From NCBI GenBank assembly GCA_963820525.1, contig CAWGAA010000001.1, positions 1,309,299 to 1,373,298 on the forward strand: DNA of 64,000 nt, given 5' to 3'. How positions within the stretch are numbered: the stretch's first letter is position 1; each line of letters begins with the position of its first letter. The DNA comes from an uncultured Spirochaetota bacterium. Lineage in GTDB: Bacteria > Spirochaetota > Spirochaetia > SZUA-6 > Fen-1364. Position numbers and translations under genes: made by a program. Below the pieces are notes generated by a model that had not been told where the DNA came from, did no database searches, and worked only from the letters and a program-made list of their open reading frames with translations. Below, in pieces: positions 1-64,000 of the stretch.

Positions 1-579
1 AGGCATCCTGAAGTCTCCTGGCCCATCCTCCGGGAGATCTTCTACGAGCACTTCGGCAAGGCGCGGCCCAACAGGGCCCACGAAGTGCTTGCAGCTTGGG
101 AGGCGCGCGGCCTGCTGAAAGTCCTCATCACCCAGAACATCGACAACCTTCACTTCGAGGCCGGCTCGCGGAACGTCGTCGAGTTTCACGGAAACTCACG
201 GACCCTTGTCTGCATGGCTTGCCGAAAGAGCCGCCCCGCGGAGCCGAAGCTGCTGGAAGTCCTTCCTCCCCGCTGTCCCTGCGGCGGCATCTACAAGCCG
301 GATTTCATCTTCTTTGGAGAGGGGATCCCGCCGCGCGCCCTGGCGGAATCTCAGGATGCCGCGCGGAAAACCGATGTCATGCTGGTGGTCGGCTCCACGG
401 GAGAGGTGTACCCGGCCGCGGCCGTTCCGCGCCAAGCCAAGGACGGCGGCGCAAAAATCATAGAGATAAATCCCTCGATGTCGGAGTTCACAATCTCCGT
501 AACCGACCTCTTCATCCCGCTTCAGGCGGGAGAAGCCCTTGCGCTCATCGAGCGGGAGCTCACCGGCACGCAACCATGA
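1..579 (+). CDS. cobB: NAD-dependent protein deacylase, Sir2/CobB family (3' portion; 5' end is upstream of the window)
   Basis: The ORF is open to the window start. Sirtuin motifs are present (QNIDNLH, VEFHG, and the Zn-ribbon Cys pairs CMAC...CPCGG). Stop TGA at 577-579. Confidence 0.8.
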
Positions 580-593
580 AGGAGAATCTGAAG

Positions 594-1616
594 ATGAAGC
601 TCATAGACCTTCGAAGCGATACCGTCACCCGGCCGTCGCCGGAGATGCGCAAGGCCATGTACGACGCCGAAGTGGGAGACGACGTGTACGGAGAAGACCC
701 CGCGGTGAACAGGCTCCAAGAGCTGTCGGCCGAGATCACGGGCAAGGAGGCGGCGCTGTTCGTGAGCTCCGGTTCCATGGGGAACCTCATCCCCATCTAC
801 CTCAACTGCGGGCGCGGCAACGAGCTGCTGATCGATTCCCGCGGTCATGTCATCAATTACGAGATGGCATCGATGGCAAACATCGCGGGAAGCCTGCCCG
901 TCGCCATCCCCACGGAAAAGGGAATCCTCGCGGCGGAGCAGCTTGGGGAGCGCATCAGACCGGACATCTATTACCTTCCCCATACGCGCATGGTGATACT
1001 GGAAAATACCCACAACCTGGCGGGCGGAACCCTCTATCCCCCTTTCGGTCCTCAAAGAGATCCGCTCCTTCACGCGTGAGAAAGGCTTGAGCGTCCACAT
1101 GGATGGGGCCAGGATGTTCAACGCGGCGGTCGCCTCGGGAGCCTCCCCTCGCGAGATCGCGGCCCAGACCGACACGGTGACCTTCTGCCTGTCCAAGGGC
1201 CTGGGTGCCCCGGTGGGCGCCCTGCTCTGCGGAGAGCGGCCGTTCATCCAGGAGGCCAGAAGGGTGAGAAAGATGCTTGGAGGGGGAATGCGGCAGGTGG
1301 GGGTGCTTGCCGCCGCAGGGATCTACGCCCTCAGGCACAACGTCGAGCGCCTGGCCGAAGACCACCAGAACGCGAAGGCCATCGCGCACGCGCTTTCGGT
1401 CACGAAATGGGCCTCCGTGAATCAGGAGGATGTCGAGACGAACATCGTCTTCGCCCAGACCCTCGGCCCCGCTGACGCAGTTGTAGCGGCCTTGAAGGAG
1501 CGGGGAGGCTGTGCAGCGCCATGGGGAAAAACGCCGTGCGCCTCGTCACGCACCTCGATGTTCCGGCCAAAGACATCGCCGAGGCCGTGAAGATCATCCA
1601 GTCGGTCCGGCTGTAG
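594..1616 (+). CDS. ltaE: Low-specificity L-threonine aldolase, interrupted by two frameshifts (+1 near 1039-1043 in a C5 run; -1 near 1505-1510)
   Basis: The N-terminus [14 protein letters not shown] matches threonine aldolase, with an AAGGAG RBS at 579-584. Homology continues in frame 1 (1087-1500: [12 protein letters not shown]...) and returns to frame 0 for the C-terminus ([14 protein letters not shown]...KIIQSVRL, stop 1614-1616). Removing one C at 1039-1043 restores [15 protein letters not shown]. Confidence 0.75.
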
Positions 1617-1686
1617 AGTGCCCCGTGCGCCGCCCTTTGACTTCCGCGGCGCGCGGGGGTACCTTTTCTTCGAGAGGAGCATTACC

Positions 1687-1896
1687 ATGTACGTAGGGCC
1701 CGCGAACACATATAGCCTGAACCGAGTCAATGATATATTTGGCACCCAGCCCATGCAGGCACAGGAAGGAGTTCGGCCGGACAACGATGCCGATGACGTG
1801 GCGCGGAGGGCTGCCGCGGCCAATACCACGGCCGACCAGACGCGGACTCTGGAAAACCAGGCCGGCCTCGGAAACAGGATAGATACTCTCGCATAA
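1687..1896 (+). CDS. Small hypothetical protein (69 aa); the C-terminus ...LGNRIDTLA is faintly reminiscent of YjfB-like small proteins
   Basis: ATG at 1687 is preceded by GAGAGGAG (1672-1679). Intergenic position between ltaE and the PAP2 gene. No strong homology is recognisable. Confidence 0.35.
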   Translation: MYVGPANTYSLNRVNDIFGTQPMQAQEGVRPDNDADDVARRAAAANTTADQTRTLENQAGLGNRIDTLA

Positions 1897-1961
1897 GCCG
1901 GCGGCCGGACCGCTTGAAAGGCAGGCGGCCACGCCTCGCTCAGAAGGCCGCGCCCCGACGC

Positions 1962-2528
1962 TCAACCGTAGATTCTCGCTACGATCAGGCTCACCACCTG
2001 CACCACGATAAAAGAGAGCGCTGTGCCGAGGATGAGCCCCACCGCTACATCGAATACATAGTGGATGCCGATGGCGATGCGAGACAGGACCATGATGGGG
2101 CTCCACACGACGATGGCGATGAACGCAGCGAAAGGACCGGTGATCCAGAAAAGGATCGACAGCATCGAAGCCCGCGCCGCGTGCCCCGAGGGGAAGGAGT
2201 AGGGGTCGGTTCTCCTGTAGATGGCGCCGGAAGTGCCGGGAGGGCGTTTCCTTCTCACCGACATCTTGATGATGACGGTGAGGACCTCGGCCGCAAGCAG
2301 TCCAACCACGATCATGATGACGCGAGCTTTCCATTGGGGCCCGCCGGCCAGCCATGCGCAGACCAGAAGCACGGCCAGCACTACCGCGTCTCCGGAATGA
2401 GCCACGGTCAGGGCGAGCGCGCGAAGAACCTTCCTGTCCTCAGGGATCTGCAGCGGACGGGTGATCGTCTCGTCGAGGGAGCGAAGCTCACGGATAAAGA
2501 CGGCGATCCTGCCTTCCGGTTTCTCCAT
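1962..2528 (-). CDS. PAP2-family membrane phosphatase (phosphatidylglycerophosphatase / undecaprenyl-diphosphatase-like)
   Basis: All three PAP2 motifs are present: KMSVRRKRP, PSGH and SRIAIGIHYVFD. Several TM helices. Confidence 0.8.
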   Translation of the reverse strand: MEKPEGRIAVFIRELRSLDETITRPLQIPEDRKVLRALALTVAHSGDAVVLAVLLVCAWLAGGPQWKARVIMIVVGLLAAEVLTVIIKMSVRRKRPPGTSGAIYRRTDPYSFPSGHAARASMLSILFWITGPFAAFIAIVVWSPIMVLSRIAIGIHYVFDVAVGLILGTALSFIVVQVVSLIVARIYG

Positions 2529-2742
2529 GGCGAGTTGTGTACCCGATTTGCTTGACTTTGGCTACCCCCGTGAATAGCATCGAATCATCGAACGAGACGC
2601 CTCCCGTCAAAAAGGCCTTTTCCCCGCAAACCCGCAAACCACGATAGAAGGGACCCTCGAGCGCATCCGCTATACGAGCGACGACGATTCCTGGAGCGTC
2701 GTCTCGCTTGTCCTCCGCCTATCGGGCAGAGAGATCACCGCC

Positions 2743-4803
2743 GTGGGGAGCCTCGCCGGCGCCCAGGTGGGCGAGGGCCTTCGGCTGACGGGCCGATGGA
2801 CCGTGCACCCGAAATACGGAGAGAGGTTCCAGGTTCTCTCCTTTTCCACGATAAAGCCGGCCACGGTGGAGGGCATTGAGAGGTACCTCGGTTCCGGCCT
2901 GGTCAAGGGAATCGGGAAGGAGCTTGCCGCGCGCCTGGTGCGGAGGTTCGGCCTGGAGACCCTGGATGTGATCGACGCTCATCCCGGGAAACTGCGGGAG
3001 GTGGAAGGGATCGGCCCGCAGAGGGCGCGCCAGATCGTGGAGGCGTGGCAGGCGGGGCGCGACATCAGGGACCTCATGGTTTTCCTCCAGTCCTATGGAG
3101 TCTCACCGGGGCTGGCGGCACGAATCCACAAGCGCTACGGCAAGGAGGCGCGCAGGCTCATCGAGCAGAACCCCTATCGCCTGGCCGAGGAGATCACCGG
3201 CGTCGGCTTCCTGACGGCGGACCGCATCGCGCTGAAGCTCGACGGCTCCCCCGAATCGCCTCACAGGCTGGAAGCCGGAGCGGTCTTTACCCTCAAGGAG
3301 AAGGGGGAAGAAGGGCATACCCTGGTTGGCCTGGAGGAGCTTGCCGAGGAGTGCGGCCGCCTCTTGGGGCTGGAATCGGGAAAGTGCCTGCAGGCGATCG
3401 ACAGGATGTCCGAGCGCGGCGAGGTAGTGCTCGAGGAGTCCGAGGGTGTCCGCCTGGCCGGGCTTCCGGCACTGGTTGGCGCCGAGGCGGGGTCCGCCGA
3501 ACTTCTGGCCGGCCTGGTCTCCTTCCCCTTCCGTCCGGCTTCGCTCGACATCGAGCGGGAGATCCTTGGCTTCGAAGAGGCCAACGGAATCCACCTCTCT
3601 GAGAATCAGAAGAATGCTGTCCGCCACGCTTGTACGGACAAGGTTTTCGTAGTCACGGGCGGACCCGGTACGGGAAAAACCACGATGCTCAAGGGCATCC
3701 TCGCGGCGCTCACCCGGGCGGGAAGGACCATCCTCCTGTGCGCTCCAACGGGACGGGCCGCCAAGCGAATCGAGGAAGCGACCGGGCGGGAGGCCAGGAC
3801 CATCCACAGGCTCCTGGAATACAGCCCGCAGAAGGGAGGATTCGCCCGCAACCGCTCCAACCAGCTCTCATGCGACGTTCTGATCGCGGATGAGGCTTCG
3901 ATGATCGACATCGGCCTGTTCCACCAGCTCCTCCAGGCCCTGCCCACTCACTGCCAACTCATCCTTGTGGGGGACAAGGATCAGCTGCCTTCGGTGGGGC
4001 CGGGAAACGTCCTGGGAGACCTTATCCGGTCCGCCGTTGTGCCGGTTATTCATCTCACGGAGGTGTTCCGTCAGGCGGAGCGAAGCTCGATCGTGCTCAA
4101 CGCGCATAAAATCAACGCGGGGGAGCTTCCCTCGCTCAAGCAGGAGGAGCTTTCGGATTTCTTCTTTATTGAAAGGAGCGAGCCTGAAGAGATCATAGAG
4201 ACCCTCCACGAGCTCATCCGCCGAAGAATTCCCAACCGCTTCGGCCTCGATCCGATGCAGGACATCCAGGTCCTCACTCCCATGCAGAGGGGGACCCTGG
4301 GCGCCGTGGCGCTCAATCGCGACATCCAGGGAATCCTGAACCCCGACTCCCCGGCCCTCTGGGCGGGCGCAACGGCCTTTCGCCTGGGAGACAGGGTGAT
4401 GCAGCTGCACAACGACTACGAGCGGGGGGTCTATAACGGAGACATCGGGAGGATCGATTCGGTTGACGAGTCGCGGCAGTCGGTGTCGGTGCGCTTCGAC
4501 GGGCGGCCCGTCTCCTACGACCGCGAGGATCTGGACGGGATTTCCCTTGCATACGCCTGCACCGTGCACAAGGCCCAAGGCAGTGAGTTTCCGGCGGTCA
4601 TCGTCCTGCTTCACACCCAGCACTACGTGCTTCTGGCGCGAAACCTTCTCTACACGGCGGTGACCCGCGGAAGGCGCCTCACGGTAATCGTGGGAAGCAG
4701 GAAGGCCCTCGCCATCGCGGTCAAAAGCTCTCAAGCACGGACGCGCACCACGGGTTTGACCATGAAGCTGAAAAAGGCAATGGAGGCGCGCCGCCCGGCG
4801 TAG
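2743..4803 (+). CDS. recD2: RecD2-like ATP-dependent DNA helicase (RecD/TraA family). The N-terminal OB-domain homology extends upstream to ~2578 without a canonical start.
   Basis: Walker A VVTGGPGTGKTT and Walker B LIADEASMID are present, plus an HhH region and a C-terminal SH3-like motif. In-frame upstream codons (2578-2742) encode GTLERIRYTSDDDSWSVVSLVLRL..., which is typical of the RecD2 N-terminus. Confidence 0.85.
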   Translation: MGSLAGAQVGEGLRLTGRWTVHPKYGERFQVLSFSTIKPATVEGIERYLGSGLVKGIGKELAARLVRRFGLETLDVIDAHPGKLREVEGIGPQRARQIVEAWQAGRDIRDLMVFLQSYGVSPGLAARIHKRYGKEARRLIEQNPYRLAEEITGVGFLTADRIALKLDGSPESPHRLEAGAVFTLKEKGEEGHTLVGLEELAEECGRLLGLESGKCLQAIDRMSERGEVVLEESEGVRLAGLPALVGAEAGSAELLAGLVSFPFRPASLDIEREILGFEEANGIHLSENQKNAVRHACTDKVFVVTGGPGTGKTTMLKGILAALTRAGRTILLCAPTGRAAKRIEEATGREARTIHRLLEYSPQKGGFARNRSNQLSCDVLIADEASMIDIGLFHQLLQALPTHCQLILVGDKDQLPSVGPGNVLGDLIRSAVVPVIHLTEVFRQAERSSIVLNAHKINAGELPSLKQEELSDFFFIERSEPEEIIETLHELIRRRIPNRFGLDPMQDIQVLTPMQRGTLGAVALNRDIQGILNPDSPALWAGATAFRLGDRVMQLHNDYERGVYNGDIGRIDSVDESRQSVSVRFDGRPVSYDREDLDGISLAYACTVHKAQGSEFPAVIVLLHTQHYVLLARNLLYTAVTRGRRLTVIVGSRKALAIAVKSSQARTRTTGLTMKLKKAMEARRPA

Positions 4804-4876
4804 CCCTGCGTCGCGCGGCAAGTATCAGCGGTGCTCGGGCGCCTCTTGAGCATGGAGCGACTCCTCTCCGAGGTCC

Positions 4877-6694
4877 CTACCTCCCGTAGAGGGGGCCGAG
4901 GGCGGCGCATGCGCGATAGTCTGCGCCCTCGGATTCGGCGTCTCCGAAGTTCGACCAGTACTTGGGCCGGAATACATCCTGGCCGGGCACGTTGTGCATT
5001 GCCACGGGGATGCGGAAGATCGAGGCCAGGGCGATGAGGTCCGCCCCGATATGGCCATAACTGATGGCTCCGTGGTTTGCTCCCCAGGCGTTCATCACGG
5101 AGTACACGTCACGGAAGGCCCCGCTTCCGGTGAGGCGCGGCGCGAACCAGGTGGTAGGCCACGAGGGATCCGTCCTGACCATGACCGGCTTCGCGATCTC
5201 CTGGGGCAGCTCCACCGTGGAGCCCTCAGCGATCTGGAGAGACGGCCCGAGGCCAGCGGCCATGTTGAGCCTGGCCATCGTGGCCGGCATTCCTCCGCGC
5301 GTCTCGAACTCGGATGAAAACCCTCCGCCCCGGAAATACTCGAGCACGGCGGGGCAGAAGCGGGCGGCCTCCAGGCAGCGGCCCGCCTCCTCGGGCGAGA
5401 TTTCCCAGTACTGCTTCAGCGCAGGCTTTCCATCCCGGGACTGCTGCCCCGTGCCGTCGAGGCATGTGGATCCCGAGTTGATGAGGTGCAGGAAGCCGCC
5501 CGAGGCCTCCCGTGCAAGGCTCTTTCCCGTCACCCGCTTCACGGCCTCCGGGCTCCAGAACGTGCGGACGTCCGAGAAGATCTGGGCGGTGCCGGTGAGC
5601 AGGTGCCCGAAGAGCATCGAGATTCCGTTGAGGTAGTCGTTCTCCGTGGCCAACACGAACGGCTCGCGGATTCCGTTCCAATCGAAGGATGTGTTGAGAA
5701 TCGTCTCCATGAAATCCCCGTTGGGGAAATGGTCGGTCCACTGCCGCTGGCCCTGGAACCCGGCGGCGATCGCGTTGTGCCCGAGGGCCTCCTCGGGGAA
5801 GCCGAGCTCGGCAAGGCGCGGGTTTCCCACCATCAGGTCACGACAGGCGAGAGCCATGAGAACGGATGTCCGCCAGTCCGCGTCCTTCTGGGCGCGCGTC
5901 CTTTGCCGCTCCTCGGGATTCCGGTCGATCCCCTCGGCGCAATTCTCCTTGACCCAGGAGAGGGCGCGAGCGAGCTCGTCGGGATCGAAGATTTTCTCCT
6001 CGATCCTTCGCGTGAGCTCCGACATGTCCACCATTTCGGATCTCATGCCCAGCCACGCCTCCAGGAATCGAGGGTTCACGATGGAGCCGGCGATGCCCAT
6101 GGAAACTCCGCCGACGGCGAGGTACGACTTGCCCCGCAGGGAAGCCGCTGCGAGGCCCGCGCGCGCGAAGCGCAGGAGCTTCTCCCGCACGTCCTGGGGG
6201 ATGGTGGTATCCGATGAATCCTGCACGTCGCGGCCGTAGATGCCGAAGGCGGGGATTCCCTTCTGGGCGTGAGCAGCCAGCGCAGCAGCCAGGTACACGG
6301 CCCCCGGTCTCTCGGTGCCGTTGAATCCCCACACGGCCTTGGGCAAAAGCGGATCCATGTCCATGGTCTCAGCGCCGTAGCACCAGCAGGGGGTCACGGT
6401 AAGGGAAAGTCCCACGCCTTCACGGCTGAACTTCTCCGCCGCCCGGGCCGCCTCGGCGGCGCCTCCGATGCAGGTGTCGGCGATCACGCACTCCACGGGA
6501 AGGCCGTTGGGATGCCTAAGGCTTTCGCCAAACAGCCGTGCGACGGAGCGCGCCATCGCCATGGTCTGGCCCTCCAGGGACTCGCGCACGCCCTGACGCC
6601 GGCCGTCGATGGCCGGCCTGATGCCGATCTTTGGGACGCTCCCCGCGAGCCTGTTGGTCGGCGGGATGGTCCTCATGCCCTTCACTTTCGCCAT
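4877..6694 (-). CDS. fucI: L-fucose isomerase
   Basis: Full-length (~605 aa) and collinear with E. coli FucI (e.g. [79 protein letters not shown]). RBS GGAAGGAGGG lies upstream of ATG 6694. Confidence 0.92.
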
Positions 6695-6740
6695 TGCAGG
6701 TCCCTCCTTCCGTCAGAGTCGAAGATGGACGCGCCGCGGG

Positions 6741-8438
6741 CTAGCCAGCGGCGAAGTGCCTGCTCTTCAGGAAAAAAGCCTCGGCTTCATTGGTCCAGTA
6801 TTCGCCGTCGAGGAGGAGCCGCCCCATCTCCGGCAGATCCCGGGCCAGCTCCTTCACGGATTTCAGGCCGACCCCCCGGGCAAAGGGGAAGATCACGACC
6901 TTTCCCGTGTAGGTGCCGTCCATGAGCGCCTTCATGCCCCGGGAGGCGGCGAACATGTCGCCGACGGCGGCAAGGGAGAGGGCCGTCGAAAGCTTCCTCG
7001 ACTCCACAAGGGCCAGGGTATCCTTCATCGCGGAAAGGGGCGAACCGGAGGAGCCGGTGATCCTCGCCCGGCCGCGCACGACCTCCGCGAGGGGTATCTC
7101 GGCGATGGTTCCGATCTTCACCCCCGCGAAGATATTGAGCACCCCGCAGGGGGCGAGGTAAGCGGAGACCTGGGAGATCACGGCGGACAGAGGAACCAGG
7201 ACAATGATGTCGTCGAATCCGCCGGGGAACTCCCTGCCCACGAATGTGTCAAGATCGTCGCCGTTCAGATCCTTGGAGTTCATGAAGGTGATGGAGACCT
7301 GCCTGCCGCAGCTCTGCGAGATGAGAGAGACGAGGTGCTTGAGGCTCTCCAGGCGCTCTTCGGAATGATCCGTGACCAGGATGTGTCCGGGACCCTTCGC
7401 GTCGCACACCGCCTTGATCACGTGCATCTGGCCCATGGGCCCCGCGCCTCCCACGAACCAGGCCTTTCCCCCGGCGACGAGAGTCTCACGGGTATTGGCG
7501 GCATAGGAGGAAAGCACCGCGCCGTTCAGGGAGCCGACGAACGCGATATTTCTATAGTGGACCTTGCCCACATCCAGGGGGAGCATGACATCCGGCTCGC
7601 TGGTATGGAGCCCGATCACCCCGTTCGCGTCGAGCGAGTCTACCAGACGGGAGAACTCCTCCCGCTCGGGGGTTCCTGCGCACACGATATCGCTCGGGGC
7701 GGGCCCTGCTCCGCCCGGCGCCTCGGCCTCGACGGGCGCGCCGCATGCGCGCGCCATCCGCTCGACTCCCTGCAGGTTCTCCGCCGAGAGTCCCCGGTGG
7801 ATGATCTTCGCGATTTTGCGGGATTCGAAGCCTCCAAGGTCCAGCGGCACCTGCCCCCGCGGGAAACCGCGCAGGAGCAGCACGGCATCCTGCCGCGGCT
7901 CCGTCCTCGCGGCGATCTGGTAGGCGGCGATCACGCACGTCCACGGCTCCACGAGCGCGGCCTCCGCGTATCCGGTACCGGGGTGAACGGGAATCAGGTA
8001 GCACCCCTCGTCCCCGTCCAGCACCTCGGGGCCGATCACGACGTACTGCGAAAGGCCGCCCGGGATGACGTAGCCGAATGCAGTGCTCTTGCCCCGGTAA
8101 AAGACATCGGCCTGGATGATGTATCGACTGCCGGGGCTGAACTTTCCCTTCCATCTCTCCCCGACGCCGACGACAGTCATCGATACCTCGTGGCCGGGGA
8201 CCGTGGGGTTCGCCGTGAGGTCCCGGCCCAGGATCCTGGGGTGAGTGTTGCCCGAGGAGATCAGCTTGATGTCGGAAAAGCACAATCCGCACGCATCCAC
8301 CCGGGCAATGAGATCCTCCTCACCGTACCTGGGGAAGGGAACGAGATCCGGCTTTCCCCCGGTGCCGAACTTCTCGAGCCCCTGGCCCGAAAGCCGCCAG
8401 GAAAGGATCTCCTGGGGCAGCTTCTCGTGGATCTCCAT
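6741..8438 (-). CDS. Zinc-dependent medium-chain dehydrogenase/reductase (sorbitol/threonine dehydrogenase-like), unusually long (565 aa), in an operon with fucI
   Basis: Catalytic Zn motif CGLCFSDIK, the EPWTCVIAAY motif, and a Rossmann GGAGPMG. Start ATG 8436-8438 has AAGGAG 4 nt upstream. The longer ORF reaching 8543 has no RBS. Confidence 0.75.
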   Translation of the reverse strand: MEIHEKLPQEILSWRLSGQGLEKFGTGGKPDLVPFPRYGEEDLIARVDACGLCFSDIKLISSGNTHPRILGRDLTANPTVPGHEVSMTVVGVGERWKGKFSPGSRYIIQADVFYRGKSTAFGYVIPGGLSQYVVIGPEVLDGDEGCYLIPVHPGTGYAEAALVEPWTCVIAAYQIAARTEPRQDAVLLLRGFPRGQVPLDLGGFESRKIAKIIHRGLSAENLQGVERMARACGAPVEAEAPGGAGPAPSDIVCAGTPEREEFSRLVDSLDANGVIGLHTSEPDVMLPLDVGKVHYRNIAFVGSLNGAVLSSYAANTRETLVAGGKAWFVGGAGPMGQMHVIKAVCDAKGPGHILVTDHSEERLESLKHLVSLISQSCGRQVSITFMNSKDLNGDDLDTFVGREFPGGFDDIIVLVPLSAVISQVSAYLAPCGVLNIFAGVKIGTIAEIPLAEVVRGRARITGSSGSPLSAMKDTLALVESRKLSTALSLAAVGDMFAASRGMKALMDGTYTGKVVIFPFARGVGLKSVKELARDLPEMGRLLLDGEYWTNEAEAFFLKSRHFAAG

Positions 8439-8599
8439 GGCTTCTCCTTGATGGTCTGCGAGCGGTTCGCGGTGCTTCTCGCCGAGCTCTAGCAATAAGG
8501 TATCATGGGGTCCCATCGGCGGCAATCCCACGGAGGCGCTCACTTGCCGGTGACAGGGCCGCGTGGTAGCTTAGCCAGGGCAACGTCGTGGAGGTGCCA

Positions 8600-9763
8600 A
8601 TGCAGAGAAAGATCCGCATGGGTATGATCGGCGGCGGCAGGGGCGCGTTCATCGGCGCGGTTCACCGAATGGCAGCGGCCCTCGACGGACAAATAGCCCT
8701 TGTCTGCGGCTGCTTCAGCTCGGACCCCCAAAGGTCCAGGGAATCGGGAGCGGACCTCTTTCTCCCACCGGATCGCGTCTACCCGAGCTTCCCGGAAATG
8801 CTTCAGAAGGAGAAGAAGCTGCCTGAGGGCGAGCGGATGGACTTCGTCTCCATCGTGACGCCCAACAACGTGCACTTCCCCGCGGCCAAGGCCGCCCTTG
8901 AGAGCGGCTTCCACGTCGTGTGCGACAAGCCCATGACCATGAGCCTTCAAGAAGCCAGGGACCTGGCCTCCCTCGTGGAGAAGACGGGCCTTCAGTTCTG
9001 CCTCACCCACACCTACACGGGCTACCCCATGGTCAAGGAAGCCCGGGAGATCGTGACGGGAGGCAGGCTCGGCACGGTGAGAAAGATCATTGTCGAATAC
9101 CCTCAGGGATGGCTCTCCACGCTCCTGGAATCGACGGGGAACAAGGGGGCCTCCTGGCGCACCGATCCCGCGCGCGCCGGGGCCAGCTCCGTCATCGGCG
9201 ACATCGGCAGCCACTGCGAGAACCTTGCGGAGTACATCACCGGCCTTCCCATCTCCGAGCTGTGCGCGGACCTCACCACCTTCGTCGCGGGAAGGAGGCT
9301 GGACGACGACGGCGCCGTGCTCCTGCGCATGGAGGGCGGCGCGCGCGGGGTTCTGTTCGCCAGCCAGGTGGCCGCCGGCGAGGAGAACTCGCTCGCCATC
9401 AGGGTCTACGGCGAGAAGGGCGGGCTTGAATGGCATCAGATGGAGCCGAACACGCTCATCATCAAATGGCAGGACAGGCCCGTGGAGATCCTGCGCACGG
9501 GAAGCGGCTTCTCCTGGCTCTCCGCGCGGGCGCAGGCAAACACCCGGCTTCCGGCGGGACACCCCGAGGGCTACATCGAGGCATTCGCCAACCTCTACAG
9601 GAACTTCGCTCTGGCTCTCGCCGCGCGGCTGGACGGCGGAAAGCCGAAGAGCGGGCACCTCGACTTCCCGACGGTGAAAGACGGAGTGCGCGGAATGGCC
9701 TTCATTGAAACCGTCGTGGAGAGCGCAAAGAGCGACCACAAGTGGACGCGGATGAAAGGATGA
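8600..9763 (+). CDS. Gfo/Idh/MocA-family NAD(P)-dependent oxidoreductase
   Basis: N-terminal Rossmann IRMGMIGGGRGAFIG, the conserved EKP...VCDKP region, and a C-terminal Gfo/Idh/MocA alpha/beta domain. GGAGGTG RBS before ATG 8600. Confidence 0.85.
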   Translation: MQRKIRMGMIGGGRGAFIGAVHRMAAALDGQIALVCGCFSSDPQRSRESGADLFLPPDRVYPSFPEMLQKEKKLPEGERMDFVSIVTPNNVHFPAAKAALESGFHVVCDKPMTMSLQEARDLASLVEKTGLQFCLTHTYTGYPMVKEAREIVTGGRLGTVRKIIVEYPQGWLSTLLESTGNKGASWRTDPARAGASSVIGDIGSHCENLAEYITGLPISELCADLTTFVAGRRLDDDGAVLLRMEGGARGVLFASQVAAGEENSLAIRVYGEKGGLEWHQMEPNTLIIKWQDRPVEILRTGSGFSWLSARAQANTRLPAGHPEGYIEAFANLYRNFALALAARLDGGKPKSGHLDFPTVKDGVRGMAFIETVVESAKSDHKWTRMKG

Positions 9764-9767
9764 CGAG

Positions 9768-10760
9768 ATGGCGCGACCAGTAACTCTCTTCACCGGCCAA
9801 TGGGTGGACCTCCCCCTCTCCGATCTCGCCCAGAAGGCGAAGGGCTGGGGCTACGACGGCCTGGAGATCGCCTGCTCGGGAGATCACATGGACGTGGAAA
9901 AGGCGGCACGGGACACGGAGTACTGCAAGCGGCAGCTCGGCCTTCTCTCCCGGCACGGCCTTTCGGTGTGGGCCATTTCCAACCACCTGGCCGGACAGCT
10001 CGTGTGCGACCCCAACGCGGATTCGCGCTCCGACGCCTACGCGCCGCCCTCCTGCGCGGGAAACCCCGAGAAGAAGCGCACCTGGGCCGTCGAGGCCCTG
10101 AAGAACACGGCGCGCGGTGCGAAGAACCTCGGGGTGAAGACGGTCTGCGGCTTCACCGGGTCCTCTATCTGGCACCTTTTCTACAGCTTCCCTCCCGTCA
10201 CGCGCCAGATGATCGATGAGGGCTTCGCCTTTTTTGCTAAAATGTGGAACCCCATCCTCGACGTGTTCGACGAGTGCGGAGTCCGCTTCGCCCTCGAAGT
10301 CCATCCCACGGAGATCGCCTTTGACCTTCACACGGCCAGGAGGGCGCTCGCGGCCGTGGGCGGGCGGAAGAGCTTCGGGTTCAACTTCGACCCCAGCCAC
10401 CTCCACTGGCAGATGGTGGACCCTCCCGCGTTCCTCCGGGAGTTCCCCGACAGGATCTTCCATGTCCACATGAAGGATGCCTCCATCGAGCTGGACGGAC
10501 GCTCCGGGATCCTCGGCTCGCACCTCGATTTCGGCCATCCCGACAGGGGATGGGATTTCCGCTCGCTGGGACACGGGGGCATCGACTTCGAGGAGATCAT
10601 CCGCGCCCTGAACGGCATCGGCTATGACGGGCCCCTGTCGGTGGAATGGGAAGACTCGGGGATGGAACGGGAGCACGGGGCCGCGGAATCCCTGGAGTTC
10701 GTCCGGAAGCTGGATTTCCCCGCCATGAAGCTCACGTTCGATTCAGCCTGCGGCAAATGA
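9768..10760 (+). CDS. Sugar phosphate isomerase/epimerase (xylose-isomerase-like TIM barrel)
   Basis: AP-endonuclease-2/TIM-barrel family features (GYDGLEI, FALEVHPTE, HMKDA). Commonly paired with Gfo/Idh/MocA oxidoreductases. Confidence 0.85.
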   Translation: MARPVTLFTGQWVDLPLSDLAQKAKGWGYDGLEIACSGDHMDVEKAARDTEYCKRQLGLLSRHGLSVWAISNHLAGQLVCDPNADSRSDAYAPPSCAGNPEKKRTWAVEALKNTARGAKNLGVKTVCGFTGSSIWHLFYSFPPVTRQMIDEGFAFFAKMWNPILDVFDECGVRFALEVHPTEIAFDLHTARRALAAVGGRKSFGFNFDPSHLHWQMVDPPAFLREFPDRIFHVHMKDASIELDGRSGILGSHLDFGHPDRGWDFRSLGHGGIDFEEIIRALNGIGYDGPLSVEWEDSGMEREHGAAESLEFVRKLDFPAMKLTFDSACGK

Positions 10761-11944
10761 AGCTGAAAGTCACGCCCGAAGACTTCCGCGTGGAGGAGGT
10801 GGCGGACATCTCCCTCTCGCGGAAGCCCGGCCCCTACTGCGTCTATCGCCTCACAAAAAGCTCGTGGGACACATTCGACCTGGTGAGCCTCCTGGCGCGC
10901 AAGATGCGCGTCCCCCGTGACGCCGTCTCGGTGGGGGGGATGAAGGACAGGTACGGAAAAACCACCCAGCTCATCTCCGTGCGCTCCCTCAAGAGTCCGC
11001 CTCGGGAAGTGGCGGACGCCAACTTCCGCGCGGAGCTTGCCGGCTTCTCCAGCCGGCCTCTCTCGGCGCGCGCGGTGAAGGGCAACAGGTTCTCACTCGT
11101 GCTTCGGGACATGCGGGAGGCGGAGGTCGCGGCGGCCCGGAAGAACCTGGCCTCCGTGCGGGCCTGCGGAATTCCCAACTATTACGACGAGCAGCGTTTC
11201 GGCTCCGCCCGGCATGGAGGCGGGTTCATGGGCAAGAGCATCTTCCTCGGCAGGCGGGAGGAAGCCCTGAAGCTGTACTTCCTCCCCTCCAAGCACGACG
11301 ACCAGAAGACGCGAAAGCTCAAGAAGAAGGTGACCGAGTTCTGGGGGCGGTGGAGCGAGTGCCTCGATCTGGGCTTCGGAGAATACTCGCGGGTTCTCTC
11401 CTACCTGGCCGCGCACCCCCGGGCATACCACAAGGCCCTCGCCATCATCGACAAGCGCTTCCTCGTGTTCATCCTCAATGCCTACCAGTCCTTTCTCTTC
11501 AACTGCATCTTGGGGAGGTACATCGAGGGGCTGGCCGCGGACCGCGGCTTTTCCGTGCGCTCGATCGCCTACGCCCACGGCAGCTATGTCTTCCCCGAGT
11601 CCCTGCCCGAGGGAATGCTGGAGGAGCTCACCGGCACGCTCCTGCCGGTGCCGGGATACGACAGCCTCATGCCCGATCCCGCGGTAAGGGAAATCGTGCG
11701 CGAGGTGCTTGCGTCGGAGGAAATTCGCCTGGAGGATCTGCGGGTGAAGCAGATGCGGGCGGTGAGCGCCCATGGAGTGGAGCGCGCCGCGTTCGTCGCC
11801 GTTGAAGATCTGGCCGAGCCGCTCGTGTCGGACGACGAGCTGTACCCGGGAAAGAAGAAAATGGCCATCTCGTTCTTCCTTCCCCGAGGAAGCTACGCGA
11901 CCATCCTGGTCAAGAGGATTCAAGCTCCCCCGGCAGGCCCGTGA
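10757..11944 (+). CDS. truD: tRNA pseudouridine(13) synthase TruD
   Basis: MKLKVTPEDFRVEE N-terminus, the catalytic GGMKDRYGKTTQ motif, and NYYDEQRFG. ATG 10757 overlaps the upstream stop (ATGA). Confidence 0.85.
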   Translation: MKLKVTPEDFRVEEVADISLSRKPGPYCVYRLTKSSWDTFDLVSLLARKMRVPRDAVSVGGMKDRYGKTTQLISVRSLKSPPREVADANFRAELAGFSSRPLSARAVKGNRFSLVLRDMREAEVAAARKNLASVRACGIPNYYDEQRFGSARHGGGFMGKSIFLGRREEALKLYFLPSKHDDQKTRKLKKKVTEFWGRWSECLDLGFGEYSRVLSYLAAHPRAYHKALAIIDKRFLVFILNAYQSFLFNCILGRYIEGLAADRGFSVRSIAYAHGSYVFPESLPEGMLEELTGTLLPVPGYDSLMPDPAVREIVREVLASEEIRLEDLRVKQMRAVSAHGVERAAFVAVEDLAEPLVSDDELYPGKKKMAISFFLPRGSYATILVKRIQAPPAGP

Positions 11945-12767
11945 CATTTCCGCATTTTGCCCTGGCGAAGTTCGCGGCCTTCTCCAGCCCTGTCTGGCCA
12001 TCCACCCTCTTGTGCCTGCACAGGGCCCAGAAGATCCTCTCCGCCGAGCCTTCGCCGTACACCTTTTCCAGAAGCGCGACGTTCTGCAGAAGGTTCTGGA
12101 TGAGGATCTCGTTCTCTCCCGCCCCTTCGATGAAGCTCCGCATCACCTCCGCGGTTCCCTTGAACAGAGATTCGCAGCGCACCATGAAGCGGAAGATGAG
12201 CTCCTCCGTCTCGGCGTTCACCTTCATGCTGATATCGGACAGGGCGTGCAGCCTCTCCAGCTCGCTCGTCTCCTCCGGGTTGAAGGTGTAGCCGGCGCGC
12301 TTGGCCAGCCTTTCGATGCGGGCGATCTGCCCCTGCTCCTTCTTGAACTCCGGGGCATACCTTTCCAGCTGGTAGAGGGATTCTCCCAGGATGAGAAGCA
12401 GGTGGTAGCCCGTGGCGATGTAGGAGTCGATTGCGCGCTCCTCGATGCTCGCCTTCAGCTCATTGATCATGCGCCGGGAGCCCTTGTCCGCCGCGCCCGG
12501 CTCCGCGCGCTTGCCGGTCCGCGGGCCTGCGCGGAACAGGTGATGGGCCTTCTCCTTCATGTCGAAGGCAAGGCTCTGGACGAGCTCCCATACCGAGGTG
12601 TACAGGCCGCTCTCGGCGAGACAGTCGTCCCGCATCGCCTTCTGGAACTCCTCGCGGATGGCATGAAACGATTCGTAGGCCTTGAGGAACTTCACCGCAA
12701 GGAACGCGAGGTGCTCTTTCCGGCGCCGTGATTCGAATTGCGTGAGGACCGACGGATTTTTCGCCAT
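11910..12767 (-). CDS. Hypothetical protein (285 aa), predicted alpha-helical, no recognised domain
   Basis: Long ORF with host-like codon usage. It is convergent with truD and overlaps it by 35 nt. Confidence 0.5.
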   Translation of the reverse strand: MAKNPSVLTQFESRRRKEHLAFLAVKFLKAYESFHAIREEFQKAMRDDCLAESGLYTSVWELVQSLAFDMKEKAHHLFRAGPRTGKRAEPGAADKGSRRMINELKASIEERAIDSYIATGYHLLLILGESLYQLERYAPEFKKEQGQIARIERLAKRAGYTFNPEETSELERLHALSDISMKVNAETEELIFRFMVRCESLFKGTAEVMRSFIEGAGENEILIQNLLQNVALLEKVYGEGSAERIFWALCRHKRVDGQTGLEKAANFARAKCGNVTGLPGELESS

Positions 12768-12844
12768 CCGAGACTCCTATCTTCGATCATAACCGGCGGG
12801 CCTCGTCCTTGACAAGAACCGAAGCTTCTGGTCGAGTAGATTGG

Positions 12845-13950
12845 ATGCTGCAGACTCCCCCGGGAGAGCAATACCTTCGCATCGCCACGCGGCTCCTGCT
12901 GGTGATTGTGATCTTCCTCACCGTGGCGGCCCTCAGGTTCGCCCAGCCCGTAATCATCGCGCTCCTTCTCACGGTGCTCCTGGTCTACGTGATGGATCCC
13001 ATCGTGAGCTTCCTCCAGAAGCGGCGCTTTCCCCTGTGGCTCGCCACTTTCATCGCGGCGCTCCTGTTCACCTCGTTCTTCCTCGGGCTCTCCCTCCTGC
13101 TCGTGAGGGCCTTGCCCATTTCGGCAAGACGTTCCCCCGGTTCCAGGATGAGATCTTCAGCCGCGCCGAAAACGCGCTCAACGACCTGGAGCGCGCCCTG
13201 GGAACGCACATCGCGGTGAACCCCTTCGAGGAGCTTCGGACGCTTCAGATCGGCCCCAGCGCCATTAGCGCCGTGAGGTCAGCAGCGCGAATCCTCTCCG
13301 AGTTCTTCCTCATCCTGTTCTTCTCCATCATCCTCCTCCTGGGAAAGCACTCGGTCACGCGCAAGATCCTCACCGTCTTTCCCCGGCGGCACAGCCTCAT
13401 CCCCATCATCCTGCGCCATATCGACCGGCATCTGCGGATCTTTCTCGGGATAAAGGGACTCGCAAGCATCGCGGTGGGGCTCGGCACGGGGCTCATCCTC
13501 TTCGGTTTCCAGGTAGAGTTCGCCGTGACCTGGGGTTTCCTCACCTTCCTGTCCAACTTCGTCCCGACCCTGGGGCCCATCGCCGCGGTTTTGGCGCCCG
13601 TGCTCATCGCCATGGTTCAATATGAGGGGCTTCTTATTCCGCTTCTCATCGCTTCGTGCCTCGCCGCCCTGCACATCGGCGTGTCGAGCCTCCTGGAGCC
13701 GAAGTTCATGGGCCAGCACTTAAACCTCTCGTTTTTCGTGATCTTTCTGTCCCTCTTTTTATTCGGCTGGCTCTGGGGTCCCGCCGGAGTGCTCCTCGCC
13801 GTTCCCGTGACCACTTCCGTGAAGATAATATTAGAGAGGATTCCCTCCACCTCCCGCTTCGCGCTGCTCCTGGAGAGCGCTCGAAGGCCGCGGTGGCCGA
13901 GAAAAACTGCGGCGCAGGAAGAACAGAGGTCGGAAAGCTCAGGGCAATAA
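12845..13950 (+). CDS. AI-2E family transporter (PerM/UPF0118), frameshifted near 13100-13115
   Basis: N-terminal TM helices lie in frame 2 (12845-~13110). The remaining ~280 aa lie in frame 1 and show AI-2E topology (FGKTFPRFQDEIF..., multiple TM helices, C-terminal VPVTTSVKIILE). Confidence 0.75.
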
Positions 13951-13956
13951 AACGCA

Positions 13957-14110
13957 TTGGCCGTGTCGCGCTTCTCTGGCCGTGTCGCGCTTTGCGCCGA
14001 CGCGGCCGGGCCGGCGCGGCCGGGCCGCCGCAGCGTGCGGCGTTCCGGGGCGCTTCTCTGGCCGTGTCGCGCTTCGCGCCGACGCGGCCGAGCCGCCGCA
14101 GCGTTGACCA
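13957..14110. repeat. GC-rich imperfect direct repeats (GGCCGTGTCGCGCTT x3; a ~50-bp unit CTCTGGCCGTGTCGCGCTTYGCGCCGACGCGGCCGRGCCGCCGCAGCG x2) in an intergenic region
   Basis: Repeats are directly visible. The region lies between the AI-2E stop and the CBS-ACT operon promoter. Confidence 0.7.
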
Positions 14111-14132
14111 ATGCTGCCGATATTTCTATACT
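14104..14132 (+). promoter_or_regulatory. Near-consensus sigma70 promoter TTGACC-N17-TATACT for the CBS-ACT/aminotransferase operon
   Basis: TTGACC at 14104-14109, a 17-nt spacer, and TATACT at 14127-14132. Strong RBS AGGAGAAAGAGGAGG precedes ATG 14177. Confidence 0.55.
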
Positions 14133-14176
14133 AAACTAGCCGGTATCTATAATAGAGGAGAAAGAGGAGGCAAAAC

Positions 14177-14821
14177 ATGCTCGTGAAGGAACGGATGAGC
14201 CGAAATCCCATCACGATCAAGCCTGACATGCCGGTCACCGAAGCTCAGGCGCTCATGAAGCGCGAGAAGATCCATCACCTCCCGGTCCTGGAAAAAGGTG
14301 AGAAGCTGGTGGGAATCGTGACCGAGAAGGACCTTTTGTATGCCTCCCCCTCCCCGGCCACGACATTGAGCGTGTATGAGATGACGTCGCTTCTGGCCAA
14401 GCTCACCGTGGACAAGGTGATGACGCACAAGGTGATCACGGTGAGTGAAGAGGTTCCCATCGAGGAGGCCGCCCGGATCATGGCGGACCACGACATCGGG
14501 GGCCTGCCGGTCATGCGGGGCGCCACGGTGGTGGGGATCATCACGGAAAGCGACATGTTCCGCGTATTCATCGAGCTTTTCGGCGCCCGGCAGAAGGGCG
14601 TCCGAATGTCGATGTACATTCCGGAGCAGAAGGGAATGCTGGCCAGGATCACCAAGGTGATCGCGGACGCGGGGGGGAACATCCTCGCTCTGGGAACGTT
14701 CCTCGGTGAGGATCCGACCAACAGCCTGTGCACGATCAAGGTGGAAGGGGTTCCCATGGAGAGCCTCACGCAGGCGCTCAAGCCCCTCGTGCAGAAGTTC
14801 GAAGATATTAGGGAAGTCTGA
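14177..14821 (+). CDS. CBS-pair plus ACT domain protein (AcuB-like)
   Basis: Two CBS motifs (HHLPVLEKGEKLVGIVTEKD, GGLPVMRGATVVGIITESD) followed by a C-terminal ACT-like fold. Confidence 0.8.
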   Translation: MLVKERMSRNPITIKPDMPVTEAQALMKREKIHHLPVLEKGEKLVGIVTEKDLLYASPSPATTLSVYEMTSLLAKLTVDKVMTHKVITVSEEVPIEEAARIMADHDIGGLPVMRGATVVGIITESDMFRVFIELFGARQKGVRMSMYIPEQKGMLARITKVIADAGGNILALGTFLGEDPTNSLCTIKVEGVPMESLTQALKPLVQKFEDIREV

Positions 14822-14864
14822 TAAAAGGTCGAAAGAAGAGAGGTTTATCGTGGAGTTGAAGAGA

Positions 14865-16058
14865 ATGGCCCTATCACAGCGAGGCGCCGAGGTACCCTGG
14901 TCTCCCATCCGAAAGCTCACCCCCCTGGCAGACGCCGCCCGCGCGCGGGGCATCTGGATCCATCACCTGAACATCGGCCAGCCCGACATCAAGACCCCCA
15001 AGCCGGTCATTGACGCCTACAGAAACTTCAACGCGGACGTGCTCGCCTACAGCCCATCGCTGGGGATCCCCCAGCTGCGCACGTCCATCGCCGGCTACTA
15101 CAACCGCTACGGCATCGACGTGAGCCCATCAGACGTGGCCGTCACGACGGGCGGGAGCGAGGCCATCTTCTTCGCCCTCTCGGCCCTGTGCGATCCCGGA
15201 GACGAGATCCTCGTGCGCGAGCCGTTCTACGCGAACTATATTGCTTTCGCCGCCATGATCTCCGCCAAGGTCGTGCCCATCCCCTCCTCCATCGAGACGG
15301 GTTTCCGCCTGCCTTCCCGGGAAGAGATATCCACCTATATCACGCCGCGGACAAAAGCCATCCTCTACATCTCTCCCGAGAACCCGACCGGCATCGTGTA
15401 CGACCGCCGGGAGCTTGATACCTTCCGCGAGCTTGCGGAGCGTTTCGGGCTGTACCTGATCGCCGACGAGGTGTACCGAGAGTTCATCTACGACGACCAT
15501 GTCGAGTTCACCTCGGTCCTGGATCTGAAGGGATTCGAGGATCACGCCATCCTCATCGATTCGATCTCGAAGAGATTTTCCTCCTGCGGGGCGCGCATCG
15601 GCTGCATCGTGTCCAAGAACACGGGAGTCCTGGAGCTGGTGGACAAGTTCGCCCAGGCCAGGCTCTGCGCTCCCACGGTGGGCCAGCTCGCCGCGGATGC
15701 CGCCTATCACATGGACCCCTCCTACTTCACTCCCATAAAAGAGGAGTACAAGAAGCGCAGGGACACCCTCGTGGAGAGGCTTTCCGCAATCCCGGGCACC
15801 CTGTTCCACGTGCCCGAGGGCGCCTTCTATGTCATGGCGAGGCTGCCCGTGGACGACGCCGAGGATTTCTGCCGGTTCCTCCTCGCTGATTTCTCCTGGA
15901 AGGGAAAGACCGTCATGCTCACCCCCGGTTCCGGCTTCTACTCGACCCCGGACCTGGGCAAGGACGAGGTGCGGATCGCCTACGTGCTGGAGTGCGAAAA
16001 GATCGAGGAATCCATGGAGATGATCAAGCGCGCCCTGGAGAGGTACAAAAACCGCTAG
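14865..16058 (+). CDS. PLP-dependent aminotransferase, class I/II (aspartate/aromatic aminotransferase family)
   Basis: N-terminal SPIRKL, the SKRFSSCGARIG PLP-lysine region, and GxxR near the C-terminus. An in-frame GTG at 14850 is an alternative start. Confidence 0.85.
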   Translation: MALSQRGAEVPWSPIRKLTPLADAARARGIWIHHLNIGQPDIKTPKPVIDAYRNFNADVLAYSPSLGIPQLRTSIAGYYNRYGIDVSPSDVAVTTGGSEAIFFALSALCDPGDEILVREPFYANYIAFAAMISAKVVPIPSSIETGFRLPSREEISTYITPRTKAILYISPENPTGIVYDRRELDTFRELAERFGLYLIADEVYREFIYDDHVEFTSVLDLKGFEDHAILIDSISKRFSSCGARIGCIVSKNTGVLELVDKFAQARLCAPTVGQLAADAAYHMDPSYFTPIKEEYKKRRDTLVERLSAIPGTLFHVPEGAFYVMARLPVDDAEDFCRFLLADFSWKGKTVMLTPGSGFYSTPDLGKDEVRIAYVLECEKIEESMEMIKRALERYKNR

Positions 16059-16090
16059 GGCCCGGCCCCGCCTCCCGCTCCAGCGTCTCG

Positions 16091-18343
16091 CTAATCGCCG
16101 AAAGCATTGCCGATCCAGGAACCCTGGCCGCCCTTGCCCGTGGCCCCTCCCGGCGCGGGCGTCGGCTGTATCCTGGCAGGAATCCCATCCAGCGCGGAAA
16201 GCACGATCCCCGGAGTCAGGATCTCCGGAAGAATCTTCGGCTGGCCCGTACCCGGGTAATACAGCACGTAAAGGGGGACCCCGCTCCTGCCGTATCCGGC
16301 CAGGGCCTGGGCGATCTCGTCGTTTCTGTCGGTCCAATCCGCTTTCAGTGTCGCCACGTCGAGCTCCTTGAGCCTGCTTTCAACGGCGGGGTTCTGGAGC
16401 GCGATACGCTCGTTCACCTTGCAGGTCAGGCACCATTGGGCGCTGAAATCGATCAGCACCGGCGAGCCCGCCAGCCGAAGCTCGGCCAGCCGCGCTGCGC
16501 TGAAAGGCTCCCATGTTGAGCCGGAAGCGGCCGTGGTCCCCTGCGGCGCTCCCGCGCCGGATAGAGCGCCCGCGGCGCCCTGCCCACCGGCCTGCGGCGT
16601 TGCGAATGCGGCATGCTGGGCCGCTCCCGCCGCGATGCGCGCCGAGACTGCCGCTCCTCCTACAACCAGGAGAAGCGCGAGCACCGAGGCGGTAATGCGC
16701 GAGCCAAGCGGCCTGTCGAGGCTTGCCCATCGGCCATAGATCCATGCCCCGAGCCCGCAGACTGCCAATCCGCCAAGAAGAAAGGTAACGGCCTGCGCCC
16801 CGGCGAGGGTCGCCAGGACGGAGCCCAGCCACACGACCGTGGCCATCATCAGGAACCCCAGCGCCTGCTTCAGGGTCTCCGTCCACTTGCCCGGCTTGGG
16901 AACGCGGGCGAGGAGGCGGGGAGATGCGGAAAGCACAAGGGACGGGGCCGCCATTCCGAGGCCGAGGGCCGTGAACACGGAGAATGCGGCTGGCAAAGGC
17001 TCGGCAAGGGCGAAGCCGAGGGCGCTCCCCATGAAGGGCGCCGTACAGGGCGTCGCCACCACGGTAGCCAAAAACCCCGTGAAAAATGACCCGCTGAACC
17101 CTCCCCTGCCGCGGAGCCCGGCGCCGACCGAGGCGGCGCGCGTGCCCAGCTCGAATACGCCGAACATGTTCAGACCCAGGAGGAATATGAGGGCTGCCAT
17201 GACAACCACGACAGCCGGGTTCTGGAACTGGAAGCCCCACCCCAGGAGATTCCCCCCGGCCCGGAGAGCCAGCAGGACGCCGAAGAGGATCCAGAACGAG
17301 ACAAGCACTCCCGCCGTAAAGACAAGCCCATGGGCCAGCGAACGGCGCGGCGAGGAGTGCGCTTCACGGACAAAGCCCATCACCTTGAGGGAAAGCACGG
17401 GCAGCACGCAGGGCATGAGGTTGAGGATCAACCCTCCGATAAAGGCAAAAGCTATCGCGAGGAGCAGGGGGAGCGAGGCCGCGCTGCCCGCCGCGCCGCG
17501 CGCCAGCGGCACGTCCACGGAAAACGCCCGGGTTCCGTCAGCGCTTGAGACGGACAGGATACCCTGGAACCGTTGGGGAAGCTCGCTTCCCGCAGAGGCG
17601 ACGCGCGACAGCTTCATGCTGAAGCCCCCGCCGCCGGCCTCCGCGTTCTGGGGAGCGGAGGAGGCGATGATGTTCTCGGATTCGGGATAGAAGTAGGCTT
17701 GCGATCCGGCGGGAAGGGAAAGACCGGCCGAGCTGAGCGTGATTGAATCCGCGGCAACTGATGCGCTGAAACGAGCGCTTGTATCCGGGCCGGGAAGGGC
17801 GGCCCGCGCATTTTCGATTTGAGCTGACCAGCGGGGGTCCACCGGCGGCGTTCCCGCCATGACGGGAAGCTCGAGGGAGAGGTCCGCCTTCCCGGGGATG
17901 CACTCGATCTTGCAGGCGAGAAAGCTCACCGTCGCGGCCAGGTCTGCCTTCCCTCCTGGGGCAAGCCCCGGCGGCGGGGTGATCCTTGCCAGGAGGAGCA
18001 CCTCCCCATCATAACCATAGGTCATGGTGCCGGAGGAGAGGAATTTCTGCGGAAGGGGCCAGAGCAGAGGATCTGCCGCGAATCCCGGGGGGAGGCGCCA
18101 GCTCACCGTGGTTGGAAGGCCCGCATCTCCCGGATTCCGCCAATATACGTGCCACTGCGGGTCCATCTTCAGCCGCACGGCCGCCCAGAAGGGATTTCCG
18201 GCCGCAACCGCTGCGCTCTCCGATACCAGCTCGGCCTCCACGTGGACCGTGCGCACGGGAAGCGCGAAGGCGATTCCCGCGGTCAACAAGAAAAGCGGGA
18301 CGAGGGCCCCAGCCGCGAACCGAGACAAGGTCATGTGTCTCAT
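16091..18343 (-). CDS. dsbD: Thiol:disulfide interchange protein DsbD (DsbD-alpha domain, TM core, C-terminal thioredoxin)
   Basis: N-terminal DsbD-alpha region (WHVYWRNPGDAGLPT), a central multi-TM region containing the conserved Cys pair, and a C-terminal thioredoxin motif WCLTCK. Start is ambiguous (18343 or 18334). Confidence 0.85.
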   Translation of the reverse strand: MRHMTLSRFAAGALVPLFLLTAGIAFALPVRTVHVEAELVSESAAVAAGNPFWAAVRLKMDPQWHVYWRNPGDAGLPTTVSWRLPPGFAADPLLWPLPQKFLSSGTMTYGYDGEVLLLARITPPPGLAPGGKADLAATVSFLACKIECIPGKADLSLELPVMAGTPPVDPRWSAQIENARAALPGPDTSARFSASVAADSITLSSAGLSLPAGSQAYFYPESENIIASSAPQNAEAGGGGFSMKLSRVASAGSELPQRFQGILSVSSADGTRAFSVDVPLARGAAGSAASLPLLLAIAFAFIGGLILNLMPCVLPVLSLKVMGFVREAHSSPRRSLAHGLVFTAGVLVSFWILFGVLLALRAGGNLLGWGFQFQNPAVVVVMAALIFLLGLNMFGVFELGTRAASVGAGLRGRGGFSGSFFTGFLATVVATPCTAPFMGSALGFALAEPLPAAFSVFTALGLGMAAPSLVLSASPRLLARVPKPGKWTETLKQALGFLMMATVVWLGSVLATLAGAQAVTFLLGGLAVCGLGAWIYGRWASLDRPLGSRITASVLALLLVVGGAAVSARIAAGAAQHAAFATPQAGGQGAAGALSGAGAPQGTTAASGSTWEPFSAARLAELRLAGSPVLIDFSAQWCLTCKVNERIALQNPAVESRLKELDVATLKADWTDRNDEIAQALAGYGRSGVPLYVLYYPGTGQPKILPEILTPGIVLSALDGIPARIQPTPAPGGATGKGGQGSWIGNAFGD

Positions 18344-18353
18344 TGAGAAGAAC

Positions 18354-19460
18354 TTACAGCGACGGCTCCGTGTAGGCAAGGTTGCAGCTCTTGGCCACGC
18401 CGGGATGCACGCAGGCGCCCTTGAGGATGTTGATCCCCTTGCGGATGGCGGGATTCGCTTTCGCGGCCGCCTCGACGCCTCCCCTGGCGATCTCGAGGCC
18501 GTATGGCAGAGTCACGCTGGTAAGGGCGATGGTGGAGGTGCGCGCCACGGCGCCCGGCATATTGGCCACGCAATAGTGCACGATCCCGTCCACGATGTAG
18601 ATGGGGTCGTCGTGGGTGGTGGGCCGGGATGTTTCAGCGCATCCGCCCTGGTCTATGGCGACGTCCACGATCACAGCGCCGGGCTGCATGAGGGCGAGAT
18701 GCCTGCGCATGATCAGCTTGGGGGCCGTCTCTCCCGTCACCAGCACGGCGCCTATCACGATGTCCGATTCTCGAAGGGCCTGCTCGATGTTGGCCTCGGT
18801 GGCGTAGAGGGTCGTGAGGGAGCTTCCGAAGATGTCGTCGAGGTAGGCGAGGCGTTTGGAGCTGATGTCCAGCACCGTCACGTATCCGCCCATTCCCACC
18901 GCGATCTTGGCCGCGTTGGTCCCCACCACCCCGCCGCCCAGGATGCTCACGCGCCCCCGCTGGACTCCCGGCACCCCGCCGATGAGAATTCCCCGGCCCC
19001 CGAACTCCTTTTCCAGGTACTTTGCCCCTTCCTGGACGGCGAGCCTGCCGGCGATCTCGCTCATGGGAGTGAGGCAGGGGAGCGACCTGTCGGCCAGCTC
19101 GATGGTCTCGTAGGCCACCGCGTCCACCTTCCGGTCCAGGAGCATCTGGGCAAGCCTCCTGTCCGCGGCAAGGTGAAGGTAGGTGAACAGGATCTGCCCG
19201 CGGCGGAAGAGCTCGTACTCATCCGGCAGGGGCTCCTTCACCTTCACGATCATGTCGGCGCGGGCGAAGATCTCCCGCTTCTCCGTCGCCACTGAGGCTC
19301 CCGCGGAAACATACTCGGCGTCTTCGTAGCCCGCTCCGAGCCCGGCTCCCTTCTCCACCAGTACGGAATGCCCTCCGCGCACGTATGCCCCAACCGAGCT
19401 GGGGGTCATTCCCACCCGGTACTCGTGGCGTTTTATCTCCTTGGGTACCCCTATGGTCAT
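18354..19460 (-). CDS. ald: Alanine dehydrogenase
   Basis: MTIGVPKEIKRHEYRVGMTP N-terminus and Rossmann GGGVVGTNAAKIAVGMG. AAAGGAG RBS upstream of ATG 19460. Confidence 0.9.
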   Translation of the reverse strand: MTIGVPKEIKRHEYRVGMTPSSVGAYVRGGHSVLVEKGAGLGAGYEDAEYVSAGASVATEKREIFARADMIVKVKEPLPDEYELFRRGQILFTYLHLAADRRLAQMLLDRKVDAVAYETIELADRSLPCLTPMSEIAGRLAVQEGAKYLEKEFGGRGILIGGVPGVQRGRVSILGGGVVGTNAAKIAVGMGGYVTVLDISSKRLAYLDDIFGSSLTTLYATEANIEQALRESDIVIGAVLVTGETAPKLIMRRHLALMQPGAVIVDVAIDQGGCAETSRPTTHDDPIYIVDGIVHYCVANMPGAVARTSTIALTSVTLPYGLEIARGGVEAAAKANPAIRKGINILKGACVHPGVAKSCNLAYTEPSL

Positions 19461-19664
19461 GATCTTGCTCCTTTGCGTGCCACCCCTCACCCGGGGGTGC
19501 GATGTCCCAGGCCGGACCATCCGCGATCGATCATAGGAGCCCGGAATGGGAAGGTCAAGCCGAGGCGGATCGCCGGGAGCACCGCCGGCGCCGGCAGCCT
19601 ACCCCTTTTCGTGAATTTGACACCATCCGACTCGGCGCGATACCCTAGAGCAGGAGAGGGAGAT

Positions 19665-21014
19665 ATGGGTACGGCGAGCTCTCCCATCATCGTCATCGGG
19701 CACAAGAATCCCGACACCGATTCGGTCTGTTCGGCGGTGGCCTACGCGCGCTTCAAGACCGAGGTGCTGGGAGAGGAGGCCCGTGCGTTCCGCGCCGGAA
19801 ACATCAACCCCCAGACCCAGTTCGTCCTTTCCCGCTTTCAGGTTCCCAGCCCGCCGCTGTTGACGGACGTCTACCCCAAGATCGCCGACATCATGATCCA
19901 CCGCGATGATCTGATCACCCTCACCCCCTGGGACACGGTCAGCCGCGCGAGCGAGGCCCTGACCAGGCTTCACTTCTCCTTTCTTCCCGTGGTGGACGCT
20001 GAGAACCGCTGCGTCGGCCAGATCAGCACGCTTCGAATCGCAGGCATCCTGCAGGACCTGGCGAGCCTTCGCGACGGCGAGAACCTGGCCGAGGCGGCCC
20101 GGCGGGCCATCACGGCGCCCATCCGTGAGTACGTCGAGGTGCCGCATCCCACCTTCAAACCGCATGATCAGGTGCGAAACGTTCTTCGGGAAATCGGCGG
20201 CCATAACGAGGGGGGCTTCATGGTCCTGGACGAGGAGGGGCACCTCGTCGGGGTGATCACGAGGGTAAGCTTCCTTGCGGAGAGCCGCCTGCGCGTGATC
20301 ATGGTGGACCACAACGAGCTTTCCCAGGCGGTGGACGGTATGGAGGAGGCCGACGTGATCGAGATCATCGACCACCATCGGCTTGCCAACCGCTCTACAA
20401 GGGCGCCGGTCACCTTCATCAACAAGACGGTCGGCTCCACGGCCACGATCGTCGCGGAGCTGTACAAGAACACGGATGCCTGCCCTCCGCCCGACCAGGC
20501 GGGGCTTCTCCTCGCGGCCCTGCTGTCCGACACCGTCATCCTCAAGTCTCCCACCACGACGCCCGTGGACACCCAGATGGCATCGTGGCTTTCCGGCATC
20601 GCCAAGATGGAGATCGAGACCTTCGGGGAGGAGATGTTCGCCGCCGGCGCCGCGATCGTGGGAATGGACGCCCGCCAGATCGTCGGCCAGGACCAGAAGC
20701 TCTACCATGAGGAGGGCAAGCGCTTCAGCGTGAGCCAGATCGAGACCGTCGGATTCAGCGGAGTGCTTCGAAGGAAAGGGGAGCTGTTCGACGAGCTGGA
20801 CAGGCTCGTTCGCCGCGACGAGCTCGCCCTTGCCTGCCTCATGGCCACGGACGTCACGCGGGAGACAAGCCTCTTTCTCTGCAAGGGAGACCCGCGCATC
20901 CTCTCCGCCATCACCTATAGGAAGAAAGAGGAGGGCATCTATGAAATGCAGGACGTGCTTTCCAGAAAGAAGCAGGTCCTCCCCTACCTCATCGATATCT
21001 TGAAAAAGCTGTAG
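19665..21014 (+). CDS. ppaC: CBS-domain-containing manganese-dependent inorganic pyrophosphatase (family II, DHH-DHHA2 with a CBS insert)
   Basis: DHH N-terminal region (IVIGHKNPDTDSVCSAVAYA), a CBS pair insert, DHH motif MVDHNE...IIDHH, and a DHHA2 C-terminus. RBS GGAGAGGGAG before ATG 19665. Confidence 0.8.
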   Translation: MGTASSPIIVIGHKNPDTDSVCSAVAYARFKTEVLGEEARAFRAGNINPQTQFVLSRFQVPSPPLLTDVYPKIADIMIHRDDLITLTPWDTVSRASEALTRLHFSFLPVVDAENRCVGQISTLRIAGILQDLASLRDGENLAEAARRAITAPIREYVEVPHPTFKPHDQVRNVLREIGGHNEGGFMVLDEEGHLVGVITRVSFLAESRLRVIMVDHNELSQAVDGMEEADVIEIIDHHRLANRSTRAPVTFINKTVGSTATIVAELYKNTDACPPPDQAGLLLAALLSDTVILKSPTTTPVDTQMASWLSGIAKMEIETFGEEMFAAGAAIVGMDARQIVGQDQKLYHEEGKRFSVSQIETVGFSGVLRRKGELFDELDRLVRRDELALACLMATDVTRETSLFLCKGDPRILSAITYRKKEEGIYEMQDVLSRKKQVLPYLIDILKKL

Positions 21015-21132
21015 CGGGCCTCGGGCGGGCCCCAGCCGGGCGCAGGCGTGGCAATTGGCAGGGCCGCCGGCCCGGCGCTTGTTGCGGGCCCCGCGCGAAC
21101 CGCGTGCCCGGCGCTTGTCGCACGTCCGCGCC

Positions 21133-21730
21133 TCAGAACCCCAATATTCCGCCCACCTCAGCCAGATAGCCGACAACATAGTCCGCGCTCACGCCCATCT
21201 CGGGGGTCGGGCCGCCGTTTGTCAGAAGGGCTGTGACGGCGCCCCCCCGCCTGCCGGCCTCGATGTCGAACACGAAGTCTCCGACTACCAGAAGCTCATG
21301 CGGCGAAACCCCGAGCGTCCGGGCCGCCATCTGAAGCCCGTCGGGGTGAGGCTTGGGTCTGGGAGAGTTTTCCCTGCAGAGCACGACGGTGAAATCGCTT
21401 AAGGAGATGCGCGAGAAGTTTTTCATCGCCTCTTCCACCGAGGCGCGGCAGTTGTTCGTGAGGATTCCCCGGGGAATCCCGCGGTCCCTCAGGAGAACAA
21501 CGAGGTCCCTCCGCTCCGCTGTTGGGGACGGATCTGCGCGCTCCTGCAAGCTCGAACTCCTCCAGAACACGCAGTGCCTCCATACGCCTTCCCGCCGGAG
21601 CGAGCGCCTCGATGAACTCGATTATCACGGAGCCCGGCGGGCAGCCGATAAGGCCCCGGAGGGCTTTCAAGTCTATGGAGCCCGGCCTGGTGAGGGTGCC
21701 GTCGAAATCGAAGAGGACCGCCCTGATCAT
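21133..21730 (-). CDS. HAD-superfamily hydrolase (HAD-IA, phosphoglycolate-phosphatase-like), frameshifted near 21534-21537
   Basis: Motif I LFDFDGTLT is in one frame. Motifs II-IV (ILTNN, KPHP, VVGDFVFDIEAGRRGG) are in the +1 frame. Deleting one C from a C4 run restores ...ARRSVPTAERRDLVVLL. Confidence 0.7.
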
Positions 21731-21929
21731 CGGCCCAGTATAGCGGGAAGAAGCTCCGTTTCAAGGGCGAGGCTGAGAATGCATGCACGGCGGGATTCAA
21801 ATTGCTCGGCGCGCAGAGCCGTCAGTATACTATAGATATCTTAAGAACTGGCGCGTTTAATGGACCACCCACGCTAGCTGGGAGGGCAGGCGCGCCGCTT
21901 GATGGACCGCGCCAGGCCCTGCCTGAAGC

Positions 21930-23528
21930 TCAGCCGCGGGCCAGCGCCTGGAGGTCGAAGCCGGTGTCGGAGAGCTTTTCAGCCGGCACGGGGATCCGCC
22001 TGCGGAACAGCTCCTCGATGGCGCTGATGTCGTTGGCAAGCCCAACACCCGCCGCCGCTTTGAGCGCCCCCCTGACGTAGAAGCCGGCGATGAACTTGCC
22101 GCCCTCCACGTCGCCGCGATAGACAATCTTGTCCCACTCGCGCACATAGCCGACGTACTTCACGCCGATCCCCGTCTGGCGTGTCCAGAAGAACTGCGCC
22201 TCCCGGTATGGCTCCTGAGAGCCCAACATGGCACGGGCCGCGTGACAGCCCATCCTCTCGGCAGCCACCCAGTGTTCCACCCGCTGCCCGTCCACGCTGT
22301 TGGCGAGCTCTTCCCCGTTTCCGTTTGTGCCCAGAGGATCGGGAATCAAGGCGATGTCTCCCGCGGCGAATACATCCGGGATCCTGGTCTGGAGCCGAGC
22401 ATTCACCGGAATCACCCCGCCCAGAACGAGCTCCGTTCCGCTGATGTATTCCACGGCGGGCTGCACGCCTAGCCCGAAGACCACGAAGTCCGGCGTCACG
22501 CGGCTTCCGTCGGAGAGCACGAGGACCTTGGCACCCTTCTCTTCGGCGATCCGCGTCACCGTCTTTCCCAGGTGCAGCACCGCGCCGTTGTCCTCATGGC
22601 GCTTCTTGAGCAAGGCCGCGATACGGTCTCCCAGCACGCGCGCCAGGGGGAGAGACTCGGGTGAAATAACGGTGACGGAGAGCCCCCTCTCACGAAGCGA
22701 GCTCGCCAGCTCCATGCCGATGAACCCGGCACCAATGAGGGCCGCGCTCTTCGCCGTTGAGGCGGCTTGTTCGATGGCTCTCGCGTCCGCGAGGCTCCGC
22801 AGGCTGAAGCAGCAGCCTTCTTTCGCACCTGGAATCGAGAGCTTCCTCGGCGTGCCTCCGGTGGCAAGCAGGGCTTTGTCGAACGACATGACCTTTCCAC
22901 CCTCAAAGACGGCCTCTTTCTTCCGCCCGTCGAAAGCCACGACCCGGTGATTGGTCAGGACCTCGATCCCCTGATCCTCGTAGAAAGAGGGGCTCCTCAG
23001 GGGGAGCCACTCCGGCTTGGCCTTGCCGGCCAGGAATTCCTTCGAGAGGTTGGGGCGGTCGTAGGGCTGATCCGCCTCGGAGGTCACCATGACGATGCGG
23101 CCGGCGAATCCCTCCCTCCGCAGGGTCTCGGCCGCGGCGTTTCCCGCGGCCCCGGCTCCCACGATGAGGAAGGTCCGGTTCTCGGACACCTGCACGCGGG
23201 GATGCTTCGGTTTCTCCGCCGGGCCGACCCAGACATCCCCCTCCTCCACGCGCACGGGATACAGGGTAAGATCGTTCAGGGCTGGAGGAGAGACCATACG
23301 CCCCGTAGTGACATCCAGGCGCGCGTTATGGCAGCGGCAGACCACGACGCGTCCGAGGAGAAGCCCCTCCTCCAGCTTGCACTGATAGTGAGGGCACTCG
23401 TGCCCCACGGCATGGATCTTTCCGTCCAGGCGCACCAGATAGATCCCCTCCTTGCCGATTGTCACGAGCCGGGGGACGTTTTCCTGCAGATCGCTCTCGG
23501 AACAGACTTTCTTCCATGAATTGTCCAT
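21930..23528 (-). CDS. Rieske [2Fe-2S] domain fused to an FAD/NAD(P)-dependent pyridine nucleotide-disulfide oxidoreductase (ferredoxin-reductase / AIF-like)
   Basis: N-terminal Rieske CPHYQCKL...CRCHNARL, then a dinucleotide fold (LIVGAGAAGNAAAETL, ALIGAGFIGMELAS) and GD motif AAGDIAL. RBS GGAGGAGG upstream. Confidence 0.8.
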   Translation of the reverse strand: MDNSWKKVCSESDLQENVPRLVTIGKEGIYLVRLDGKIHAVGHECPHYQCKLEEGLLLGRVVVCRCHNARLDVTTGRMVSPPALNDLTLYPVRVEEGDVWVGPAEKPKHPRVQVSENRTFLIVGAGAAGNAAAETLRREGFAGRIVMVTSEADQPYDRPNLSKEFLAGKAKPEWLPLRSPSFYEDQGIEVLTNHRVVAFDGRKKEAVFEGGKVMSFDKALLATGGTPRKLSIPGAKEGCCFSLRSLADARAIEQAASTAKSAALIGAGFIGMELASSLRERGLSVTVISPESLPLARVLGDRIAALLKKRHEDNGAVLHLGKTVTRIAEEKGAKVLVLSDGSRVTPDFVVFGLGVQPAVEYISGTELVLGGVIPVNARLQTRIPDVFAAGDIALIPDPLGTNGNGEELANSVDGQRVEHWVAAERMGCHAARAMLGSQEPYREAQFFWTRQTGIGVKYVGYVREWDKIVYRGDVEGGKFIAGFYVRGALKAAAGVGLANDISAIEELFRRRIPVPAEKLSDTGFDLQALARG

Positions 23529-23636
23529 GATGGGCCTCCTCCCTGCTATAAGATAGGCCCGCGAGAGGCGGCCGGCAATAATATCGGTGTGCGATAATGC
23601 GGCCGCCGGCCAGGCGCTCGGCGGGCACGCCGGGGA

Positions 23637-26217
<2,581 letters not shown>

Positions 26218-26220
26218 GGC

Positions 26221-27726
26221 TTACAGCGTCTTCTTGAACGCCTTGATCGTCTCCGAGAGGACCTCAGGCTCCGAGAGGGTGCCGAGGTTTCGGATGCCGG
26301 CCAGGATCTCAGGCTTGTCCCGCTTGAGGTGCTCCAGGAACCTGGTCTCGAACTCGCGCACCTTGCTCACGGGGATGTCGTCGATGAATCCCCGCGTGGC
26401 GGCATAGAGGGCCATCACCTGGTCTTCAACCGGCATGGGGGAGAACTGGGTCTGCTTGAGCACTTCAACCAGGCGCGCTCCGCGGGCGAGCTGGTTCTGC
26501 GTGGCCCGGTCCAGCTCCGTTCCCATCTGCGCGAATGCCTCAAGCTCCCGGTACGATGCAAGGTCTATGCGAAGAGACCCCGCAACCTGCTTCATGGCTT
26601 TTATCTGTGCGTTTCCCCCGACGCGGGAGACCGAGAGGCCGACGTCAATGGCCGGCCTGACTCCCGCGTTGTACAGGTCTGTGCGAAGGTATATCTGGCC
26701 GTCCGTGATAGAGATGACGTTCGTCGGGATATAGGCGGAAACCTCGCCCTCCTGGGTCTCGATCAGGGGGAGCGCCGTGAGCGACCCTCCGCCCAGCTCG
26801 TCGGAGATGCGAGCGGCCCGCTCTAGGAGCCGCGAGTGGAGGTAGAAAACGTCCCCGGGATATGCCTCGCGCCCGGGCGGCCGGCGCAGGAGCAGGGAGA
26901 GCTGGCGGTACGCGTTGGCCTGGCGGGAGAGGTCGTCGTAGACGCAGAGGGTGTGCTTGTGCTCCTGGTACATGAAGTGCTCAGCCATGGCGCATCCGGC
27001 GTAGGGCGCGATGTAGAGCAGGGCGGCGGGCTCGGCGGCTGTGGCTGCCACCACGATCGTGTGGTCCATGGCGCCGTGCTTTTTGAAATTTTCTATTATA
27101 CCCGCAACCATGGAAGCCTTCTGGCCAATGGCCACATAGACGCAGATGACGTCCTTGCCCTTCTGGTTCATGATCGTGTCGATGGCAATGGACTCTTTGC
27201 CCGTGCCGCGGTCCCCGATTATAAGCTCGCGCTGGCCCTTGCCGATGGGCACCATGGCGTCGATCGCCTTGATGCCGGTCTGCAGGGGCTCGCGCACGGA
27301 CTGCCGCTCCCTCACGCCCGGGGCCTTGAACTCGACAGGGCGGGTCCGCGAGGAGCTTATGGGCCCCTTTCCATCCAGGGGGATGCCGAGGGGGTTCACG
27401 ACACGGCCGATGAGCTCCGGGCCGACGGGCACCTCCAGCACCCTTCCCGTGCGCTTCACCCTTCCGCCTTCGCGCAGGCCCGTGTACTCGCCCAGGATGA
27501 CGGCGCCGACGTTGTCCTCCTCGAGGTTCAGCGCAAGGCCGAAGGCGCCGCTTTCGAACTCCACCATTTCGTTGGCCATGACATTGCGAAGCCCGTAGAT
27601 CCGCGCGATCCCGTCGCCCAGCTCGACGATTGTGCCGATCTCCTCGACGCTCAAGTCCTTGGTGTAGCTCTTGAGCTCCTGCTTGATCCGCGTCGTTATC
27701 TCTTCCAGGTTGATGCGCATTGGCAC
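26221..27726 (-). CDS. atpA: ATP synthase F1 alpha subunit
   Basis: GDRGTGKE P-loop. Full-length, 501 aa. Confidence 0.95.
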
Positions 27727-27775
27727 TCCTTGCGAGCCGGCTTCGGCGCCCCGTGGGCGCCGAAGCCGGCGCTCC

Positions 27776-28339
27776 TCACCTGCTCTCGGATCTTTCCGTG
27801 AGCCTTCCCGCCAGCTCTTTCAGGCGGCCTTCTACGCTGAACTCGATCTCCTGCCCCTCGCATTGGGCAACCACTCCGCCGATGAGCGACGGCCTGGACT
27901 GCAGGTCGAGGATCACATGGCCGCCCAGACGCCGCTCCAGCGCCGTCTTTATCCGCGCGAGCTCCTCCTCGCCGAGAGGAAAGGCGGACCAAACCGTCAC
28001 GTCGCGCTCCCCTCGGGCGTGCCGCGCGAGCCTCTGCAACTCCGCCGCGATCTCCGTGAGCAGGCCGGTCCTTCCCCGGTCAACAATGAGGAATAGAAGC
28101 GTGAGCACCCGAGCGTCTATGGCGTCGGAGAATACGGAGCGGATCATCTCTTTCTTCAGCTTTCCCGCGATGATGCGGGAGGAGAGAAAGACCCGAAAGT
28201 CCGCATCCCGTTCGATGGCGTCACGGGCCAGCGCCAGGTCCGCGGCCACGGAGTCGAGGGCCTGGGCCGCGCCCTTTGCTTCCTCGCCCACGAGCTCGAA
28301 GAGGGCGCGGGCGTAGTTCCTCGATACGATACCGGCCAT
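27776..28339 (-). CDS. atpH: ATP synthase F1 delta (OSCP) subunit
   Basis: Size and position in the operon, plus OSCP-like N-terminus [11 protein letters not shown]. Confidence 0.8.
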
Positions 28340-28351
28340 CCGCTCCCCTTT

Positions 28352-28852
28352 TCAGCCTTTGGAGCCGGCGGTGAGCTTCGAGGCGAACTCCTCCACGAAG
28401 GCCCTATTGTCGGGCCGGCCGGTTTCGCGGCGGAGGATGGCGTCGGCGATGGAGAAGGACAGGGAGACGATCTGGTTCTTGAGCGCGAGCTCGGCCTCCT
28501 CGGAGGCCCGGCGGATCTCCTCGGTGGCCTGCGCGCGCAGGGCCCGGATCTCCTCCTGGGTATTCTTGAGCATCTCCTCCTTCAGGCGTGATGCCTCGGC
28601 TCTTCCCTGCTCGATGATGTGCGCCGCCTCGAGCCTGCCTTCCTTGATGGTCTTATCGTACTCGGCGAGCATCACCACGCCTTTTTCCTTGGCCTGGCGC
28701 GCGGATTCGAGATCCGAAGAGATGCGTTCGGAGCGCTTATCCAGCGCGCCCACGATCCTGTCCCACGCCGTGAAGCGCAGGATCAGGATCACCAGCCCGA
28801 AGGTAATCCACAGCCACAAAACGAGGCCGGGATCCACGCGCAGCAGTACCAT
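28352..28852 (-). CDS. atpF: ATP synthase Fo subunit b
   Basis: Single N-terminal TM helix followed by a long charged helix. Operon position. Confidence 0.8.
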   Translation of the reverse strand: MVLLRVDPGLVLWLWITFGLVILILRFTAWDRIVGALDKRSERISSDLESARQAKEKGVVMLAEYDKTIKEGRLEAAHIIEQGRAEASRLKEEMLKNTQEEIRALRAQATEEIRRASEEAELALKNQIVSLSFSIADAILRRETGRPDNRAFVEEFASKLTAGSKG

Positions 28853-28861
28853 TGGGGTCTC

Positions 28862-29113
28862 CTACATGACGATGGCGAGGATGCAGACGACGAGGGCGAT
28901 GATTCCCACCCCTTCGACGAGGACCGCCGCCAGAAGCATGTTCGTCTGGATCTTGTTGAAAGCCTCGGGCTGCCGGGAGATGCCCTCCAGGGCGGCGGAG
29001 CCGATCTTGCCCAGACCCAGGCCGACGCCCAGGACGGCGAGACCCGCTCCCAGGGTGGCCCCGATGAAAGCTCCGAACTTCATGATTGCCGGCGCAAGGG
29101 GGGTCAAATCCAT
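28862..29113 (-). CDS. atpE: ATP synthase Fo subunit c
   Basis: Hairpin of two TM helices with a GxGxGxG pattern and the conserved carboxylate (VEGVGII). AAAGGAG RBS before ATG 29113. Confidence 0.85.
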   Translation of the reverse strand: MDLTPLAPAIMKFGAFIGATLGAGLAVLGVGLGLGKIGSAALEGISRQPEAFNKIQTNMLLAAVLVEGVGIIALVVCILAIVM

Positions 29114-29163
29114 GTCAATGCTCCTTTCGTTGAATCGCATGCCGGCATTCCGCCGGCCGAAAG

Positions 29164-30078
29164 TCAGTGCTTCCTCAGGGCGAGGCCGATGAACAGCGCC
29201 GTGAGGAACGAAAAGATGTATGCCTGGAGGATCGCCACGAAGATCTCCAGGCCCGAGATCGCCAGGTCAACGAGCACGGCCGCGGGGCCAAGCACGAGAG
29301 ACTGAAACTTGATGATCAGGATCAGGATGATGAGGATGGCGACGTGCCCCCCGATCATGTTGGCGAAAAGCCTCATGATCATGGCAAAGGTCTTGGAAAA
29401 GGTTCCCACGATCTCCAAAAGCAGGGTGAAGGGAGCCATCCACACCGGAGTGCCGTGAGGGATCATGTCCTTCCAGTAGCCGAAAGCCCCCTTGGCGCGC
29501 ATGCCGGCCACGTTGAACACCACGAAGGTGATGAGCCCCAGGCCCGCCGTGGTGGCGAGGTTTCCCGTGACGGCCCCGCCCAGCCAGGCCGCCTTCTCCG
29601 CCCCCGGCGGCATGAGCGGGGCGAACGGGGGCACGAGCCCCAGGAGGTTGGAGTACAGGATGAAGAGGAAGAAGCTGAAGCAGAGGATCTGGTACCGCTT
29701 TCCCTCCGGTCCCAGAACCGGCTCGTAGACCTCCTTCCGTAAATACTCCAGGATCGTCTCGAACAGGCTCTGCAGGCGGGTGGGCTTCTTGAAGGGGTCC
29801 TTCAGCTTGTGGGCGAGGTAGAACATGGTGAGGAGGACCAGGAGGGCCACCACCGTCATGAGGATGAAGTGCTTCGTGATCGAGAACGCGAGGGTGAAAC
29901 CGCCTACGGAAAGGAGCGGAATCCTGGCGTAGGGGTGTTCAATGTTGTCGGTAAGCTCCTCGAAAAGGACCTGGGAAAGGCTGAACCCCTCTTTGGGTTC
30001 CTCGGCAGGAGCAGCGAAAGCCCGGCCGGGGCCAGCCGCCAGGAGCGCGACGAGAATGAGAACAACCCGTTGCGGCAT
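29164..30078 (-). CDS. atpB: ATP synthase Fo subunit a
   Basis: Multi-TM protein with the conserved Arg region (NMIGGHV). First gene of the operon. Confidence 0.85.
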   Translation of the reverse strand: MPQRVVLILVALLAAGPGRAFAAPAEEPKEGFSLSQVLFEELTDNIEHPYARIPLLSVGGFTLAFSITKHFILMTVVALLVLLTMFYLAHKLKDPFKKPTRLQSLFETILEYLRKEVYEPVLGPEGKRYQILCFSFFLFILYSNLLGLVPPFAPLMPPGAEKAAWLGGAVTGNLATTAGLGLITFVVFNVAGMRAKGAFGYWKDMIPHGTPVWMAPFTLLLEIVGTFSKTFAMIMRLFANMIGGHVAILIILILIIKFQSLVLGPAAVLVDLAISGLEIFVAILQAYIFSFLTALFIGLALRKH

Positions 30079-30171
30079 TCACTCTCATTGTCGAGAAACG
30101 GCAGGGGACTTGTCAAGGGGAACCTCCTGCCGGCCCTTTGCCCGGCGGATCTGCGCCGGCGCGGGAATCCC

Positions 30172-30200
30172 TCGACAGGGGACCGTTCGGACTTTATACT
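30172..30200 (+). promoter_or_regulatory. Sigma70-like promoter TCGACA-N17-TATACT for the LiaF-like operon, bracketed by the inverted repeat CGACAG...CTGTCG
   Basis: -35 at 30172-30177, -10 at 30195-30200. RBS GGAAGGAGG at 30211-30219 before ATG 30225. Confidence 0.5.
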
Positions 30201-30224
30201 GTCGGAAACCGGAAGGAGGCATTC

Positions 30225-30743
30225 ATGGATAGCAGGAGCAGGTCTGCCGTCGCGGGCGGCACAATTCTCATTCTCCTCGGCGTATTCTTTCTCATCATCC
30301 GCATTGTCCCCGGAATATTCGGCGAGTTCTCCTGGCCGCTCATCATCATCGGGGTGGGCGTGGTCTTCCTCGTCGTGGCCGTGATCACCTGGACCCCCGG
30401 GCTGACCGTGCCCGCCTGCATCATCGGGGGCATCGGGGCCATCCTCTACTGGCAGAACCTGACCGGCCATTGGGAGACCTGGGCGTACGCCTGGACCCTC
30501 ATTCCCGGTTTCGTCGGCGTGGGGGTGTTCCTCTCCGAGCTTCTGGAGGGAAGGCCCATGAAGGCCCTGGTGGACGGGGGCTGGCCCATCCTGGTGAGCC
30601 TCGTTTTGTTCTTCATCTTCGGCTACTTCCTGGGAAACCTTCCCTGGCTCGGGGCGTACTGGGCGGTCCTGCTCATCGTGGTCGGGGTGCTCATCATCCT
30701 GCGTCCCCTGCTCGGGATCGGAAAGAAAAAGGGAGATCAATGA
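30225..30743 (+). CDS. LiaF-like transmembrane protein (4-5 TM helices; DUF5668/LiaF-TM-like)
   Basis: Hydrophobic segments are typical of the LiaI/LiaF-like membrane anchor. Strong RBS. Confidence 0.55.
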   Translation: MDSRSRSAVAGGTILILLGVFFLIIRIVPGIFGEFSWPLIIIGVGVVFLVVAVITWTPGLTVPACIIGGIGAILYWQNLTGHWETWAYAWTLIPGFVGVGVFLSELLEGRPMKALVDGGWPILVSLVLFFIFGYFLGNLPWLGAYWAVLLIVVGVLIILRPLLGIGKKKGDQ

Positions 30744-30744
30744 C

Positions 30745-31569
30745 ATGAGAAGGTGGAACTTCATAATCGGAGCGGTGCTCGTCGTCCTGGGCGGCCTGCT
30801 CCTGCTGCAGCTCGCCATCAACGCAATGGGAATCGCTTTCCACATCATGTGGATTTTCTGGCCTCTCATCCTCATCGGCCTCGGCGTCTGGATCATCCAG
30901 GGCTTTACGTGGGGAGGCTGGAAGAGCGGGGAGGTTGCCCGCGAGGACGCCTCCATCCCCCTGGACGGGGCTTCCGAGGCTTCCGTGCGGGTTCAGCACG
31001 GCGCCGGGAGGCTCACCGTCGGCTCGGGCACGGCGCCGGACCAGCTCCTCACCGGGAGCTTCGGCGGCGGGCTTGAAAGCTCAACCTCGCGAGCAAACGG
31101 CAGACTTTCCGTGGAGATGCGGATCAAGGAGCGCGATGTCTCCCGCTTCTTCAGAAGCTGGACCCGCGGCCGATACGGCCTCCTGGACTGGGACTTCCGC
31201 CTCAATTCCACCGTTCCCCTTTCCCTCACCTTCGAGACAGGCGCCAACGAGTCGCGCCTCACCCTCACGGACCTCCAGGTGCGCGAGCTGCGGCTGAAGA
31301 CCGGGGCAAGCTCCACCACCATCGACCTTCCCGCCCGAACGCCGCACACGCGCCTGTCCATAGACTCGGGGGCGGCGGCGGTGCGCATCCGCGTTCCCTC
31401 CGGGGTCGCCGCCCAGGTGCGGGTAAACTCGGCCCTATCCGGGGTCCACGTGAACGCGGCCAGATTCCCCAGGGCTGGAGACGTTTACCGCTCTGCGGAC
31501 TGGGATTCGGCACAATATAAGGTAGAGATCTCTGTAGAAACCGGGGTGGGCTCCATCGACGTGAGCTGA
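30745..31569 (+). CDS. LiaF/YvqF-like cell-envelope stress protein (N-terminal TM anchor plus C-terminal DUF4097-like beta-rich domain)
   Basis: Two N-terminal TM helices, then a repetitive beta-strand domain (...RLSVEMRIKE..., ...RLTLTDLQVRELRLKTG..., ...AAAVRIRVPSGVAAQVRVNSALSGVHV). Start overlaps the upstream stop. Confidence 0.55.
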   Translation: MRRWNFIIGAVLVVLGGLLLLQLAINAMGIAFHIMWIFWPLILIGLGVWIIQGFTWGGWKSGEVAREDASIPLDGASEASVRVQHGAGRLTVGSGTAPDQLLTGSFGGGLESSTSRANGRLSVEMRIKERDVSRFFRSWTRGRYGLLDWDFRLNSTVPLSLTFETGANESRLTLTDLQVRELRLKTGASSTTIDLPARTPHTRLSIDSGAAAVRIRVPSGVAAQVRVNSALSGVHVNAARFPRAGDVYRSADWDSAQYKVEISVETGVGSIDVS

Positions 31570-31830
31570 ACCTGAAGGGACGCGGCGGCGCGCTCAGTGC
31601 CACTGGACGTCGCGGCCGAGTGAAGCAGGCGGCACGGCCGGGCGAAGCGCGGCGCGGCTGTGCCTATACGGCGGCCTGTGCCCACCCGGCGCCGCGGCCG
31701 ATCGGGGTTCTGGAGCCGCTGGCGCGCTTTAAAGCGCCACGCAGCATTGTCGCTGCCGCTCGCCGGCACTCAGTGCGCCCCGCGGCAATCCCCGGCGCGT
31801 TGCCATCGTCGCCACGGTCCGCCGCGTGCT

Positions 31831-34137
31831 TTAGCGCCCTTCGACCCCGATCTTCTCCGCGAATATCCCCGCCCCCCTCTGCGATTCCCCATCGAGGTAG
31901 GCATGCAGATACCGTCCCCCGCATACCTTCGGCACGTGGATCAGATGCACGATATCCGCGTACTCCTCGAGTGAAGGGTCCAGCGCAGAAATGGAGTTGG
32001 GTGAGCCCAGCAGGAAGCCCTCGCTCAGATAGCTTCCCGGGTTGTCGGGGTACAGCGGCATTACCGCAATGTCCGCCTCCACCAGGTCCTGGAAGAAGTG
32101 GGTGCCGTAGGAGACCTCCGGTGTGTAGCCGTCTCGGGCAAAGGAGATCTCCACCAGGAGCTTCGTGTTGTTGATGTCGGCGTAGCTCACACGCACGCCA
32201 AGGTTGATGTCATTGCTTCCCCAGCGGCCGGGGCCCAGGAGCGCGAAGCGCTTTCCCCCGAGCCTCTGGTTGAGCTGCCCCACGGCCCAGCCGACCTTCG
32301 CCTTCTGCTCGAAGCTTTCCAGCCTGTCGTACGCTCGCGGATCCACGTAGAGGATGTACTCGATGTTCGTCACCAGGCCGCTCGATATCTCGTCCGATGC
32401 GATGAAGAGGGTGTCATCCTTGGACACATCGGCCGGCACATTCACTGCCTCGATCTCGCGACGCGTGGAGAGCGATCGGCACTGGAGGATGTACAGCCTG
32501 CCGTCGTCCCAGGCGAACTCGATGTCGATGGGTCGTCCGTAAGCGGCCTGCACCGTGGAGAGCGACTTTCCTCGCGAGGTGGACGAAGGGCGACTTTGCG
32601 AGGAAGTTCTCGAACGTCAGGCACAGCCTGCCGTTGGACATGTCCTGGGTCTTGAATTGGGGAGCTGAGAGCTCGCCGTCCTTCATAACGGAGGCGGCAA
32701 GCGGGAGATCCGGGTGGCCCGTTTCCCGAGCCAGCGTGGCGAAATCAACGGTCTCGAAGGCGCCCGTTCCAAGGTTGATGGCATCCACCATCTTCTGAGA
32801 GTAGCGGCAGACCTGCTCCGGGGTGGCCTCGGGGCGAAGGAGCGGCTGGCCCAGGGGGATCATCCGCGGGTAGTCCCCCCCCACCCTGTCGACTGCGCGG
32901 GTGCCCAGGCCCAGGACCAGGCGCACCAGGCCGTCGCTCTTCTTGATCCTCCGGTTCCATGTATAGGGGTTGGTGGAGAACATCACCCCCGAGGCAAAGG
33001 GCAGGAAGTGATCGCCAAACCTCCGTCCGACGACCTTCTGCACGATCACGGCCATCTTCTCGTTGTAGTCCAGGAGGCCGTGGTCCCTGCGGTAGAGGAT
33101 GGGATCGGGTCCGTAGATGCTGGCGAACACCTGCTTGACGGCGCGGATGAAGGCGATCAGGCGGCTCTTCACGTCTCCCTGGTTGGCCAGGAACACGGAC
33201 TGGTACTTGCCGGAGAAGGCAAGGCCGAAGCTGTCCTCCAGGTAGCTGGAGGAGCGCACGATGATGGGGTGCTCGCCGATCTCCTCGATGAGCTTGCGAA
33301 ACTCCCCCAGGACGTCGGGGGGAAAGATGCCACTTCGAACATTCCCCCGATCCGCTGGCACTCCTCCTCGATCGCCTCTCTATCCTTGTACTTGTGGGTA
33401 TGGGCGAAGAAGAATTTGTTCCTGTTGATGAAATCCGAGAAGACCCCGGAGGTGATGTACCAGGTGTCCGGCACCGCGATGTACTTCTGAAAATCGGGGT
33501 CCGGGGCGCTCAAGATGGGAAGGAGAATCCGCTGGGCAACAATCATCCCCGCGGACTTGCCGCCCAGCATGCCATGATACGCGATGTGGCCGATTGCGTG
33601 GAGCAGGATGTCGTAGATGTCCCTGATGGTGACGAAGTTTTTTGCGATGCCGACAAAGGGAAGCTGGTTGGAGAGGTAATAGGAGATGAGGGAGACGCGG
33701 ATCCCCTCGGCCTCTTCAGGCGAGATGTAGACCTCTCCCTTGGGAATGTCGCAGAACTCCTTCAAGGCTTTGAAGATCGTTTCAGCCGTGGCGCGGTCGC
33801 TGTTCACCACGTGGCCCAGCTCCTGGCACTTGTCCCGCTTTCTCACCAGGTTGATATAGTTTTCGATCTCCTCGGGCTGAAGCGAGCCCGAAAAAAACAG
33901 GTCGATTGCCGTCTCGAAGTACTCGGCGCGGGTTTCAGCCGAGTCAGGCGCGCCGTCTTCCCGCCTCCAGGCCTCAGCAAGCTCAGCCAGCCCTTCCCGT
34001 GTGACGATCCCCCGCTCCACCAGCACCTGGAGGAAAAGCTCCCTCATCGGGCCCAGGAGCGTGGGGTAGTGCGAGATCTTTCTATAGAGGCTGTACGCCT
34101 TGACGAGGTTGAGGTTTCCCGGAAGGGAAAAAGGCAC
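31831..34137 (-). CDS. PEP/pyruvate-binding (PPDK_N) domain protein, ~768 aa, with two homopolymer frameshifts (near 33317-33322 and 32567-32569)
   Basis: PPDK_N signatures (IIVRSSSYLEDSFGLAFSGKYQSV..., AYGRPIDIEFAWDDGRLYILQCRSL). Reading frame continuity is restored by +/-1 at a G6 run and a T3 run. GTG start at 34135-34137 with an AGGAGG RBS. Confidence 0.65.
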
Positions 34138-34148
34138 TCGTGCCCCTC

Positions 34149-35396
34149 CTATACCCAGCCCCTTGCCTTGCAGGCCTCTGCCACCCTGCTCACGGCGACA
34201 AGGTACGCGGCGTCGCGCATTTTCACCTTCTGGCTCTCGTGCATCGCATATACCGCCTCGAACGCCTTGGTCATCTTCTCGTCCAGCCGCTTGTAGACCA
34301 GCGCAAGGTCCCAATAGAAATTATACGCATTCTGCACCTGCTCGAAGTAGGAGACCGTCACACCCCCCGCGTTGGCCAGGAAATCGGGAATGACGAAGAC
34401 GTTGTTGGAGGCGAGCACGACGTCGGCCTCGGGCGTCGTGGGCCCGTTTGCAAGCTCGCAGACTATCCGCGCCCGGATGCGCGATGCGTTCTTGTCCGTG
34501 ATCACGTTCTCCAGGGCGGCGGGGAAGAGAACCGTCACATCCAGCTCCAGAAGATTCTCGTTCGAGATCTCCTGGGCGCCGGGGAACCCCTTGAGGCTTC
34601 CCGTCTTGATCTTGTAATCCACGGCGGCCTTCGCGTCGATGCCTTTGGGATTGTAGATCCCGCCCTGGGAGTCCGAGGCCGCCACAAGCTTCAAGCCGAG
34701 AAGCTCAGCGCCCAGGATGGCCGCGTATTGGCCCGCGTTGCCGAAGCCCTGGACGGCCATTGGCTTTCCCGCGAGGTCCACGCCGAGCTTCTTCGCGGTC
34801 TCACGAGTCACGCAGATTCCGCCCCGCGCCGTGGCGTCGTGCCTGCCCACCGAGCCGCCGATTGCCAGGGGCTTCCCCGTGATCACGCCGGGCTGGCTCT
34901 CACCCACCACGGTCTCGTACTCGTCCATCATCCAACCCATGATCTGCGGCGTGGTGTAGACGTCGGGAGCCGGGACGTCCTTGGTGGAAGAGAGGAACCG
35001 CCCCACCGCCCTGATGTAAGCACGGGCCAGCCGCTCCTTTTCGTTCGCCGAAAGCTCCTTGGGGTTGCACGTCACCCCGCCCTTGCCTCCCCCCAGGGGA
35101 AGGTCGACCACCGAGGTCTTCCACGTCATCCATGCCGCAAGCGCCCTCACCGTGTCGATCGTCTCTTCGGGATGCCAGCGGAGTCCTCCCTTGGTGGGTC
35201 CCCGGGCGGCGTTGTACTGCACTCGGTAGCCGTGGAACACCCGCATGGATCCGTCGTCCATGCGCACGGGGAAGGTCACCTGAAGCTCGCGCTGGGGCCA
35301 GCGGAGGAGCTGGTGAGTGGCCTCGTCGAGGCCGAGCTTTTCAGCGGCGTCGTCGAGCTGCCTCTGGGCGATCTTGAAGGGATTGAGCTCGGGCAT
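34149..35396 (-). CDS. gdhA: Glutamate dehydrogenase (NAD(P)+), ~415 aa
   Basis: GGGKGG catalytic-region motif ([10 protein letters not shown]), a Rossmann GFGNAG, and an N-terminus typical of GDH. AAGGAGG RBS before ATG 35396. Confidence 0.9.
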
Positions 35397-35539
35397 GGCC
35401 GCACCTCCTTTATGACATTCTTCTTCCAGCATAGTGGAGGCGATATATGCTGGCAAGTGGAAAAAGGGCTCGCGCGGCGGCGCCGCGGCTTCCCCAAAGG
35501 GAGAAGCGCGAGGCTCTCCGGCTCCTTCCCCCGGGCGGC

Positions 35540-36307
35540 TCAGCGACCGCCCATCAAGCCCAGCATCTCTTCGTGAATATGCCCGTTGGAGGCCACGTAG
35601 TCCGTTGCCGCATAGGGAAGCGGCTTTCCGGAAAAGGTCGTGATCCGCCCCCCCGCCTCTTCCACAAGAACGACTCCGGCCGCGAAATCCCACGTCTTGT
35701 CCTGGAACTCCACGACGGCATCGAGTTTCCCCTCAGCCACGTAGGAGAGCGTCCGGGCCGACGAACCGAACATGCGGAAGTTGAACGCCCGGGCGCCAAG
35801 GCTCTGAAGGAAGGCGAGCTTTCCATCCAGGCCGTGCCGCAGATCGGAATCGATGCCGATGCTGCACTCGGCCAGGCTCGCGCGTGATGAAACGCGGATC
35901 CGCCGTGAATTCTTGAAGGCGCCCGAGCCGCGCTCGGCGGCGTACAGGCTTCCCTCCATTGGCATGAAAATCACTCCGGCGTGGTAGGCTCCCCGATACC
36001 GGATCCCTATGGAAACGCCGAAGATGTCGACCCCGCGGACGTAGTTGTGCGTGCCGTCCAGCGGGTCGATCACCCAGACGTACTCCGCCTCGCCGTTGGA
36101 AGCGCCGCCCTCCTCACCCGCGATGCCGTGCCCGGGAAACGAGACGCGAATCCTTTCCGTGATGATCCGTTCCGCTTCGCGGTCCACGTTGGACACCAGG
36201 CTCCCATCGGCCTTGGTGTCGATTCGAAGCACTTCGTCCAGGCGCTCGCGGATGACCGCCCCGGCCTCGCGCGCCGCGTCCATCGCCACATTCATCATTT
36301 CCCGCAT
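35540..36307 (-). CDS. suhB: Inositol monophosphatase family protein (SuhB/IMPase)
   Basis: IMPase motifs [12 protein letters not shown] and WDFAAG. Confidence 0.85.
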
Positions 36308-36377
36308 TCATGCACTCCCAGGCGGGCAAAAGATAGCGGAAAGCGGCAGGAGGGGCAAGCCAATAGGGCCACAGGTT

Positions 36378-36638
36378 CTATTTCGCGTATATCTCTCGCC
36401 TGTGGCCAACCTTCACGATCAATACGAGAAGCTCCCGATCGCGGACTTGATAGATCACTCGATAGTCGCCAACCCGCACCCTATACAGCTGCTCTTTATC
36501 GGCCAGCTTCTTCACGCCCGTCGGGCGCGGGTTTGAGGCCAGCTCTTCGATGCATTCAAGGATACGGCGTTGAGTTTCTCGGGGGAGTTTCCTGATCTGC
36601 CGTTGGGCGAGCGGGGCGAACTCTACCCGATATTCCAC
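36378..36638 (-). CDS. Type II toxin, RelE/ParE family
   Basis: 86 aa with the RelE/ParE fold signature (...LYRVRVGDYRVIYQVRDRELLVLIVKVGHRREIY). Lies 9 nt downstream of the antitoxin. Confidence 0.8.
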   Translation of the reverse strand: MEYRVEFAPLAQRQIRKLPRETQRRILECIEELASNPRPTGVKKLADKEQLYRVRVGDYRVIYQVRDRELLVLIVKVGHRREIYAK

Positions 36639-36647
36639 AACGCCATC

Positions 36648-36905
36648 CTAGAGGCCAAGATCTCTCTTCAACATTTCCAGAGAGATCGTGCCCTTCTTCG
36701 CCGCCTCCCTCAAAGCCTTCTTCGCGTCCTCGAGGTCCTTTTTATCCTCGAGTGCCTCCAATAGCTCTACGTCTTCGTACGGTACTATGCCGGCGAGTTT
36801 CCTTCCCCGCCTTGTCAGCACGACACGCTCTTTGCCGAAAGCTGCGCGGTTGATGGCGTCGGAAAGGTTCTCCCGCAATTCGACGGTGCTCATATCCTTG
36901 TGCAT
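36648..36905 (-). CDS. Type II antitoxin, Phd/YefM family
   Basis: 85 aa with the Phd/YefM N-terminal pattern (STVELRENLSDAINRA...VVLTRRGRKLAGIV). Confidence 0.8.
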   Translation of the reverse strand: MHKDMSTVELRENLSDAINRAAFGKERVVLTRRGRKLAGIVPYEDVELLEALEDKKDLEDAKKALREAAKKGTISLEMLKRDLGL

Positions 36906-36929
36906 GGTAGTGAATCCCCTTATTTACGA

Positions 36930-36990
36930 AATGTACATTTAGTACACTTTAATGTCAAGTGCTTCCATAGGCCATTGCCCTATTGTGCAA
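36930..36990 (-). promoter_or_regulatory. Toxin-antitoxin promoter with a palindromic operator (AAATGTACATTT overlapping the -10)
   Basis: On the minus strand: TTGACA-N17-TACATT. The perfect 12-bp palindrome AAATGTACATTT lies at ~36939-36950. Confidence 0.5.
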
Positions 36991-37140
36991 CGAGCGCGGC
37001 GGGCTTTAGGGCATGAGTGCCGGCGTTCGGATGCCTTAGTCCAGCGGCGCCAGGCCCCCGAGTGCCGGCGGCCGAAGCGCAGTCGTTTGAGCGCACACGT
37101 CAAGCGTTGGAGCACGTGCCCCGCGCATCCCATCGCTCTT

Positions 37141-37170
37141 GACAACACTGTTATCAGCGTGATATGAAGA
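37141..37170 (+). promoter_or_regulatory. Sigma70-like promoter TTGACA-N18-TGATAT upstream of the secretion/pilus cluster
   Basis: TTGACA at 37141-37146 and TGATAT at ~37165-37170, ~30 nt before the first gene. Confidence 0.45.
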
Positions 37171-37198
37171 ATTGCCAACAAAAGAATAAAGACCTCCT

Positions 37199-37663
37199 AT
37201 GCCCGAATGGATTGAATTTGTATTGTTCCTGCTTTTCGCGATTCCCATCACCTTCTTCGACATCAAGGAGCTCCGGATACCCGACGTTTTGACCTTCGGA
37301 GGGATCCTTCTCTTCATCGCCTTGAAGCTGATTCTCAAGCAGGAGTCTATCGGGGTCCTCTGCCTCGAGTGTGCCGTAGGCTTCGGGGCATTCTGGCTCA
37401 TCCGCCGGATGACACAGGGACGGATGGGGCTGGGAGACGCCAAGTATTCGGCGCTCATCGCCGTTTCCGCCGGCATGTATGCCTGGCTTGCGTCGATCTT
37501 TATCGCGGCCGTCATCGGGCTTCTGGCCGCCGCGCTCCTTATCCTGATAGCGAAAAAAGACCCGAAATCCCGGATTCCCTTCGCTCCCTTCCTTACCCTC
37601 GGAGCCTGCCTTGCCATGGCGTTCAAAGGGTTCTATGGTTTAGCTGCGCACATCATCATATAA
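37199..37663 (+). CDS. Prepilin peptidase, A24 family, short form (154 aa; peptidase domain only)
   Basis: Polytopic membrane protein carrying the catalytic Asp motifs (FFDIKELRIPD, GLGDAKYSAL). Confidence 0.8.
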   Translation: MPEWIEFVLFLLFAIPITFFDIKELRIPDVLTFGGILLFIALKLILKQESIGVLCLECAVGFGAFWLIRRMTQGRMGLGDAKYSALIAVSAGMYAWLASIFIAAVIGLLAAALLILIAKKDPKSRIPFAPFLTLGACLAMAFKGFYGLAAHIII

Positions 37664-37673
37664 GGAATACGAA

Positions 37674-39842
37674 ATGAAGCGCATATTCTCCATCACCGCG
37701 TTGCTCGTTCTCCTTTCGGGCGCCCTCGAGGCGCAGCAGATCAAGGAGATGGAGTTCAAGAACCAGGCCATCACGGATATCCTCCTGGCCTTGGGGGAGA
37801 TGTCTGGCAAGTCCATCGTCCCGGACGAGACGGTGAGCGGCAACGCCTCCTACTACTTCACGGAAACCGACTTCGAGACGGCGCTGAAGATCTTCCTCAC
37901 CACCTATAAGATGTACTTCTGGAAGGACGGAAACATCTATTACGTTTCCAAGGTGCGGGCCGCATGGAACAAGGACACAAACGCCGTGACCCTGGACGCG
38001 GACGAAGTGGAGATCAGGCTCATTGTCCGCGCGCTCTCCAAGGCAATCGGCAAGACCGTGCTCTTCGATTCGCTTCCCCGGGAAAACCTCACCATCCACG
38101 TGGACAACCTGAAGCCCGAGGCAGTGCTGGCCATGCTCATGAAGCGCTTCCCCGACTACCAGGTCGAATCCTCGGCTGACTTCCACTACATCAAGCGGGT
38201 GGACACGGCCGCCAAGCAGGAGACGCGGCCCGGCCAGGCCGCTGCCCTGGTGACCCTCCGCGGCGGCCTCTACACGATCAACGCGGACAAGGCCCGCCTG
38301 AAGGACCTGCTCATGGATCTCTTCAAGAAGGCGGGCTTCGAGTACTCGTTCTTCCTCAGAAGCGACGCCATCGTAGAGAACCTCCATTTCACGGACAAGA
38401 GGTTCGAAGAGATTCTGCGGCTCCTCCTTGAGCAGGCCAACGCGGACTACTCCGTGGAGAACGGGATCTACTACATCTACGAGATCCAGCGCGCGGACGT
38501 GATGAAAAAGCTCAAGACCATCCGCACGGTCCCCCTGAGCTACCTTTCCGTGCAGGACCTGCCCAACCTCTTCCCCCAGGACATGGCCGCACAGAACCTC
38601 TTCCGCCTGGACAAGAACACCAACACGGTGATCCTCTCCGGAAGCCTCGAGGAGATCGGGCCGATCGAGGAGTTCATCAAGAGCCTGGACAAGCCGCTGG
38701 AGAAAAAAAGCTACCACCGTTTCGACCTGAGCTACCTGAAGGTGGCGGACCTCATGAACATGCTGCCGCCGCAGGTAAGCGCCACGAAGCCCGTCGCCCT
38801 GCCGCAGTCCAACTCCTTCGTCATGCTCCTTTCTCCGGAGAACAAGAAGGCGCTGGACGACTACCTCAAGATGGTGGACAGGAAACAGGCCGGCGTGCCG
38901 ATCAAGCTCAAGTACATCCAGGCCGACTACCTCTTGAAGAACCTGCCGCCTTCCGTGGCCAAGGAGGACATCCTGCCCACGGGAGACCAGACTCTCGTAT
39001 TCTACTCCGGCTCCGAGGACAAGCTGCGGCAGTTCCAGAGGGAGCTCGACTCCCTTGACAGGCCCACGCCCCAGATCCGTTACGAGCTTTTAGTGATCGA
39101 GTACACCGGCGGCGAGACTTTCGATTGGAAACTGGGGGTCAAAGGAGGGGCGACCCTCGACAGTACCTCCACCCAGTCCTTCATCGGCGGCATCAGCAAC
39201 ATGCTGAAGCTGAACTTCGACATCGTCTCCGTGTTCGGCTATACATTCGCCGTCAACCTCGACCTTACCCTGAGCAACAACAAGGCAAGCGTGCTTGCGG
39301 ACACTACGGTGAACGGCCTCTCGGGACAGGAGTTGAAGTTCCAAAACACCACCACCTCCCGCTTCCAGCAGTTGGAGAGAAATGTCGATACGGGAGCGCT
39401 GGAGCCCACGGGCGTCACGCGGGAGGTGACCTCCGGTATCATCATCGCGATGAACGGCTGGGTTTCGGGAGACGGGATGATCACGATGAAGGTCTCTTCA
39501 ACAGTATCGAAGCAAATCGCCGGCGAAAGCACCAGCACCGAGCTCGCGGCCCTTCCCGCCACTTCAGAAAAAGTCGTGAGCACAAACGTCAGGACTCCAT
39601 CGGGAAAACCGGTTGTGATAAGCGGGCTGATCCAGCAGGATAAGACTACCACCGTGGACAAGGTGCCGATCCTCGGCGACATACCGCTGTTGGGCCTCCT
39701 GTTCCAGGGCAGACATGACGAGCTTACAAACACGGAGATGGTGATCTACATCCTGCCCCACGTCGAATATCCCGAGCGCCGCGCCGTTGACGAGGCAATC
39801 CAGATCGAGGCCTTGTACAACAAGTTCGTGAAGGCCGAGTGA
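37674..39842 (+). CDS. gspD: Secretin (GspD/PilQ family) with signal peptide
   Basis: N-terminal signal peptide and secretin_N-like repeats. The C-terminal secretin domain ends in the typical VPILGDIPLLGLLF...IYILP. Confidence 0.85.
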   Translation: MKRIFSITALLVLLSGALEAQQIKEMEFKNQAITDILLALGEMSGKSIVPDETVSGNASYYFTETDFETALKIFLTTYKMYFWKDGNIYYVSKVRAAWNKDTNAVTLDADEVEIRLIVRALSKAIGKTVLFDSLPRENLTIHVDNLKPEAVLAMLMKRFPDYQVESSADFHYIKRVDTAAKQETRPGQAAALVTLRGGLYTINADKARLKDLLMDLFKKAGFEYSFFLRSDAIVENLHFTDKRFEEILRLLLEQANADYSVENGIYYIYEIQRADVMKKLKTIRTVPLSYLSVQDLPNLFPQDMAAQNLFRLDKNTNTVILSGSLEEIGPIEEFIKSLDKPLEKKSYHRFDLSYLKVADLMNMLPPQVSATKPVALPQSNSFVMLLSPENKKALDDYLKMVDRKQAGVPIKLKYIQADYLLKNLPPSVAKEDILPTGDQTLVFYSGSEDKLRQFQRELDSLDRPTPQIRYELLVIEYTGGETFDWKLGVKGGATLDSTSTQSFIGGISNMLKLNFDIVSVFGYTFAVNLDLTLSNNKASVLADTTVNGLSGQELKFQNTTTSRFQQLERNVDTGALEPTGVTREVTSGIIIAMNGWVSGDGMITMKVSSTVSKQIAGESTSTELAALPATSEKVVSTNVRTPSGKPVVISGLIQQDKTTTVDKVPILGDIPLLGLLFQGRHDELTNTEMVIYILPHVEYPERRAVDEAIQIEALYNKFVKAE

Positions 39843-39845
39843 GAG

Positions 39846-41357
39846 ATGGGCGACGAATCGGGCCTGGAAAAAGTGAACATTCCCCTGAAGCAGGTGTCCC
39901 TGGCGGACTTCATGCCCCTGCCGGAATCCGAAGACCAGTATCCCCTGGAGTACATCGAAGCCAACTCCGCGATCAAGCTCCGCGAGGATGACGAGGAGGT
40001 GCTGGTCGGGATCTCTGATCCGGCAAACACCGCCATCATCCAGTACCTGAAGAACTTCCACGGAAAGCCGGTGGTGTTCTACAGGATAGATAAGACGGAG
40101 CTTGCCGGCTACCTGGGAAAACGCCTCTCGGTCCTTGAAACCGCGCGTCCCAAGGCCGGCGCAACGGACGACGAGCGGATCCTGCTGGACCGGCTGGCAA
40201 ACGACGCCCCGATCGTGAACCTGGTGAACAGCCTCATGATCGAGGCCATCAGGAAGGGGGCATCAGATATCCACATCGAGAGCTTCTCCGACGACACGCG
40301 CGTGCGCTACAGGATAGACGGCGTGCTGCAGACGGTCGTGAGGCTGGAGAAGGAGAAGTTCCCGGCGGTGGCCTCGCGTATCAAGATCATGGCCAACCTC
40401 AACATCATGGAGCGCAGGCTTCCCCAAGACGGGCGGATCTCGGTTCACCTCGGGGACGGCACCTATGACGTTCGGGTCTCCATTGTCCCCATCGCGGCCG
40501 GGGAGTCCATCGTGCTGCGGCTTTTCAACACCAGCGGCTCGCCCTTGAGCCTGGAGGAGCTGGGGATAGATACCGACAACCTGGCCCTCATGCGCAGGCT
40601 CGTCGCCGTGCCCCACGGGCTGGTGCTCGCCACCGGGCCCACGGGAAGCGGCAAGACCACAACACTGAACGCGCTCTTAAGGGAGCTTGCCTCGGACGAC
40701 GTGAAGATCGTGACGATAGAAGATCCGGTGGAGTACCTCATCCAGGGGGTGGGGCAGATCCAGACCCACGAGAGGATCGGGCTCACCTTCGATTCGCTGC
40801 TGCGTCGCGTGCTCCGCCAGGACCCCGACATCATCATGGTGGGGGAGATCCGCGACACCCCCACCGCCGAGCTTTCCATGCGCGCGGCCCTCACCGGCCA
40901 CCTCGTGCTTTCCACGCTTCATACCAACGACGCCGTGTCAGTCATCCCGCGCCTGAAGAATATGGGGGTGGAGCCCTACCTCCTGGCCGCGGTTTTGCGC
41001 GGGGCCATGGCGCAGAGGCTGGTTCGAAAAATCTGCCGCTCGTGCTCCAGGTCTGTGACAGCCACGGCGGAGGAAAAGGCGTTCTTCAAGCGCTACGGGC
41101 TTTCAGCCTCTCGCCTCCACCGGGGCAAAGGCTGCGACTCCTGCGGCGGCACCGGCTTCAAGGGCCGCATCGCAATCGTTGAGGCATTCTCCTCGGACGA
41201 GATGGTGGAGGAGATGATCCTCAAAGGCGATCGCTCCTCCGCTATCTCCGAATACCTGCAGGCCAAGGGGTTTCCCACGCTCGTCAAGAATGGGCTCTGC
41301 CACGCCCTGGCGGGACTCACGACAGCTGACGAGGTTCAGAAGGCGGTAATGAGCTGA
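39846..41357 (+). CDS. gspE: Type II secretion / type IV pilus assembly ATPase (GspE/PilB family)
   Basis: Walker A GPTGSGKTTT, Asp box, Walker B DIIMVGEIRD, His box, and the tetracysteine motif CRSC...CDSCGGTG. Confidence 0.9.
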   Translation: MGDESGLEKVNIPLKQVSLADFMPLPESEDQYPLEYIEANSAIKLREDDEEVLVGISDPANTAIIQYLKNFHGKPVVFYRIDKTELAGYLGKRLSVLETARPKAGATDDERILLDRLANDAPIVNLVNSLMIEAIRKGASDIHIESFSDDTRVRYRIDGVLQTVVRLEKEKFPAVASRIKIMANLNIMERRLPQDGRISVHLGDGTYDVRVSIVPIAAGESIVLRLFNTSGSPLSLEELGIDTDNLALMRRLVAVPHGLVLATGPTGSGKTTTLNALLRELASDDVKIVTIEDPVEYLIQGVGQIQTHERIGLTFDSLLRRVLRQDPDIIMVGEIRDTPTAELSMRAALTGHLVLSTLHTNDAVSVIPRLKNMGVEPYLLAAVLRGAMAQRLVRKICRSCSRSVTATAEEKAFFKRYGLSASRLHRGKGCDSCGGTGFKGRIAIVEAFSSDEMVEEMILKGDRSSAISEYLQAKGFPTLVKNGLCHALAGLTTADEVQKAVMS

Positions 41358-42562
41358 TGCCCGTGTACATGTGCCGCGTGGCGGATGGCAAAGGAAAGAT
41401 CGAGGAGTTTCTCCGGGAGGCCGCTTCCGAGGAACCGCTGGTGAGGGAGCTTTCGGCCCGAAACCTCTTCGTGCTCTCCATGAAGGAGCTGGCGCAGGGG
41501 GAGGCGGCGGGCAAGACTGGCAGGCGCTTTTCCCGCAAGGTAGTGGGCGAGCTTACGGACCTCTTGAGCCTGATGCTCGGCTCCGGGCTTTCCCTGAAGG
41601 ACTCCCTGGAAGTGGCGCAGTCGGTATCTTCCCGCGGACCGGGCAACGAGATTGTCACCCTTCTGCTGGAAAGGATCAGGAAAGGCTCCAGCTTCGCCGC
41701 GGCGCTGGAGACGACGGGCAACAGCTTTCCCCCGGTGTATCGCGGCATGGTGAAGATCGGAGAGCGGATCGGTTCCCTTGACCAGGTATTCGTCCGGCTC
41801 TGCTCCTACCTCTCGGACGAGAAAAAGCTTCGCGAGCGGTTCAGCGGGGCCCTCCTGTATCCGGCGATCGTCCTGTGCGTGGCCATGATGAGCGCCATCC
41901 TGGTCATCACGGTCCTTTTCCCCCGGATGCGGGAGATTTTTTCCCAACTGGGCCAGGGGATGTCCGCCAAGGTTGATTCACTCATGAGTTCCCTCACCGT
42001 GTCATTCATCACGGCAGGAGTCCTGCTCGCCCTGGGGATCGCGCTCCTGGTGTTTGTGTTTCGGGCGAGGAAGAAGGGAGGCCCGCTTGCGGTGCGCATT
42101 GACTCACTCTCCCTTCGCCTGCCGCTTCTTTCGACTTTTCTCATGCAGCGTGAGCTTCTCAATTTCTCCTTTGCCATGGAAACCCTCACCGCCGCGGGAG
42201 TGAGCGTCGAGGAGGCTCTCTCGGAAGGGGCCGGCGCCGTGGGCAACAATGCGCTGAAGGAGGATATCCTTTCCATCAAGGAAAAAGTCATGAAGGGGGA
42301 GCGACTGTCGGCCGCCTTCTCCAGCAGCACCGTCTTTCCCGCCCGTATCGCGCGGTGGGTGGGCATTGGCGAGAGGGTCGGGCACGTGGAGAAGGTGTTC
42401 GGCCAGCTTCGCGCGTACTATCAGCAGGAGGTGGAGAAATGGATAAACCGGCTCATGACGCTCATCGAACCGGCAATCATCGTAGCCCTTGGAGTTCTTA
42501 TCATCCTCTTCGTGGTGTTTTTCATCATCCCCATTTTCTCTCTCTACGGAAACATCCTGTAG
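41357..42562 (+). CDS. gspF: Inner-membrane platform protein (GspF/PilC family)
   Basis: Two GspF repeats and 3 TM helices. Typical C-terminus PIFSLYGNIL. Confidence 0.85.
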   Translation: MPVYMCRVADGKGKIEEFLREAASEEPLVRELSARNLFVLSMKELAQGEAAGKTGRRFSRKVVGELTDLLSLMLGSGLSLKDSLEVAQSVSSRGPGNEIVTLLLERIRKGSSFAAALETTGNSFPPVYRGMVKIGERIGSLDQVFVRLCSYLSDEKKLRERFSGALLYPAIVLCVAMMSAILVITVLFPRMREIFSQLGQGMSAKVDSLMSSLTVSFITAGVLLALGIALLVFVFRARKKGGPLAVRIDSLSLRLPLLSTFLMQRELLNFSFAMETLTAAGVSVEEALSEGAGAVGNNALKEDILSIKEKVMKGERLSAAFSSSTVFPARIARWVGIGERVGHVEKVFGQLRAYYQQEVEKWINRLMTLIEPAIIVALGVLIILFVVFFIIPIFSLYGNIL

Positions 42563-42987
42563 GAGAAGGGGAAGCGGGCTGGACCTTCATAGAGATCATG
42601 GCGGTCATCGCCATCATCCTCATCCTCATGAGCGCCGTGGGCTTCATGGCCTTCCGCTGGGTGGACAGGGCAAAGGTCGTGACCGCCAAAAGCCAGATCG
42701 AGACGCTGTCTCTTGCCCTCAACGCCTACGCTTTGGACTGCAAGCAGTTTCCGTCGCAGGAGCAGGGGCTCGACTCCCTGTTCACAAAGCCGCCCCTAGA
42801 GCCCGTTCCCGCGGGCTGGGCCGGTCCGTACGTTGAAAAGAAGGTGACCACGGACCCTTGGGGCCACCCCTACGAGTACACGGTGCCCGGCCCCAGCGGG
42901 CTGCCCTTCGGCATCCGCACCCTCGGGGCGGACAGCAAGGAAGGCGGGGAAGGAAACGACAAGGACATCTCTTCGTGGGAAAATTGA
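42439..42987 (+). CDS. gspG: Major pseudopilin, GspG-like. The mature part begins at ~42580 (G|WTFIEIMAVIAIILIL). The true start is uncertain; see findings.
   Basis: Strong similarity to GspG across the mature protein (hydrophobic N-terminal helix with Glu+5, ...KSQIETLSLALNAYALDCKQFPSQEQGLDSLF...DPWGHPYEY). The only canonical in-frame start with an RBS is ATG 42439 (AGGAGGTG 5 nt upstream). This gives a 47-aa leader that overlaps gspF. Confidence 0.6.
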   Translation: MDKPAHDAHRTGNHRSPWSSYHPLRGVFHHPHFLSLRKHPVGEGEAGWTFIEIMAVIAIILILMSAVGFMAFRWVDRAKVVTAKSQIETLSLALNAYALDCKQFPSQEQGLDSLFTKPPLEPVPAGWAGPYVEKKVTTDPWGHPYEYTVPGPSGLPFGIRTLGADSKEGGEGNDKDISSWEN

Positions 42988-43002
42988 GAGAAGAATGGGG
43001 CG

Positions 43003-43165
43003 CTAGCGGCGGCAGACGGCGCGCGGCGCCGCGCATGCTCGGGGGCGCCAGCGGACGGCGCGCGGCGCCGCGCATGCTCGGGGGCGGCGGACGGGTGGGT
43101 CGCGGCAAGCCGCCCGCGATGCCGAACGTGCCCGGGGGCGCCAGCGGACGGCGCGCCCGCGAGGG
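43003..43165 (+). repeat. 39-bp GC-rich tandem repeat (2 copies plus 1 partial) encoding the repeated leader segment GASGRRAAPRML of a minor pseudopilin
   Basis: Copies at ~43005-43044 and ~43046-43084 are nearly identical (…GCCAGCGGACGGCGCGCGGCGCCGCGCATGCTCGGGGG). A third degenerate copy lies at 43139-43165. In-frame ATGs at 43035, 43074 and 43119. Confidence 0.75.
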
Positions 43166-43349
43166 CGGCTACATCCTCCTCGATGTCCTGGTGGCGCTCT
43201 TCATAATCCTTGTCGGCTTCGCCGTTCTGGTGGGCAGCATCAGCCTGGCGGCGAGCATGACCGTGAAGCAGAACGCGCGCGTGCTGGCCCTCATCGCACA
43301 GAGGAACACGGATGCGAAAGAGCGGACGATCCTCTTCCAGCACAAGTAA
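43035..43349 (+). CDS. Minor pseudopilin (prepilin-type N-terminal domain G|YILLDVLVALFIILVGF); leader contains the tandem repeat
   Basis: The hydrophobic prepilin helix follows the ...REGG cleavage-site context. Alternative start at ATG 43119 gives a 17-aa leader MPNVPGGASGRRAREGG. Confidence 0.55.
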   Translation: MLGGASGRRAAPRMLGGGGRVGRGKPPAMPNVPGGASGRRAREGGYILLDVLVALFIILVGFAVLVGSISLAASMTVKQNARVLALIAQRNTDAKERTILFQHK

Positions 43350-43908
43350 ACACCAACAGGCGAAGCCGGCGACTTTGCCCGCCCCTTCGGGGCAGCCGCG
43401 AAAAGCAGCCACGGATGGTGAGTCCGGCTCCACGCTCCTGGAGGTCATGGTGGCCATCGGCATCATGTCCATCCTTGGGCTGGGGGCCTGGGGCGCCGTG
43501 TCCACCTCAATTCGGATGGCAGGTCGAATCAACGACAGGGTGCTGGAAAGCGTGCGCCTGCTCCAGCTTGACGACCGGCTTCGCGGGCTTGCCGGTCGCA
43601 TCCGCCCTCCCTATTGGGCATCGAAGCAATCCGTTGAGACTGAAGGGGGCACCCTGCGGGCGGCCTTCCTCGATGGAGACCCCGAAAAATCGATGAGCAT
43701 TTCCTTTGAGGACGGAGTCCTCTCCATCGATGACGGGGAATACTCAAGCCGATACTCGGATTTCAAGAGCGCCGAGTTTTCGCCCGCAGTAAACGACAGC
43801 AAAGTCACCTACGGCGTAACAGTGGATCTAAAAGCCAAGAGCGGAGACAAGATCTCCATAACTGCGCGCTTCGGCGGAACGCCGATAGGCAGCATGTCAG
43901 ATAAATGA
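43312..43908 (+). CDS. Minor pseudopilin (G|STLLEVMVAIGIMSIL, Glu+5) with a long predicted leader
   Basis: Canonical prepilin motif. ATG 43312 gives a 39-aa basic/Ser-rich leader. In-frame TTG 43375 would give an 18-aa leader. Confidence 0.6.
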   Translation: MRKSGRSSSSTSKHQQAKPATLPAPSGQPRKAATDGESGSTLLEVMVAIGIMSILGLGAWGAVSTSIRMAGRINDRVLESVRLLQLDDRLRGLAGRIRPPYWASKQSVETEGGTLRAAFLDGDPEKSMSISFEDGVLSIDDGEYSSRYSDFKSAEFSPAVNDSKVTYGVTVDLKAKSGDKISITARFGGTPIGSMSDK

Positions 43909-44921
43909 CGCGGCGCAAATCCCAGGGCGGTTCCACCTCGGTTACGGCGCTCATTCTCCTGGTCCTCCTGGCGGCGGTGGCCGGCGGGGGGATCATCGTC
44001 CTTCAATCCGCCCTGTCCTATGACGCAAAGAGCGTCCGCAATAACGAGCAGAAACTTCCCCTGCAAAAAGAAGCCCAGAGGGTGATAAAGGCGCTCTGTG
44101 ACGACACGACGCCGGAGGCGGATAGCCCGCTGGACCAAGTGTGGAGCGCAATCCGCATGCCGGAAACCGATGGCGTGACCATCAAGCTCCAGGACCTGTC
44201 CAGCAACCTCAACCCCAACTGGGTGCAGAAAAACATCCTGGCGAAAACCCATCTCGGAGACCTGCTGAAGCCCGGCATCACCCCGGACGTGCTCCAGCAG
44301 CGCAGGGAGGACAAGGGCTTCTCGGTGGACCTGGCCCTGGAGTACGGGGATCTGATAAAGGAAGATGCGATCCCCAAATACTTCACGGCGTACAGCTATG
44401 CGAACATCAACGTCACAGACGAGTTCGCCCTGCGGAAGCTCTATGCGATCAGGACCGGGGACGAGCCCGGCTCAGAGGTGTTCCACGGCCACGTGCAGGA
44501 GCTCCTGGCACAGAAGAAGATCCTCAAGCCAACCGAGCTTCGCCAGTTCCTCGGCATCGACTACGACACCCTGTACCCTATGATGAACGTTGAGCCCATC
44601 ATCAACGTCCACTTCATGGACCCCATGGTTCTGAACGAGCTCCTCTCCTATCCCGACTGGAAGGTGTCCCACCCGCGGGAAAAGGCCCAGATCGTCCTGG
44701 ACTCGCGGGACCGCTCGGAATTGACAGGGGAAGAGCTGCGGCGGATAATCGGAGTCGCGGAAGACAACAGGATTCTCCAGTACCTTGGCGTGATCACGTG
44801 GTTCTGGAAGATCACCGTCTCCCGAGAGACGGCGAGCCTGGAGCTCATCGTGGCCCGGCTTCCGTCCGAAGGCGAGAGCGCTCCGCGCTTTCTCATTACA
44901 GAAGAAAGGTTTTCGCCGTGA
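43905..44921 (+). CDS. GspK-like minor pseudopilin (N-terminal TM/pilin-like helix plus a large periplasmic domain)
   Basis: Size (~338 aa) and position after the pseudopilins. N-terminal hydrophobic helix GSTSVTALILLVLLAAVAGG. ATGA overlap with the upstream gene. Confidence 0.45.
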   Translation: MTRRKSQGGSTSVTALILLVLLAAVAGGGIIVLQSALSYDAKSVRNNEQKLPLQKEAQRVIKALCDDTTPEADSPLDQVWSAIRMPETDGVTIKLQDLSSNLNPNWVQKNILAKTHLGDLLKPGITPDVLQQRREDKGFSVDLALEYGDLIKEDAIPKYFTAYSYANINVTDEFALRKLYAIRTGDEPGSEVFHGHVQELLAQKKILKPTELRQFLGIDYDTLYPMMNVEPIINVHFMDPMVLNELLSYPDWKVSHPREKAQIVLDSRDRSELTGEELRRIIGVAEDNRILQYLGVITWFWKITVSRETASLELIVARLPSEGESAPRFLITEERFSP

Positions 44922-46075
44922 TCGTCCTGGGATATGCCAAGCAGAGCGGTGACGAGGTGCTCCTCCTGTCCATAGAGGACGGGCAGCCGCTTGCCGGCGC
45001 GCTCGCGCTCGATGGGTGCCTCATGTCCCGGCTCGACTTCGACGTTCAGATCCTGGAAATCCCCGTCGTTCCGGACAAGGAGGTGGAAGGCCTCATCCGC
45101 TACCGGCTTCGAAGCATCTATCCGGGAAACCCCAGCGAAACCGCCTTCGACTACCGGCTCCAGGCCAACGGCCATCAGAGCCGCGCCGTCGTCTTCATAT
45201 CCCAGAGATCGACTCTTGAGAAATACAAGAAGGCCGCCGAGCAGCGGCACCTTCTTCTCCCCTACTCCCTGACGGCGCCCCTGGCAAAAAGCGGCGCCGA
45301 CATGCGGGTCTGGTTCTGCCAGCGGGATTGGGCCGAGCTCAGCGTGTTTCGCGGTGGACTTGCCGTCTCCTCGCGCGTCCTCCAGAGAAACGAGGGAGAG
45401 CCGTTCGACATCGATGTAGCCGAAAGCGAACTGGACGCCGAGACAAAGGCTCTCCCCTGCCTGATCGTCGCCTCATCCGAGGAGATCCAGCGCCTCCAGG
45501 AGGAAATGGGAGACACCCAGGCGCGCGGCTTCACCTTGATCAGCTTCAAAAAGCTTCTTTCACAACAGAGAAAGGCCGAATGGCTCTTCAGCCCCCCGAA
45601 ACGGACGCCGTCATTTCTCAAGCCCGCAGTCAGGATGACTGCCCTGGCTGTCGCCGTGGCCGTCTTTGGGGTCCTTCTCTTCTTCAAGTACGTCGCATCC
45701 GTGGAGAGCCGCTACGAGGGGCTCAAGAAGCTCCACGCCTCCTTGGAAAAGGAGAGCGGGCGAACGCTCGCCATCCAGAAGGAAGTGGACGATCTGAGCT
45801 CCGAGCTTTCCAAGCTGCAGGCTGAAAAGCCGCAGGACCTCTACCTCTTCCTCTCCGAGCTTTCCTCGGTCCTGGGCGGCGAAGCCCAGATCCGAAGCAT
45901 GACCTTCCAGGGCGATGGTTTCCAGATAGAGGCCGTGGGGAGCAATCCCCTCAAGCTCATGGAGGGGTTCAGGAACCGTCCATCATTCGATAACGTGAAA
46001 CTCTCCCAGGTTGTGCCCGACGCGCGCACGGGCAAAGAGCGTTTCTCCTTCTCGGGGGCCTTCCATGCTCGCTAA
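44918..46075 (+). CDS. GspL/PilM-PilN-like assembly protein (cytoplasmic domain, single TM helix, periplasmic domain)
   Basis: GTG start overlaps the upstream stop (GTGA). Central TM helix AVRMTALAVAVAVFGVLLFF followed by a coiled-coil. Position in the operon. Confidence 0.5.
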   Translation: MIVLGYAKQSGDEVLLLSIEDGQPLAGALALDGCLMSRLDFDVQILEIPVVPDKEVEGLIRYRLRSIYPGNPSETAFDYRLQANGHQSRAVVFISQRSTLEKYKKAAEQRHLLLPYSLTAPLAKSGADMRVWFCQRDWAELSVFRGGLAVSSRVLQRNEGEPFDIDVAESELDAETKALPCLIVASSEEIQRLQEEMGDTQARGFTLISFKKLLSQQRKAEWLFSPPKRTPSFLKPAVRMTALAVAVAVFGVLLFFKYVASVESRYEGLKKLHASLEKESGRTLAIQKEVDDLSSELSKLQAEKPQDLYLFLSELSSVLGGEAQIRSMTFQGDGFQIEAVGSNPLKLMEGFRNRPSFDNVKLSQVVPDARTGKERFSFSGAFHAR

Positions 46076-46592
46076 AAGGGAGCGTCGGCTCCTCGTAGCC
46101 TTGGGAGTTGTGGTCGCGCTCTCGCTCCTCACCATTGCCTTGATCCTGGGCATGGAGCGTCTGGGAGCCGCACGAGTGAAAGCAGCCCAGTACGAGGCGC
46201 AGATCGCGAAGCTCTCGCGGTCCCTGCCCTCGGAATCCGATATCTCGGCGCTTCGGGAGAGCTTGAAGAAGGAGCTGGATGCCAGGAAGGCACGCTTCTA
46301 CTCTCCCGATCAGATGAACCCGTACTCGTTCGGGACGCTGATCAAGAAAGAGCTGACCTCCCACGGGATCACCGTTATCCGCTACCAGGTCATCGAGATC
46401 AGGGGCAAGAGCAGCCTGGAGTTCTCCGTGTCGGGAAACGTCAAATCACTGATCCTCTTCCTCCAGGACGTCTCACGGTCCGAGAAGTACTGGACCATCT
46501 CCTCTCTTACCCTCACTATGCGGGAAGGAACAGAAAAGGTGGATGCCGTATTCAGGATTGGCTATGAAGTCCTCGATAAAAAGAACAGCTGA
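46065..46592 (+). CDS. GspM/PilO-like protein (N-terminal TM anchor plus periplasmic domain)
   Basis: TM helix LLVALGVVVALSLLTIALIL followed by a coiled-coil and a C-terminal domain. Operon position. Confidence 0.45.
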   Translation: MLAKRERRLLVALGVVVALSLLTIALILGMERLGAARVKAAQYEAQIAKLSRSLPSESDISALRESLKKELDARKARFYSPDQMNPYSFGTLIKKELTSHGITVIRYQVIEIRGKSSLEFSVSGNVKSLILFLQDVSRSEKYWTISSLTLTMREGTEKVDAVFRIGYEVLDKKNS

Positions 46593-47037
46593 AGCGATCC
46601 TCGCGCTCGCGGCGATAGGAATACTCGCCGTGCTCTTGGTCCCCTGGCCGCAGGGCAAGCTAACTATCGCTCCCGGTGGCGAGCGCGCCCAGGTTCCGCA
46701 AGCGGCTGCCGGTGACGCGCGGCGAATTGAGAGCGCTCCTCCCGACGCGCTCCTGACTCTCTTTGTAAAAAAGACCCCCGTCCCGTCCGCTCCCCGGCCC
46801 GCGCGCGCCCCAGGCTCGGTCGAGAAGAAACCCGTTGACGCGCCATGGTTGAATTACCTCGGCTATTCCAGCGGCGCCGACGGAAAGCCCCTCCATTTCT
46901 TCAAGGACACGCGCACCGGCCGCCTGATCAAGCTTTCCAAGGGCGAGACATCCGGCGGGTGGGCTCTTGTCGAGATTGGCGAAAGCAGGTTTGTTCTCAA
47001 GAACAACGACGATCTTTATATCGTGACGAAGAGGTAG
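46564..47037 (+). CDS. Hypothetical periplasmic protein with N-terminal TM/signal anchor (GspC/PilP-like position)
   Basis: TM segment AILALAAIGILAVLLV. Pro/Ala-rich linker. C-terminal domain of ~70 aa. Confidence 0.4.
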   Translation: MKSSIKRTAEAILALAAIGILAVLLVPWPQGKLTIAPGGERAQVPQAAAGDARRIESAPPDALLTLFVKKTPVPSAPRPARAPGSVEKKPVDAPWLNYLGYSSGADGKPLHFFKDTRTGRLIKLSKGETSGGWALVEIGESRFVLKNNDDLYIVTKR

Positions 47038-47039
47038 AT

Positions 47040-47714
47040 ATGGGAAAAATTGCCGCTGCTTCCATGTTCTTCGCCCTGCTCCTGGCTTCCTGCGCATCCC
47101 AGGACAAGGTGGACATCATCAACTTCGACAGGTCACCCCTCTTCGGCATGGTCTATGACGACGACAACCAGCCCTGCTCCGGGGCAAAGCTGACCATCGA
47201 CGGCCAGCAGGGGCCGGTAACCGACATCCGCGGCAGGTTCATCCTCCCCGACCTGAGCCGCGGCGATCATACGCTCATTGTTCAAAAAGAAGGCTTCGAG
47301 GAGCTTTCCCTAAAGTTTCAGTTCCTGAGCAAGACCGACGTGCTGTACGTCAAGACAATCTCGTTCGGGCAGCTCCTCTCCAAGGCCGAGCGCTCCCTGG
47401 AGGAAAGGAAATGGGACAACGCTGATGAATTCCTGGCCAGGGCCGAGAAGCTGAACCCTGCGGACCCCGTGCTTCTGTATCTCAGGGCCGTGGAGATGTA
47501 CAAGACGGGCAAATACGACCAGGCGGTCCAGTACCTGAATACGATCATTGAAAAGGGCGTCAAAGACGCGAATGTATACCTGTTCCTGGCCGACATCTAC
47601 GAGAAGAACCTGAACAATCCGGAGAAGGCGATAGAGAACCTGCAGATATATCTTGAAAAGCGGACGGACCCGGATGTGCAGAAGAGGCTGGATGGGCTGA
47701 AGGGGAAGAAGTAG
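47040..47714 (+). CDS. TPR-repeat lipoprotein with carboxypeptidase-regulatory-like domain (possible secretin pilotin, PilF/PilW-like)
   Basis: Lipobox LLASC. CarbopepD_reg-like segment GRFILPDLSRGDHTLIVQKEGF. C-terminal TPR repeats. RBS GAAGAGG before ATG 47040. Confidence 0.6.
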   Translation: MGKIAAASMFFALLLASCASQDKVDIINFDRSPLFGMVYDDDNQPCSGAKLTIDGQQGPVTDIRGRFILPDLSRGDHTLIVQKEGFEELSLKFQFLSKTDVLYVKTISFGQLLSKAERSLEERKWDNADEFLARAEKLNPADPVLLYLRAVEMYKTGKYDQAVQYLNTIIEKGVKDANVYLFLADIYEKNLNNPEKAIENLQIYLEKRTDPDVQKRLDGLKGKK

Positions 47715-47993
47715 CCCCGACATTCAAAGCAGTGACAATTCTTCGATTGATTCTTCAAGTATTGAGCCGACGGGGGCGAAAGGCGATTTGATACTATAAT
47801 TATTTAGTCATAAGGGCATTGTCCAGTTTATTTCTTCGTTTAATATATTCTGAAAATCCATTCAATATGTCTTTCCTCAATATGTAGACAATAAGCATAG
47901 TAACTTCTATAATCATATCGTAGCAGTTGGTAGCATTGGTTTTAGATATAAGAGCTGAGACGAGGCAGAAGGTAAAAGTTGAACTATGAGATA

Positions 47994-48269
47994 ATGGCCC
48001 GCTTCGCGATCACTCTAAGAGAAAGCGCCGATACTATACTCGGATTGAGAACCGCGAATCGAGAAGAATCTTCGCCAAGAATACGGATCCTCAGAAGATT
48101 AAAAGGAATCGCCACTCGTCCGCCATACCAAAAGGAAATGCTCTTTATAAAAAGATGTTATGCTCAAAGTGACAGAAATGACTGGATAGCGCAGCCCAAA
48201 GTCGCTATTGATATGATCTCCTCGGTGCAGAGCAGGAAGCGACGAAGTACGTTTGTTGATAGAGGATGA
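47994..48269 (+). CDS. Small hypothetical protein in the AT-rich island leader (questionable)
   Basis: ORF of ~92 aa with island-like composition. No recognisable homology. Confidence 0.25.
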   Translation: MARFAITLRESADTILGLRTANREESSPRIRILRRLKGIATRPPYQKEMLFIKRCYAQSDRNDWIAQPKVAIDMISSVQSRKRRSTFVDRG

Positions 48270-49548
48270 TTTTGCTGTCGGTTCCGAATGTTTGGGCATG
48301 ATCTGTCTAAAGGAGGGGCCATTGGCGATTCGCAATACCAGAAGCAATCGAAGCCAAATCCCTCTGCATGAAAACAGCATACAGAATAGCTTGGCGTACA
48401 GACAACACCGCGGCCACGGCCAAAAGGGGCAGAAGACTTTCAGACTTACGCATTCACCCTTATTGCGACTCAATGCCATCTGTCCCTATTACACGATGTT
48501 CCCGCTAGAGTTTCCTCTTCTACAGCTTGCAATGGCGAAGAAAAATGAGTGGGTTCTGGATCCCTTTTGCGGTAGGGGTACTACCATTTTCGCGGCGCGG
48601 TTGCTTGGCCTTGGATGCGTCGGTATAGACAGTAATCCCCTTGCGGCCGCCATTGCTGCGGCAAAATTAGCAAAAACTAAAGCCGAAGCCGTTGTTGATT
48701 TGGCCTCCTCAATTATCGAGAAGACAAAGATGCCGGCTGAGATACCGGATGGGGATTTTTGGCGTCTTTGTTTTCACCCTAAGACATTACGCGAAATTTG
48801 CGTGCTTCGTGAACAATTATTGAGGAGATGCGTCACGCATGAAGAAATCGTATTGCGTACCCTCCTCTTGGGTATTCTCCATGGGCCGCTTCAAAAGGGG
48901 AAACCAACCTATTTGTCAAATCAGATGCCACGCACCTATGCGACAAAACCCGCGTCCGCCATCCGTTTCTGGAAAAGAAAAGGTCTGGTAGCCCCTGCTC
49001 ATGTCGATGTCATAGACGCGATATCCAGACGAGCGGCGCATTTGCTAGTCGTGCAACCTCCACTATCCAGGGGCTCTGTATACTTAGGGGATTCAAGAGA
49101 TGCCCTTCGGCTTCTTCTCCATGAGCGCAAGTTCGGATGGGTTATAACGTCACCGCCTTACTTCGGGATGCGCACTTATCGGCCCGATCAGTGGCTACGA
49201 AACTGGTTCATTGGAGGCAAAGATCATGTGGATTACGGCCAGGAAGGTCAGCTCGCACATCACGCCGAACGCTTCGCCGCCGAGCTGGCAAGCGTGTGGA
49301 AGGCGATAGCGCCGCATTGCATGGCGGGAGCTCGGCTAATCGTCCGTTTCGGTTACCTACCGAGTATTCCCATCAATGCACGGAATCTTCTCAGCTACTC
49401 GTTGAAGTTGGCGAACGTTGGATGGCGTGCATACCGGTGGCTGGATGCAGGATCAGCAAGCAACGGAAATAGACAATCCGAGCAGTTCGGTTTTAATACT
49501 GGCTCCGCTGCTAGGGAATTGGATGTACACGCGCGTCTGGAGGCATAA
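48253..49548 (+). CDS. DNA methyltransferase (amino-MTase; AdoMet motif I ...WVLDPFCGRGTT... precedes catalytic motif IV SPPY)
   Basis: Matches the FP..L...LI..G..VLDPFxGxGTT AdoMet-binding signature (residues ~83-110). SPPYFG motif at ~residue 300 (ITSPPYFGMRTY). Start is uncertain: ATG 48253, TTG 48322 with an AAGGAGGGG RBS, or ATG 48496. Confidence 0.75.
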   Translation: MLIEDDFAVGSECLGMICLKEGPLAIRNTRSNRSQIPLHENSIQNSLAYRQHRGHGQKGQKTFRLTHSPLLRLNAICPYYTMFPLEFPLLQLAMAKKNEWVLDPFCGRGTTIFAARLLGLGCVGIDSNPLAAAIAAAKLAKTKAEAVVDLASSIIEKTKMPAEIPDGDFWRLCFHPKTLREICVLREQLLRRCVTHEEIVLRTLLLGILHGPLQKGKPTYLSNQMPRTYATKPASAIRFWKRKGLVAPAHVDVIDAISRRAAHLLVVQPPLSRGSVYLGDSRDALRLLLHERKFGWVITSPPYFGMRTYRPDQWLRNWFIGGKDHVDYGQEGQLAHHAERFAAELASVWKAIAPHCMAGARLIVRFGYLPSIPINARNLLSYSLKLANVGWRAYRWLDAGSASNGNRQSEQFGFNTGSAARELDVHARLEA

Positions 49549-49550
49549 TT

Positions 49551-50714
49551 ATGTTCGACCCGGATGAGTTGCCTGAACTGAAGCAGACTATAAGAATTGC
49601 AACCATTAGGGACCGGCACCTATTGGATGATTTACGTAAAGAAGTTCGAGCTCTTGCATCGGATGTCCGAGCCATCAAACACAGATCGACGACATCTGTA
49701 TCTTTGGTCGCAAGCGACGGGGGAAACAACAAACTTGTATTTGATCCATTCCATGTACAACTCGTACGTGTTGTGGATTCATACGGTGAGCAACTCTGTC
49801 TTGATGCGGTAACCCCCACAACGGATACGGATTTTCTTAGCCATGCTCAATTCCTTAATGACGGATCCCCTCGCACCGCCCTGGGCCACATGATGGCAGA
49901 TTTCAAAGTAGACCCCCCTTTGCTCAGCCAGCTCAGCCACATGATTCCTGAGGGCCAAAAAACTCGTGATCATCCTGATGAAGTATCTCCTTCCTGGGTT
50001 CTGGTTTACCGCGACCTTTGCGAATGGGCAGCACTTTATGAAAGGATCTGCTACCGGAATTTCGCAACCGACACTCTACTCGTTCGAGACGGGCTTCTGA
50101 GGAGCAAGCTCTTTCGGGGCAACCACTTCATCACCTACCGTAAGCGTATTGAGGAGGCGATCGAGAGAATCCGCCAAGAGACGCGGCGAAAGGTATTCCT
50201 GGTTGGCGTCGCGAAGCATAGCAAGGTTCTGGAACGGTATAATTTGACGATTGCCTTGGAAGGAACGTTTCCACCAGGAGCACCACGATTCGTAAAGATA
50301 CCTCGCGCTATCGAATCCAAAGCCTACGTGTGGCCAGAGTACGCTCGCGGTGCTGAGTATGAATCTGAAGAAGGTGAAGCACCAAAGTTTGTCGCAGGTG
50401 ATATGTACTTTGTCAGATTTGGAGAGCGCAGCGGTGACCCTTTATGGACTGTAGATATCCTGAGCAGTCAGTCTTCTTCTTCGGCTGAGATTTTCGGTTA
50501 CCTACTGGCCGACGCTATGGATGGCTTCCCCGTACCTTTTTATCCCAGATGTCTGCAAAAGGCTCATGAGTTTGCTCAAATAGTCGATTTCGACCTGGAT
50601 ATTTTGCAGGACGAGGTAGTCGATGCGGTGCGCGGCTTATTGAGTGACGAGGAAATCCCCGCCCTAGAAGGCCTTCGCCTTCAAGGTGATGTTTCCGCAA
50701 GGAGGTATGGATGA
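49551..50714 (+). CDS. NurA-like nuclease candidate (387 aa), translationally coupled to the MTase
   Basis: GGAGG RBS lies 8 nt before the ATG, which is 2 nt after the MTase stop. N-terminal acidic motif LVASDGGNNKL resembles the NurA catalytic D-G-S region. Genomic pairing with a HerA-like ATPase. The assignment is tentative. Confidence 0.45.
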   Translation: MFDPDELPELKQTIRIATIRDRHLLDDLRKEVRALASDVRAIKHRSTTSVSLVASDGGNNKLVFDPFHVQLVRVVDSYGEQLCLDAVTPTTDTDFLSHAQFLNDGSPRTALGHMMADFKVDPPLLSQLSHMIPEGQKTRDHPDEVSPSWVLVYRDLCEWAALYERICYRNFATDTLLVRDGLLRSKLFRGNHFITYRKRIEEAIERIRQETRRKVFLVGVAKHSKVLERYNLTIALEGTFPPGAPRFVKIPRAIESKAYVWPEYARGAEYESEEGEAPKFVAGDMYFVRFGERSGDPLWTVDILSSQSSSSAEIFGYLLADAMDGFPVPFYPRCLQKAHEFAQIVDFDLDILQDEVVDAVRGLLSDEEIPALEGLRLQGDVSARRYG

Positions 50715-50826
50715 AGCTTTTTACTGAGAGACGACGGTAGGAATTTTCCGCGGATTTAGCGAGGGCGGGCTGGAGTTCCATGCGGACCTCGTACTGCCCT
50801 ATCGCAATGAGTTTCAACGGGCTCCA

Positions 50827-52842
50827 ATGCACGGACAATTTCTCGTCGTACAACTCGAAGACGAAGATGAGGCCGTATTGGGACGCATTACTTCAATTTT
50901 CTCGGAGGGAAGACTAGCTTCCTCGGCGGGGGAAGATTACGGCATCCGGGCAGTCTCAGAAGAGCGGCCGATCCCGGAAGACCTACGCGAGCAATACCTG
51001 AAGTATCGAGTGAATATACGGGTTCTAGGAGTGATCCGTAAGGTCGACGGGAAGCTTGTATTCGCTGCGTCTCATCGGCGCTTACCACATGTGGGTAGCA
51101 AGGTCGCGTTTCTTACCGACGAAGTGCTTCGTGAAGTAGCTGGGCATAATATCATGAACGCTGCCGAAATAGGATATTTCGCACTCGGGGAGTTTATCTA
51201 TTCCGCGGATGATTCTAGACTTGCTCATGAACCCTGGATGCAGATCAGAAGCCCTGCCGTAATCCCAAAGTTCCGCGTACTTGACCTCGTGGCGCGAAGG
51301 ACATTTGTTTTTGCGCGCGCAGGTTTTGGGAAATCAAATCTCGTCAAACTTTTATTCGCTGATCTGTATAAAAACACTCCAACGGTAGAAAAGCGAGGCG
51401 GCAGACAAGTCGCAGTGGGGACTGTAATCTTCGATCCGGAAGGAGAGTATTTTTGGCCGGACGATAAGAACCGGCCGGGCCTTTGTGATGTTCCTGAGCT
51501 GCAGGATAAAATTGTCGTCTTCACTCCTAAGCGAAGTAAAAGTCCTTATTACCAGTCCTTCGTTGCTGGGGATATCAAGCTGGATATCAGAAGGCTCCGT
51601 CCAGGCGATGTCATTTCAATAGCTCTATCGCCGGAAAAACAGGATCAACAGAACGTAAGAAAACTCAAGGGGATGAACGACACCGATTGGCACCAGCTTG
51701 TAGACCTGGTGCATAAAGAGGGCAACGCCGCAGATGGAAACACGGTCCGGCAATTGCTACGTCTTGAAGAAGGGCAAGATGCCGAGATGGTAGCAGCGCG
51801 GGCAAATATGACGACAATCGTTAGGATGCTCCACGATCCCAGCAGCCAAATGATGGATATGCTCTTGACGGCGCTGCGTGATGGAAGGCTTTGTATAATC
51901 GATGTTTCTCAGATGCGCGGAGCTCCCGCACTAGTACTTTCCGGCTTGATCTTGAGGAGGATTTTCGACCATAACCAAGAAGAGTTCACGGAAGCGGAAC
52001 CACAGACAATCCCGGTAATCGCGGTTGTCGAAGAGGCCCAAACCGTTCTCGGGAGCAGTGGAAGCTCGGGAGAAGGCCCTTACATTTCATGGGTGAAGGA
52101 GGGAAGAAAGTACGACTTGGGAGCGGTTCTTGTCACACAGCAACCTGGATCGATCTCAAGCGAAATACTCAGCCAAGGCGATAATTGGTTTGCGTTCCAT
52201 CTGCTTTCAACCGGCGATCTCAGAGCTATAAAAAATGCAAATGCACATTTCAGTGACGACATCCTATCGTCTCTTCTAAATGAACCCATCCCAGGACACG
52301 GGGTTTTTTGGAGCAGTGTTGGGGGAAAAAGCTACCCCATCCCTATCCGCGTCCTATCTTTCGAAGGCCAATACAAGGCACTGGATCTGAAATACTCAAT
52401 GCCGACGGCTAATACGACCGCAAAGATTCTTCAACAGCGTTTTGCCGGCGCCCTTGCCGCAGCACTTGATTCAGCGCCACATGACACTTCAGTTACTGGT
52501 AAGGAAGAGCAGAGCCATGCCCCAGATGGAAGAGAACCAGAGCCTGACGAGAAACAAGACGCGTTGGAAACATATGCGCGTGCCGCCATGGAAAATCTGA
52601 AATCAGATCAACGGTTCCTCGATGCCTTACGGCAGTCCGGAAAGCCGTGGCGTGCTGTACAAGAGCAATTGAAGAACGGTCTTCCAGATGTTCTTTCCGA
52701 TCGAGGCGAAATCGCTCATCGGCTGGTAGTAAGGGTCATGACTGAACTCTTCGGTGAACAAAATGTCTCCTGGAAGACTGAGAAGCGGCCTTCCAAGAGT
52801 AGGCCGGGTGATTCAACGACTTGGATCGTGATTATCTCATAG
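50827..52842 (+). CDS. HerA-like ATPase (HerA/DUF87, FtsK-HerA superfamily)
   Basis: Walker A FARAGFGKSN. HerA-specific segments LCIIDVSQMRGAPALVLSGLILRRIF, Walker B IAVVEEAQTVLG, and EGRKYDLGAVLVTQQPGSISSEILSQGDNWFAFHL. Confidence 0.8.
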   Translation: MHGQFLVVQLEDEDEAVLGRITSIFSEGRLASSAGEDYGIRAVSEERPIPEDLREQYLKYRVNIRVLGVIRKVDGKLVFAASHRRLPHVGSKVAFLTDEVLREVAGHNIMNAAEIGYFALGEFIYSADDSRLAHEPWMQIRSPAVIPKFRVLDLVARRTFVFARAGFGKSNLVKLLFADLYKNTPTVEKRGGRQVAVGTVIFDPEGEYFWPDDKNRPGLCDVPELQDKIVVFTPKRSKSPYYQSFVAGDIKLDIRRLRPGDVISIALSPEKQDQQNVRKLKGMNDTDWHQLVDLVHKEGNAADGNTVRQLLRLEEGQDAEMVAARANMTTIVRMLHDPSSQMMDMLLTALRDGRLCIIDVSQMRGAPALVLSGLILRRIFDHNQEEFTEAEPQTIPVIAVVEEAQTVLGSSGSSGEGPYISWVKEGRKYDLGAVLVTQQPGSISSEILSQGDNWFAFHLLSTGDLRAIKNANAHFSDDILSSLLNEPIPGHGVFWSSVGGKSYPIPIRVLSFEGQYKALDLKYSMPTANTTAKILQQRFAGALAAALDSAPHDTSVTGKEEQSHAPDGREPEPDEKQDALETYARAAMENLKSDQRFLDALRQSGKPWRAVQEQLKNGLPDVLSDRGEIAHRLVVRVMTELFGEQNVSWKTEKRPSKSRPGDSTTWIVIIS

Positions 52843-53452
52843 CTTTTATTTGACGTTCATCAAGGTTCAGCCCGGCGGAAGCGTTTCCGGGCTGAGCTCG
52901 CCCGTGGGGGTCGCCCCTTTCGGGGCTCCAGGGCGGGCCGCGCGGCGTCGGCTAATAGGGCCCATTAACCGGACGCCGCGCTATCGCACAAACCGGAACT
53001 TCGCCCTTCGGTGCGGCCGTCAGCTACAATACGGCTCGGCCCTCCTTGGCCTCGCCGCGGCAGGTCCGTTCCCGCCAGCGCCACTCATGCGGCTGGTGCT
53101 AGGCCGCGTCGGCCGCCCCTTCAAGGGAGGCTGAACACGTTGCAGCCTCCTTCCGCCGGGCCTGGTGGCCGTGACGGTCCGTAAACCGATACTGCCTTTT
53201 GTATGCGGCTGGCGCGCCGACCGCACACATGAGCCGATCGTGCGGAGGGCTTTCTGTAGCGAAGAACGCGGGCAAGGACGCCCGCGAGCGATGAACGTAC
53301 AGAAACCTCGTCCCCCCATGAGCGTCCCCCTCCCTGGACGACCATTGGATACCATAAAGAGGGGGAAGCCGAGAGGGTGGGTTCCATGGAGAGGGAGCGG
53401 CGGGGGGACGAGGGAAGCCCTCCGCGCGGGGTTGTGGGTTCCTTTGACGGTG

Positions 53453-54124
53453 TCACGGCATGAGCAACAAAAAAAGTAGATCGTTTGGCAACAGGCAGTA
53501 GTTCAGCATCGTTACACTTGGGCTTGTACTTCCCAAAGTCCCTCTGACCGTCATCCTTGTCGGTGGAACTACGGGCGTATTGGATTGCTCCAACAGTTCG
53601 GAAATTCCACCCTTTTGGGAAATGATTATTCTCGTCCCCAATTCATAGTTGTAGATTACATCGCCATCTCTTCTCATCAATACCAAACCAGCGGCGTCCA
53701 GTATCTGGCCCTTTGATAGATCTACCCGGCGGACAACGCGGCCGTTTATGGTGTCCACAAAACCCGAGACAGTGGGTCGGAGGGACCGTTCGCCTTCCGC
53801 GTTCTCTTTGAGGAAGTCATTCTTGGTTGAGTATTGTACTTCCAGTCCATCTCCAGTCCATCTGATCCTTTGAGTATAATGGTACTGGTTGTTAGAATAC
53901 TCCGAATTGACCGTACTGTCGCTTTTTGATATGACAAGACGCTCGAGAGCGGAACTGTCAGACCTCTGCGTCTTGACGGCGCTCGTGACGACGCCATCGT
54001 CGCCCTTTTCTATTGTCCAATCAATGCTTTCCTGGCCGCCTCGAAGGCTTATTCCAATTGTTATTGTCTCAGCAGAAAGGCAGCCTCCGATCAACACTAA
54101 AAACAAAGCTGCGGTTGCTTTCAC
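53453..54124 (-). CDS. Lipoprotein (223 aa); putative immunity protein for the upstream Rhs C-terminal toxin
   Basis: Signal peptide with lipobox LIGGC. Immediately downstream (19 nt) of the Rhs toxin stop on the same strand. Confidence 0.55.
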   Translation of the reverse strand: MKATAALFLVLIGGCLSAETITIGISLRGGQESIDWTIEKGDDGVVTSAVKTQRSDSSALERLVISKSDSTVNSEYSNNQYHYTQRIRWTGDGLEVQYSTKNDFLKENAEGERSLRPTVSGFVDTINGRVVRRVDLSKGQILDAAGLVLMRRDGDVIYNYELGTRIIISQKGGISELLEQSNTPVVPPTRMTVRGTLGSTSPSVTMLNYCLLPNDLLFLLLMP

Positions 54125-54142
54125 CCAAACCCTCCCAATTGG

Positions 54143-57100
54143 CTAGTCGCCGGTGTTGGCCGTAATCGTAACGGGCGTTCTCTCGTAAAGCGCTGTTTGC
54201 ACAGTATCTCCGAGCTCATTGACATTGGCGTTACTCATTCGAATACAACCGTATGTATTATCATTGATATTGTTCGCAGCCTGTGGAGACGTCACGGATC
54301 CGGCTACACCATAGGCATTCCCACGCTCGTCATATCCCCCGCCGTGGACTGCATAGCCCCAGTCGGTTGTCGTACCACTCGGGACCCAATTGCCTTCGGG
54401 ATTCTGGACCTGGGTTGTAACGGTCTGATGAGCGTCCGTAATTATTTCAGTCTGGCCATAAGCGTCGTTGTTTGGATGTCTCACTTCTGTAACGTTCCAC
54501 GTTCCATTGGGAAATCGTTGAGGATAGTAGTTCTGCCCGCTTGGAGTTGTTGTCGCAGCGGGGGTCGCCATAGGTTGCGGATTGTTTGTGGCTGTATATG
54601 TGGCGACCTTTATGGTCGAAATCGCACCCGTATGAGAGGTGACATCAAGATAAACGCCCATTCTCTGATTTGCTCTGTCAAACACCAAACGCAGTCTGTC
54701 CAACCCCGTGGGATCCACGAACGCCAGTGGGTTATTCCAGCAGTACGCATACCAGTTCGCCCCATCGCGAGCTGGGTCCTCGGTTATGAATCTGCCTAGT
54801 TGTGGGTCATACCATCTGGCGTTGGAGTAATACAGGCCGGTGTCAGGATCAAGTTCCTTGCCCGTGTACATGCCGTCGAAGTCTAGTATCCCATTACTTC
54901 TCGCAATCTTTCCGAACGCTTCATACTCTGCATCCCACACAATCTGCCCCGAGATATTGGTAACGACATTGGTCGTTCCTTCGTGGTCGGTGTGATGCCA
55001 ATATGTCGTGCTGGTAGTCTCTGACGTGCGCACCTCGGCCCAGATCTGCCCTAGGGCTTCAATATACTTCCGCTGCACCTTTCCGTCTTCAGTCCAGAGC
55101 AAGTCGCCGGAAAGATCGTACTGATAGTAGTAAACGGTAGAACCCTTTGTCGTCTGAACCCTCAGGTCCCTGATATCGTACGAGTAACGGGCCACAGCCT
55201 TTAGCCCGGTGGTCCCTTTAGTCGAGTGACCCACCTGCACAAGACGGTTCTTCAGGTCGTACGTGTATTGCCAGAGCTCGCCGTTGTCTTGGTCCCAGGC
55301 GGATCGATTGGCAGCCGAGTCCCATCTCCCCTGGTTTCCGCGCGAGATCAGGTTCCCGTTCGCGTCGTAGTTGAATGACCAGCTTCCTGCCTGCTTAATT
55401 CTGCTTGAGCCGGCGTAATAGGTGTACACCTTGTCTTCTGAATAGCTGCCCTTGATATCGTTTTCCGCAAGCCTGTTGCCAAGGGCATCATATGTCCAAG
55501 AAGTCATATGTCCATTAACGTTGAACCAAACCTGTACCAGCTTCAAGGGGGTGTCGACCACCGTCGAATTATCCTCGGCGTGATTGCTTTCATCTCTTTC
55601 ATCCCAGGTCATGTGGACCTTCAAGAACTGAGCCTGATGAGAGCTTTCAAGTTGCAGCGTTACTCCACCTTCGTCCTGCATCCAAGTGGTGTCGGTGAGC
55701 TTTGTCCAGCTGCCGGATGTTCCGTCATTGCTCGCATAAAGCTCTACAGTTCTGGGAGAAATCCTGGAGCTGACGCCCGCAAGCCTTACCTTGTTGATGT
55801 TTCGAGCAGTCTGGAAATCGACCCCAACACTGGAAGCGTGGTAGTCCAGTTTGACAGGAGCGGATGGGTCACTGAAATCGAGGGGATTCCTTCCCGCCAC
55901 ATCTCGTTCCCGGCTTCCGTAGTTTATGCCGCTTATGTCTTTGGTGTTTACTTCAAACTCGCCGGCTTCCTGAGTCAAAACCAGCCGGTTGAGCTTGTCA
56001 TAGCCGTAAGAGCTGTAATGTCCATCCTTCACCTGGGTTACCAGGTTTCCTTCATTGTCCCATGCCAGGCTCCGAGCTGATTTTCCTTCAATATGCCAGT
56101 CATACTCTTCAAGCGATCCGGTGATGGGATCCCAATTCTTCGTGCGCCGCGAGCCGTCGGACGCCGAAAGGCTGGTGAGCCTTCCCATGAAGTTATACTG
56201 CCCGGCTGAGGCGTAGCCAGGAATGTCGGTGAGTTGTCCAAGGCCATTATAAAGACAGCTCACGACACTTCCATCAGGGTAGGTGATGCTTGTCGGGTTA
56301 TGGGCGTCGTCATAAGTATAGGAGACGCTGAGATTCTTTGAACCGACAGAAGTAGTGTAGCTGTTGATCAGGTCGTATGGATCCGGGACATAAATGGAGC
56401 TTGCCTGGTTTATCGAAGTCTGAACGCTCCCATCGGTTGCAGACTTCAGAGATCCCGCCGCGTCATAAGTCCAGGATTCATTGAGAGACCGGCTTCCGTT
56501 TGAGAAGCTCTTGGAAGTGATGCGTCCCGCATTGTCGTAGCCGTTTGTGATTGTGGTCTGGTTGGGGTCAGTTTGTTGGATCACAAGACCACGTTCATCG
56601 TAGGCGTAGCTCCAAACTTGACCCAGGTTGTTCTGTTCATAGGTAAGCTCTCCGTATTGGTCATACCCACGTACCCACACCTGGTTTCCATTCTGTGGAT
56701 TCTCGAAAACGCTCTGTACGGGTTCGTCCCAGACATCGTAGACGGTTCGTGTGACATTGCTGTAAGGGTCTGTGCTGCTGGCGGGCTTGTTCTGGCTATT
56801 GAACACTACCGTGGTGGTGTAGCCCATGGCGTCGCTTGTGCTTGTGGCGCGGCCCAGCTTATCCAGGATCAAGTGCTGCTCTGTTCTATCCGGGAAATAG
56901 GTATCGGTAAGGCGGCTCATGCCGTCATACGTCTTTGAGGTCACAAGGCCGGAGCTTGATTCGGGGTGTGCCGTGTTCAAGTTCGACACGACGATTTCCT
57001 TAACCGGATTTCCTTTAGCGTCGTACCCCCAAGCAGTGACTAGTGGCCCCGTTCCATCGGCACCGCTTACGCTTTGGCTGGTCTTTCTATTGCGAGAATC

Positions 57101-57992
57101 ATAGGTCCAAACCGTGACTTTCCCGGCAGGATCGATCTGGCTTGTGGCATTGCCGCGAAGATCGTAGGAGATCTGGACCTTTCCGCGCGGCCGTCCTGCC
57201 ACGGGCGGCAAGTCCGCTAACACGAGGCGGTCGAGGTCGTTATACAGGTAATTAAGGGTGAAGTTGTCCGAAACCGAGGGGTTGGGATTGGATCTTGGAT
57301 CCTTCATCTGGATCTTTCGATCCCGGATATCGTAGCGGTAGCGGACGGTTGCGCCGGTTGGATCGGTTTCGGTGAGCACTTGATTGCGGCTGGAGTAGCT
57401 TTTAAAGCTCAGTCCTTCTACTCCATCGACGTCCATGCTGTTATTCTTGATCGCTTCAACAACAAGCGGATCGGCATGTTGAATGAGGTTTCCCGAAGCG
57501 TCGTACCAGCTCCATTCCTCGCGTGTCCCAACAAGCTTCTTGATCGCTCTTCCCGCTGTGTCATAGGTAGATTCCACTGTTCGATAGTTGCCGGAGTGCC
57601 CTGTCTGTTGCCTGATGGCCTGCCCAGCATCGTCGTAGAGCGTGATATCTGTGGGTGTGGCGGTTGTCAGAGTAACATCGGGGAGGACAGTTGACGGCGT
57701 GGGCGGACTTTGCCAAACATCCACTGGAGGATGATCTACCTCTCTGGGCTTTCCGAATGGGCTATATCTGGTAACCGTCTTTTGCCCCAACGGATCGACA
57801 ACCGCGACAGTCTCTCCCAGGCCATTGTAATATGTCTGGGTAACGGCGTTAATTCCCCGCGGATCCACGATCTTGGTTTGTGTAGCGTCCTTCCAGGTGG
57901 TCCATTCCTGGGTGATTATCCCGCGCTCGTCCGTAGTGGTTTTAAGATTCTGAGAGTCGTCGTACACCGTGCTGATTCCGGCGCCGTCGGGG
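54143..57992 (-). CDS. Rhs/YD-repeat polymorphic toxin, C-terminal ~1280-aa portion. Contains YD repeats, the RHS core (…YDPQLGRFITEDP…FVDPTGL) and a C-terminal YkuD/L,D-transpeptidase-like (Tlde1-like) toxin domain. Separated from its N-terminal part by the IS insertion.
   Basis: Numerous YDxxGR(L)...PDG repeats. RHS-associated core motif. The C-terminal ~170 aa carry an L,D-transpeptidase signature (GYAVHGGG ... YGCIRMSNANVNELGDTVQ...TPVTI). The long ORF reported through 59362 is an antisense read-through of the IS. Confidence 0.8.
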
Positions 57993-59622
57993 TACGATAT
58001 GCGGGATATAACCGAATCTTGTGGGTGGACAGGGAATAAAAAGAGCGTATCCTTCGGTGAAACCAAGCACAACCAAGGAATCACCGATTGGAGGACACGC
58101 TCATGGACGAAACTATCACATCCGGGCTGAAAATCGAAGGGGGCAATTCCCAGGAATTGTTGGAGCAGTTGGTCCGCTCTGGCGCGCGCAGTGCCCTGCA
58201 GGCGGCGCTGGAGGAAGAAGTCAATCAGTTCCTGCAAAAGTTCACGCACTTGCGAGACGAGAAAGGGCACCGGAAGGCGGTGCGCAACGGCTACATGCCC
58301 CCGCGGACCATCCTCAGCGGGGTCGGGCCACTGCCGATCCGTCAACCGCGCGTGGACGATCGCGGGCTTCGCGATATCGAAGGGGGCGAACGATTCTCCA
58401 GCAGGATCCTGCCGCGCTTCATGCGCAAGATGCCGAGCCTGGAGGGGTTGATCCCGGTGCTGTACCTGAAGGGCATCTCCACGGGGGACTTCAGCGAAGC
58501 TTTGGCTGCGATCCTGGGCGAAGGGGCCAAGGGGCTGTCGGCCTCGACGATCACGCGGCTGAAGGAGGGGTGGCTGGAGGAGCACACGCAGTGGAGCAGC
58601 CGGGGCCTGGAGGACAAGGAGTACGTGTACCTGTGGGCGGACGGCATCTACGTCAACGTGCGTCTGGATGACGAACGCAGTTGTCTGCTGGTGCTCATCG
58701 GGGCCACACGGGAGGGCAAGAAGGAGCTGGTGGCCGTCAGCGACGGCTATCGCGAGAGTAAGGCCAGCTGGCGGGAGATGCTGCTGGACCTGAAGGCCCG
58801 GGGGCTGAGAATGGCAGGAAAACTGGTCATTGGGGATGGGGCGCTGGGATTCTGGGCAGCGGCCGAGGAGGTGTTCCCGGGGATGAAGCACCAACGCTGC
58901 TGGGTGCACAAGACCGCCAACGTTCTGGACAAGCTGCCCAAGGGGGTTCAGTCGAAGGCCAAGGCGATGCTTCACGCCATGTATCAGGCCGAGACGAAGG
59001 AGGCGGCACTGAAGGCGTATCGTTTGTTCATCGGCTGCTTTAGGGACAAGTACCCCAAGGCCGTGGAATGCCTGGAGAAGGACGAGCAGGCCCTTTTCAC
59101 GTTCTACGAGTTTCCCGCGGCGCACTGGCTTCACATACGAACGACCAACCCCATCGAGTCCACGTTCGCGACGGTGAGGCTTCGCACGGCGAAGACCAAG
59201 GGGTGCGGATCGCGGGCGGCCACCCTGTCGATGGTGTTCAAGCTCTGCCGGGAGGCGGAGAAGAGCTGGCGGGGTCTGGACGGGGCAAAGTGGATCCCGA
59301 TGGTGCTGGAGGGCAAGCGTTTCATCGACGGAGAGCTCAAGGAGGACGTCGCGTAGCGGCATCCGTCAGCCACCCGGGGCTGGGAAGATCGGCGGCGAAC
59401 AGGATGGCTGCAAATCGTCGTGAGGATGTTCGACGAGTCATCGACTGAAAAATCGTGCGTCGTGGTGGGCCTACAACGCATTTGCGAAGGCCAGTTGGTA
59501 TCTGTACACCCCCTCTACGGCGCCCGGTCTCGAGGAAAGGAGGGCATAGGGGTCAACAGCAGTTTCGAAATCATCGTTGGATACGCTCGCAATCCTGATC
59601 CACAAGAATTGACAATATCCCA
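57993..59622 (+). mobile_element. IS256-family insertion sequence (~1630 bp) with imperfect ~26-bp terminal inverted repeats and an 8-9-bp target-site duplication (A)CGATATGC
   Basis: IRL GGGATATAACCGAATCTTGTGGGTGGACAG. IRR (reverse complement) GGGATATTGTCAATTCTTGTGGATCAGGAT. TSD at 57985-57992 and 59623-59630. Contains one transposase gene. Confidence 0.85.
58088..59356 (+). CDS. IS256-family (Mutator-like) transposase
   Basis: Collinear IS256 transposase signatures (LYLKGISTGDF, YLWADGIYVNVR, LIGATREGKKELVAV, IGDGALGFWAAAEEVFP, QRCWVHKTANVL). Confidence 0.9.
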   Translation: MEDTLMDETITSGLKIEGGNSQELLEQLVRSGARSALQAALEEEVNQFLQKFTHLRDEKGHRKAVRNGYMPPRTILSGVGPLPIRQPRVDDRGLRDIEGGERFSSRILPRFMRKMPSLEGLIPVLYLKGISTGDFSEALAAILGEGAKGLSASTITRLKEGWLEEHTQWSSRGLEDKEYVYLWADGIYVNVRLDDERSCLLVLIGATREGKKELVAVSDGYRESKASWREMLLDLKARGLRMAGKLVIGDGALGFWAAAEEVFPGMKHQRCWVHKTANVLDKLPKGVQSKAKAMLHAMYQAETKEAALKAYRLFIGCFRDKYPKAVECLEKDEQALFTFYEFPAAHWLHIRTTNPIESTFATVRLRTAKTKGCGSRAATLSMVFKLCREAEKSWRGLDGAKWIPMVLEGKRFIDGELKEDVA

Positions 59623-62600
59623 CGATATGCTTGCAGGCCTTCCTTTCGCATCATATCCATAACCGGTAGTATGCCCGTTTGGATCCGTCATTGAGGCCAC
59701 ATCGCCCCAAGCCGTATACGTCACCCTTGTGGTAATGTCTTCAGGAGTCGCCAGGGCAACAAGCGCACCGGCCTGGACTCCCAAATAGTTGTGCTTGTCT
59801 ATGCGTATCAATTGCCCCAGTGTGTCATAGGCATACACCTCGAAAGGCTTTCCGATGTTGTTGCTCGCCCCTGAGGTGAAAGATGCTTTGTAGACGGTTG
59901 CGGTGAGAGCGGAATCGTTGTATGCAATATGGGTCCATGGCGAATTGGCATGAACCACGTTCCAGGTTCCGGGGGCTAGCGGAGGCTCATCACCGGGCTT
60001 GATCGTGTCGGTGACCCTGCCTAGCTTGTCATAGCGATATTCGGTTACATATCCCCGGGCATCCTTCTCGTAGAGCTTCCAGCCGCTCCACCAGTCCGTA
60101 GCGGTCTCGCTGACAAGGCTTGTTCGGCTGCCGATGGGGTCGGCCACATTCTGGACGGTCTGCGTCGCGACGAAAAAGTCCTTCGAGGTTCTTGAGTAAT
60201 CATAATCCCAGATGGTTTTCTGGTCGGGGTTCGGGCCGGTCTTGCTCTTTACCGCACCGGCGGATAGAAGAGCCGAGTCTGTAAAGTATTCGTAATCAGA
60301 CCTTGACCAGTGATCGCCCAGCCACAAACCTTCTGATTTCTTGAGCCCAAATGAATTATACAGGAACTGCTGGGCACGTTCATCGAATCCGCCGCCCGCC
60401 TCATTGGGGCGGTAGGCATGGATCAGCGTGCCCTTGAGCAGGTCATGTGTTTCTCCATTGCTCAGTGCATCATCCGATCCCATTGAGGGCAGATTCCAAA
60501 CGGAGGGAGCTGAGGATCCGCTGTTCAGATACCACATCCATCGTTCGCATTTGTTTTCTCTGCCGTTGGCAAAGCTGTCTTCAAAAACGTAAGTCTGGTT
60601 TCCCCAAGCGTCATAGCGATAGACATTCCTGGAAGTCGTGGCAGATCCACGAGTTGTTGTTGAAGCTGTGATGTGATGATGCGTGGTGTCCCATGTATTG
60701 GAAACTGATTCGAGAAACCTCCCGGTGGCCGCATCGTATGTTGAAGAACCGGATTGGAGCGTGGAGACTTCGTTCACCGTTAATCCTTGACTGGAAAAGA
60801 CGGACTGGAGGTATGTCGCGAGGTAATCGTCCCAGCTTATGAACCGGTTTCGGCTGTGGACCACCGTCATGAAGTCTTGCACGGTTTTTAGCCGGCCATC
60901 ATTGGTCGTTGCCCTACTTACGTAGAATTGGTATTCCCTCGAAGACCATTCATAGGAGTAGCTTGTGTTCCTGATAACCCCTGTGCTGCTTGTCACCTTG
61001 ACGTTTTCAGTCGCTAAACGAAGAATGATGTCGTAGCTGAGCTTGAGGGCGGTAGGGAAGAGACCCAAAAACCAGTCGTCCGCTTCCGCCTTGAACAGCG
61101 ATAAGTCCTTGACGCCGACGCCGACATCCGTGGTTCCTATTCCGGGGGCGACGACCCTGCTGATGGCATATGGGAAATTGAGCTCGATATGTCCGCTTAA
61201 GGTCAGATCCGCTATTCCCAACAGATTGTTCATGAATCCAAGGCCGGTCAGTTCGAGCAGGAGGGCGAGGAAATTGATTTTGACGCTTCCCCCTCCTGCA
61301 ACAAGGGTTTTTCGTTCATAAAAGTAGGTGCTGATTCTGCCTACCGGATCTGTCGAGGAGTCGAGAGTCGGGAGAAAATTGAACAAGAAGGATAGGTCAC
61401 TGGAGGCGGTCCAATTGTAATTGTAGCTGGCTGTCCTTGTTTGGCCCTCAAAGCCGGAAGTCGAGATCTTGGTAATGACCGGCTTTAAAAAGATGGAAGC
61501 CGCCGGCGGCAAATTGTACTCGAAATTGACTTTTCGGCCGAAATCGTCCGTTATACTTTCAAGCAGAAGGCCGTTGTAGGTGAAGTGAAATCCCGATAAG
61601 CCGGTCTTATCCCTTATCTGGACCACACGGCCGTTTCCATCAAAAAGATAGTAGGTGCCGTCTCTTGTCCACAGCTCGCTTGCAATCGTGTTCCAGCCCG
61701 GAATTAATTTGGGAAGGAGATTCAGCGTTCCATCGCCCACACCAAGAGCTTGGCAGATTTTAGAGATTGCGGCTGAGCCGGTTATGCCGGTTGCATCTAT
61801 GTTACCCCGAACCTGCGTGGCGCGGAAATGAAAATCCTCGCCTTCATGAAACTCGAAGTCAAGAGTCCGTGAAACCGGATTCGACCAGAAGCTGCTCTGG
61901 CTTTCCATCTGGTTGATGCCGTAGTAGCCGCCGGTGGGAAGCCGAACCATCACCGTTTCATTCGTGGTTATCACGTAGGGAAGGCTCAACCGCCAGCCGA
62001 CGCCTAGGGAAAGTGCGTAATCTCCGTTATGTTTCAACATGCCGTCGACCTTTGCCTTGATTGCCCCCACCATGGTGCTTACGCCGTTGGAGACCAGCTG
62101 TCCTCCGATGAAATCACCCAGTCCGGCAAGATCCCCCAGATTGGAAAGGCCAAGGCTGATCGATGCACTCAAAGAAAGGCTCGGGCTGTCAACGGTCGCC
62201 GTGCCTGTGTCATACATCCTCTTGATGGGAAGGGTGAATCCGTTCTTTCCCTGAAGAACGAACTCCGTGACTTCCACCATCGCCGTTCCGCCCTGTGGGG
62301 ACACCGTCACCGCCCCCAAGGAGCTTTCCCCCTTGAACGGGCTATGCCCGATGTCCTTGAGCTGCTGGGGTGAGAGGTCCTGGATCATGGTGGGTTGAAC
62401 GGAAAACGCGGTGAAATGGTTTGTAAAGAAGAGGATTTTATGCTGATCTCGGTCTATCGCAGACTTTTCGATAAGAAACCATTTATTCCAAGTCGTATCG
62501 AAGTAGTAAACGCCGAGGTTCGCTTCGGGAAACCCGTTGGGAAGCCGGCTTTCATCATAATCCAGGACTACGACCACTTCTTTGGAGAACTCGGCATGCG

Positions 62601-64000
62601 AGTTTTCGCTTAAGCTCCCGTCTTGGCCCAGCGCCAGTGTGCTTAAGGAGTAGATGGGTCCGATTATGGGATAGGCTGAGGCGTCCTGCAGCCCCTGGCT
62701 TTCCACCTCCTGCACAAGGACCACCTTGTCCTCCTGCGGCAAAGCCGAAGGTGGGATGACCACCCCAAAACCCTTGTATTCTACAATCGTGGTCTCTTGG
62801 GGATTTGAGGAAACCGGTTGGACCGCCAGTCCGGAAATAGTGTCCAAGGTCTGTGTCTTGGGCCCCATGTTGGCGGCGCGGTCTTCAGCCCAAACCTCAT
62901 AGCTGTACACGTCTCCATCGGTCAAGCCCGTGTCATCCACCTGGAGAGAAGGAGTGAGATGTTCCCCGTCGGGCAAGGCCGGCGAGCGAACTATGTGATA
63001 CCGTATAACGTCCGTGTCGGAAGTCTGCCAGATCACCTCCACCAAGCCCTTGCCTGGTATGCCCTTGAGATTCTGAACGGCAGCAGGCGGAGTGGTATCG
63101 ATTTTCAATTCAATGGATTCGATGGTCGCATTCCCCGCCACATCCAGCGCTTTCACTTGCACCTGGTGAACGCCGTCTGAAAGAATTGGTAGTCTGTAGG
63201 GGCTGCTCTGGGACGTCCAGCTTCCGGCATCGATCTGTGCCTCGAAGTGATCCATTCCCGAATAGCTGTCTGTAGTTGAGAACGAGATTGTGGGCTGGTT
63301 GTTGCTCGTCCAGCCGCTGACGTTCGCCGTGATAATAAAGCGCGCGGGAGGCGTGTTGTCGATCTTAAGCGGCACACTGACTACCGACCCCGCGGTTCCC
63401 GCCTTGTTCACGGGCTGCAGCTTGAAGACAAACGCGCCTTCAACCGTCATGGGGATAGAGAGGCTGAAGGATCCCGAGGAGGCGTCGTAGCCGACGCCGT
63501 TGACGATGATTCGATCGGGATCGGGGCTGTTTACGGTTCCCTTGACGGGAACAACGCGGGAATAGAACGTGTTTGCCACGGGCTGGATCAGGCTCAGACT
63601 CGGCTTGGATCGATCTAAAAAAACCTGAAGAGTTTTCGTGACAGGCTTGATGCGGTCGTCAGCGGTAACGACGAGCGTGTTCAACCCGTCCGAAAGCGTG
63701 ATGGGCTGGCTGGTGTAGCGGAAGCCGTCAATTGTCGCCGTCTTTCCGTTAACTGTGACCTTGACCCGATTCCTGCTTATAACGGTGCCGGATACCACAT
63801 ACTTTGCAGAATTGACATAGGCAACACGGCCCTCTCCGTCTATTGTTAGAATAATGCCTTTGTCATAGCGAACGATTGTCACCGTGGCCTTCTGGATCAT
63901 GGCACCGGTTCTCACATCGTAGGCATACACGGGAATCGTGTTGATTCCATACTGTAGGCCGGCCGTGTAATGGAAGGCGCCGGAAATCACGGGAACTTCC
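59623..64000 (-). CDS. Rhs/YD-repeat polymorphic toxin, N-terminal portion (continues beyond window end). Contains Ig-like/Big domains, an SpvB-like domain, a beta-propeller region and YD repeats. Truncated by the IS.
   Basis: Ig-like repeats at the N-terminus. SpvB signature (VTVSPQGGTAMVEV...LSLGVGWRLSLPYV). YD repeats (YRYDKLGRV..., GYGYDAKGRPASIS|). Reading into the IS gives a 35-aa junk tail and a stop at 59515. Splicing out the IS and one TSD copy restores ...YDAKGRPASISYPDGAGISTVYDD... Confidence 0.8.

Follow-up and report, generated by a model that had tools for sequence, protein, structure and literature searches.

The locus described here, at positions 48,253 to 52,842 of a 64,000-nt stretch of an uncultured Spirochaetota genome (the window), is best explained as a three-gene, translationally coupled, restriction-modification-like defence cassette that forms a sister family of TdpAB and uses methylation as its self mark, a reading to which we assign a probability of about 0.6. 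Such a cassette would probably destroy foreign DNA that lacks the mark, by analogy with the systems compared below. The features of the locus are as follows:

47885-47913, + strand: promoter-like site (TAGACA-17-TATAAT) preceding the cassette in AT-rich sequence, matching 11 of 12 consensus positions
48253-49548, + strand: amino-DNA-methyltransferase gene of the PF01555 type, with motif I (DPFCGRG) at 48559-48579 and motif IV (TSPPY) at 49147-49161
49538-49542, + strand: GGAGG ribosome-binding site of the nuclease gene, read from the sequence, inside the 3' end of the methylase gene
49551-50714, + strand: gene for a TdpB/NurA-fold nuclease of 387 aa, assigned from its fold by structure and from profile comparisons
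49716-49718 (D56), 50022-50024 (E158), 50088-50090 (D180), 50454-50456 (D302) and 50565-50567 (H339), + strand: candidate catalytic residues of the nuclease
50711-50740, + strand: 5' end of the ancestral ATPase gene, with ATGA at 50711-50714 overlapping the nuclease stop, AGGAGG at 50700-50705 and a TAG stop at 50738-50740
50728-50826, + strand: segment for the conserved N-terminal ATPase residues ETTVGIFRGFSEGGLEFHADLVLPYRNEFQRAP, in frame with the 50827 open reading frame, out of frame with ATG 50711 and without a start codon of its own
50827-52842, + strand: TdpA/HerA-type ATPase open reading frame as called (671 aa), assigned from family matches, with Walker A (GFGKS) at 51322-51336 and Walker B (VVEEAQ) at 52024-52041
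about 52390 to 52839, + strand: C-terminal extension of the ATPase that TdpA does not have, an acidic linker followed from about 52560 by a domain of ~95 aa

All three open reading frames named in the initial annotation are present on the + strand in the order methylase, nuclease, ATPase, and the junction between the first two is as it had described (TAA at 49546-49548, "tt", then ATG at 49551, i.e., a 2-nt gap, with GGAGG at 49538-49542). The first product is indeed an amino-methyltransferase with FxGxG and SPPY motifs (PF01555, E 1.3e-9; PADLOC MTase_II, E 1.6e-17), and supplies the DNA methyltransferase with catalytic motifs that is generic to restriction-modification systems. Both TSPPY and FxGxG are invariant in an alignment of 30 methylase sequences, the stretch between them is highly conserved, and a UniRef homolog from Calderihabitans is named a site-specific DNA-methyltransferase (name visible up to "(c"). 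The invariant TSPPY motif indicates that the enzyme is probably of the N4-cytosine type. Since homology starts around residues 25-70 of the 431-aa open reading frame, and a conserved block (LRLNxxCPYYTMFP) lies upstream of ATG 48496, the methylase likely starts at ATG 48298 or TTG 48253. The 387-aa protein had been called NurA-like, which agrees with its NurA fold by structure and its conserved D-E-D-D(-H/D) set, though the Pfam NurA model (PF09376) remains below threshold (E 0.18, 11.7 bits versus a cut-off of 21). Profile comparisons also point to a nuclease fold (E 0.0012 against PDB; 91% probability in hhalign), and across the window and Tdp nuclease families D56, R154, E158, W159, and D302 are invariant and D180 and H339 nearly so.

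The third product is a HerA-type ATPase, as proposed (PF01935/DUF87, E 1.1e-17; several PADLOC HerA models near 1e-19; GFGKS and VVEEAQ both present). The 112 nt that separate 50714 from 50827 are coding sequence and no intergenic "gap". All relatives start the ATPase at an ATG overlapping the nuclease stop (ATGA), and a DNA alignment of six homologous loci places a 1-nt deletion between 50724 and 50725 in the window copy, where translation from ATG 50711 yields MKLFTERRR* and the 33 conserved N-terminal residues are readable from 50728 in a different frame. The Pfam HAS-barrel match on the 671-aa open reading frame lacks the first 25 model positions, and all of the 119 best homologs are 703-731 aa long. 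A frameshift at codon 6 means that the window copy is either inactivated or the product of an assembly error. The AF2 model of the ATPase is confident in the C-terminal domain only (pLDDT 80-90); neither detectable relatives of this domain nor a reader domain for methylated bases was found.

The closest solved relatives of the pair belong to TdpABC, reportedly a phosphorothioation-based defence of extreme thermophiles in which TdpAB itself is said to read the phosphorothioate mark (An et al., Nat Chem Biol 2025; PDB entries 8wet, 8wfd, and 8y1k). According to the account of An et al. 2025 given in PMC12914056, tdpABC is a third phosphorothioate-based restriction-modification system and needs only tdpC to make the mark. 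Among PDB entries, TdpA is the best match of the window ATPase (E 2.3e-18 as a single sequence, 2.5e-21 as a profile), hhalign aligns the two over 410 columns ending at TdpA residue 585 (99.1% probability, E 9.4e-19), and Foldseek also ranks TdpA first, from a poor model. The window ATPase is a distant homolog of TdpA, a HerA-like hexameric ATPase, and the NurA-fold nuclease immediately upstream of it is structurally closest to TdpB, with the D/E/D/D(H) residues common to both. In an authentic Tdp locus (L090) the genes run TdpC-TdpB-TdpA with gaps of a few bases, an order repeated in all 18 other Tdp loci with upstream sequence; the window shares this order of modification gene, nuclease, and ATPase at near-zero spacing (the 2-nt gap and the ATGA overlap) and, by analogy, the implied logic, in which modification would be the self mark and a motor-driven nuclease the restriction arm.

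What differs is chiefly the modification gene, a PF01555 amino-methyltransferase in the window and a 344-aa DndC-like PP-loop enzyme (SGGKDS) in the case of TdpC. No TdpC was found by tblastn in the window or in loci L001-L089 (L090 TdpC as query), the window-type methylase is absent from all Tdp loci (TdpC is present in 19/19 with upstream sequence), and the two are never mixed in one locus. The families are about 16-20% identical, with the nucleases aligning by profile over 130 columns only, and the window ATPase has about 150 extra C-terminal residues. The window family also occurs mostly outside thermophiles, has members in archaea, and lacks the modification gene in about 16% of its loci. 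The cassette is a sister family of the TdpAB module, and its initial description as an undescribed kind of system does not stand, since modification gene, nuclease, and ATPase are laid out alike in TdpABC (2025), where phosphorothioation takes the place of methylation.

Nor does the gene combination itself lack a published parallel: an operon in which genes for a NurA-like protein (377 aa), TdtA (568 aa), and a PF01555 methylase (410 aa) are co-transcribed and overlap or nearly so was studied in 2017 in ICEth1 of Thermus thermophilus HB27 (TTC1877-TTC1880; Blesa et al., PLoS Genet 2017, PMC5365140). Knock-outs of its NurA-like nuclease and of TdtA reduced or abolished DNA donation, and the operon was read as DNA-donation machinery required in the donor cell for "transjugation" (PMC5365140). 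By its published description, the ICEth1 operon resembles the window cassette in gene content, pairing a NurA-like nuclease with a hexameric ATPase of the HerA/FtsK class and a PF01555 methylase, and lies on a horizontally acquired element. The two differ in gene order (nuclease-ATPase-methylase in ICEth1, preceded by the type IIG enzyme Tth111II), in ATPase length (568 aa for TdtA versus about 710 aa, with the extra C-terminal domain, for the window family), in the integrase and 47-bp direct repeats of ICEth1, and in the function reported for ICEth1, namely DNA donation.

Other known systems share parts of this architecture. The archaeal and bacterial HerA-NurA end-resection complex (e.g., PDB 2ygk, 4d2i, 7f6d, 9x1l) resembles the window pair in the RNase-H-like fold of NurA and in a HerA built from a HAS-barrel and a RecA-like core, and its hexamer-plus-dimer architecture would be expected for the window pair; however, the window nuclease falls below the Pfam NurA threshold, and the pair lacks Mre11-Rad50 linkage, is mobile and sporadically inherited, and has a methylase linked to it. 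SIR2-HerA (Nezha) and DUF4297-HerA (Hailibu) likewise place a HerA-family ATPase and an effector in a compact defence operon, and the PADLOC and NCBIfam anti-phage HerA models match the window ATPase, but NCBIfam HerA_antiphage scores 57.9 bits against an equivalog cut-off of 800, those systems have no modification gene, and none of the three window proteins contains a SIR2 or DUF4297 domain, the effector here being the NurA-fold nuclease. ATP-dependent restriction-modification systems of types I, III, and the CglI-like kind also join a methylase, an NTP-driven motor, and a nuclease, although their motor is an SF2 helicase rather than a HerA/FtsK-class ring translocase, and their nuclease PD-(D/E)XK or HNH rather than RNase-H-like. 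The MADS system was considered and rejected, with only a generic ATPase match to mad8 (E 9e-11) and no other mad1-8 component among the three proteins.

The trio is kept as a unit across many phyla and archaea, as the survey suggested in the initial annotation would require. Across 80 species-level genomes, which represent archaea and upwards of 15 bacterial phyla, the nuclease and ATPase genes are adjacent without exception; 58 have the order methylase-nuclease-ATPase, three have nuclease-ATPase-methylase, and two show methylase-nuclease at a contig end. Among about 75 informative loci, the methylase is adjacent in 63 (84%), downstream in three, whereas at least 12 (about 16%, mostly Actinomycetota) have intact nuclease and ATPase motifs and no family methylase in the 6 kb upstream and the roughly 3.8 kb downstream that were scored. 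Locus L072 carries a methylase pseudogene alongside intact partners, and L027 only a methylase remnant. No locus has lost the catalytic or ATPase motifs. When loci are compared by their identity to the window, nuclease and ATPase covary strongly (rho 0.92), and the methylase covaries only moderately with its partners (methylase-nuclease rho 0.59). Copies from Bipolaricaulota, Planctomycetota, Bacillota, Bacteroidota, Actinomycetota, Methanoperedens, Thermoplasmata, and further groups share 60-85% protein identity, the flanking genes are unrelated between genomes, most loci lie between ordinary chromosomal genes, and several genomes show decay (IS insertion, stop codons, frameshift). Judging from these comparisons, the cassette is horizontally spread and sporadically distributed. 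The system is rare among species representatives (89 matches in 185,579, a lower bound because the scan used exact peptide patterns), and the family is large (more than 3,300 protein clusters).

Within the window, GC content, 0.60-0.66 before 47 kb, drops there to about 0.50 and does not recover up to the window end, RHS genes included. The "low-GC island" originally proposed therefore holds as composition foreign to the upstream genome, and not as a 4.6-kb island, the feature being a compositional boundary. Surrounding genes form a type II secretion cluster or code for a TPR protein and RHS proteins, with RHS toxin genes adjoining the cassette. No tRNA gene was found in the window, no integrase among its annotated neighbours, no mre11 or rad50 nearby, and no convincing direct or attachment repeats flanking the cassette. 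The promoter-like site is weak evidence because such sites are no commoner in the region than in shuffled sequence. In the nearest relative (L089), nucleotide homology is limited to 48447-52846 of the window, and DnaG-type primase and ParA genes adjoin the cassette. In several genomes the cassette sits among defence genes: Septu PtuA lies directly downstream in nine Bacteroidota loci (best E 1.9e-299), the nuclease-ATPase pair of L008 has AbiE, Fic, DUF4917, and an XhoI restriction-modification system beside it, and GmrSD, Uma2, PIN, and Schlafen helicase genes lie near other loci. An intact family methylase also occurs on two phage-like contigs, recognizable by YqaJ, RecT, and SSB genes, together with only the first 193 residues of the nuclease and no ATPase; this fits phages acquiring a protective mark.

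The mechanism that would follow from TdpAB and HerA-NurA is that the HerA-type ATPase forms a hexameric dsDNA translocase carrying a dimer of the NurA-fold nuclease, and that the two, powered by ATP, thread and degrade what is presumably DNA. The amino-methyltransferase would mark host DNA, and the mark may keep the complex from loading on self DNA, moving along it, or cutting it, as the TdpC phosphorothioate reportedly does for TdpAB, with methylation as the putative signal. The mark could be read in the channel of the ATPase, by the extra C-terminal domain of that protein, or by the methylase serving as recognition subunit. A bolder and more tentative proposal, which we consider somewhat less likely to be right than wrong, is that a HerA-class ring translocase, alone or with the methylase as recognition subunit, reads methylation (probably m4C at a fixed motif) as it loads onto DNA or threads it, and switches the NurA-fold nuclease on or off, which would make the cassette a restriction-modification architecture unrelated to types I-IV, the methylation counterpart of TdpAB phosphorothioate sensing, spread by horizontal transfer in bacteria and archaea.

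The restriction-modification-type scheme of the initial annotation is favored by the conserved trio, the defence neighbours, and the TdpA/TdpB relatives in a modification-based system, but a linked methylase is not obligatory. The 12 or more methylase-less loci with intact active sites argue against a strict restriction-modification logic, and together with the L072 pseudogene and the L027 remnant they are unexpected if the nuclease is lethal without the methylase. These loci, the universal nuclease-ATPase pair, the shifted methylase position in three loci, and the looser covariation of the methylase would be better accommodated if the pair were a defence or DNA-surveillance nuclease blind to methylation, acting on free ends or on replicating or injected DNA, with the methylase as accessory cargo (protection from another restriction system, epigenetic regulation, or a modulator); SIR2-HerA and DUF4297-HerA are precedents for HerA-based defence without a modification gene. 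We regard this as unlikely, because 84% of the informative loci, from very distant lineages, have an adjacent methylase, which is translationally coupled and kept despite reordering, because the closest solved relative belongs to a modification-based restriction system, and because it is the methylase in particular that phage-like contigs kept.

Less probable still is a mobile-element machinery for DNA processing or export like the ICEth1 tdtA operon, whose similar gene content, dependence of DNA donation on nuclease and TdtA (PMC5365140), and gene order (shared by three window-family loci) suggest it, as do the primase and ParA genes beside the nearest relative. Against it stand the window without integrase, tRNA gene, or convincing attachment repeats, the ordinary chromosomal setting of most loci, the absence of nuclease homologs from the 72,556 plasmids searched, and the longer ATPase with its extra C-terminal domain (about 710 versus 568 aa); the Thermus phenotype could also be a by-product of a DNA-degrading defence module. 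The NurA-like fold and HerA-like ATPase would suit a housekeeping module for end resection and repair of the kind found in archaea and Deinococcus, next to which an unrelated methylase would lie, but the sporadic, horizontally transferred distribution, the composition foreign to the upstream genome, the lack of mre11 or rad50 nearby, and the decay by IS insertion, stop codon, and frameshift in several genomes make this very improbable.

The conservation of the family, at 60-85% identity across phyla and domains, is unusual, and since PADLOC 2.0 has no model for the nuclease, the family is missed by current defence-system annotation. Cultured carriers exist (Elizabethkingia, Sphingobacterium, Pedobacter, Methylacidiphilum fumariolicum SolV, Streptomyces, Actinomadura, and Thermovorax), so the self-mark hypothesis is directly testable. 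If it is correct, the Thermus "transjugation" operon would deserve a second look, and the TdpAB-type motor-nuclease would be shown to work with more than one kind of DNA modification, sulfur in the backbone in thermophiles and methylated bases in a far wider range of bacteria and archaea. Restriction systems based on HerA-type ring translocases would then constitute a modular class.

The trio of methylase, nuclease and ATPase genes in the window is best read as a methylation-marked, Tdp-like restriction system, a reading given a probability of about 0.6, and belongs to a family that is widespread yet rare and unusually conserved. The initial annotation had described three co-oriented open reading frames (ORFs), which are present in the sequence, and its observations hold after corrections to the methylase start, the ATPase 5' end and the GC boundary. 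Its interpretation as an undescribed defence system stands only in part: the system resembles the known TdpABC (a phosphorothioation-based defence system of a modification enzyme TdpC, a nuclease TdpB and a HerA-like ATPase TdpA) and is not of a wholly new kind. None of the literature searched describes a methylase-NurA-HerA defence system, NurA is not mentioned in two comparative-genomics papers on HerA/FtsK 'capture' systems, and PADLOC 2.0 does not cover the family.

Features of the cassette
48253-52842, + strand: three co-oriented ORFs (methylase 48253-49548, nuclease 49551-50714, ATPase 50827-52842 as called)
50711-50826, + strand: displaced ATPase 5' end, where an apparent 1-nt deletion cuts the true start, ATG 50711, off from the rest (from comparison with relatives)
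52390-52839, + strand: ATPase C-terminal extension, absent from TdpA (residues about 520-671), with a ~95-residue domain, helical and with a beta-hairpin at its end

The first ORF carries amino-DNA-methyltransferase motifs (motif I, DPFCGRG; motif IV, TSPPY) and matches the expected PF01555 profile (E 1.3e-9), PADLOC MTase_II (E 1.6e-17) and phage methylase families. The TSPPY form of motif IV is typical of N4-cytosine methyltransferases, and such enzymes are among the PDB matches of the methylase. The proposed tight coupling to the nuclease gene can be read directly, as the methylase TAA stop (49546-49548) is followed by two bases and then the nuclease ATG, with GGAGG eight bases before this ATG. 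Alignments with homologs begin at about residue 25-70 of the 431-aa ORF, and a conserved block (LRLNxxCPYYTMFP) lies upstream of ATG 48496, the start chosen by one gene caller; the methylase start is therefore uncertain, with ATG 48298 or TTG 48253 the likely candidates. Because conservation extends over the full length of the methylase, including the stretch between motifs I and IV where the target-recognition domain is expected, the alignment suggests one fixed or very similar methylation target across the family.

The middle protein had been called NurA-like from an acidic motif. The Pfam NurA profile (PF09376) stays below threshold on it (E 0.18), nothing useful was obtained from PADLOC, PHROGs or NCBIfam, and phmmer against the PDB returned nothing. 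Since these sequence-only searches failed, structure prediction was needed.

Nuclease comparison (values as given)
TdpB (8wet_G; 277 residues aligned): 18.6
S. solfataricus NurA: 10.7
D. radiodurans NurA: 8.8
TM1739: 8.6
T. kodakarensis NurA: 8.4
Argonaute PIWI domains: about 6-7

TdpB is the closest match. It is also found by a profile of the nuclease family searched against the PDB (E 0.0012), and hhalign of the family with TdpB gives a probability of 91% (E 1.1e-6). When the nuclease family is aligned together with seven proteins of the TdpB family, D56, R154, E158, W159 and D302 are invariant and D180-G181 and H339 nearly so, while D56, E158, D180 and D302 are retained in every related locus covering the residue. 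The TdpB and NurA matches together with these conserved residues identify the middle protein as a TdpB-type nuclease with a NurA fold, which is probably active.

The HerA assignment of the third protein is borne out by matches to DUF87/HerA (E 1.1e-17), to part of the HAS-barrel and to several PADLOC and NCBIfam HerA models. Its best PDB match is TdpA (E 2.3e-18 with the single sequence, 2.5e-21 with a profile), which ranks before S. solfataricus HerA and the SIR2- and DUF4297-associated HerA proteins. By hhalign, the ATPase family and TdpA align over 410 columns, up to the last residues of TdpA (probability 99.1%, E 9.4e-19). All loci share without exception the lysine and serine of Walker A, both glutamates of Walker B, the EGRKYD arginine (a candidate arginine finger) and the first TQQPG glutamine (a candidate sensor). 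The family continues for ~150 residues past the end of TdpA, first with an acidic linker and then with a conserved domain, for which neither a PDB sequence search nor Pfam at relaxed threshold gave a significant match. This domain is the sole confident part of a poor full-length AF2 model (pLDDT 49, pTM 0.29), so that the Foldseek ranking of this model is weak support at most and its TM-scores are meaningless.

A TdpA hexamer with a TdpB dimer reportedly translocates on and degrades unmodified DNA and is inhibited by phosphorothioate on self DNA. According to PMC12914056, tdpABC is a third phosphorothioate-based restriction-modification system, occurs in extremophiles and needs tdpC alone to make the mark. 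Authentic Tdp loci (n = 21) were fetched from metagenomes with a 197-residue TdpA fragment rebuilt from a HMMER alignment. One of these (L090, 4667-8597) is identical to the PDB Tdp sequences and encodes TdpC (344 aa; PP-loop motif SGGKDS, cysteines patterned as in DndC), TdpB (375 aa) and TdpA (586 aa), separated by gaps of a few bases; the same order is seen in this locus and in the others (L091-L110, JGI/ENA metagenome contigs) at identities down to about 40%. TdpC comes first in all 19 Tdp loci with upstream sequence, none of which has a window-type methylase, and no TdpC was found in the window or in 89 related loci. The order of modification gene, nuclease and ATPase is thus common to both, but the modification gene is different: Tdp uses the DndC-like TdpC, whereas in the window family an amino-methyltransferase fills exactly this operon slot. 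The ATPase extension is a further difference from TdpA. When searched against plasmids, TdpA gave a single weak match, in Deferribacter. A NurA-like protein, a HerA/FtsK ATPase and a PF01555 methylase also occur together in the tdtA operon of Thermus thermophilus HB27 ICEth1, a likeness in gene content drawn from the published description, in which Tth111II, a 377-aa NurA-like protein, the 568-aa TdtA and a 410-aa methylase are co-transcribed, and the nuclease and TdtA are required in the donor cell for 'transjugation' (PMC5365140); the counterparts of the window trio are TTC1878-1880 (AAS82220-AAS82222). No Thermus was found among ten distant family representatives looked up.

Nuclease homologs fall into more than 3,382 clusters at 90%, the best 120 of which are 67-100% identical across very different phyla; clustering at 50% leaves only 399 representatives, indicating a compact family. 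A survey of one genome per species yielded 80 loci spanning at least 15 bacterial phyla plus archaea (Methanoperedens, ANME-2, Methanomethylovorans, Thermoplasmata, Methanomassiliicoccaceae), and cultured carriers include Methylacidiphilum fumariolicum SolV, Elizabethkingia, Sphingobacterium, Pedobacter, Streptomyces, Actinomadura, Spirillospora and Thermovorax. Nuclease and ATPase genes are neighbours in every locus where the contig permits, and the expectation that all three genes would be conserved together is upheld by most loci.

Layouts among the 80 loci (M, methylase; N, nuclease; H, ATPase)
M-N-H (methylase upstream): 58 loci
N-H-M (methylase downstream of ATPase): 3 loci
M-N only: 2 loci (contig stops past nuclease)
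N-H only: 17 loci (5 at contig edges)

The restriction-modification-type scheme proposed for the trio, with methylation marking self DNA, is supported in part, by the NurA/HerA pair and the conserved neighbourhood, and is opposed by the loci that have no methylase. In at least 12 loci, mostly from Actinomycetota, no family methylase lies nearby and all nuclease and ATPase motifs are intact; complete genomes with the nuclease-ATPase pair only include OZ242382.1, Actinomadura fulvescens and Murinocardiopsis flavida. In one locus (L072) the methylase contains three stop codons and its partners are intact, and another (L027) retains only a methylase remnant. An intact trio is present, for instance, in Sphingobacterium spiritivorum ATCC 33861 and in loci of the L089 and L009 type. 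The converse is also seen: an IS1-like transposase gene interrupts the ATPase in three Planctomycetota MAGs (L006, L007, L020; about 9150-12750) with methylase and nuclease intact, three other loci (L081, L082, L086) have stop codons or truncations in this half of the cassette, and the frameshift of the window copy is a further case. Loss of the methylase with the nuclease kept is about as common as the converse, which would not be predicted for a strictly toxic restriction enzyme and weakens the case for plain restriction-modification. For Dnd systems, however, it is documented that the restriction and modification modules can come apart. Identity to the window covaries closely between nuclease and ATPase (rho 0.92) and moderately between the methylase and either partner (rho 0.54-0.59).

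The window copy of the ATPase gene appears to be disrupted. The 112 nt between the nuclease and ATPase ORFs are coding sequence: in all related loci the ATPase ATG overlaps the nuclease stop (ATGA) and opens a conserved 39-residue N-terminus (MKLFxRxTTVGIFRGFSEGGLEFHADLVLPYRNEFQRAP). The window keeps the overlapping ATG (50711-50713) but lacks one base after 50724 compared with six aligned loci, so that this frame ends after nine codons, and the conserved residues sit in the frame of the 50827 ORF without a start codon ahead of them. The window ATPase has 671 aa versus 703-731 aa in 119 of 119 best homologs, and its Pfam HAS-barrel match is without the first 25 positions. Judged from the broken frame, the gene would be either a pseudogene or N-terminally truncated, or else the assembly is in error; an independent short-read contig with an identical methylase (L113) stops ~50 nt before the site. 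A programmed frameshift is rejected, the deletion occurring in no relative.

The low-GC island of the initial annotation is not upheld. GC is 0.60-0.66 before 47 kb and about 0.50 from there, remaining low through the window end, which places the trio at a compositional boundary. Upstream are a type II secretion/pilus-like cluster and a TPR protein, and downstream are RHS toxin genes; the window contains no tRNA gene.

Neighbouring features in the window
37674-46592, + strand: type II secretion/type IV pilus-like cluster (secretin, GspE-type ATPase, GspF, three unannotated ORFs at 43905-46592) within the high-GC part; its end lies shortly before the cassette
47968-47995 / 52831-52858: imperfect 28-nt inverted repeat bracketing the cassette, 75% complementary, second arm overlapping the ATPase stop
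54143-59362, - strand: large RHS/YD-repeat gene with a C-terminal YkuD-like domain; the first ~440 ORF residues do not resemble protein, which makes a start further inside the ORF probable
59515-63990, - strand: second large RHS/YD-repeat gene, like the first in the low-GC stretch of the cassette

Flanks change between genomes, and many are metabolic genes of an ordinary kind. The nearest relative (L089) matches the window at the nucleotide level (83%) over 48447-52846 only, starting inside the methylase gene; the mobile unit is the bare three-gene cassette. The inverted repeat was considered as a mobile-element end and set aside as possibly due to chance. In the relative (L089 74-5568; JGI 3300062532 contig Ga0599235_0005949), the ATPase is 91% identical to that of the window and intact (707 aa), and the cassette adjoins DnaG/Toprim primase, ParA, HTH and NYN genes, a setting that suggests a plasmid or other mobile element.

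Defence neighbours are frequent among the family loci. In nine Bacteroidota loci (listed as L047, L050-L055, L060, L061, L064; Elizabethkingia, Sphingobacterium, Pedobacter, Mucilaginibacter, Flavobacterium) the next gene after the ATPase, in the same orientation (~9300-11050), encodes a Septu PtuA ATPase. In a gammaproteobacterial genome the nuclease-ATPase pair has AbiE, Fic, DUF4917 and an XhoI-type restriction-modification system as neighbours, and other loci have Schlafen-type or SNF2 helicases, GmrSD, Uma2 or PIN. Searches of 72,556 plasmids and 50,697 cultured phage genomes gave no nuclease homologs, and the cultured phages gave no methylase homologs either. Among 2.9 million viral contigs, only two near-identical, phage-like ones match (L111, 3411-5476, IMG/VR UViG_3300036965_000134; L112, UViG_3300036947_000272). 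Both carry YqaJ, RecT, SSB and DnaC-like genes, an intact family methylase (61% identical to that of the window) and a 272-aa ORF that over its first 193 residues matches nuclease residues 1-193 at 81% identity; the ATPase is absent. This pattern, a single case, is what a phage that had borrowed a protective methylase would look like, and it may represent self-methylation by the phage or a decoy fragment.

Follow-up and report, generated by a model that had tools for sequence, protein, structure and literature searches.

A probable Rhs toxin with a YkuD-fold C-terminal domain and a candidate exported immunity partner, split by an IS256-family element

The stretch of DNA analysed here (64,000 nucleotides, hereafter the window) carries a polymorphic-toxin-type toxin-immunity module of the Rhs/YD-repeat class, and the member found here is disrupted by an insertion sequence (Table 1). 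The overall best explanation of the locus, to which we give a probability of roughly 70%, is an Rhs-shelled toxin of the YkuD fold that would attack the L,D bonds of stem peptides, together with an exported immunity partner, the toxin gene being interrupted in this genome. Of the features that characterise Rhs polymorphic toxins, the locus has the RHS/YD repeats, the core with its DPxGL motif and variable C-terminal domain, and the downstream immunity gene; what it lacks is an unbroken gene that could be translated together with an N-terminal trafficking region, since the insertion sequence splits the gene and its N-terminus lies beyond the window. No rRNA, tRNA or Rfam matches were found in the window.

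Table 1. Coordinates, in the window, of the toxin-immunity module and of the element that interrupts it.
Feature	Position	Strand	Basis
5' Rhs portion: Ig-like domains (Glucodextran_B x2, Big_13), then first RHS repeats	59631-64000	-	translation, Pfam
Target-site duplication, copy 1, ACGATATGC on + strand	59622-59630	.	9 bp
IS256-family insertion sequence, 1,619 bp	58003-59621	+	Pfam, inverted repeats, target duplication
Transposase ORF, apparently intact, within the element	58088-59356	+	Pfam Transposase_mut
Target-site duplication, copy 2, ACGATATGC	57994-58002	.	9 bp
3' Rhs shell portion: RHS/YD repeats, RHS core	54716-57993	-	Pfam
DPTGL, C-terminal Rhs autoproteolysis junction motif (predicted cleavage)	54701-54715	-	sequence
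Toxin tip, 185 aa, YkuD / L,D-peptidase fold	54146-54700	-	Pfam, AF2, Foldseek
Immunity candidate, 223 aa, Sec signal sequence	53453-54124	-	ORF, conserved pairing

The Rhs identity of the shell is supported by Pfam matches to the RHS repeats (PF05593, with E-values of 2.6e-47 for the 3' portion and 2.1e-15 for the 5' portion) and to the RHS core (PF03527, E 9.8e-9). A beta-rich insert of about 110 aa is embedded in the 3' part of the shell, at 55517-55855. The end of the core, YDPQLGRF...VDPTGL, occupies 54701-54808, with the junction sequence reading YDPQLGRF...NNPLAFVDPTGL, and the same DPxGL junction stands before the homologous tips of seven relatives (L002, L004, P0002, P0013, P0019, P0079 and P0080). 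An earlier sequence-only reading of this DNA had correctly placed the Rhs core, the DPTGL motif and the C-terminal tail, all of which lie on the minus strand; this tail, referred to below as the tip, is 185 aa long.

The isolated tip matches the Pfam YkuD family (PF03734) with an E-value of 4.9e-8 and 34.1 bits, and since this exceeds the gathering score of 23.4, a chance motif is excluded; several relatives also score above the gathering threshold. Within the tip motif VHGGGY...TYGCIRMSNANVNELG, His119 (54344-54346) and the stretch T149-Y-G-C152-I-R (Cys152 at 54245-54247) make up the catalytic His...(S/T)xGC(I/V)R motif, although the x position before Gly-Cys is occupied by Tyr, whereas the classical (S/T)HGC motif has His there. 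Residues H119, T149, G151 and C152 are invariant across 21 diverse family members. When a 21-sequence family profile was searched against the PDB, all five of the matches that were not off-target were L,D-transpeptidases, and B. subtilis YkuD was retrieved at E 0.0011 with its His and Cys aligned to those of the profile. The catalytic pair and the YkuD fold named by the sequence-only reading thus both hold.

Structure prediction points the same way. An AF2 model of the tip built from a 44-sequence alignment reached a pLDDT of 89.8 and a pTM of 0.85. The sequence-only reading had proposed comparing the residues after DPTGL with known structures, and Foldseek with this model returned Bd1075, Pgp2, Csd6 and DpaA at a probability of 1.00 and LdtMt5 at 0.93; all matches that reach a probability of 0.9 or more are enzymes of the YkuD fold, and the five best are all L,D-carboxypeptidases. 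These similarities are moderate in extent, with query-normalised TM scores of 0.45-0.51. It could still be argued that the YkuD likeness lies in a shared motif only and that the tip is some other toxin with an unrelated fold. In line with such an argument, a PDB search with the single tip sequence returned nothing relevant, and a first AF2 model from four sequences, since replaced by the 44-sequence model, had a pLDDT of 63.5 and meaningless Foldseek matches. A four-sequence tip profile gave only marginal YkuD matches in the PDB. In view of the confident model from the deeper alignment, the uniformly YkuD-fold structural matches, the Pfam scores in the window copy and its relatives, and the alignment of the catalytic residues in the profile-to-PDB matches, however, we consider an unrelated fold very improbable. 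As modelled, the tip has a YkuD / L,D-transpeptidase fold with a conserved catalytic dyad. The loop between the two catalytic residues (residues ~122-149) is modelled at low confidence and is unusually long, the His-Cys spacing being 33 residues within a clade range of 10-35, which leaves both the predicted active-site geometry and the likely substrate uncertain.

A profile search of 1.84 billion proteins yielded 131 representatives of the clade to which the tip belongs, a small YkuD-related clade of predicted toxins. Of 132 aligned proteins, 129 carry the YkuD-related domain at their very C-terminal end, and a DPxGL-like junction precedes it in 48 clade proteins. Eleven clade proteins are longer than 700 aa; RHS repeats were present in all five that were scanned, four of which also contain DUF6531. 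One intact relative, L004, has the full arrangement of a Sec signal peptide, DUF6531, RHS repeats, a DPxGL junction, the tip and an overlapping immunity gene.

The Tlde1/Tae5 (DUF2778) proteins are Salmonella T6SS effectors that are toxic in the periplasm, are countered by a periplasmic immunity protein and are in some cases fused to Rhs. Like these antibacterial effectors, the tip belongs to the L,D-transpeptidase superfamily and has a His/Cys dyad. The sequence-only reading went further in calling the domain Tlde1-like, which the comparisons do not bear out: the tip has a YkuD (PF03734) domain and not DUF2778 (PF10908), for which there was no match in the window tip at E<=0.1 nor in four relatives at E<=10; the His-Cys spacing of 33 residues compares with about 10 in Tlde1; and the 50 highest-ranking structural matches listed do not include Tlde1a and are headed by housekeeping-type L,D-carboxypeptidases. 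Scanning of ORFs in the window and of the surroundings of the intact relative L004 revealed no T6SS, PAAR or VgrG genes. What the tip has in common with its best structural matches, Csd6 of H. pylori, Pgp2 of C. jejuni and Bd1075 of Bdellovibrio (Foldseek E 1e-4 to 7e-4), is the YkuD catalytic core. These are housekeeping cell-shape L,D-carboxypeptidases with an extra NTF2-like domain; they differ from the tip in sequence, with only 13-16% identity, and in being neither toxins nor fused to Rhs nor paired with an immunity protein. As for the shell, the relative L004, with its signal peptide and no injection apparatus nearby, recalls WapA and other Sec-exported Rhs toxins without a T6SS. Most WapA toxins described to date are nucleases whose site of action is the cytoplasm of Gram-positive target cells. 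The organism that carries the present locus, in contrast, is a diderm, as indicated by the T2SS genes at 37.6-42.6 kb of the window.

The same reading had regarded an L,D-transpeptidase-like toxin as an unusual Rhs cargo, with Tlde1 as the only case known, but both kinds of fusion have precedents. A 2012 catalogue (Zhang, de Souza, Anantharaman, Iyer, Aravind; Biol Direct 7:18; PMC3482391) already lists predicted RHS-repeat toxins of the Tox-LD-peptidase type together with their linked immunity genes, and a 2020 Tlde1/Tae5 preprint (10.1101/2020.02.18.954545) describes Rhs-DUF2778 (Tlde1-type) fusions in 11% of the genomes of one sub-family. The present locus is a further case of the toxin kind catalogued in 2012, and its cargo is not unusual. 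The likeness to the Tox-LD-peptidase toxins, judged from their published description, extends to an L,D-peptidase-fold domain (H, S/T, C) at the C-terminus of RHS proteins with a linked immunity gene, to a predicted action on peptidoglycan L,D bonds, and to relatives in PVC/eCIS loci, in that two relatives of the present tip (L005 and L007) have eCIS_core neighbours. The difference lies in the partner. The immunity families described for Tox-LD-peptidase are Imm16/DUF2750, which is alpha+beta, and Imm57, which is mostly alpha (PMC3482391), whereas the immunity protein in the window matches neither Imm16 (DUF2750) nor Imm57 and has a signal sequence.

In the mechanism that we propose, the Rhs/YD-repeat protein, which would comprise 2,742 aa or more in its intact state, would form a shell enclosing the 185-aa C-terminal domain, and the shell's own aspartyl-protease core would cut after DPTGL and so release that domain. 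The freed tip is predicted to work as a YkuD-fold cysteine peptidase using Cys152 and His119, and its target would most likely be the L,D bond by which D-Ala4 is attached to residue 3 (mDAP or Lys) in the peptidoglycan stems of a rival. By analogy with Tlde1 and with Csd6/Pgp2, it may be an L,D-carboxypeptidase and/or an exchange enzyme, an activity that would leave fewer usable stems and a weaker wall in the rival cell.

A toxin with the same fold and delivery might instead act on another bond, either the link between peptidoglycan and outer-membrane lipoprotein, in the manner of DpaA/LdtF, or, as a true transpeptidase, by forming aberrant 3-3 cross-links. DpaA/LdtF is a YkuD-fold amidase that detaches Braun's lipoprotein. 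The significant structural match of the tip to this amidase (8ikr, E 2e-3, probability 1.00), the additional match to LdtMt5, and the fact that the tip's sequence family is nearer to YkuD than to DUF2778/Tlde1 all speak for such an activity. Cross-linking, however, would need donor and acceptor sites, none of which is indicated for the tip, and all five of the best structural matches are, as noted, L,D-carboxypeptidases. To our knowledge, Tlde1 is the only characterised toxin of the YkuD fold, and laboratory work on toxins of this kind is limited to that distant branch. Its mechanism is that of an L,D-carboxypeptidase/exchange enzyme (PMC9638812; 10.1101/2020.02.18.954545), which likewise argues against a different bond. 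We therefore regard this alternative as distinctly unlikely and retain the L,D bond of the stem peptide as the probable target.

The proposed immunity gene follows the Rhs stop codon by 18 nt, with a GTG start codon that is separated by 5 nt from a preceding GGGAGG Shine-Dalgarno sequence. Homologues of its product are encoded directly after the toxin tip in four relatives (L002, L003, L004 and L014), with a truncated homologue in L015, at 24-52% identity, while the paired toxins have diverged to 52-60%. Since these homologues adjoin homologous toxin tips, the gene behaves as a cognate immunity gene, as the sequence-only reading had suggested from its position, and from this conserved pairing the 223-aa protein is a candidate cognate immunity protein that would neutralise the toxin by binding it. 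Its N-terminus is a hydrophobic signal sequence; it would be exported by Sec to the producer's periplasm to bind and block the toxin there, and export suits a toxin with a periplasmic or cell-wall site of action. Of the earlier description of this protein as a periplasmic lipoprotein, export is supported and lipidation is not: the window copy alone has a lipobox-like LIGGC, the lipobox Cys is absent from every homologue (P0005, P0006, L004, L014 and L015), so that being a lipoprotein is not a family trait, and these five homologues share a signal-peptidase-I-like ..(S/F/Y)(A/S)|(E/Q) site. The protein had no Pfam match at E<=10 beyond noise and none in NCBIfam or PADLOC. Searching the immunity-family profile against the PDB returned polyubiquitin, which we rejected as repeat-summed noise, a single ubiquitin scoring E ~0.5-1 with the signal peptide lying in the matched region.

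A YkuD-type toxin with a conserved partner is a usable pair for comparing toxins of this kind with housekeeping L,D-transpeptidases and for learning by what means a protein can inhibit the YkuD fold, the latter being relevant to L,D-transpeptidases as drug targets. A more speculative idea, which we think rather doubtful, is that the exported 223-aa protein founds an undescribed family of inhibitors of YkuD-fold enzymes and that the toxin clade, in which the His-Cys loop varies from 10 to 35 residues, bridges classical L,D-transpeptidases and Tlde1, possibly with a substrate specificity not yet seen, e.g., one suited to Sec-exported Rhs delivery without an injection machine.

The interrupting element was identified by its transposase, which matches Transposase_mut (Pfam) at E 2.4e-62 over profile positions 23-377 of 379 and shares 56% identity with annotated IS256-family transposases, and by imperfect terminal inverted repeats beginning GGGATAT(A/T)...; the window holds one copy. 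When the element and one copy of the duplication are excised in silico, the 5' portion is in frame with the 3' portion, and the two form one continuous reading frame of 2,742 aa or more. The 5' portion runs off the window at 64000, the true start lying beyond the window end. Metagenome scans yielded neither an uninterrupted (empty-site) allele of the Rhs gene nor a match to the 5' end of the Rhs gene in the window. The perfect 9-bp duplication and the absence of stop codons from either Rhs half indicate that the insertion is recent. By landing in the shell-coding region, it would have left the toxin-bearing 3' part without the N-terminal export and delivery part, so that production of the toxin has probably ceased; the toxin gene here is probably a dead, IS-disrupted pseudogene, while the immunity gene is intact.

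These observations raise the possibility that the whole locus is a decaying remnant, with toxin and immunity gene both unexpressed and no present function. The split Rhs gene is consistent with this, as are the location of the module in a low-GC island (~50% vs 60%) beside defence genes and the lack of any promoter or terminator signal above background around the immunity gene, including any promoter-like site upstream of it. Intact immunity genes beside dead toxins are, however, commonly kept and protective, and the recent insertion, the intact immunity ORF and its strong Shine-Dalgarno sequence weigh against decay of both genes. We consider the remnant interpretation a serious one, if somewhat short of an even chance, and it bears on present activity, not on the identity of the module as an Rhs-shelled YkuD-fold toxin with its partner.

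For annotation, the toxin gene is better recorded as an IS-disrupted pseudogene, and the downstream gene is best named an exported immunity protein, not a lipoprotein. The 1,739-aa ORF at 54143-59362 should be treated as a chimera that arises from antisense read-through of the insertion sequence. The interruption had been overlooked in the sequence-only reading, and position 57992, which bounds the region described there, is not a gene start but the junction with the IS256-family element.

All genes belonging to the toxin-immunity finding are located on the minus strand, and both the 3' portion of the Rhs gene and the ORF directly after it are present where a sequence-only reading had placed them. 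The RHS core closes with a DPTGL motif (YDPQLGRF...NNPLAFVDPTGL), and the C-terminal domain that follows, here called the tip, includes VHGGGY...TYGCIRMSNANVNELG. Searched in isolation against Pfam, the tip matched YkuD (PF03734) with an E-value of 4.9e-8 and a score of 34.1 bits; since the curated cut-off is 23.4, the YkuD signature previously noticed behind the RHS core and DPTGL is real and not a chance motif.

Features of the toxin module and its surroundings, in window coordinates
Feature	Position	Strand	Support or remark
T2SS secretin	37674-39842	plus
GspE	39846-41357	plus
GspF	41357-42562	plus
Probable pseudopilin genes	after GspF, within 37674-47714	plus
Type II DNA methyltransferase	48253-49548	plus
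387-aa protein, no family	49551-50714	plus
HerA-like ATPase	50827-52842	plus	PADLOC and NCBIfam anti-phage HerA models, scores below cut-offs
94-aa ORF	within 48253-53134	plus
Immunity candidate, 223 aa	53453-54124	minus	ORF and N-terminal signal sequence
3' portion of very large RHS-repeat gene	ends 54143	minus	Pfam RHS repeats E 2.6e-47, RHS core E 9.8e-9
Toxin tip, 185 residues	54146-54700	minus	translation
DPTGL at close of RHS core	54701-54715	minus	translation
Beta-rich insert, ~110 aa	55517-55855	minus
Direct repeat copies, 9 bp	57994-58002, 59622-59630
Insertion sequence, 1,619 bp	58003-59621
Mutator/IS256-family transposase ORF	58088-59356	plus	Pfam PF00872 E 2.4e-62 across nearly the entire profile
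Upstream Rhs ORF	59515-63990		Ig-like domains and RHS repeats

Searching PDB sequences with the single tip sequence retrieved no match, and an AlphaFold2 model generated from four sequences (pLDDT 63.5) gave fold matches that were of no use. A PDB search with a profile built from 21 diverse members of the family gave L,D-transpeptidases as its only non-noise matches, the best being B. subtilis YkuD (E 0.0011), whose catalytic His and Cys align with the His and Cys of the family. The AlphaFold2 model generated with 44 sequences has a pLDDT of 89.8 and a pTM of 0.85 and is uncertain solely at loop residues 127-136. A Foldseek search of the PDB with this model of the residues after DPTGL returned YkuD-fold enzymes at probability 1.00, namely Bdellovibrio Bd1075, Campylobacter Pgp2, Helicobacter Csd6 and the amidase DpaA, and LdtMt5 at 0.93, with moderate query-normalised TM-scores of 0.45-0.51. 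The first three are L,D-carboxypeptidases, and DpaA is an Lpp-detaching amidase. To our knowledge, Tlde1 is the only studied toxin of the L,D-transpeptidase superfamily. Tlde1a was not among the best 50 Foldseek matches listed, and Pfam DUF2778, the Tlde1 family, matched neither the window tip nor its relatives. As such, of the fold first described as YkuD/Tlde1-like, the YkuD half stands and the Tlde1 half does not, and the tip is predicted to be a YkuD-fold enzyme outside the Tlde1 family.

Classical L,D-transpeptidases are very common. Despite this, the tip profile retrieved just 131 matches at E<=0.001 from 1.84 billion representative proteins, which by sequence marks the clade as a small, distinct branch of putatively dedicated toxins. 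All related records are metagenome assemblies. In 129 of the 132 proteins aligned, no more than 30 residues separate the domain from the C-terminus, and 48 clade proteins carry a DPxGL-type junction ahead of it, many others being contig fragments. Eleven aligned proteins exceed 700 aa, and among the five scanned, all have RHS repeats and four have DUF6531. Across the 21 diverse members, P64, G66, H119, T149, G151 and C152 are invariant, and the His-to-Cys spacing in the clade ranges from 10 to 35 residues, with the window copy near the upper end at 33. More distant members occur in extracellular contractile injection system loci, with eCIS_core neighbours in L005 and L007. In these two loci (L005:4972-8052 and L007:1385-4887), the tip relatives P0142 and P0151 accompany eCIS_core (PF13699) and are flanked by NADase_transloc-family (PF25302) genes; the loci look like effector cassettes of such systems.

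The immunity candidate starts with a GTG located 5 nt past GGGAGG and 18 nt past the Rhs stop codon. Its homologues are rare: a search across 5.8 billion gave three clusters, one of them the window protein itself, and all that can be placed sit directly behind a homologous tip. Identity is 52% in L002, where a contig end cuts the Rhs gene (1,582 aa seen), 51% behind the orphan tip of L003, and 27% (BLASTP, E 3e-18) in L004, where the homologue's start overlaps the stop of an intact 1,948-aa Rhs gene with a signal peptide and DUF6531. The homologue behind tip P0136 in L014 was matched by hhalign at 99.7% probability, and a truncated copy behind P0002 in L015 was called by eye from the translation. 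Both partners have diverged yet stay paired, a hallmark of toxin-immunity pairs that bears out the adjacent gene as an immunity candidate. The gene had also been called a periplasmic lipoprotein. Its signal sequence supports export, but the lipobox-like LIGGC is confined to the window copy; in the homologues, no cysteine sits in a lipobox context, and a shared site resembling that of signal peptidase I directly precedes a conserved (E/Q)xI(T/S)I, so lipidation is unsupported as a trait of the family. Polyubiquitin matches of the family in the PDB were rejected as repeat-summed noise. The C-terminal tail of the family is hydrophobic and conserved; its sequence, NY(C/I)LLPx(E/D)L(R/L)(F/Y)LLL(I/M)P (window 53453-53500, minus; L004:10522-11190; P0005; P0006), resembles no recognised sorting signal. 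Displaced toxin/immunity cassettes drive Rhs tip exchange, and L003:1-720 is one such cassette: its orphan tip opens with ...CIDPKGLD right behind in-frame stop codons, and a full immunity homologue comes next.

The Rhs gene had been taken to start at 57992, which is wrong, as an insertion sequence begins at 58003 and the gene resumes beyond 59621. The transposase shares 56% identity with annotated transposases of the IS256 family, the element's termini are imperfect inverted repeats, and a perfect 9-bp direct repeat, ACGATATGC, lies on both sides. In-silico removal of the element and one repeat copy fuses the upstream Rhs ORF to the downstream portion (junction ...YDAKGRPASISYPDGAGISTVYDD...), giving a single uninterrupted reading frame that spans no fewer than 2,742 aa and runs past the window end. 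The perfect duplication and the stop-free Rhs halves point to a recent insertion. At present, the toxin-bearing half is missing its N-terminal part; no uninterrupted allele was found in the JGI metagenome collection. Such disruption is ordinary, not novel. The 1,739-aa minus-strand ORF at 54143-59362 in a mechanical ORF list was rejected as a chimera, its first ~455 codons being antisense sequence of the GC-rich element without any stop, and could misguide automated gene callers.

Characterised Rhs toxins carry the tip inside a shell of YD repeats, and their core protease cuts at the junction. By analogy, the window shell would enclose the tip, with cleavage after DPTGL; once freed in or at a rival's cell wall, Cys152 and His119 would attack the bond between residue 3 and D-Ala4 of stem peptides, while the exported partner would keep the enzyme inactive in the periplasm of the producer. 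L,D-carboxypeptidases top the structural matches, and Tlde1 acts as an L,D-carboxypeptidase/exchange enzyme (PMC9638812; 10.1101/2020.02.18.954545); on that basis the tip most probably performs stem trimming or exchange, the alternatives being that it detaches Lpp or makes aberrant cross-links. The delivery route is an inference. The host is diderm, and the intact relative in L004 has a Sec signal peptide with no T6SS, PAAR or VgrG genes found around it, an arrangement that fits the class which Zhang et al. (PMC3482391) term "T2SS". The N-terminus of the window Rhs, beyond the window end, was not recovered by search.

The same survey (Zhang et al. 2012, PMC3482391) lists "Tox-LD-peptidase", an LD-peptidase fold with H, S and C residues and RHS repeats, trafficked by T2SS/T6SS/TcdB-TcaC with immunity proteins Imm16 and Imm57, and notes the domain also in PVC-type (eCIS) toxins. 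This matches the window in having an L,D-peptidase domain on RHS repeats with linked immunity. Rhs-DUF2778 fusions have likewise been reported, being carried by 11% of the genomes in one sub-family (10.1101/2020.02.18.954545), so the claim of an unusual cargo fails. The immunity family differs, as Pfam, NCBIfam and PADLOC gave no match to it, Imm16/DUF2750 and Imm57 included. What is new is modest: a sub-clade that is rare and whose His-Cys loop is very long, together with an immunity family in no library.

Within the RHS repeats lies a beta-rich insert (VKLDYHASSVGVDF...LVQVWFNV) with no Pfam match; the L002 Rhs translation shows a similar segment at the corresponding point. The insert may represent a discoidin-like carbohydrate-binding module of the sort that Zhang et al. 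(PMC3482391) report amid RHS repeats.

The T2SS operon, whose core genes span 37.6-42.6 kb, shows the host to be diderm and is ~6 kb from the Rhs-bearing island. At roughly 47.5 kb, GC falls from ~60% to ~50%, so by composition the stretch from 47.5 to 64 kb looks like an acquired island. A likely defence cluster (48253-53134, plus) adjoins the toxin module.
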